A DNA stretch of 30,640 nucleotides from Elainellaceae cyanobacterium (GCA_051117555.1 JBNPEG010000137.1:1-30640); one strand, 5' to 3'. Counted from the stretch's first letter, positions 1-30,640 are shown. Translations and numbers: made by a program. Notes: generated by a model from the sequence alone, not told the origin.

Positions 1-133
1 CGTGCGGTTTCGCTGAGATTGACGACGTACTTATCAGGATGGGTCATAGCAAGATACTTCTTTACCTTCTACCCAATATTTTAGCCTGGATGCGCTACTA
101 CTTTAATCCACCAAATTAGCTGTGCCATGCCAG
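1..133 (-). mobile_element. Left end of an IS630-family-like element inserted at a TA in the Hsp20 gene; transposase N-terminus (ATG at 47, MTHPDKYVVNLSETAR) runs off the window
   Basis: Hsp20 similarity stops at GAAGTA (TA at 134-135). CTGGCATGGCACAGCTAAT follows, then an ORF start resembling IS630 HTH N-termini (KYxVxLS/T). Confidence 0.7.
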
Positions 134-310
134 TACTTCTGCTCGCAGAATCATTTCGTCCTCTGTTTCGTTAAGCTCAACAGCAGGTGCCCAAGGTGCC
201 ATTCTTCCCTGATCTACTTTTGCCATGCTGTTCATGTTGTCAAATAGTTCATCCATTTGACGACGTAAACTATTCATTTCGCGGAAAGGTTCCCATCGAA
301 TGAGAGCCAT
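116..310 (-). pseudogene. hspA: Small heat-shock protein (Hsp20/HspA), 5' part only, interrupted
   Basis: MALIRWEPFREM...WAPAVELNETEDEMILRAEV is a typical cyanobacterial HspA N-terminus. It stops after 64 aa, early in the alpha-crystallin domain. Confidence 0.85.
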
Positions 311-511
311 ACGAGTTCCTCTAATTTAGTCTGTGTGGGGTGCAAACGTAATGCAAATATTGAGTTACTGCACAACCAAATTCTCCTCATCCAGTAGTTG
401 GAAAGGAAAGTTCAAAACCATCTAGTCATGCTGACGCGACACTTTGATCGAGTCTTACACGCATTAATAGAGGTGGACTATTTTGATAGTAAACAGTAAC
501 CGTTCATACTG

Positions 512-571
512 TATTGAAGACTAAACTAAACTATTGAAGACTAAACTAAACTATTGAAGACTAAACTAAAC
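512..571. repeat. Three perfect tandem copies of 20-bp TATTGAAGACTAAACTAAAC
   Basis: Read directly at 512, 532 and 552. Confidence 0.95.
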
Positions 572-1048
572 TAACGTCTGTCTTCAGAAAGAGATCTAAA
601 TCTTCGATCAGCAGTGCCTTCAAAATCATCAATGACTGACATGATGATTCACAAATTTAACAAAATCTCATTCGAAGTCTGGATTATCAGACAGAACCAG
701 TGTAGTATGTTGAAGTTAGAATTAAACTTTTCCTCTCGCAACGGGTAATTTCCATGAAGCGGAATTGGACTCTCACAAATCTATTGCCAGCAGCAAGCCA
801 GATTGGCGTGCAAAGCGTTGCTGCGACAATCTTAGATTTGGGCAACGGGTCTGGCGCGCTATTTGGCATCGGGTTTACCTACATGGGCGATCGCAGGATT
901 GATCTATCTTTTCTAGTTGATGAAATTGGCGTAGCGCGTGTAGAGCGCCGTATCAGCGGAGTAGATCATCCGATCGGGCGAAGCGGGAGGTACAGGAGCA
1001 GCATTACCGTACCTTTAATGCATTAGAAGAATCTAACATCGATTTTTC

Positions 1049-1089
1049 TAACCCCCGCTTCTAGCCAACAGAAGCGGGGGTTGTTTTGC
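1049..1089 (+). terminator. GC-rich hairpin with T-rich tail (terminator or leader structure)
   Basis: AACCCCCGCTTCT-agccaac-AGAAGCGGGGGTT followed by GTTTTG. Confidence 0.65.
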
Positions 1090-1208
1090 TTTGAATTCTA
1101 CAAAGCTTTTCAATCGTTTAACACTAGTCGAGCACTCGCTTCTTCTTGGTTTGTAAGGGTTTTGAGCGTGAATCATCATCGACCTAAATTGAAGGGAGCC
1201 TTCGAAGT

Positions 1209-1598
1209 ATGTTGAAGTTCACCTATGCAGAAACAGGGTTGCATATCGAGCGCTCGGTTCGATCTGTCAGCGAATGGATTGATTTGAGAATATGCTTATC
1301 TCGGCAGGTCAGTCACCCGCTTCGACTTGAGCGGTGTGTGGCTTCGTTCCTGCTGCCTGCTGCTCTGATAGATTCTACCGTGCTGCATGATGTAGTACGG
1401 TCTGAGCAATATGGGGTTGTGGAATGGGCGATCGCAGATGCTGAATGTATCGAAATTACTCTAACCGGAATTTGGCTATCGTCTAGCTGCTCTGATATTG
1501 AGGGTGCATTTGTGATTGAACTGAGCGATCGCACCGAAGGCATCATCATCGGGCTCTGGCAAGAATCTCAGCTTCACATCTCAGCATTGCAAGGGTGA
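1209..1598 (+). CDS. Alr0857-family cyanobacterial protein
   Basis: MLKFTYxE start, ASFLLP and EITLTGIWL...EGAFV motifs; GGAG RBS upstream. Confidence 0.75.
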   Translation: MLKFTYAETGLHIERSVRSVSEWIDLRICLSRQVSHPLRLERCVASFLLPAALIDSTVLHDVVRSEQYGVVEWAIADAECIEITLTGIWLSSSCSDIEGAFVIELSDRTEGIIIGLWQESQLHISALQG

Positions 1599-1721
1599 GA
1601 TATCGCGGATTAAGCCGCCCCGTTCGCGTATTCTCCAGAAATTTTGCCCAGATGCAGGTTCGTCCGGAATGCACTCGGTAACAGATGAGGCTATTCCACA
1701 GCGGGAATTATGCCCCCTCTG

Positions 1722-1759
1722 TTGACGTTTGTAGTATTTGCGTAGTATAAATGTAGTAT
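1722..1759 (+). promoter_or_regulatory. Sigma70-type promoter overlapped by three GTAGTAT repeats
   Basis: TTGACG (1722-1727), 18-nt spacer, TATAAA (1746-1751); GTAGTAT at 1731, 1742 and 1753. Confidence 0.45.
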
Positions 1760-1948
1760 GTCAATGAGTTATTCATTGAGTGTGCATTGGAGATGTCGTG
1801 TGTATTACGGTTTGAACGGTGAGATTGAGTCGTGTGTCCAATGGTTTGCTATTTTTCAGGTCGTTGATGAGCTAAACGTGTCCCCCCGAACTGATGTTCG
1901 CCGCACCGGTAGCTCAGTCAATGTCGTTAGTTTTGGGGAGATTTTGAC

Positions 1949-2137
1949 ATGTTAGCGTTTGTCTTCACGCGAAATCGTCATTCCAAGTTATTGAGATTTC
2001 AATCCTTGAATTCGGTGTCTCAGCGTGATTCGTTTCATCACACACCCAACGAATACGCGTCGAGTTCGCAAAATGCGACAACATCCTATCGCGCAACCGA
2101 AGCACTGTACTGGTTGGAACGACGCCCGATTTGGTGA
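1949..2137 (+). CDS. Small hypothetical protein (62 aa)
   Basis: ATG with GGGGAG RBS 8 nt upstream, downstream of the putative promoter; no recognisable domain. Confidence 0.4.
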   Translation: MLAFVFTRNRHSKLLRFQSLNSVSQRDSFHHTPNEYASSSQNATTSYRATEALYWLERRPIW

Positions 2138-2223
2138 GTTAAGCCTATTAATCGGAATGAATAGACCGCTTCAATGCGATCGCACTGGCGATTGCATCCA
2201 TATCATTGAGGAATCTATTAGCT

Positions 2224-3183
2224 ATGTTGATGCTTGTAACACGCTCCTATGCGGGCGAAAAAGACTTAGAACCAATTGCCAATCTGCTCAATGCCTGTGA
2301 AATCGTTGATTGTTTGGATGAGTACCACACCGTAGCTGATCTCCAAATGGAGTTTAGTGCGCCTCATGTCAACCCCGATCGCGACCTACGGCTTTGGGAA
2401 AATTCGAATGGAGACCTGATTGCGTTTGGGCAACTCTGGATTCCGACTGAGGCGCATCCAGTGGACGGATATCTTTGGTTTCGGGTTCATCCTGACTCTC
2501 GAAATCAGGGACTAGAAGCTGATGTGATTGCCTGGGGTGAATCCCGGATGCGAGAAGTTGGGCGGGAGCGCAACGCGCCTGCTCAGCTTCGAGCTAGCTC
2601 TCGTGATAGTCAATCTGAACGCATTAAATTATTCAAAGCCCACGGGTTTCAAGTTGACCGGAGATTTCTGACCCTAGAGCGATCGCTCGCTATCCCCTTC
2701 CCTGACCCTCAGTTTCCACCCGGATTCATCTGCCGAGGCAATCAGGGGAAAGCCGAAGCTCACGAATGGGTTGAGATGTTTAACGAATCGTTCATCGATC
2801 ACTGGAATTACCATCCTGCTACCGTTGAGCGTCGCCTCCACTGGCTTGACCATCCTCAATATCGCGCTGACCTCGATCTGGTTGGCGTTGCACCCGATGG
2901 GACGCTCGCCGTATTTTGTTATTGCTGTATCGATACCGAAGAAAATCGGCATACCAACCGCAACGACGGTTGGATTGATCTCCTCGGAACTCGCCGTGGG
3001 TTTCGACGGATGGGGTTGGGTCGCGCCATCTTGTTGGCAGGGCTAGACTGTCTTCGCGCTGAAGGGATCACCACTGCCAAAATCGGCGTTGATACTCAAA
3101 ACCCCAATCAAGCTCAGCGGCTTTATGAATCGGTCGGGTTTCAGCATCTTCACGGCAGTCTGTCATTCGTGAAAGACCTTTGA
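2224..3183 (+). CDS. Tandem-domain GNAT N-acetyltransferase
   Basis: Two acetyl-CoA motifs (VHPDSRNQGL; LGTRRGFRRMGLG) and N..A..LYESVGF; ATG 2224 follows a GAGG RBS. Confidence 0.9.
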   Translation: MLMLVTRSYAGEKDLEPIANLLNACEIVDCLDEYHTVADLQMEFSAPHVNPDRDLRLWENSNGDLIAFGQLWIPTEAHPVDGYLWFRVHPDSRNQGLEADVIAWGESRMREVGRERNAPAQLRASSRDSQSERIKLFKAHGFQVDRRFLTLERSLAIPFPDPQFPPGFICRGNQGKAEAHEWVEMFNESFIDHWNYHPATVERRLHWLDHPQYRADLDLVGVAPDGTLAVFCYCCIDTEENRHTNRNDGWIDLLGTRRGFRRMGLGRAILLAGLDCLRAEGITTAKIGVDTQNPNQAQRLYESVGFQHLHGSLSFVKDL

Positions 3184-3204
3184 TTATTTCTGAGGACGCA
3201 AAAA

Positions 3205-3256
3205 CGGTAACAAACGGAGGGGCGATCGCGCGATCGCCCCTCCGTTTGTATTACCG
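3205..3256. terminator. Palindrome between the convergent GNAT and ndhJ genes (probable bidirectional terminator)
   Basis: 3210-3249 is a perfect 40-bp inverted repeat. Confidence 0.7.
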
Positions 3257-3281
3257 ATCTATTACCAGCCAAGGTCACGGA

Positions 3282-3818
3282 TTAATAGGCGTCTTGAATC
3301 TCGTAAAAGTAGGGTGAGACATAATCCTTCCGAAGAGGCCAGCCTTTCCAATCTTCCATCATCAAGATGCGCTTAAGATTGGGATGCCCTTCATAGACAA
3401 TGCCGTACATGTCATAGCTTTCGCGTTCTTGCCAATCTGCACCTTTCCAAATCCAATAAACCGAGGGCACCTTCGGATTATCTCGGGGCAGAAACACCTT
3501 CAGACGAACTTCGTCTGGGCGATCGGCATTGTCAGACACCTTAGTTAGATGATAGGTGCTAACCAAGTCTTGCCCAGGCCCTGAATCGTACGCAGCTTGA
3601 CACTGCAAGTAGTTAAAGCCATAGGCATAAAGCGCCGTCGCAAATGGAATCAGCACGTCAGGGTCAACTTTTACCATCTCAATGCCGCTATGATCACGCC
3701 CTAAAAACTCGTGCTCAAAGCCATTGTCTGATAGCCATCGAGACACCTGACCGGCCTCAACAATGTCGGTTGACTCTTCACCATTGGATTGAGATTCAGG
3801 CTTATCTGATTCAGCCAC
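3282..3818 (-). CDS. ndhJ: NAD(P)H-quinone oxidoreductase subunit J
   Basis: [26 protein letters not shown]...GWPLRKDY; ndhCKJ gene order. Confidence 0.97.
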
Positions 3819-4557
3819 GATCGCTCTCCTTCTCTTCTACTTGCTTTTGCCCCTCCAATGAAGCAGGAACAGGCATTCCCATAGATTCCATTAACTCTTT
3901 AGGCGGAGCCTGCCGTGACGCAGACTGCAAATATTCGCCCGTCAAGATACTAGGTACAACCTTCATCTTGTGGTCGCGAGTGTAATACCGATGAGTCTGC
4001 CCAAGCCCTTCCCTTTCTTGAAACGCCTCATTCGCAATCTTCTTACGAAGCTTGATAATGGCATCGATGATGGCTTCAGGGCGAGGAGGGCATCCAGGGA
4101 TATACACATCAACGGGAATCAGCTTATCTACGCCTCTGACTGCCGTCGGCGAATCCATGCTGAACATGCCGCCAGTAATCGTGCAGGCTCCCATTGCAAT
4201 TACATACTTCGGGTCAGGCATCTGTTCGTAGAGCCTTACCAATGCAGGGGCCATCTTCATTGTGATGGTTCCAGACGTGATAATCAGATCAGCCTGTCTC
4301 GGACTTGCCCGAGGAACTAGACCAAATCGGTCAAAATCAAACCGAGAACCAATCAAGGCAGCAAACTCAATAAAGCAGCATGCTGTGCCATATAGTAGGG
4401 GCCACAAGCTTGAGAGACGAGCCCAGTTGTGCAAATCATCGACCGTTGTCAGAATGACGTTTTCTGACAATTCTTGAGTCACCTGCGGTGGACCCGCAGG
4501 ATTAATAATCCGCTCAACTGCATCGTTGGAGCTTGCGGTGTCAGACTTCATGACCAT
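3811..4557 (-). CDS. ndhK: NAD(P)H-quinone oxidoreductase subunit K
   Basis: GTACCFIE and [10 protein letters not shown] motifs; probable start overlaps the ndhC 3' end. Confidence 0.97.
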
Positions 4558-4910
4558 TCCAGAGCTCCTTTCCTCCATGCATAAACAAGACCAATGACGA
4601 GAATCGCAATAAAGATTAAGACTTCGATAAACGCCAATAGTCCTAGCTGATTAAATGCGACGGCCCATGGATAGAGAAATACAACTTCAACGTCAAAGAT
4701 GACGAACACAAGCGCAAACATGTAGTAACGGATGTTGAATTGAATCCAAGCTCCGCCAATAGGCTCCATCCCAGACTCGTATGTCGTGCGACGTTCACTT
4801 CCTTTTCGCTTGGGGCGAACAAAATAGGACACACCCAATGCTAGAACGGGCACAAGACCGCAAACAATCAGAAATCCTAAAAGATATTCGTAACCGCTGA
4901 GGACAAACAC
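4548..4910 (-). CDS. ndhC: NAD(P)H-quinone oxidoreductase subunit 3
   Basis: [32 protein letters not shown]. Confidence 0.97.
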
Positions 4911-5215
4911 AGTACAGATCCGCCTTCGCGTGATTAACTCTGTAACAATGTTACCTTCTTTTTACATTATAAGAAGCGGCAAAGGGCTTTGCATGATAGG
5001 AAGAGATTATCAGATGTATTACTATAGCCATACGCTCTCGTATTAAGACGTTGAACGTGTGGTGAGCCCTTGCGCCGCGCGGTCTCACCACACAAACCTG
5101 AGCCCGTAGGAGTATATTGATTGGATAGTCGTTAACCGGTTACAACGCTTAATCTCAGCGACTGGTTGGCTCTATTGCCGTTAGGCAAATCTCATTTTTG
5201 TGTTGAAAGATACGG

Positions 5216-6544
5216 TTGGGTAATGTGACTTTGGGTGTTGATTCAACGACGGATGAGATTGATTTAATTCTGAATCAGTTTGCTCGTTTTGGGATTGAGC
5301 TTGGGCTAGAGCGAATTAGCAGGCTTTTAGCAGATTTAGATCATCCTCAGGATCGCGTTCCAGTTATTCATGTGGCGGGCAGTAATGGCAAAGGTTCGGT
5401 GTGTGCCTATGTCTCATCAGTATTGGCACACGCTGGATTTCGGGTCGGGCAGTATATTTCTCCTCATCTCGTGTCATGGTGTGAACGCGTGAGTATCAAT
5501 GGTCGAGCGATCGCCCCGGCTGATCTCAACGCGCTGTTATTGCAGGTAAAAACCGCGATTCGTCGGGATGCCCCGTCTCCCACTCAGTTTGAGGTGATTA
5601 CGGCGGCGGCGTGGCTCTATTTTGCTCAGCAACAGGTCGATGTCGCGGTCATGGAGGTTGGCTTGGGGGGGCGGCTCGATGCGACGAATGTGTGCGATCG
5701 CCCGTTGGTGAGCGTGATTACTTCTATTAGCCGTGAACATTGGCAGCGACTAGGCCCCACCCTAGGCGATATTGCGGGAGAAAAGGCGGGCATTTTGAAA
5801 CCCCACCGTCCAGCAGTCATTGGTGTCTTGCCAGATGAAGCGCAGGGGGTTATCCAAGCTCGAATCGCAGCTCTCGACTGCCCAGCCATTTGGGTTAAAC
5901 CCGCCCAGGAATTGGACAATGGTTGGGCGCGATATCCAGGAGCTTCGATGCCAACGTCTCCGTTTCCGGTGACGCCGATTGACTATCCGGTGGCGCTGCT
6001 CGGTGCGCACCAGCGTCTCAATTCAGCAGTGGCGATCGCCACGATCCAGATTCTTCAATATCAGGGCTGGCAGATTAGCTCGCACGCGATTGTTGAAGGA
6101 ATGGCAAAGACACGCTGGTTCGGGCGCTTGCAGTGGATGATGTGGAACAATCGGCGACTATTGGTGGATGGTGCCCATAATCCGGCGGCGGCAGCGACGC
6201 TCCGGCAGTTTGTAGATCGCACCCATGCCCATGCTCCTACTCACTGGGTGATGGGAATGCTGTCAACGAAAGACCATGCCGATATTTTTCGAGAACTGCT
6301 GCGACCGGGCGATCGCCTCTATCTAGTTCCTGTGCCTGATCACAGTTCTGCTGAGCCGAGCCAGCTTGCCGCGATCGCGCAAGAAGCCTGTCCACACCTT
6401 CACATTAGTCTCGGTGATGACGTCATCGAAGCGCTTAATCAGGTGTTCAGTGTCGCTCAGCAAGACGTTGAGCTGGTAGTGCTGTGTGGATCACTTTATC
6501 TCATAGGTCATTTCTTTGAGCGCGCCCAACGCAAAACCGAGTGA
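5216..6544 (+). CDS. folC: Folylpolyglutamate/dihydrofolate synthase (start uncertain)
   Basis: HVAGSNGKGS, EVGLGGRLDATN, DGAHN, CGSLYLIG. Confidence 0.95.
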   Translation: MGNVTLGVDSTTDEIDLILNQFARFGIELGLERISRLLADLDHPQDRVPVIHVAGSNGKGSVCAYVSSVLAHAGFRVGQYISPHLVSWCERVSINGRAIAPADLNALLLQVKTAIRRDAPSPTQFEVITAAAWLYFAQQQVDVAVMEVGLGGRLDATNVCDRPLVSVITSISREHWQRLGPTLGDIAGEKAGILKPHRPAVIGVLPDEAQGVIQARIAALDCPAIWVKPAQELDNGWARYPGASMPTSPFPVTPIDYPVALLGAHQRLNSAVAIATIQILQYQGWQISSHAIVEGMAKTRWFGRLQWMMWNNRRLLVDGAHNPAAAATLRQFVDRTHAHAPTHWVMGMLSTKDHADIFRELLRPGDRLYLVPVPDHSSAEPSQLAAIAQEACPHLHISLGDDVIEALNQVFSVAQQDVELVVLCGSLYLIGHFFERAQRKTE

Positions 6545-6560
6545 GCAGTCCCACTCGGTT
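6535..6560. terminator. Hairpin at the folC stop, between convergent genes
   Basis: AACCGAGTG...CACTCGGTT. Confidence 0.45.
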
Positions 6561-6638
6561 AGCTGGATGATGCAGTTCGTCAATCGTGTCTAGAGGGCGG
6601 ATGTGTAACCAATTTATGAGAGATTTAGTGGGGGCGAT

Positions 6639-7130
6639 CTAGTGGGGGCGATCGCCAGACAACTTGCGTCGATGGCGCCGCAGATTGGCGACAGATGGCG
6701 AGTGGCTTACTGGAAACCCGAGTGCCTTAATGACCTGAAATTTACGCTCTTCTTCTAGCTTCTTCAGGTCGGTGTAATCAATCCAATGAATGCAATCCAC
6801 CGGACATGTGTCAATTGCGACTTGGATCAAGTCTTCCGGATCTCCATCTTGCCGAAATACGCGCGAACGACCATGATCAGGCTCGATGTAAAACGTATTT
6901 CGAGCGACGTGGGCACAATGCTTGCACCCAATGCAGGTGACCTCGTCGACATAAACCCCTCTCTCACGAACGGAGCCGCCAAGCTCAGGCTCAAACCCAG
7001 TTCGCTCTGATGCGTCGCGCCAGTGACCGCCCAACTCAGGCTCTAGACCTGTTTGCTCGTTATCGGGCAAATTATCGGGCAAAAAATGGTCCTCTGGCTG
7101 ACCCATCGGTGAGCCAGAATGATTAATCAT
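6639..7130 (-). CDS. Bacterial-type ferredoxin (single Fe-S cluster, Fer4_13-like)
   Basis: YVDEVTCIGCKHC...AIDTCPVDCI; follows DUF2997 and ycf35. Confidence 0.9.
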   Translation of the reverse strand: MINHSGSPMGQPEDHFLPDNLPDNEQTGLEPELGGHWRDASERTGFEPELGGSVRERGVYVDEVTCIGCKHCAHVARNTFYIEPDHGRSRVFRQDGDPEDLIQVAIDTCPVDCIHWIDYTDLKKLEEERKFQVIKALGFPVSHSPSVANLRRHRRKLSGDRPH

Positions 7131-7516
7131 TATGCACTCCAACGCTGCAACACTAACCGAATCGAACCGTCATCATTTTTCTGTTGCTCAGAAACAGAAA
7201 ACCCCTGGTGCGTCGATTCGTTAAGGACGGTGTGGTAAGCATAGCCTTGAGTCACTTGGTTGATAAATCCTTCAACTGACAACGGCTGCTTCCAAAACTG
7301 CAAATCTGCAATTAGCTCGTACTCCTGACCGTTCCAGCTAAAGCCGATATCGTATCCATTCTCTTGCTCGATGGCGATATCAGCCATGTGAGTTTGATTT
7401 TGATAGCCTTTAACCGGAGTAGGACCAGGCTTCCAAACGATTCCAGAGTCAGTCAGAGCAGACTTAAGAGAATTGAGATTGCGGATTTGGGTTTTAATCT
7501 GGCTAAAGTGGGACAT
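7130..7516 (-). CDS. ycf35: DUF1257/Ycf35 family protein
   Basis: MSHFSQIKTQI...DIGFSWNGQEYELIADLQFW...DGSIRLVLQRW. Confidence 0.88.
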   Translation of the reverse strand: MSHFSQIKTQIRNLNSLKSALTDSGIVWKPGPTPVKGYQNQTHMADIAIEQENGYDIGFSWNGQEYELIADLQFWKQPLSVEGFINQVTQGYAYHTVLNESTHQGFSVSEQQKNDDGSIRLVLQRWSA

Positions 7517-7583
7517 AACTCTATTGCTACATGTGATGAACTAACCTGAACGTTGATTGAGGATGGTAAGTCAGTCTATACGA

Positions 7584-7790
7584 CTACCATTCGCTGTAAG
7601 CGGTCTGAGTTGTTGATGTAGACTGGCTAACAGGTTGGGCAAAATGCTCGGAGGTCGGCTCTTGGTTAAGTACATGACCTAACTGAGCCTCAATTGCAGC
7701 CGTCACTTCAGCGCAGGATGACCCCTTAATTCCTGTAACCTTTTCTTCAACTCGACCATCTGAATGGATGACGAACTCCAGCGTTTCCAT
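7584..7790 (-). CDS. DUF2997 family protein
   Basis: METLEFVIHSDGRVEEKVTGIKGSSC...TSEHF; usual partner of ycf35. Confidence 0.85.
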   Translation of the reverse strand: METLEFVIHSDGRVEEKVTGIKGSSCAEVTAAIEAQLGHVLNQEPTSEHFAQPVSQSTSTTQTAYSEW

Positions 7791-8258
7791 GCTTCCCTTA
7801 CGTCTCTTCGTAAAATTTCTAAAAGATTTCTAGGATAAAGTCTGCGCGTAGGCACTAACCCTAGGGTGACGATCATCATCAAGCAAAGCAAATTTTAAAC
7901 TAATCATATTCAATCAAATGCGAATAAATGAATCACTCCGACTGAAAACTTAAGAAAAGTTTGCTAAGACTTGATATCATAACTTCGTTATTGTTTAGTT
8001 TCGCTTAACTGTTAAAACCAGTCAAGCTGAGTTTATGACTTCATCCTGTGTCTCTTCCCTAGGGAAGAGATGATGTCTAAACATTCAGAAAAGTAAAGTT
8101 TTTGTAAGATTAATGGCCAGAAACCAAGATATGCAGCGGGATTCTGTCCTCTCAAGGGCGATCGCTTTTCTTAAGAAAAATTACCGGTCTAGAGGTAAGC
8201 CAGATTCAACCCATCGCCCCCATAATGCTGATTAGGTTGTTTCGCGTATTCTCACCCA

Positions 8259-8711
8259 ATGTCTCATTCCAAGCATTTTCAGATTAGATTGACTGCTCTG
8301 GCAGGTCTTGTTGGTATAGGGGCGATCGCTGCGTTTGGAGAGAACGTAGTTCGGGCTGCTGATCCAGATGATATTCGGCAACTGAATCAGACGCGAGAAT
8401 GTGCAGAGTGCGACCTGACCGATGCATTTTTGAGCGATGCAGATTTAAGAAATGTAATATTGGAGTCCGCTGATTTGGCAAATGCCAACCTGAACGGCGC
8501 AAATCTAACCGGAGCAAATTTGCTCAATGCCAATCTCAGCGGAGTCAGTCTCATTGGTGCGACGCTTTTTGGAGCCGATTTGCGATCCGCGAATCTGAAT
8601 GGGGCTAACTTGCGGTTTGCCAATTTAAACGACGCGCTGCTGCAAGACGCGGTGCTATGCGACACAACGCTGCCCGATGGCGCGATTGAGAATCGCGATT
8701 GCTCAGAGTGA
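8259..8711 (+). CDS. Exported/lumenal pentapeptide-repeat protein
   Basis: Signal peptide, CxxCDL cap, A(N/D)Lxx repeats. Confidence 0.92.
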   Translation: MSHSKHFQIRLTALAGLVGIGAIAAFGENVVRAADPDDIRQLNQTRECAECDLTDAFLSDADLRNVILESADLANANLNGANLTGANLLNANLSGVSLIGATLFGADLRSANLNGANLRFANLNDALLQDAVLCDTTLPDGAIENRDCSE

Positions 8712-8760
8712 TGCAATTGCAAATTTCTATAGTAATGAGTCTTCCGAAATCATCCCAAAA

Positions 8761-11418
8761 TTATGTTCCCAAAACGACTTTGCCGTCTCGCCACGCTTGA
8801 ATCACATTGCCTCGCATGAGGGCTGCGATGCCGTTGAGGATGCGAAATTCTGTCGAGTCGGGGTTAAGTTCTAATGCAGGTTTAAGGGCGCGCTGGGCAG
8901 CGGCGGGGTTCAGGTCATATAAATTTACGAAGGCGAGATAGGCATAGGCATTGGGGTTGCTCGGATCGAGTTGAGTCACTCGTTCAAATGCGGCGATCGC
9001 ACTATCCGCCTTGCGTTGGAGCACTCTAGACAAGGCAAGCCCGTAGGCATACTCCAGACGAGCAGGCTGCTGCTGGAGTCGATAGCTCAAAAGCTGTTCT
9101 GCCTGTACGACATAGGTTTGAACGGGGTCATATAGATTAAGCCGACCGATTTGCTCGAATACCGGCTCAAGCGCATCAACGCCTTGAGGTAATACGGTGG
9201 CAAATTGACGAAGTTGGGTTATGTTGTCCAGCGGCGGAGCAGGAGTGGGTGGCGCATTAGAGTCAATTACTAGACTGGCAGACACTCCCTCAATCGGATA
9301 GGTGTCGCCCGTAGACGGGTTGAGATAGGTCGCTTCTAGGGTGTAGCGTCCCGGTAGCGAGCCCTCAGGCGGGAGCATGGCCATTCGTTCGACAATCTGA
9401 AACGGTTGAGCTGCATCAACGGTCGACTCTGCCAGCGTGGTTTGATTGGCCTGAATCGGTTGGGGATGCAGGGTTCCTAGCCCAATTCCGTGGTCGTGAA
9501 GCCAGCCCGGTTGGTCGGTATCGGCGTGTTTCCAAGTAAGGAGTACCAGCCCATCGTGGAGCTGTTGCCAAGAGCCTGACCAGGTATAGGTGACTGGAAC
9601 CGGATGCCCTGGAGGAACGGCATCAGGCACGCGAACATCATCTAACTGGATTGTAGTTGTCGGTTCAAGAGTGGCAGGTGTCGCCATTTCTGACAATGCC
9701 TGTGATGATGCCTGCAAAGAGTCCTGTGGCTGCACCTCAACAGGCGCGACCCGGCGATGAAACAAGTGGAGACGACTGCCATCTGGGAGAGTCCAGCTTC
9801 GTCGTTTCTCGAAGTCGGGAGACTGGCGCAGCATTCGCACGACGCGGTTTTGTCGGTTACGAGATTTGGGGTCGTGGTGAGTGAGCTGCGGTTTGGTAAC
9901 GCTGAGAAACCAGGAAAGCGATCGCACGTCTTGCTCCATCGACTCGTCATCTTTTCCCATACGACGGGCATAGACACGAAAATTCTCTAAATTTCCGTAG
10001 TAGGTGAGGTTATGCTGATTGATTTCGGGCGTGGATGGCAACACGCCTAGCGTGGCGATTTGATAGGGCTGAGTGCGGATGATTTCATCAATAATTTCAG
10101 CATGAGCCCATTCCGCGCTGCGCTCAGGATGGTGGCGCGCTCCGGGTGCCAAGGCCCGGCTCAACCGATCGCCCATCTGACCTGCCACCGGAAATAAATT
10201 CACTATCATTAGCACCACCGCGAGTCCTACGGTTGCCCAGGGAACGGCTCGCCAGCGACGCGGAAACCGAGTCAGCCCGTACGCCAGCACAATCGACCAG
10301 ATCGGCAACCAGGGCATGATGTAGCGAATATCTTTGTTGGCGATCGCCGACCAGATGATATACGCTCCAGCCAGAAACACCATTAGCCACCCCAATTCCG
10401 ACAGGTTAGTTTGCGGGTATTGCTGGGTCGTTCCAGAGGATTGATCAATCCAAGTCCGATGACGAAAGACCGTTATCCCCAATATCAGCCCTACGATAGG
10501 CACTATTAGCAACGGGTAGGACACGCTAGAGGGAAGCTGTTGCCAGTAGAAAGTCCATGCGCCGAGACTGGTTACAGGCGGATCGCCCTCGATCGCTGCC
10601 GATCGCGTATTGGCGCTAAATGCGGCGCTGATTTGAAACACCCAGTTGTGGCGACTCCACGGAATCATCAGCACCAGTGCGATGAGGAGTCCGCTGAAAA
10701 GCTGAATGAGTCGTTCCCAAGAGCGCTTTTGGAGCTGTCGTCCCAGCATCCAAAGAACAGGCAGCGCCAGGAAAAACACCGCCGTTTGCTTCATCAGCAA
10801 CGCTAATCCAAAACAGGTTCCAAATCCCAGGGCGAGCCCCCACTGAGCCCACCTGCTCGACGCATCTCGCCACAGCGTCAAGACCCAAACGCTTGCGATC
10901 GTTAATGCGGCCAGGGGATAGTCCATAAAGTACTGAGTGCGTAGGCTGTAAAACTCAGGAAACAGCACACACAATCCGACTGCCCACAGCCCGACCCTCG
11001 GACTAAACAATTGCTGCCCTAGCCCATAAACTGACACCAGCAGAATCACGGTATAGACACTATTAACCCGGAGTGCTGGGTCAATTCCTGCACCCAAAAG
11101 ACTGAGAAAAGGGGCAGTGGTGATATATAGCAGCGGCGGATACTTGGATGAAAGCGTCCAAAGCCCTGTCCACCCGTCTTGAGAAAGCCAATCGCCGTGG
11201 CTCAACGTCCACCAATAATTAAGAGAACCAATCAGATGGTCGGCTGGGTCCCAGGATGGTATGCCGTAGTCGAGCGCAAGCCAAATAGAATCGATGCACA
11301 GCCCCAATCCCGCGATGATGATCAAGATGACTAAGGGGCTCAACTGTTTTTGAACTCTCTTGCTCGACACGCGATCGCCTGCTTTAGACCCTACTTGGAC
11401 TGACCTATTCTCACACAT
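8761..11418 (-). CDS. GT-C fold (family 39/ArnT-like) membrane glycosyltransferase with C-terminal TPR
   Basis: PSWDPADH, KYPPL, multiple TM helices, KDIRY, TPR-like C-terminus. Confidence 0.85.
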   Translation of the reverse strand: MCENRSVQVGSKAGDRVSSKRVQKQLSPLVILIIIAGLGLCIDSIWLALDYGIPSWDPADHLIGSLNYWWTLSHGDWLSQDGWTGLWTLSSKYPPLLYITTAPFLSLLGAGIDPALRVNSVYTVILLVSVYGLGQQLFSPRVGLWAVGLCVLFPEFYSLRTQYFMDYPLAALTIASVWVLTLWRDASSRWAQWGLALGFGTCFGLALLMKQTAVFFLALPVLWMLGRQLQKRSWERLIQLFSGLLIALVLMIPWSRHNWVFQISAAFSANTRSAAIEGDPPVTSLGAWTFYWQQLPSSVSYPLLIVPIVGLILGITVFRHRTWIDQSSGTTQQYPQTNLSELGWLMVFLAGAYIIWSAIANKDIRYIMPWLPIWSIVLAYGLTRFPRRWRAVPWATVGLAVVLMIVNLFPVAGQMGDRLSRALAPGARHHPERSAEWAHAEIIDEIIRTQPYQIATLGVLPSTPEINQHNLTYYGNLENFRVYARRMGKDDESMEQDVRSLSWFLSVTKPQLTHHDPKSRNRQNRVVRMLRQSPDFEKRRSWTLPDGSRLHLFHRRVAPVEVQPQDSLQASSQALSEMATPATLEPTTTIQLDDVRVPDAVPPGHPVPVTYTWSGSWQQLHDGLVLLTWKHADTDQPGWLHDHGIGLGTLHPQPIQANQTTLAESTVDAAQPFQIVERMAMLPPEGSLPGRYTLEATYLNPSTGDTYPIEGVSASLVIDSNAPPTPAPPLDNITQLRQFATVLPQGVDALEPVFEQIGRLNLYDPVQTYVVQAEQLLSYRLQQQPARLEYAYGLALSRVLQRKADSAIAAFERVTQLDPSNPNAYAYLAFVNLYDLNPAAAQRALKPALELNPDSTEFRILNGIAALMRGNVIQAWRDGKVVLGT

Positions 11419-11435
11419 ATAGCGATCCTAAATCG

Positions 11436-11559
11436 CTTGTGAAAGGAAACATCGCCCCTACAGAATTTCGGACAATGTAGGGGTCAGGTTACCTGACCTT
11501 GTGAGAGGAAACATCGCCCCTACAGAATTTCGGACAATGTAGGGGTCAGGTTACCTGAC
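11436..11559. repeat. Two tandem 62-bp REP-like units
   Basis: 11436-11497 and 11498-11559 differ at 1 base; each has GTAGGGG/CCCCTAC and a GTCAGG-tta-CCTGAC hairpin. Confidence 0.85.
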
Positions 11560-11608
11560 CCTTTAAATGGTCTGGGGTCTGGTAAGTTTTGTCAGTCAAT
11601 CAGGGGAG

Positions 11609-13423
11609 CTAGTCTCGACAGCGATAAAACTGATATTTGTATCCATCGACGCGTCGCGTTTTGTCATAGACACAGCCCTGTTCTCGCAAATCGGCATCCC
11701 CTTCATAATTAAGCAGCCAGAGGTCAAACGGTCGAGGCACAGCGGTTAGCGACTCTCGCAGCGTTGGGCTGGGCACATTACAGTTCTGCTCGCCGTCGAT
11801 GCGGCATTCTTGGTGGTCGAGAAAAAATTGAGGATTCGATACCTGTGGCAGCGATCGCAATTCCCACGCGACGCCCATCAAACGCCCGGTATGCCCATGA
11901 GACTGATGAGAAATTGCCACGACAGGGGGCGCTTCAGAATTTGCGGCGATCGCCCAGGCGACTCGATCAGGACGGTGAACTTTGCGAAAGCCTAAATCAT
12001 TCACAACACTCAGCGCACCGATCATGCCGACAATCACGACTAGACTGATCATGATGAGCTGACATGAATCATTCATCGGGCGTACCCAACCGGACGATGG
12101 AGATTGTTCGAAAGTCTGATTTGGGATGGGTGCGTTTTGGACGAGTGAACGGCTGCCAGCTAAGCCAGCAGCAACGATTACTAGAACTGCCGGAAAATAC
12201 ACAAAGTTATAGCGAAAGACCTGGGTGAGATCGATGCCCAAGCCATAGGTGATTGCTAGAAACGTGGCGATCGCACCCAGGCAAAACCCTCCCAAGGTTT
12301 GAATGGCGATGCGAGCATCACGATGCTGCCATTGAGCGCGAAGCCCCCGATATGCCCACCCCGTTAGCCCGATGGTGAGGCTAATTAAGACAATTCCAGA
12401 AAGCCTAGAAACCCAACTCGGCACATTCTGGACGGGCATCAGATAAATCATGCTCACCCAACTCGTCACCAGTTGCAGCAGCGGACTCAGCATGCCCAAC
12501 CCAGCCCAACCGTCTTGATAGATCCAGCGGGTCAGTTCGTCATTATTTTGAGCTTTCGTAAGAAACGGTACCCACACTAGCCCGCTTGCAATTGTGCCAA
12601 TGATGACTGCCCCGATACGCCCTCCATATACGCGCATTCGACGGTGATATCGGACGTGCCAAGCCACTCCGATCAGAACCCAACATTCAGCAATGAGCGT
12701 CAGCACGACAAAATAATGGGTGGCAATCCCCAACGCATTCACCCCGACCCAACCCAGTGCAACCCCAGTCGGCATGGGTATTTGACGCCAAATGCTGCGA
12801 ACGGCAATCACCAACGCGCATAGCGATGCCACAATCCAGATGATTGCAAGGGTGTAGTGTCGAGCTTCTTGAGCGAGATAAATCGCAAATGGAGAGACTG
12901 CCATCATGACGGCAGCTAGATGCCCCACCCATTTTGATTGAAAGGCAAGCCAACCCAATCCAAACATGGCAGGGATAGCCGCAGCCCCAAAGACTGCTGA
13001 GAGCGATCGCACTCCCCACACAGAAACCAGTCCGTCAGAATTGGGAAATAGAGCAAGCCACCCATGAGTCAGCACAAAATAGAGCGGAGGATGGTTGCTC
13101 TCGGTCAAAAGATGTTCGATTACTGAGCCAATACCCGTCTGTGGATTGACCAGGGCAGGGCTTAGCAGTTCTCGGGTCGAGAGCCATTCATTAAGGGGAA
13201 TGCTTTGATAGCTGTGCCCCAGGCTAAACACGATGGTCGAAAATTCATCAGCCCACAGAGGCTTAAGAGCCAGATGAACGAGGCGAAGCGCCAGCCCGAT
13301 CACAAACCAAACTAGCACTAAGCCAATGTGAACCGACAAGCGTCTGTCAATCGTCTTCCAGACAGACTGATCCCATGTTGCGAATATACGCTTCACCCTC
13401 ACCTCTTTTCTTAAAAATCTCAT
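11609..13423 (-). CDS. GT-C fold (family 39) membrane glycosyltransferase (start uncertain)
   Basis: LWADE, HPPLYF, AQEARHY motifs; many TM helices. Confidence 0.88.
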   Translation of the reverse strand: MRFLRKEVRVKRIFATWDQSVWKTIDRRLSVHIGLVLVWFVIGLALRLVHLALKPLWADEFSTIVFSLGHSYQSIPLNEWLSTRELLSPALVNPQTGIGSVIEHLLTESNHPPLYFVLTHGWLALFPNSDGLVSVWGVRSLSAVFGAAAIPAMFGLGWLAFQSKWVGHLAAVMMAVSPFAIYLAQEARHYTLAIIWIVASLCALVIAVRSIWRQIPMPTGVALGWVGVNALGIATHYFVVLTLIAECWVLIGVAWHVRYHRRMRVYGGRIGAVIIGTIASGLVWVPFLTKAQNNDELTRWIYQDGWAGLGMLSPLLQLVTSWVSMIYLMPVQNVPSWVSRLSGIVLISLTIGLTGWAYRGLRAQWQHRDARIAIQTLGGFCLGAIATFLAITYGLGIDLTQVFRYNFVYFPAVLVIVAAGLAGSRSLVQNAPIPNQTFEQSPSSGWVRPMNDSCQLIMISLVVIVGMIGALSVVNDLGFRKVHRPDRVAWAIAANSEAPPVVAISHQSHGHTGRLMGVAWELRSLPQVSNPQFFLDHQECRIDGEQNCNVPSPTLRESLTAVPRPFDLWLLNYEGDADLREQGCVYDKTRRVDGYKYQFYRCRD

Positions 13424-13605
13424 GCCAGCGATCGAGATCTGACTCTCTATAACCGTTTCCAGCTATCAGCAACCAGTTTATCGCTCCTAACACAGCCCAT
13501 CGGAAACTGGTGAGATGGAGTGATTATAGTAACGCGAGGCGTGCGATCGCGCGGTAGTTCCTCCGTTTGCAGTCTATAGGATTCAACCGGAACTGATACT
13601 AATGG

Positions 13606-13737
13606 CAGTGGTAGGGTGCGTTGCTGTTAAGCAAACGCACCATTTTATGATGCTTATATATTCAGCAATCGTTTTGATTATAGTGATACATGTTTGCAGG
13701 TGCGTCATGACGCACCCTACAAGATAGCGATCGCACT
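13606..13737 (+). repeat. REPIN-like element, copy 1 (132 bp)
   Basis: GTAGGGTGCG..CGCACC hairpin, AT-rich spacer, inverted GGTGCGTCATGACGCACCCTAC, then AAGATAGCGATCGCACT. Confidence 0.88.
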
Positions 13738-13908
13738 ACCATTACGTGCCCTTCGTGTAATTGCTGCAACAATTTCAACCCCTGTTATCGCTGCAACAAA
13801 GAATTCATTGCTTAGCGTTGGAGTAAACAACCCTAACACCCGCGCTGAACCAGTTTCGTTGATATATCGCTTGACCAGCGCACTACTGTCTAAAAAGTAG
13901 ATTGCCAT
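13717..13908 (-). pseudogene. vapC: VapC/PIN-domain toxin, C-terminally truncated
   Basis: YFLDSSALVKRY..E.GS PIN motif; only 63 aa, and the stop lies inside the repeat. Confidence 0.85.
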
Positions 13909-14172
13909 CTAGCGGCGTTCCCCGACAATTGTTTGAGAAATCGGTTCACCTTGAACTTGGATAAGACGATGATGCGATCGCCCTTCAAAACTTGGGTTCT
14001 TAATCTGCCTAACCAAACCAGATCCTACTAATGCTTGATGGAATGCCGCTCGTTTTGCAGATGCTTCATTGTCTTTCAAATATCGCTGGATTACCTGGCT
14101 AAGCTGCTGTAGCTCAGATGGCTCCAGTGCCTGCAACTGGTTAAGAATTTGATTGAGAAGTGCTTGCGGCAT
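13909..14172 (-). CDS. Putative antitoxin
   Basis: 87 aa, directly abuts vapC; C-terminal GEPISQTIV.ERR is typical of VapB-like partners. Confidence 0.75.
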   Translation of the reverse strand: MPQALLNQILNQLQALEPSELQQLSQVIQRYLKDNEASAKRAAFHQALVGSGLVRQIKNPSFEGRSHHRLIQVQGEPISQTIVGERR

Positions 14173-14274
14173 TGGCTGTTACGGTGAACTAGCTTTGTTA
14201 TCCATTCTACAAAACTCTAAACCAAATGCCTCACAGATAACCTAACAGAACTGTCCTTACAAAGAGTCTCAGCA

Positions 14275-14359
14275 GCATAACGGTGAAGTTGTGCGGCGGC
14301 AGACAACCTCGAACTCTCACCGATAACCTCCATCCGTCCGCGCCAACGCAGTGTTGGAC
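14275..14359 (-). other. Integron attC-like site 1 (85 bp)
   Basis: GTCCAAC-5nt-GTTG[G]CGCGG[A]CGG...CCGCCGCACAAC-6nt-GTTATGC, starting 11 bp after the upstream stop. Confidence 0.8.
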
Positions 14360-14369
14360 TGCGTGAACA

Positions 14370-14828
14370 CTAACTCAAAAGCCAGGATGCAATTTCGTCT
14401 GGATGAACGACCCATTTGACAGGATTTATGTCATTAATAACAGGATTTACTTCTAGTTTCAATAAGTGCGTTTCATACCAATATCTAAATGTAGGAGCAA
14501 ATAATACTTTTGCAAGTCCGATGTCTAGATAACCTGCTCTGTAAAGCAGTCCTAATTCACTAAAAATATTTCTTGTTGTTGATATATGTTGCCACTGTTC
14601 TGGATTTAGAGAGGATTTAATTTCTCTATATGTCAAAGGGTTTTCCGAAGAAAGATGCTGCTTGAGAATCTGATCTGCAATGAGCCTTGAAGGTAAAGCA
14701 CCTTGTAATCTCTCATACATCTTCAAAGTAGTGTTTATTCTGGTTTGTCTTTGGCTTTCACGTCTGGTAAAGAAGTAACTCAGAAAAGTACCTATAAAAA
14801 CGCCAACTAAACCACTTAGAAATTCCAT
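14370..14828 (-). CDS. Cassette-like hypothetical membrane-anchored protein (DUF4760-like)
   Basis: N-terminal TM helix, N.F.ELG..Y..G.LD..L...LF...F..W pattern, AT-rich, followed by attC. Confidence 0.7.
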   Translation of the reverse strand: MEFLSGLVGVFIGTFLSYFFTRRESQRQTRINTTLKMYERLQGALPSRLIADQILKQHLSSENPLTYREIKSSLNPEQWQHISTTRNIFSELGLLYRAGYLDIGLAKVLFAPTFRYWYETHLLKLEVNPVINDINPVKWVVHPDEIASWLLS

Positions 14829-14891
14829 GCTGCCTTCACTTGTTACATATTACAAATTAAACTTCATCATTTCATGATTACCACAGGCAAT

Positions 14892-15094
14892 GGCGTTGTT
14901 GCATGAAGAGGGGTTGCGGAAGGGTGAGTACATGGTAAGTTTCAATTACCACACCAAAACCAAGCCATGAAACCTCAATACCGCATCCGCAACTGGTCTG
15001 AGTATAACGCTGGACTCAAAGCTAGGGGAAGTCTTACCTTCTGGATCGACGAATCCGTGCTGGAGGCATGGATTGTTGAGGATCTAAGCGGCAA
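14892..15094 (+). mobile_element. IS5-family (IS903-group-like) left-end remnant with transposase fragment from 14967
   Basis: GGCGTTGTTGCATGAA terminal repeat; YRIRNWSEYNAGLKARGSLTFWID motif; cut off by repeat copy 2. Confidence 0.85.
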
Positions 15095-15183
15095 GATGCT
15101 TATATATTCAGCAATCGTTTTGATTATAGTGATACATGTTTGCAGGTGCGTCATGACGCACCCTACAAGATAGCGATCGCACT
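15095..15183 (+). repeat. REPIN-like element, copy 2 (right 89 bp only)
   Basis: Matches 13649-13737. Confidence 0.9.
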
Positions 15184-15186
15184 TGC

Positions 15187-16074
15187 TCAAAAGGATATAT
15201 CCCTAATCACTTTAAGAAGTTTAAGCAAGGCTGGGTGAGGCGTGTCTGGAGACCAAACAATGGCTGATTCTAATTGAGGCGTGATTTCTTCGAGGGAGCG
15301 GGTGACAACGCCTCGTTGCTGAATGCGTTCAATAGAGGCATGAATTAGCGATATTCCCAGCCCTGATGCCACCAGCCCAAGGATAGTTTGCTGTGGAAAT
15401 GCCTCTTGAACAACGGTTGGGCTGAAGCCAGATTGTTGGCAAAAACTAATAATCGCGTCATATAGTACGGGGCCGACTTGTCTAGGAAACAAAATAAAAG
15501 GTTCATTCGCAAGGGCCTTAACTGAAACCGGCTGCGAGACGTCTTTAGATAAAGGATGATCCTCTGGAATTGCAACAATCAAAGGCTCTTGATAAATCAC
15601 CTCCTGGGCTAGCGAGGGAGCATCTATAGGCGGATGCAGCAGTCCGACCTGAATGTTTTGGTTCAAGAGGGCATCGATCTGCTCCATTGTGGATAGACGA
15701 TTTAACTCCAAGTGAATGTCTGGATAACGAGCTTTGAACTGCCGCACGATGGTGGGCAAAACACTATTGAGAATAGGTCCTGTGAACCCAATTTGCAGAT
15801 GACCCGCTTCACCACGATCTACTCGCTGTGCCACAGCAATAGCGTGTTCCGCCTGCCTTAACGTTTTCTGAGCTTCTTCCCAAAATGCTTTACCTGCTTC
15901 AGTCAAGCGAATCGTCCGCTTCGTCCGCTGAAAGAGCACTACGTCTAATTCCGATTCCAATTGACGAATTTGCCGACTCAACGGCTGCTGAGCCATATGA
16001 AGTCGTTCAGCAGCGCGGCCAAAGTGCAATTCTTCGGCTACCGCCACGAAATAGCGCAAATGACGTAACTCCAT
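15187..16074 (-). CDS. LysR-family transcriptional regulator
   Basis: MELRHLRYFVAVAEELHFGRAAERL..QQPLS HTH; 295 aa. Confidence 0.96.
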   Translation of the reverse strand: MELRHLRYFVAVAEELHFGRAAERLHMAQQPLSRQIRQLESELDVVLFQRTKRTIRLTEAGKAFWEEAQKTLRQAEHAIAVAQRVDRGEAGHLQIGFTGPILNSVLPTIVRQFKARYPDIHLELNRLSTMEQIDALLNQNIQVGLLHPPIDAPSLAQEVIYQEPLIVAIPEDHPLSKDVSQPVSVKALANEPFILFPRQVGPVLYDAIISFCQQSGFSPTVVQEAFPQQTILGLVASGLGISLIHASIERIQQRGVVTRSLEEITPQLESAIVWSPDTPHPALLKLLKVIRDISF

Positions 16075-16171
16075 TTGAACCTTTCAGGTGTTAATTACGG
16101 ACTTAAGAGGTGTTGGACATCCATAAAGGCTCATTCTACAGTCACAGGTAAGCGGCTATTGTTGACTGAAA

Positions 16172-17299
16172 ATGTTTGGCATCAAGAAAGGTCAGAAGTT
16201 TTATGGAACGGCGCTGCTTCTTTTGGTGGTAGCGGGGCTGACGATACCCGTTACGAGCAGCATTACGATCGCATCCCCCGGCGCTATCCAAGCGAGTCAG
16301 CAGAATGAGCTATCAAGCTCAGCGCTCTCGCGCGAAGACGTATTCGTAGAAAGCGACCCAGGAATCGAGATATTCGTTCGAGAAGTCGTGTCAAGCTCAC
16401 CGCCGACAGGCGTGCCCATTCTGATGATTCATGGCGGCGGCCCTGGAGGAATTGCGTCCTTTGATCTCGATGTTCCGGGATACTCTCTGGCAGCGGATTT
16501 TGCTCAAGCGGGTCATCAAGTCTACGTCATGAATGTCCGGGGATGGGAACGTTCGACTCGGCCTAGCGTGCTGGCCGAACCCGCTGACCGCAATCCCCCG
16601 GCGGTGACCTCTGAGGAGGCTGTGCGTGATATTGGTGCGGTTGTTGAGTGGATACGCGATCGCACTGAGCAACCCCAGGTTGCCCTGATTGGCTGGGCAA
16701 CGGGTGGACACTGGGCAGGCATGTATACCACTCGTCACAACGACAGAGTAAGCCATCTAATTATGCTAAATAGCCTTTATGGAGTAGATGCACCGTGGCC
16801 GTTGACTGAGCGATTTGAGAATCCCGATGAACCAGGCACCTTTGACAATAGCGGTGGCGCGTATCGATTGGTTAACTATGAAGGGTTTTTGCGAGGGTGG
16901 GATAATTCGATTCCTGTAGATGAAAAGTCACTGTGGCGCGAGCCAGCCGTTGCGGATGCTTACGCTCGCACAGCAGTTCAGCTAGATCCGACTAGCCAAA
17001 CACGCACGCCATTCAGTGCTCGCATCCCAACTGCTTATCGAGAAGAAAGCTTTAATCTTGCTCAGGGATATCGGTATTGGGAAGCACGCGATATATCTAC
17101 CCCGACACTATTTATTAGAGGAGAATTAGATTTTTGGTCGCGCCCCGAGGATGCCTCAGCACTCGCATCTGAGCTTGTGAATGCTCCTGTAGTACGAACC
17201 ATTACGATTCCAGATGCTACGCACTACCTGTTCAATGATCGTCCAGAACGGGGAAGAAATCAGTTTATTCAAGAGTCACTCTCATTCCTAAATCAATAA
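16172..17299 (+). CDS. Exported alpha/beta-fold hydrolase-like protein
   Basis: Signal peptide, HGGG, GWATGG elbow, GELD, ATH; divergent from LysR. Confidence 0.88.
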   Translation: MFGIKKGQKFYGTALLLLVVAGLTIPVTSSITIASPGAIQASQQNELSSSALSREDVFVESDPGIEIFVREVVSSSPPTGVPILMIHGGGPGGIASFDLDVPGYSLAADFAQAGHQVYVMNVRGWERSTRPSVLAEPADRNPPAVTSEEAVRDIGAVVEWIRDRTEQPQVALIGWATGGHWAGMYTTRHNDRVSHLIMLNSLYGVDAPWPLTERFENPDEPGTFDNSGGAYRLVNYEGFLRGWDNSIPVDEKSLWREPAVADAYARTAVQLDPTSQTRTPFSARIPTAYREESFNLAQGYRYWEARDISTPTLFIRGELDFWSRPEDASALASELVNAPVVRTITIPDATHYLFNDRPERGRNQFIQESLSFLNQ

Positions 17300-17393
17300 A
17301 TATTCTGTTGAGCAATGCTTATCCACCACATCCTGACTAAAGTTAACTGGCCGAACGGATTGCTGACGGCCTCATTACTGGTGCTCAGTCTTT

Positions 17394-17524
17394 CAGTGGT
17401 AGGGTGCGTTGCTTAACAGCAACGCACCATTTTATGATGCTTATATATTCAGCAACCGTTTTGATTATAGTGATACATGTTTGCAGGTGCGTCATGACGC
17501 ACCCTACAAGATAGCGATCGCACT
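17394..17524 (+). repeat. REPIN-like element, copy 3 (131 bp)
   Basis: Near-identical to copy 1 apart from the first hairpin loop and a T/C change in the spacer. Confidence 0.9.
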
Positions 17525-17611
17525 TTTTTTATGGCCTGGATGAAAGCCCCTAGTTCTTGCCCCTTCTCTGTAAGCACGAACTTTCGTATTTCATGGCTTG
17601 TTCGGGATTGC

Positions 17612-17675
17612 CAGCTATGGTCGAGTTCAGCGGCGGGCCGCGCAGCGGACCGTCCGCTGCAACCGTTTGTTGTGC
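17612..17675 (-). other. Integron attC-like site 2, R' box degenerate
   Basis: GCACAAC-5nt-GTT[G]CAGCGG[A]CGG...CCGCCGCTGAAC-6nt-ATAGCTG (GTT core lost). Confidence 0.75.
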
Positions 17676-17698
17676 CGCATCTCATGGATGTAGGACAC

Positions 17699-18100
17699 TC
17701 ATTTCCAACCCGACACACGTCCTGCTTGCTCAATCCAATCACGGATTTCCGGCGCCTTGACATCCTCGAGAGTCTTCAACTTAACGTAGCGGGATCGGTC
17801 GGCGTCTCCAAGTGGCGGTGGAGAATCGAAATCAGCACCGCCATGGAAGACAACATTCACAGAGACGTTGTACGCGACCATCTCGATAATCCACCCGAGA
17901 TCGGGCAATCCGTAGTAGGCTTTCTTCCACTTGATGGCGTAGTGGACCCCGGGAAGCATCTTGCGGATTTGCTTGTCCAGGTGAGTGACCATCGGATTCA
18001 AATCCGGCATCACATGCTGTATCCATTCCTCGATCTCGGCGTGGCTGTCCGATGGAGCGGGCGGCTTCCGGGTCGTACTTGGTTTCCGTGACTTCTTCAT
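17699..18100 (-). CDS. DUF1801 (YdhG-like) protein, gene cassette
   Basis: AIKWKKAYYG, VVFHGGADF, RYVKL...WIEQA; lies between two attC-like sites; GAGG RBS. Confidence 0.8.
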   Translation of the reverse strand: MKKSRKPSTTRKPPAPSDSHAEIEEWIQHVMPDLNPMVTHLDKQIRKMLPGVHYAIKWKKAYYGLPDLGWIIEMVAYNVSVNVVFHGGADFDSPPPLGDADRSRYVKLKTLEDVKAPEIRDWIEQAGRVSGWK

Positions 18101-18142
18101 CGACATCCTCTTTTAGATGAGTTTGTTGCGGGAGCGAGATCG

Positions 18143-18229
18143 GCATAACGTCACAATGTAACGGTTGTAGTTATCTTTGCAACACCGTAGAAAGATCGTG
18201 GGTCAATCCGTTGCCATGCCGTGTTAGCT
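18143..18229 (-). other. Integron attC-like site 3 (87 bp)
   Basis: AGCTAAC-5nt-ATG[G]CAACGG[A]TTG...ATCTTT/AAAGAT stem...CAACCGTTACAT-6nt-GTTATGC. Confidence 0.78.
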
Positions 18230-18291
18230 GGAGCCGTCAGCGATCGCCTTTGCTTACTCAATCTCTGCATCTGAGCGATCGCCCGTTTAGA

Positions 18292-18349
18292 AGTAATGGA
18301 GTCGGGGAGTGATGGAGATGACTTGATTACCCCATCACTCCATCACTCG
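18292..18349. repeat. STRR-like short repeats in inverted arrangement
   Basis: GGAGTGATGG ... CCATCACTCCATCACTC. Confidence 0.6.
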
Positions 18350-18585
18350 ATCGCGCAAGTTGCATCCCGGAATTAAGAAACCTTATACGAACCGCTTCGA
18401 TTTCACAACAATTGGTCTTGATTTGCCAAACGAATTGAAATGTTTGCCTAGCGATATAAAAGTTTCTAATCTAGTTGGTCTCGATTCTATATTCGACCGA
18501 CTTCATTTGATATCCGGTGGTAGAAATTTGATATTGGATAGTGATCAATCCATGCGCAATATAAGATTTTCTTACTCGAATATGA

Positions 18586-18900
18586 AATGATGACCATCGG
18601 ATAGTGAATAATGACTGTCCCATATAGACCATTCACTATCCAGTATAAAACGTTTAATATCCGACACAAAACGTTCAATATCTGACACAAAACGTTCAAT
18701 ATCTGACACAAAACGTTCAATATCTGACACAAAACGTTCAATAGCAGACATTGAATGATGACCATCGGATCGTTAATAATCACTATCGGATCGTGAATGA
18801 TGACCATCGGATCGTGAATAATCACTAGCTGACATTGAATGATGACTATCGGGTGGTGAATGATTGCCCTTAGATAGTGAACAATGACTATTCGATGTGG
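18586..18900. repeat. Degenerate 21-bp-period tandem array (~15 periods, two unit types)
   Basis: AATATCYGACACAAAACGTTC x4 (18656-18739) embedded in AATRATSACYATCGGATMGTG-type units. Confidence 0.88.
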
Positions 18901-19029
18901 GGCGATCGCCAAAAGACCAATTTTGATTTTTAGTCTAGTCCTATAAATCGTAACTATTCAAAATAGTGATTGCTGGTTACCCGAGCAATGAGTTAATTGG
19001 AAAGGTAAGTCTAGAAATTGGAGGATGTG

Positions 19030-21798
19030 ATGATTGTTCAATCACATTCACGGTCTTATCATGCACTTACTGACTATGAAATCATAGAGAGTTTGGGCAG
19101 CCGTGCAGACATCGGTTTAACCCCTGAGGAAGTCGCCCACCGCTATGAACAGTATGGCTGGAATGAATTGCAATTCAAGCCTGGAAAACCTGCGTGGCTA
19201 AGGTTTTTGCTGCAATTTCATCAGCCCCTACTTTACATTTTGCTCCTAGCTGGAGCCGTTAAAGCGTTTCTAGGATCGTGGACGAATGCCTGGGTGATCT
19301 GGGGCGTGACGCTGATTAACGCCATCATCGGCTATGTGCAAGAAGCCAAGGCAGAAGGGGCGATCGCCTCTCTAGCAAAAGCGGTCACGACCGAAACGAC
19401 AGTCCTACGAGAAGGGCAACCCCTGCGGATTCCCTCACGGGATTTGGTGCCGGGGGATATTGTGATGCTGACATCGGGCGATAAAGTCCCAGCGGATTTG
19501 CGGCTACTGCGGCTACGCAACCTACAGGTGGATGAATCCGCCCTGACAGGGGAATCGGTTCCCGTTGAAAAATCTGTCCAGGTGCGTCCCACAGATACCC
19601 CCCTCGCCGAACGGCGCAACATGGCTTACGCAGGCAGTTTTGTCACCTTCGGACAGGGACAGGGCATCGTCGTCGCCACCGCCAATGCCACTGAGATGGG
19701 GCAGATTTCGCGCTCAATGGAAAATCGCATCAGCCTTAGCACTCCGCTGACCCGGAAGTTTGAGAAATTCAGCCGTACCCTGCTCTACGTCATCTTGACC
19801 CTGGCAGCTTTTACCTTTGTAGTGGGGCTAGGGCAGGGAGAATCCTGGATTGATATGTTTGAGGCGGCGGTTGCCCTGGCGGTGAGTGCAATTCCCGAAG
19901 GCTTGCCTGCGGTCGTAACCATTACGCTGGCGATCGGCGTGAACCGGATGGCGAAACGCCATGCCATCATTCGCAAATTACCTGCGGTAGAAGCATTGGG
20001 CAGCGCCACCGTGATTTGTTCTGATAAAACCGGGACGCTGACGGAAAACCAGATGACGGTTCAGGCGATTTACGCGGGAGGGCAACACTATCGCGTCAGC
20101 GGTGGGGGTTATAGTCCCAGAGGCGATATTACCCAGGTCAGCAACGGCAAGGAGATAGCGCTGGACGCTGCGAAATTGCCACCTGCGCTAGCCCAGTGCT
20201 TGACGGCAGGCATTCTCTGTAACGACTCCCAGCTCAAACAAACGGGGACAGACTGGGCGGTGGTGGGTGATCCAACGGAAGGAGCCTTAATTACCGTGGC
20301 GGAAAAAGCAGGGTTGAGCCAAGCCGGACTCTCGACTGCAATCCCTCGCATGGATGCCATTCCCTTTGAGTCTGAGTATCAGTACATGGCAACGCTGCAT
20401 GATGGACAGCTTCGGATGATTTATGTGAAGGGATCAGTGGAGGCGGTGCTGCGTCGGTGTACCCAGAGGCTCGATGCTCAGGGGCAGGCGATCGCCCTTG
20501 ATGCTACCCAAATCAAACAGGAAGTCGATGACCTGGCAGGGCAGGGGTTACGGGTGCTGGCATTTGCTCAAAAGGCGGTAGCGCTACAGCACCATGCAAT
20601 CGACCATGAGGACATCGCGACGGATCTAGTGTTTCTGGGGCTACAGGGCATGATTGACCCACCCCGTCCAGAGGCGATCGCGGCGGTTCATGCCTGTCAG
20701 TCTGCCGGGATTCAGGTCAAGATGATCACAGGCGATCACATTGCCACAGCTCAGGCGATCGCCCAACGGATGGGAATTCAAACTCGTGCAGGTGTCATCG
20801 CCTTTGCAGGGCAAAAATTAGCCCAAATGAATGAGTCAGAAATTCACAATGCAGCCGTTGAAGGGTCTGTCTTTGCCAGAGTCGCTCCCGCGCAAAAGCT
20901 GCAACTGGTGGAAGCGCTTCAGGCCAGGGGCAATATCGTCGCCATGACGGGAGATGGGGTGAACGATGCCCCGGCACTCAAGCAGGCGGATATTGGCATC
21001 GCGATGGGGAAAGGCGGTACGGAGGTCGCTCGCGAATCTGCCGCAATGCTTTTGACCGATGATAATTTTGCCTCGATTGAAGCCGCTGTGGAAGAAGGAC
21101 GTACGGTTTACCAAAATTTGCGTAAGGCGATCGCCTTTCTGTTGCCTGTAAATGGCGGGGAATCCATGACGATTTTGATTAGTGCCCTATTGGCGCGGGC
21201 GTTGCCGATTCTATCCCTGCAAGTTCTCTGGCTAAATATGATCAACTCCATCACCATGACGGTTCCCCTCGCCTTTGAACCCAAATCTCAGGGGTTGATG
21301 CAGCAGCCACCCCGTAACCCGAGGGAACCCCTACTCACCCCGAAACTGTTCCGCCGCATTCTGGTGGTGTCGGTGTTTAACTGGATTTTGATTTTTGGAC
21401 TGTTTGAATGGGCGAGGTCGGCGACAGGAGACATTGCAGTGGCGCGAACCATGGCGATTCAAGCCCTAGTTGCCGCACGCATTGTTTATCTGATCAGTAT
21501 CAGCCAGTTAGGCGCAAACATTGGGCAATATTTGCGCGGTCGGACGAGGACAATTCCCGGAGGGAGCGCTTCGCGAATCGCCAATGCTCCAATTCTGCTC
21601 CTAGGAATTGCCGCTGCCATCATCCTGCAAGTGCTGTTTAGCCAGTGGAGTGTGATGAACACCTTGTTTGACACAGCGCCCCTGACCTGGAACCAATGGC
21701 TGATTTGCTTGTTGCCGATGCTACCGATGATCCCAACAGCACTATGGGTCAATTGGATTGATCCACCTCAAGCTAATTCCACAGCAAACCATGAGTAA
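19030..21798 (+). CDS. Cation-transporting P-type ATPase (type IIA-like)
   Basis: TGES, PEGL, DKTGTLT, KGSVE, TGDGVND; GGAGG RBS. Confidence 0.95.
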   Translation: MIVQSHSRSYHALTDYEIIESLGSRADIGLTPEEVAHRYEQYGWNELQFKPGKPAWLRFLLQFHQPLLYILLLAGAVKAFLGSWTNAWVIWGVTLINAIIGYVQEAKAEGAIASLAKAVTTETTVLREGQPLRIPSRDLVPGDIVMLTSGDKVPADLRLLRLRNLQVDESALTGESVPVEKSVQVRPTDTPLAERRNMAYAGSFVTFGQGQGIVVATANATEMGQISRSMENRISLSTPLTRKFEKFSRTLLYVILTLAAFTFVVGLGQGESWIDMFEAAVALAVSAIPEGLPAVVTITLAIGVNRMAKRHAIIRKLPAVEALGSATVICSDKTGTLTENQMTVQAIYAGGQHYRVSGGGYSPRGDITQVSNGKEIALDAAKLPPALAQCLTAGILCNDSQLKQTGTDWAVVGDPTEGALITVAEKAGLSQAGLSTAIPRMDAIPFESEYQYMATLHDGQLRMIYVKGSVEAVLRRCTQRLDAQGQAIALDATQIKQEVDDLAGQGLRVLAFAQKAVALQHHAIDHEDIATDLVFLGLQGMIDPPRPEAIAAVHACQSAGIQVKMITGDHIATAQAIAQRMGIQTRAGVIAFAGQKLAQMNESEIHNAAVEGSVFARVAPAQKLQLVEALQARGNIVAMTGDGVNDAPALKQADIGIAMGKGGTEVARESAAMLLTDDNFASIEAAVEEGRTVYQNLRKAIAFLLPVNGGESMTILISALLARALPILSLQVLWLNMINSITMTVPLAFEPKSQGLMQQPPRNPREPLLTPKLFRRILVVSVFNWILIFGLFEWARSATGDIAVARTMAIQALVAARIVYLISISQLGANIGQYLRGRTRTIPGGSASRIANAPILLLGIAAAIILQVLFSQWSVMNTLFDTAPLTWNQWLICLLPMLPMIPTALWVNWIDPPQANSTANHE

Positions 21799-21948
21799 CT
21801 CTGGTAAAGGGGAGTAGAGCTATTTAATGCATTCTACAAGCGAGCACTAACGCTGACGTTGAGGGCGATCGCCACCTCACGAATTTTGATCAAACTACAT
21901 AAATGGAGAACTTTGAAACAATGCCCAACACTTAAACCTAGTTAGCAG

Positions 21949-23442
21949 TTACGATCGGTCAATTATGGGCGATTCATAGGCATCGAGCCCACTCAAAATC
22001 GCTCGTCTAAGCTCGCTATTCATTTTGATGGGTGAAGGAGACTCTGACGGCTGAGGATGCGATGCCGTCTCCTCTTTGTGATCCTGATTGGGCACATCAT
22101 CTTGACTGGGCAACTCAGCGGGTTTGGCTGCTTCAATTTGGGTCAAGACCGTTGCCTGTAGTTTGACAACTTCCATCAAGTGAGTGCTTTGTTGCCGATA
22201 AAGCACGATCTGCTCATCCGTTGCTTGCCACTCAGTGCGATAACTAGCCGCCAGCGCCTCCAGTTGAATGTCATATCTTTCTCGAATTGCCTGCTCCAAT
22301 TCTTCCGCATCGATATCCGGGAGTGTAATCAACTGAATTAAGATTGCTTCATTGGGCTGTCGCTCAATCGCTTGAATCACTATGTCGGGGACGCCATACT
22401 TCACCTGCACATCATCAATCGACAGTAATACCGCGCGCCAGTCAATGCCATCATCAAACCGCAGATCAATGGTGTTTGAAATTGGTGGAGGGAGTTTAAC
22501 CGTATCTAAAACAGGCGTTTTGTCAATATGGGCAGGTTCGTTAATCTGTCCATTATCATCGTCTGCCCTATCAGAAAAGACAGGGAGGGGTTCTTCCCAA
22601 ATGACTCCATCAAAATTTGTAGTACTGTCGACATTCCAATCTTCCACAGAGGCTCCTGAAAGGATGGCATGAGCAAAGTTAGTTCCGATCGCCTGAGTTC
22701 TAAAGAGATTGGCTCTAGATAAGTTAGCGCCCGTTAGATTTGCACCATTTAAGTTTGTGCGAATCAGATTGGCTTCGCTTAGATCGACGCCACTCAAATC
22801 CATACCGCTGAGGTCAACCCCGATTAGGTTGGCGCGGCGCAAATCAGTATCTCGAAGAATGGTGCCAATCAGGGTTGTTCCGCGTAGATCAACCCCATGA
22901 AGGCAGGCACGATTTAAGTCGACGTTGGTGAGATTTGCCTCGCTCAAATTAGCACGACTTAAATCTGCGCGGCTGAGATTTGCCTGACTCAAGTTGGCTC
23001 GATTGAAGTTGGCATCCTTTAAATCTGCACCAATCAAAATTACGCCATTCCGGTCTTGGCCGCTCAGTTCTGCATTACTCAGGTCAGCACGGCTGAGATT
23101 TGCAAGTCTTAGATTTGCGCCGCGAAAGTCGGCATTTGTAAGATTTGCTTGGCTCAGATTGACTTGGGTGAGATTTGCCCATCGCAGCATGGTCTGCTCA
23201 AGGTTTGCCTGATTCAGGTTGGCTTGGCTCAGATTTGCCCAGGTCAGGTTTGCATCACTCAGATCGGCGTGGCTGAGATTAGCTTGATTGAGATCTGCCC
23301 ACTTAAAATTGATTTGAGTAAGAGTGACATGGCTGAGATTTGCCTGACTGAGATTGGGGGTGGCTGGATCTTTCTTCCTCCACTCATTCCAGGCTTCCAC
23401 CCCTTGCCTGATTAGAGCAAGATGTTCTGCAATGGTCATCAC
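21949..23442 (-). CDS. Pentapeptide-repeat protein with C-terminal domain
   Basis: GVEAWNEWR cap and a long A(N/D)Lxx tract. Confidence 0.93.
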   Translation of the reverse strand: MMTIAEHLALIRQGVEAWNEWRKKDPATPNLSQANLSHVTLTQINFKWADLNQANLSHADLSDANLTWANLSQANLNQANLEQTMLRWANLTQVNLSQANLTNADFRGANLRLANLSRADLSNAELSGQDRNGVILIGADLKDANFNRANLSQANLSRADLSRANLSEANLTNVDLNRACLHGVDLRGTTLIGTILRDTDLRRANLIGVDLSGMDLSGVDLSEANLIRTNLNGANLTGANLSRANLFRTQAIGTNFAHAILSGASVEDWNVDSTTNFDGVIWEEPLPVFSDRADDDNGQINEPAHIDKTPVLDTVKLPPPISNTIDLRFDDGIDWRAVLLSIDDVQVKYGVPDIVIQAIERQPNEAILIQLITLPDIDAEELEQAIRERYDIQLEALAASYRTEWQATDEQIVLYRQQSTHLMEVVKLQATVLTQIEAAKPAELPSQDDVPNQDHKEETASHPQPSESPSPIKMNSELRRAILSGLDAYESPIIDRS

Positions 23443-23513
23443 ATTAGCCTTTCAGCCCTACTATTTTCCATAGTTGTTCATAACTATTTTGCCAGTCGAT
23501 GCTGCCACGTCTA

Positions 23514-23616
23514 ATACCAATTCTTCAAAGTCAGGCTACAAATGAACAGACTAGAACCCTTGCAAGGCTTCTGGCCGTTAATCCAAAATCGCAAATCCAA
23601 AATCGAGAATTGGTAT
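23514..23616. mobile_element. MITE (~103 bp) with IS630-type ends
   Basis: ATACCAATTCT ... AGAATTGGTAT inverted ends; left end resembles the IS end at 30518; internal AATCCAAAATCG x2. Confidence 0.75.
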
Positions 23617-23701
23617 AACTGCTGACGCTCGATCATCGCCGTACTTTGAGAACATCGCCTTGCGATGGGTTGGCATAACCATTCATGGCAATGAAATACC
23701 C

Positions 23702-24052
23702 TTATTTCGCAGCAAATTGTCCTTTTTTAAGATGATGCAATGCCTGAATGACAGTGCCTCTAGCATATTGACTCATAGCCAGCACAGGAACCTGATTGAC
23801 ATGCACTTGATATTGGATATACGGCCCTTGATGCAACAGGGTAACGGCATCCCTTGGGTGGATACCCGCCTTCAAAGAAGTCACAGCTACGGCATCATCT
23901 AATTGGATAGCTGCCCAATCATTTTGGGCAAAGCGCTGATAGAGCATTGGGTAATCCAATGGTTCTCCAATCACCTGCTGAGCTTGAATTAGATACTGCT
24001 GCCGAGCGTGCTGTCCTAACGCTTTGGCGGGTTCTTTAGGTTGGAGCGTCAT
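23702..24052 (-). CDS. Hypothetical protein, third gene of the parM operon
   Basis: 116 aa, starts 12 bp after the previous stop. Confidence 0.75.
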   Translation of the reverse strand: MTLQPKEPAKALGQHARQQYLIQAQQVIGEPLDYPMLYQRFAQNDWAAIQLDDAVAVTSLKAGIHPRDAVTLLHQGPYIQYQVHVNQVPVLAMSQYARGTVIQALHHLKKGQFAAK

Positions 24053-24064
24053 GGATGAACACGG

Positions 24065-24571
24065 CTATGCTACCGCTTCAGCATTACTGCACAAATCGCC
24101 TAGCAAGGCATCTTCGTCAAAATCAGATTCGTCATCTGCTACCTGAGTGGAGACGTAAGAATCAGGCACAGCATCCGGTGTTTGATCAGATTGAGTATTA
24201 TGCACCCGGATGGATTGGATTTTCAGAACTTCGGCGATCGCCTCTTTGATGTCAGTTTTCAAATCAAGGGCGATCGCCCCTGGACGCTCAACCTCAAATG
24301 CCCCACAGAGAACTTCAATTTGACGTGAAAGCATCTCCACCGCATCTTGCGCCATCGCTTGAAGCTCATCGTCTGTCACGTCTTTGCTGTCCTGGTAAGC
24401 AAATGGTTTATAGAATGCCACCATAGCATCTACCCCCTTCCGCTTCCCTTCTCGGCTACTAAAGCAACGATTCTTGATCAGGTATTGAAAGACGACTCCA
24501 ATAACCGAATCAACATCGGCATTAAATGCAAACTGAACCCGCTGGCGAACAGTCTTCTGATTGGCAACCAT
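24065..24571 (-). CDS. Putative ParR-like adaptor
   Basis: Directly downstream of ParM; basic N-terminus with a beta-strand, acidic/hydrophobic C-terminal tail. Confidence 0.6.
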   Translation of the reverse strand: MVANQKTVRQRVQFAFNADVDSVIGVVFQYLIKNRCFSSREGKRKGVDAMVAFYKPFAYQDSKDVTDDELQAMAQDAVEMLSRQIEVLCGAFEVERPGAIALDLKTDIKEAIAEVLKIQSIRVHNTQSDQTPDAVPDSYVSTQVADDESDFDEDALLGDLCSNAEAVA

Positions 24572-24581
24572 TGCACCCGCG

Positions 24582-25706
24582 CTAAGCTAACACCTCGCTG
24601 TACTTGCTGATAAGTCCCTGAAATAAGCCATAGCAATCGGCCATTCGCATTACCAGGGATGGATTATCAGTCGCTTCAGGCAGTTTGGTGACAATTTCGT
24701 CAAGTTTTTCCTGTTTGCCATCCGCAAAAATAACCTGATCGGTCATTCGCAGTTGATCAAAATAGTGCTTAATCGTTTGCTCCATAACAAACGCTGCACC
24801 ACCGCTGATAATGATATCTGACGGTCCATCCGACAGTTGACCCAGCAAATTATCTTGCAAATACAGTCGAGATGTTCTCCAATAGGCATGTCGAACGGCT
24901 TCAACGGCTGCAGCAAAGTCATAGAGTTCGCCGCGTGCTTGCGAGATTTGGGTTGTTTTATTAGTTGCTAATGCTGCCATCAGTGCAGGATAGTCAGCCG
25001 GCGTAATTCCGCAGCTTCGTGATACCCGCTCAAACACAGTCCAAAAGCCAGGGCCATCAGAATTAGACTTGGCACTCTTGAGGCTTCCTTGCTCAAAACA
25101 AAGCACAGATAAATTTCGATGTCCCAGCATCAAAATAAAGGTGCGGCGTTGGTCGATTGAAACACCCATTCCTTCAAGCTGAGCCTTGCGGTTGAGATAG
25201 AGGCCAAACCCTTCTGGGCAAAACTTGAGACTCACGCGTGCTTGCTGAGCCATGCCTCTAAACCGGAAGTTTTGAGCGGTTTGAGTTAGTTTTGCAGCGA
25301 TTTCATCTTTCGTATTCATTTCTGTCAGGGGCAACGGTAGCCAAATGACAGCTTCATACTGGTTGGGCAATCGCTCTTTGTCTGCGATAACGCCTAGCGC
25401 CGCAATGATTTTGTAGACAGCTTGATTGGCTTTGTTTTCGGTCATGCTGTTGCTATCTAAAAATGCTTTGGCGGCATCGCCAACCAAAATCACTTCATTG
25501 CCAACTTGGAGCCAAGCATGGTCTTGTGGACGACCTCCTGCATTGAGAACCGAAAGTGCCAAGGTGGTTAACCCATCTGCGACACCAGGGCCCATCCAGA
25601 GGGCTTCTTGCTGATTGTCTTGTACTTGGTAGAAGAACTTGGAACCAGATGTACCAATGTCTCCAGCCAGGTAGATGGTCGAATTAGCGGTGGTGGTCTG
25701 AGTCAT
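24582..25706 (-). CDS. parM: ParM/StbA-family actin-like ATPase
   Basis: DIGTSGSK (phosphate 1), PEGFG, MLGHRN (cyanobacterial phosphate 2 variant), ISGGAA. Confidence 0.85.
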   Translation of the reverse strand: MTQTTTANSTIYLAGDIGTSGSKFFYQVQDNQQEALWMGPGVADGLTTLALSVLNAGGRPQDHAWLQVGNEVILVGDAAKAFLDSNSMTENKANQAVYKIIAALGVIADKERLPNQYEAVIWLPLPLTEMNTKDEIAAKLTQTAQNFRFRGMAQQARVSLKFCPEGFGLYLNRKAQLEGMGVSIDQRRTFILMLGHRNLSVLCFEQGSLKSAKSNSDGPGFWTVFERVSRSCGITPADYPALMAALATNKTTQISQARGELYDFAAAVEAVRHAYWRTSRLYLQDNLLGQLSDGPSDIIISGGAAFVMEQTIKHYFDQLRMTDQVIFADGKQEKLDEIVTKLPEATDNPSLVMRMADCYGLFQGLISKYSEVLA

Positions 25707-25897
25707 GAATGTAGAGGAGAACGCTACATCCGCATTCTATGTAACAATACTGAGATTTGGTTAGTCTTGACGAGTATTCTTCGCAAAAACTTCAAGAAAA
25801 GCGTGATTTTGCTTTTTTTATTCAATTTATGGTTAATTTTGGTTATAAAGTACCTAAAAATAAATCTTGACGTACATGATAGGGTTGGGTAGATACT

Positions 25898-25935
25898 GTT
25901 ACAGGTGCCGTTACAGTGCGAAGTTACAGTGCGAA
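25898..25935. repeat. Three short direct repeats GTTACAG(G)TGC
   Basis: At 25898, 25910 and 25923 in the divergent intergenic region. Confidence 0.7.
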
Positions 25936-25959
25936 GGATAAATGCAGATGCAATGAATC

Positions 25960-26610
25960 ATGGCTATTTATCCGTTCAGCCGCTGGGAAATAAATAGAGA
26001 GTCTTTGCTGTTTATCTTTTCAGCCGTTGAAGACGAAATCAGGAATACTCTGCCATCTGTGAAATCTCTAGGCTCCTGTGACGAGTCAACAGTCCTCTTA
26101 GCCGTTCAACTAGTCGACCGCAAGACCGTGGTAGAAAACTCGTCAGACTCGTTCTCCCCTGAATCGTCTTCTCCTGCTCGGCCTGCCGAGATTCACTCGT
26201 CTCCCTCGACGGAGAACGGATTTGAAGGCGATCGCCCCCCCTTAGATAATCGTGAATCAGTTCACGAATCTGACTATGAATTGGATCATGATTTAGATGC
26301 TCAGCAGCTTGACCTTGCCGAGCGCAACTTGGCTCTCAAAGAACGGAAAATCCAGCTACGGGCTCAGATTGCGGACTTAGAGGCGTATGAAAAAACTATC
26401 TTTTCGTCTAGAACATCTCGGCGGATTCAGCACATCACCCAAGGAATAATTGGAGTGGTAATGCTAGGAACTGGAATTGCGTTTACTGCAACCGACCATA
26501 TGATTGGTCCCTATTTCATCGGAGTGGGGGCAGCAGCAAGCTTCAGCTTGAAAGACACCGTTCAACTCGGTCGTCCCGCCTCCTTGGATCAGCACGACGA
26601 ATCGGTATGA
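25960..26610 (+). CDS. Hypothetical membrane protein (coiled coil plus two C-terminal TM helices)
   Basis: 216-aa ORF with an ATGA overlap to the next gene. Confidence 0.75.
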   Translation: MAIYPFSRWEINRESLLFIFSAVEDEIRNTLPSVKSLGSCDESTVLLAVQLVDRKTVVENSSDSFSPESSSPARPAEIHSSPSTENGFEGDRPPLDNRESVHESDYELDHDLDAQQLDLAERNLALKERKIQLRAQIADLEAYEKTIFSSRTSRRIQHITQGIIGVVMLGTGIAFTATDHMIGPYFIGVGAAASFSLKDTVQLGRPASLDQHDESV

Positions 26611-27608
26611 GTTCTCCAATACGTATCCGACTATCGTTTCTTCATCTGTTGGCATGGGTCATGTCAACGGGGGGCACCGCTGCTCTCATCTATTTGGCCT
26701 GTCTACCCAGCGGCGTTTTCGAAAATCGCGTTGATCACGAAAAGTCAATTCGACAGGTTTCATTCTTTTGGGCAGGGGTCTGTAGTTTTATCGCATTTAC
26801 GACATCTCAACGCGTCCTTCACTATGATGCCGAATCCGACATCAATGAACGCTCAGACATCGACCAACTTCTCAAACTAGTTGACAGCAAGGATGAACTA
26901 GACCGTCAACGAGGCATTATTTATTTACAGCGAGTGAGTCGCAAGGGCGATCGCATGACTGGTTTAAACCTTAGAGACCTAAATTTTAGTGGCGCGCACT
27001 TTCCCGACGTCAACTTTAAAGACTGTGATTTGAGGCGAGCCGATTTTACTGGCACAAATCTCAGCCAGGCAAACTTGTGTGGAGCCAATCTAGATGGCGC
27101 CAACCTAAGCCGCGCCAACTTAACAGGGGCAGACCTCTCCGAAGCCAGTCTCCGGGGATCTGTGATGGACAGCGTCAATCTCAACGATGCCACCCTTCAT
27201 GGCGCGACTCTCGATGGCGCCAATCTGAGTCACGCCAGCATCGATGGCACCAATCTCATCGAAGCCAGCTTCAGTGACGCCAATCTTCATGGCGCCAACT
27301 TCCACCGAGCGAAACTCTCTAGAACAAAATTTAAGAACGCAAATCTGACCAAAGCCAGCTTCGACGGAGCTAGCCTCGATAATGCTATGCTTGACGGCGC
27401 AAATCTAGAGAATGCCAACTTTGAAGGCGCAAACCTCATGAGTGCCAGCTTGGTCGATACCAACTTTAAGCGAACAAACTTGTTTCAGGCAAATCTCTGG
27501 AAAAGCTTCGTGGGTGACAATTTGAAAGCCGCCCTGCTATGCAGCACGACAATGCCAGACGGGGCTGTTGAAAATCGAGATTGTCCAAAAACCACTGAGA
27601 CTGAGTAG
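26607..27608 (+). CDS. Membrane-anchored pentapeptide-repeat protein
   Basis: Two N-terminal hydrophobic segments, ANL repeats, LC.TTMPDG...NRDC cap. Confidence 0.9.
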   Translation: MSSPIRIRLSFLHLLAWVMSTGGTAALIYLACLPSGVFENRVDHEKSIRQVSFFWAGVCSFIAFTTSQRVLHYDAESDINERSDIDQLLKLVDSKDELDRQRGIIYLQRVSRKGDRMTGLNLRDLNFSGAHFPDVNFKDCDLRRADFTGTNLSQANLCGANLDGANLSRANLTGADLSEASLRGSVMDSVNLNDATLHGATLDGANLSHASIDGTNLIEASFSDANLHGANFHRAKLSRTKFKNANLTKASFDGASLDNAMLDGANLENANFEGANLMSASLVDTNFKRTNLFQANLWKSFVGDNLKAALLCSTTMPDGAVENRDCPKTTETE

Positions 27609-27742
27609 AGCAGTCGAAGCACTCGCACTGATGAGCGATCTATCACTCTCATCCGATAGATGAGCCGATGAGGGCAAATCTCGTAAAATAATCAGAGAAA
27701 ACATCAGAACAGATTCAGGGCGATCGCAGTTCGTTAGTGCAC

Positions 27743-29077
27743 ATGACTCATCCTCATCAAACTGATCCGTCTTCCGATGATTCTTCACCCTCTAATCCAT
27801 CGGCTGACCTCCAGCCGTCAGAGTCGACGGAGACGTCATTACGGCAGCGAGTCGCAGGAGTGTGGAATAGTGCAACGACGCGATTAACAAAGCTGCTTCC
27901 GGTTGATCGGGCTACACAAACTGCTGTGCAATGGTTTAGCGTCGACGAAGAGCAGGTCGCAGAAATTTTAGACCGCATTCGGTCTGAACTGCCCACGACA
28001 GAAGCCGTGCTAATTGGCAAGCCCCAGGCCGGAAAAAGCTCAATTGTGCGAGGGTTAACAGGGGTTTCTGCCGAAATTGTCGGGCAAGGGTTTCGCCCCT
28101 ATACGCAGCACACCGAACGCTATGCCTATCCGTCTGACGATCTGCCCTTGCTCATCTTCACTGACACGGTTGGCTTGGGTGATGTTGATCGGAATACCCA
28201 AACGATTATTCAAGAACTTGTCGATGATCTGCAAATTGATCGGCAACGCGCCCGCATCTTGATTTTGACGGTCAAAATTAATGACTTTGCCGTTGATACG
28301 CTGCGCCAGGTCGCTCAGCAACTCCGCGACCAGTATCCCTCTATTCCCTGTCTACTAGCGGTGACCTGTTTGCATGAAGTGTATCCCCCTCATACCGACG
28401 ATCATCCAGCGTACCCGCCTGACTATGAGGAAGTTAAGCGAGCGTTTACGGCGCTGCAAGACTCATTCGCTGATTTGTGCGATCGCGCGGTGATGATTGA
28501 CTTCACCCTCGAAGAAGATGACTACACGCCCGTATTTTATGGGCTCGATGCCTTAAAAAATGCCCTTGCAAATCTTCTACCCGAAGCTGAATCGCGGACA
28601 ATGCACCAATTGCTCGATCAGGGCGACGCAAGTCGTCAACTAGGAAACCTGTATCGAGACGTGGGTCGTCACTACATGACCGCCTTTTCCGTCATGGCGG
28701 CGACGCTGGCTGCGGTGCCGTTGCCATTTGCCACAATGCCCGTTCTAACCGCCTTACAAGTGTCGATGGTGGGGCTGCTTGGCCGGTTGTATGGGCAAAC
28801 GCTCACGCCGTCTCAGGCGGGGGGAGTCGTGAGTGCGATCGCCGGAGGGTTTTTGGCTCAAGCGGTCGGGCGAGAACTGATTAAATTTATTCCTGGATTT
28901 GGCAGCGTGATCGCAGCATCGTGGGCGGCTGCCTATACTTGGGCGCTTGGAGAAGGTGCCTGCGTTTATTTTGGTGATCTTCTGGGTGGGAAAAAGCCTG
29001 ACCCTGACAAGATTCAGTCGGTCATGCAAGATGCCTTCAAGACCGCAAGAGAAAGATTTAAGGGAATTCGCCCCTAA
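27743..29077 (+). CDS. Era-like GTPase with YcjF/DUF697 C-terminal domain
   Basis: GKPQAGKSS, DTVG, hydrophobic C-terminus with LIKFIPGFG. Confidence 0.88.
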   Translation: MTHPHQTDPSSDDSSPSNPSADLQPSESTETSLRQRVAGVWNSATTRLTKLLPVDRATQTAVQWFSVDEEQVAEILDRIRSELPTTEAVLIGKPQAGKSSIVRGLTGVSAEIVGQGFRPYTQHTERYAYPSDDLPLLIFTDTVGLGDVDRNTQTIIQELVDDLQIDRQRARILILTVKINDFAVDTLRQVAQQLRDQYPSIPCLLAVTCLHEVYPPHTDDHPAYPPDYEEVKRAFTALQDSFADLCDRAVMIDFTLEEDDYTPVFYGLDALKNALANLLPEAESRTMHQLLDQGDASRQLGNLYRDVGRHYMTAFSVMAATLAAVPLPFATMPVLTALQVSMVGLLGRLYGQTLTPSQAGGVVSAIAGGFLAQAVGRELIKFIPGFGSVIAASWAAAYTWALGEGACVYFGDLLGGKKPDPDKIQSVMQDAFKTARERFKGIRP

Positions 29078-29150
29078 CATAACGGGCGATCGCGTTTATA
29101 TTAAGAAGCGTGAACCTTTCTCATGCGTCCGACAGGGCAAAGGAGTATCT

Positions 29151-30517
29151 GTGACTACTGACATTCACCTACAGCGTGACAGTCATACTGAGCCTGATGC
29201 GTTGAATCATGCCGATGATCTGCCCTTCCAATGGACGAAGCAGTGGTATCCGGTTGCAGTCATCGAATGCCTTGATCCGTCTCGCCCCCATGCCATCCAA
29301 CTGCTCGGCAATGACCTGGTTATTTGGCGCGATCACACCGGGCAGTGGCGCTGCTTTGCAGATGCTTGCCCCCATCGTTCAGCGCCGCTGTCAGAAGGGC
29401 GGGTGGAGGCAGACGGCACGCTGCTCTGCGCCTATCATGGGTGGCGGTTTGCCCCGGACGGCCACTGCGATCGCATTCCCCAAGCTTCAGATCCAGACAC
29501 TGAAGCCAGCCACTGCGCCAATCCAAAGTCGTGTGCGATCGCCTATCCGACTCAAGAGCGCCAGGGGTTGCTGTGGGTCTGGGCTGAATCCGGATCGGAC
29601 GCACAGGTCGAAAGCCAGCTCCGAGAACCTCGCCTGATTCCAGAGCTTGAACAGGGATCTGATCGCGTCGTGAAGCTGTTCTGGAATATCCGCGACTTGC
29701 CCTACGGGTGGGACTTTTTCCATGGAAAATGTGGCAGACCCTGCCCACGTCCCCGTTGCTCATCATGGCTTGGTGGGCGATCGCTATAAAGATGCGAAGT
29801 ACTACGACATGCCGCGCATTCGGGAGATGTCAACCCAAGACGGATGTGCGTTTGGCATCACTCCTACCGCTCCGACAATTCGAGAGGCTGTTCACGACTT
29901 TCAGCCTCCCTGCCACATGCGAATTGCCACAACGTTTGACGATGGCGGCATGCTGATTTTAGCGCTCTATGCGACTCCAACGCGCCCCGGTTGGTGTCGC
30001 CATATCGGGTGTCAAGTTTTGGTTAAAAACGATGCCGGAAAAACGCCCAGAGGGCTGGCATTTTTTGCGCTCCCTATGCCAACCTGGCTAGGGCATGTTC
30101 TGGCATCGCTGTTTCTCCATCAAGATTTAGTATTTCTCCACTATCAAGAAAAGATTGTAGCCAAACGGCATCCTCAACGGTGGCTTGAACAGGTCTATAC
30201 GCCCAATCCGCAGGACAAAATGGTCATCGCAGTCCGTCAGTGGTTAGAGAAACGAGCGGGCGGCGCTATCCCGTGGGCGTCATCGCGTGAGCTGCCACCT
30301 GCCGAATACGACAAGCAAAAACTCTTTGATGTCTGGGCAACCCATACTCAACACTGCCAGGTCTGCCAGGATGCGCTCAAAACCATCACCCGTATGACTA
30401 CCACCCTATTTGCACTTGCAGTAGTGGGTCTATTGATGGGCATTCTCATCGATGCGCAATATGTGGCAACCCAAGCGGCGATCGCCACCCTAGATCATCG
30501 GCCCTTCTCATGGATTA
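29151..30517 (+). pseudogene. Rieske non-heme iron oxygenase (PaO/Tic55-like), frameshifted and interrupted by an IS
   Basis: CPHR...CAYHGW in one frame; MENVADPAHVPVAH and HTQHCQVC in another; extra C at 29720-29721. Confidence 0.85.
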
Positions 30518-30640
30518 TACCAATTCTCTTGGTTGAGGCTACAGATTCTGCAATTATGAAGGAGCAGAGTTTGGCATATATCCATGGCAGGGGTCTACCG
30601 ATTAGAAATTTCGGAAAGTAGCGAGGAGTTAAAACATCTG
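30518..30640 (+). mobile_element. Left end of an IS630-family element; transposase starts at 30584 (MAGVYRLEISESSEELKHL)
   Basis: TA at 30516-30517, then TACCAATTCTC end; N-terminus typical of cyanobacterial IS630 HTH ORFs. Confidence 0.8.

Follow-up and report, generated by a model that had tools for sequence, protein, structure and literature searches.

A small, partly decayed attC cassette array, very probably a CALIN, in a cyanobacterial genome with an integron integrase encoded elsewhere

Genes and recombination sites at the locus

The DNA analysed here (the window) is the whole of a 30,640-nucleotide contig, C178, from an Elainellaceae cyanobacterium. On the minus strand, starting at 18229 and ending at 13735, its features can be read as an array in the order attC3, a DUF1801 cassette with attC2, the cassette of a 152-aa ORF with attC1, and a truncated VapB-like/VapC cassette. 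The minus strand is the top strand for all three attC sites, which are separated by gaps of approx. 3.25 kb (attC1 to attC2) and 0.47 kb (attC2 to attC3), and all three cassette ORFs are co-oriented with it. The cassette of the 152-aa ORF has grown to 3.3 kb through the insertion of a LysR-hydrolase module, together with an IS fragment and two D3 repeats. Next beyond attC3 are a tandem repeat and the gene of a P-type ATPase, and not another cassette.

Table 1. Features of the cassette array and of the elements inserted in it (positions in the window).
Feature	Position	Strand	Remarks
D3 repeat, copy a	13606..13738	plus	located where vapC and the array break off
vapC remnant, residues 1-58 of a 154-aa PIN toxin	13735..13908	minus	98% identical to P0001 in these residues
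VapB-like antitoxin, 87 aa	13909..14172	minus	first gene of the last cassette, starts 102 nt after attC1
attC1	14275..14359	minus	canonical in layout, with the conserved centre of the family; R'' GTCCAAC and R' GTTATGC
Cassette ORF, 152 aa	14370..14828	minus	ORF reading; without Pfam or NCBIfam match
IS fragment, N-terminus of an IS5-like DDE transposase	14890..15095	plus	weak DDE_Tnp_1_5 match, 23.3 bits, below the cut-off of 28.1; cut by D3 copy b
D3 repeat, copy b	15095..15183	plus	truncated at the 5' end
LysR-type regulator, 295 aa	15187..16074	minus	Pfam PF03466 and PF00126; divergent from the hydrolase
Alpha/beta hydrolase, 375 aa	16172..17299	plus, opposite to the cassettes	Pfam PF00561, E 8e-20; part of the inserted module
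D3 repeat, copy c	17394..17524	plus	does not belong to a cassette
attC2	17612..17675	minus	short loop, R'' GCACAAC, perfect L box with two unpaired bases, R' ATAGCTG
Cassette ORF, 135 aa, DUF1801	17699..18106	minus	Pfam PF08818, E 3.5e-9; between attC3 and attC2, cassette of approx. 540 nt
attC3	18143..18229	minus	R'' AGCTAAC, R' GTTATGC; long loop; G and A unpaired in L'', with 6 bp between them

Read on the minus strand, the three sites share one order: R'' ending in AAC, a 5-nt spacer, L'', a loop, L', a 6-nt spacer and R'. The L'' arm consists of 3 bp, an unpaired G, 6 bp, an unpaired A and 3 bp; the two extrahelical bases occupy positions 16 and 23 on the top strand's AAC arm and flank a 6-bp stem. 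This agrees with the attC layout in print (Nivina et al. 2016, PMC5027507), which has a central unpaired spacer of 5-6 nt per arm and two or three extrahelical bases on the AAC arm, the outermost ones divided by a stem of 6 bp. The AAC core, the 5-nt spacer after R'', the 6-nt spacer before R' and both unpaired bases were present in 3/3 sites, and L-box pairing in the structural scan amounted to 11/12 (attC1), 12/12 (attC2) and 11/12 (attC3). The GTT core was retained in two sites, attC1 and attC3, with identical R' boxes, and was replaced by ATA in attC2. Reading of the sequence thus bore out each of these features as given in the preliminary description, namely the AAC core, the two spacers and the two extrahelical bases of the L arm in every site and an intact GTT in two. 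The strict 7-mer consensus RYYYAAC and GTTRRRY (Nivina et al. 2016, PMC5027507) fits one of the six boxes in the window, the R'' of attC1.

On the bottom strand, the unpaired bases of attC sites are described as usually a G near the R box and a conserved T further in (Nivina et al. 2016, PMC5027507). The far T was kept in 3/3 sites of the window, and the near base was a C in 3/3. Because the wording of that source is "usually", the C is a deviation from the usual G rather than a failure to qualify as attC. Compared with sites with two unpaired bases such as aadA7, as presented in the same paper, the window's sites have in common the positions 16 and 23, the 6-bp stem, the 5- and 6-nt spacers and the far T on the bottom strand; they differ in the near base, C instead of the usual G, and, attC2 excepted, in their long loops (sites of 85-97 nt). 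To judge from their sequences, attC1 and attC3 retain every feature needed for recombination, and attC2 is probably inert after the loss of GTT; the DUF1801 cassette would then be unable to leave without its neighbour.

Stop codons lie 10 nt before attC1 (152-aa ORF) and 23 nt before attC2 (135-aa ORF) on the same strand, in accordance with the earlier observation that two of the sites closely follow a stop codon; the 3' end of a co-oriented ORF is where an attC is expected. Of 400 other genomes of the class, 4 contain a homologue of the 152-aa ORF, and none of these belongs to its own family; one of the four homologues has an attC behind it, and the closest (68% identity) has none within about 1.5 kb. 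The DUF1801 ORF has a homologue in a single one of the 400 genomes, again with no attC within about 1.5 kb. Both ORFs are rare and patchy in occurrence, which we count as support for mobility. As to the inserted elements, D3 is a repeat of approx. 130 nt with a hairpin near each end, the IS fragment shows 90% DNA identity to G002:C38, and the hydrolase next to the LysR gene has no counterpart at the same locus in the genomes G002 or G003.

The VapB-like antitoxin is intact, and its 138 homologues are mostly of the same length of 87 aa. A type II VapBC pair comprises a full-length PIN toxin beside the antitoxin; here the toxin is reduced to residues 1-58 of 154. Residues 59-154 of VapC were found nowhere in the genome, and the last cassette's own attC is gone along with the rest of vapC. 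The toxin-antitoxin pair noted earlier as beginning after attC1 is real, but with a toxin of only 58/154 residues it is unable to work as an addiction module.

Folding and distribution of the attC family

Minimum-energy folding of the bottom strands gave a mixed result. The fold of attC2 alone was more stable than those of shuffled sequences (z of -3.2 and -3.9), and those of attC1 and attC3 were not (z about 0). Thus the bottom-strand folding that had been proposed as a check distinguished attC2, and neither attC1 nor attC3, from shuffles. The minimum-energy fold of attC1 was not the canonical one, which lies 1.4 kcal/mol above it. Counted as canonical pairs formed in attC1, attC2 and attC3, respectively, the bottom strand reached 15, 14 and 15 of 15 and the top strand 14, 13 and 14; the bottom strand pairs better because two C-A mismatches of the top strand become G-T wobbles.

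When all 6.06 Mb of the genome were scanned for the structure under strict settings, with at least 11/12 L-box pairs, four matches without N runs were returned, two of which are attC1 and attC3. When the unpaired G and A were required and GTT was optional, six matches were obtained genome-wide, half of them the sites of the window. A search of Rfam for an attC covariance model gave 0 hits. A model of our own, R1, was used instead, built from the three window sites and five similar sites of the same genome. With filters off, R1 matched only attC1, attC2 and attC3 in the window (E <= 3e-12; next match E = 1.4), with scores of 90.6, 51.3 and 68.3 bits; all three are training rows. Since the training set of R1 comprised the sites of the window and others picked for L-box pairing, the L-box pair counts and the window scores are partly circular.

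Across the genome R1 detected 24 sites at E < 0.01, 16 of them outside the training set, spread over 16 contigs and in ten cases alone on their contig. AAC was present in 22/24 and GTT in 18/24. The strict 7-mer boxes were found in 4/24 sites for R'' and 4/24 for R', and the family has its own box consensus, ..YTAAC with GTTAGNY or GTTATNC. The near unpaired base of the bottom strand was a C in all 42 sites that were read (24/24 in this genome and 18/18 in other genomes). R1 matches of the same family were found in 37 of 40 related cyanobacterial genomes, with up to 89 sites in one of them, and attC1 is 85-90% identical to attC sites of G002 and G003. Sequence and structure are thus common within the genome and across the class, as in the taxon-specific attC families of chromosomal integrons described by Ghaly et al. 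(2021, PMC8352920). That paper presents a Cyanobacteria-specific attC covariance model, and the R1 family is presumably identical with this published type. The C in place of G could mark a recognition variant that co-evolved with the cyanobacterial IntI.

Relatives of the antitoxin are encoded at 17 loci, 15 of them cyanobacterial, and 8/17 loci contain R1 matches; every one of these matches (17/17) is co-oriented with the genes. An attC lies approx. 100 nt upstream of the antitoxin in four loci, as in the window, and directly behind vapC in three. This resembles the toxin-antitoxin cassettes of chromosomal integrons as reported in Sci Adv 2024 (PMC13108822), in that a VapB-like/VapC pair is bounded by attC and the same cassette recurs in several cyanobacterial arrays; the truncated toxin of the window distinguishes it from them.

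The integron integrase and the locus in a same-genus genome

Profile searches of the 30.6-kb contig with TIGR02249 and PF00589 gave no match, and no intI fragment was found in it. An intact IntI of 322 aa is encoded on another contig of the same genome, C211. It scored 466 bits against TIGR02249 (cut-off 265), also matched PF00589 and PF13495, and aligned end to end with VchIntIA (2a3v, E 2.6e-87), with the catalytic motifs aligned and the IntI-specific extra segment free of gaps. The absence of an integrase in the preliminary description accordingly holds for the window and not for the genome, in which the proposed search for IntI was successful. On C211 the family is represented by an attC 0.9 kb upstream of intI, on the opposite strand and behind one ORF, which is the classical divergent layout. 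A further contig, C168, carries a broken intI and two attC sites. IntI exceeded the curated cut-off in 18/41 genomes, and among the matches listed all 13 of 13 same-contig pairs of IntI and attC were divergent. We concluded that the three sites of the window are genuine attC, of a family that is tied to integron integrases.

The window is syntenic with a same-genus genome at 656-13558 and 21952-30517 (86-92% identity), and the part between 13.56 and 21.95 kb is outside this synteny. In the same-genus genome, the same PMT-like gene has two attC and a half-site just upstream; the half-site terminates the array, the strand is the same, and the cassettes are different. No cassette is common to the two arrays, though their flanks are approx. 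90% identical. As the locus in the second genome has attC sites and different cassettes, the array would be old and its content would have been turned over, most simply by the genome's IntI acting in trans, to judge from these two genomes.

A decaying cassette array and its alternatives

We hold with high confidence that the locus is a small, partly decayed chromosomal cassette array without its own integrase (CALIN), in a genome with an intact IntI encoded elsewhere. Cury et al. (2016, PMC4889954) define a CALIN as two or more attC of one strand at distances below 4 kb and without an intI. The window cluster fits this definition, since it has co-oriented sites less than 4 kb apart and no tyrosine recombinase in the window, and the three co-oriented, CALIN-like sites initially reported are confirmed on the minus strand. 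For about half of the published CALINs an IntI is encoded elsewhere in the genome, likewise here. The IS and repeat debris within the cluster agrees with the origin by rearrangement proposed there for CALINs, and the cargo is CALIN-like in having unknown or toxin-antitoxin functions and not antibiotic resistance. In comparison with CALINs as outlined in that paper we see no essential difference; the present case has three sites only, one of them degenerate, and one cassette split by a two-gene module.

Decay of the array shows in the loss of GTT from attC2, in the deletion of vapC together with its attC, and in the insertion of the D3 repeat, the IS fragment and the LysR-hydrolase module. These signs support the decaying array inferred earlier, and the IntI encoded elsewhere supports the trans-acting integrase that had been suggested beside it. 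By analogy with known integrons, the bottom strand (the plus strand of the window) would fold into a hairpin. IntI would recognise this hairpin by the pair of extrahelical bases together with the unpaired spacer, and would cut in the AAC/GTT core. Recombination between two attC would then excise a cassette as a circle, and recombination of attC with attI or with a secondary site would insert one. A possible further reading, on balance an unlikely one, is that the integrase encoded elsewhere continues to remodel this orphan array at its fixed place in the chromosome, with the near-base C of the cyanobacterial attC family as a possible mark of a recognition variant.

The case illustrates how cassette arrays distant from an integrase persist and erode. 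A dead attC joins two cassettes into a single unit, a deletion takes the toxin and leaves the antitoxin, and mobile-element debris carries ordinary genes into the array; the sister-genome comparison is a natural test of whether orphan arrays still exchange in trans. For annotation, the results confirm that cyanobacterial genomes commonly contain attC sites and that a simple model from one genome recovers them class-wide. Integrons, CALINs and the cyanobacterial attC type are already published, so the window is a clear but ordinary example, and the current understanding of integrons is unchanged by these results.

The alternative that survives best is a fossil array, a remnant of an ancestral integron or of ancient secondary-site insertions on which no integrase acts, the difference from the sister genome being due to deletions and ordinary recombination. 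All of the decay signs above would suit a fossil, as would the half-attC at the end of the sister array. However, attC1 and attC3 keep all core features and the genome retains an intact IntI. The lack of a shared cassette between flanks that are approx. 90% identical furthermore makes exchange an easier explanation than loss alone. We regard a fossil as possible but on balance unlikely.

It is very improbable that the sites belong to an ordinary interspersed repeat of cyanobacteria, a palindrome of the MITE or REP kind, unrelated to integrons and only similar to attC. Such a repeat would account for a family that is conserved in sequence and not in structure alone, for its scattered and often solitary sites and their large number in one relative, and for two window sites, attC1 and attC3, that fold no better than shuffles, in a genome that is rich in other small repeats. 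The asymmetry of the sites is nevertheless exactly attC-like, with spacers of 5 versus 6 nt and unpaired bases on one arm only. In addition, a family site lies beside the intact IntI in the divergent arrangement common to all listed pairs, the sites stand behind same-strand ORFs and bound the same toxin-antitoxin cassette in several genomes, and an attC model specific to Cyanobacteria has been published.

Hardly credible is a cluster that belongs to the genome's complete integron and was parted from intI by a fragmented assembly: the assembly does consist of 256 contigs, C211 does end 220 nt beyond its first attC and draft assemblies are known to break integrons (IntegronFinder 2.0 preprint, 10.1101/2022.02.28.482270), but the array lies in the middle of its contig, approx. 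13.5 kb on one side and, on the other, approx. 8.7 kb farther out (not the 3.7 kb adjoining attC3) are syntenic with chromosomal DNA of the same-genus genome, the contig holds neither intI nor a fragment of it, and the tandem repeat and the P-type ATPase gene follow attC3. C211 itself, with one cassette ORF and one attC divergent from intI, is a candidate complete integron.

The three attC-like sites

Reading the minus strand base by base confirmed the three co-oriented attC-like sites that the preliminary description had proposed. All three start with a 7-nt box ending in AAC and a 5-nt spacer. Next is an arm with paired segments of 3 bp, 6 bp and 3 bp or more, the first two separated by an unpaired G and the last two by an unpaired A. 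A loop leads to the complementary arm, which lacks these two extra bases, and a 6-nt spacer separates that arm from the second 7-nt box. The claimed AAC core, spacers and pair of extrahelical bases were thus present in 3/3 sites. GTT was said to be intact in two, and is so in attC1 and attC3; the second box of attC2 reads ATAGCTG, and therefore GTT is lost there. In the passages of Nivina et al. (2016, PMC5027507) on site structure, the unpaired bases share the top-strand arm with AAC and occupy position 16 and position 23 or 24, separated by 6 bp of stem, and the spacers measure 5-6 nt. The positions expected for this two-unpaired-base attC are present in 3/3 window sites. Because the unpaired bases are on the AAC arm, the top strand corresponds to the minus strand of the window, and the recombining bottom strand to its plus strand.

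Folding of the bottom strands, a check proposed earlier, supported attC2, the only site of the three that folds better than shuffled sequence (z -3.2 and -3.9); attC1 and attC3 fold no more stably than shuffles. When the exact sites were folded with and without the canonical constraint, the canonical fold was near-optimal yet not unusually stable, and for attC1 it lay 1.4 kcal/mol above an alternative fold. The bottom strands of attC1, attC2 and attC3 formed 15, 14 and 15 of the 15 canonical pairs, versus 14, 13 and 14 for the top strands. In minimum-energy folds computed with 10-nt flanks, the R and L boxes of attC1 and attC3 did not appear. A search of the window against Rfam at gathering thresholds gave no match; Rfam is not known to contain an attC family.

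Demanding the exact geometry with AAC and GTT and at least 11/12 arm pairs left four matches free of N runs in the whole genome, two of them being attC1 and attC3; six of the ten matches first returned by the structural scan (at least 11/12 pairs) were discarded as N-run artefacts. The reversed-genome control gave five matches without removal of such artefacts, and its ratio to the real scan was not relied on. A scan without GTT, in which the unpaired G and A were demanded, found six matches in 6.06 Mb, three in the window. A short motif pair common to attC1 and attC2 had six correctly ordered occurrences genome-wide versus one in the swapped-order control, and this search exposed related sites on other contigs.

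The attC family and the integron integrase

The three window sites were aligned with five similar genome sites, and the covariance model R1, to which the canonical R and L helices were given, was trained on them. Among the aligned sites 79.6% of cells were paired vs 67.5% in shuffles and 8/12 L pairs were altered on both sides, in favour of the structure; since the rows were selected for pairing these counts are circular and we treat them as description, not proof. R1 detected 24 sites in the genome at E < 0.01, 16 of which were outside the training set, with AAC in 22/24, GTT in 18/24 and a conserved centre; the strict 7-mer consensus boxes were seldom matched. The sites are spread over 16 contigs as five clusters of 2-4 co-oriented sites, one site beside an integrase gene (intI) and ten sites alone on their contig. 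One motif-pair match, C29:68489-68661, was not found by R1 and looks like chance.

The genome search for an integron integrase (IntI) that the preliminary description had advised revealed an intact copy on contig C211 and a broken one on C168. The intact protein of 322 aa scored 466 bits against TIGR02249 (cut-off 265) and aligned over its whole length to that of Vibrio cholerae (2a3v), the IntI-specific segment included. Upstream of this gene, at a distance of 0.9 kb and on the other strand, one small ORF is followed by an attC site of the family, which is the classical integron layout. C211 ends 220 nt past the site, and a search for contig-end overlaps that could extend C211 found none. The largest cluster seen in the assembly, four co-oriented attC sites in 2.1 kb on C182, lies ~0.9 kb from the contig end. 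It is a candidate for the continued array of the C211 integron, with no contig-end overlap found. On C168, fragments of an intI pseudogene with one internal TAG are on one strand and two attC sites on the other; this element looks like a second, dead integron.

Among 40 other genomes representing 27 families of the class, 37 contained R1 matches (up to 89 in one genome) and three had none; IntI scored above the cut-off in 18/41 genomes, our own counted. At least 11 cases of an IntI gene or fragment with a family site <10 kb away on one contig were seen among the matches listed for the 40 related genomes. With the two pairs of our own genome included, 13/13 among the matches listed are divergent. 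Cyanobacteria are already among the integron-encoding groups in the data cited from Cury et al. (2016, PMC4889954), and a Cyanobacteria-specific attC model exists (Ghaly et al. 2021, PMC8352920, in the part cited here). The IntegronFinder 2.0 preprint (10.1101/2022.02.28.482270) gives statistics on CALINs (clusters of attC sites lacking an integron integrase), and cyanobacteria are not named in its main text. A dedicated account of cyanobacterial integrons was not found in our literature search; supplements may hold such detail.

The unpaired base near the R box on the bottom strand is C in 24/24 genome sites and in 18/18 readable sites of other genomes, the latter count being slightly biased because R1 was trained with C at this first unpaired position. 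It is 'usually G' in the passages cited from Nivina et al. (2016, PMC5027507). In the Vibrio enzyme the near unpaired base is contacted by W157, whose counterpart in the IntI of this genome is R; IntI1 also has R (R168) at that position (Demarre et al. 2007, PMC2095811), so the enzyme offers no hint of a special adaptation. The C is a small point of possible novelty; our literature search found no paper on the unpaired bases of cyanobacterial integrons, and here too supplements may hold such detail.

The window array and its cassettes

No tyrosine recombinase was found on the contig by profile search, as the preliminary description had stated for the window. With filters off, R1 reported only the three sites in the window, and no further attC or remnant was found there at E < 1, including between attC2 and attC1 (next match E = 1.4). 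Three sites on the same strand, with gaps of ~3.25 kb and ~0.47 kb and no integrase, constitute a CALIN as defined in the passages cited from Cury et al. (2016, PMC4889954), where half of the CALINs are in genomes with IntI elsewhere and CALINs often lie near IS. We concluded that the attC/CALIN reading as a whole is real and correctly interpreted, the element being of a known kind, with recombination predicted from sequence.

Down the minus strand the order is attC3, a DUF1801 cassette, attC2, a 3.3-kb stretch, attC1, a VapB-like antitoxin gene and a vapC remnant. The cassette of ~540 nt after attC3 holds a 135-aa DUF1801 ORF ending 23 nt before attC2, and at the end of the 3.3-kb stretch an ORF of 152 aa, belonging to no known family, stops 10 nt before attC1; two sites do follow a stop codon closely, as had been noted. 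The toxin-antitoxin (TA) pair said to begin after attC1 was recovered in part: the antitoxin gene is present and starts 102 nt after the site, but vapC is cut to its first 58 codons (its relatives have 154 aa), and the remainder is absent from the whole genome.

A copy of a ~130-nt repeat lies at the point where vapC breaks off; the repeat has short inverted termini and, close to both ends, a perfect hairpin. Two more copies fill the 3.3-kb stretch together with an IS5-like transposase gene fragment and a divergent LysR-regulator/hydrolase pair; from orientation and the surrounding mobile-element debris we infer that all of these are insertions in the 152-aa ORF cassette. Besides the three copies in the window array, one copy lies between the two C168 attC sites and one 18 nt from an attC site on C194, and the repeat may be a small non-autonomous transposon favouring cassette arrays. 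G+C content did not separate the array from its flanks. Between attC3 and a P-type ATPase gene a unit of 21 nt is repeated in tandem, and similar sequence is present in both same-genus genomes (G001:C400, G002:C76).

Relatives of the antitoxin were found at 17 loci in public genomes, 15 of them cyanobacterial. R1 matches were present in 8/17 loci, and 17/17 matches were on the strand of the genes. A site ends ~100 nt before the antitoxin in four loci, as in the window, and is nearby in two more; in three loci a site starts within ~10 nt of the predicted end of the 154-aa vapC. The preliminary description had left room for homologous genes never occurring with attC sites; several of the TA relatives are bounded by R1 sites, and in other genomes the pair is clearly a cassette. 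By this comparison the attC belonging to the TA cassette of the window is gone, and no fewer than four sites were once in the array. The 152-aa ORF occurred in 4/400 other genomes of the class, none of its own family, with one of the four copies followed by a site, and the DUF1801 ORF in 1/400, its copy being without a site (0/1). The rarity and patchiness of both predicted ORFs would be compatible with mobile cassettes, which is not proof and is weaker support than that from the TA pair.

Coordinates of attC sites, integrase genes, repeats and related loci
Feature	Location	Strand	Remarks
attC1	window 14275-14359	minus	base-by-base sequence reading; second box GTTATGC
attC2	window 17612-17675	minus	base-by-base sequence reading; second box ATAGCTG
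attC3	window 18143-18229	minus	base-by-base sequence reading; second box GTTATGC
~130-nt repeat copies	window 13606-13738, 15095-15183, 17394-17524; C168:27507-27613; C194:20589-20639		13 BLAST matches in genome
21-nt-period tandem array	window 18570-18900		~8 copies, 63-81% identity
intI	C211:1230-2198	+	intact
141-aa OB-fold stress-protein-like ORF	C211:347-772	-	single cassette divergent from intI
attC	C211:220-316	-	R1 match; contig end 220 nt beyond
C168 element	C168:26654-30451 (L005)		intI fragments at 30283-30451 (+)
C182 attC cluster	C182:26553-28660 (L009)		four co-oriented sites
Sister array	L025 (G002:C49) 658-4330		three TA-like gene pairs (named by eye); ends in apparent 5' half-attC joined to conserved flank

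The locus in related genomes

Two contigs of a same-genus genome contain counterparts, 86-92% identical, of window 656-13558 and 21952-30517, and the 8.4 kb between these flanks have no match in that genome at that place. Immediately upstream of its orthologous gene for a PMT-like membrane protein, the sister genome carries two R1 sites and an apparent third, of which the 5' half is left, on the strand used in the window. As attC arrays are found at the same locus in two species, the array dates back at least to the origin of the genus. A genome from a different genus of the family had 0 R1 matches in the 11 kb adjoining its PMT-like homologue. No cassette is common to the window and the sister array (0); array content is wholly different between the two species and the flanks are ~90% identical. 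Judged from these sequences, cassette exchange by a trans-acting integrase would be the simplest account of the turnover; loss and replacement of cassettes by other routes is a possible one. Cassette turnover at a fixed orphan locus is likewise a small point of possible novelty.

In the incomplete same-genus genome G001, counterparts of window 13490-13608 and 18275-18912 lie on one contig (C400, L022) ~770 nt apart, in an order opposite to that expected for an empty site, with no attC there. Three window stretches of ~100 nt (23508-23625, 11499-11604 and 5020-5117) each match many same-genus loci at 84-95% identity, the first with >40 copies among the matches listed, and are abundant small interspersed repeats. 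The window also contains a tandem duplication of a 62-nt unit (11436-11559) and a 20-nt unit present in three identical tandem copies (512-573).
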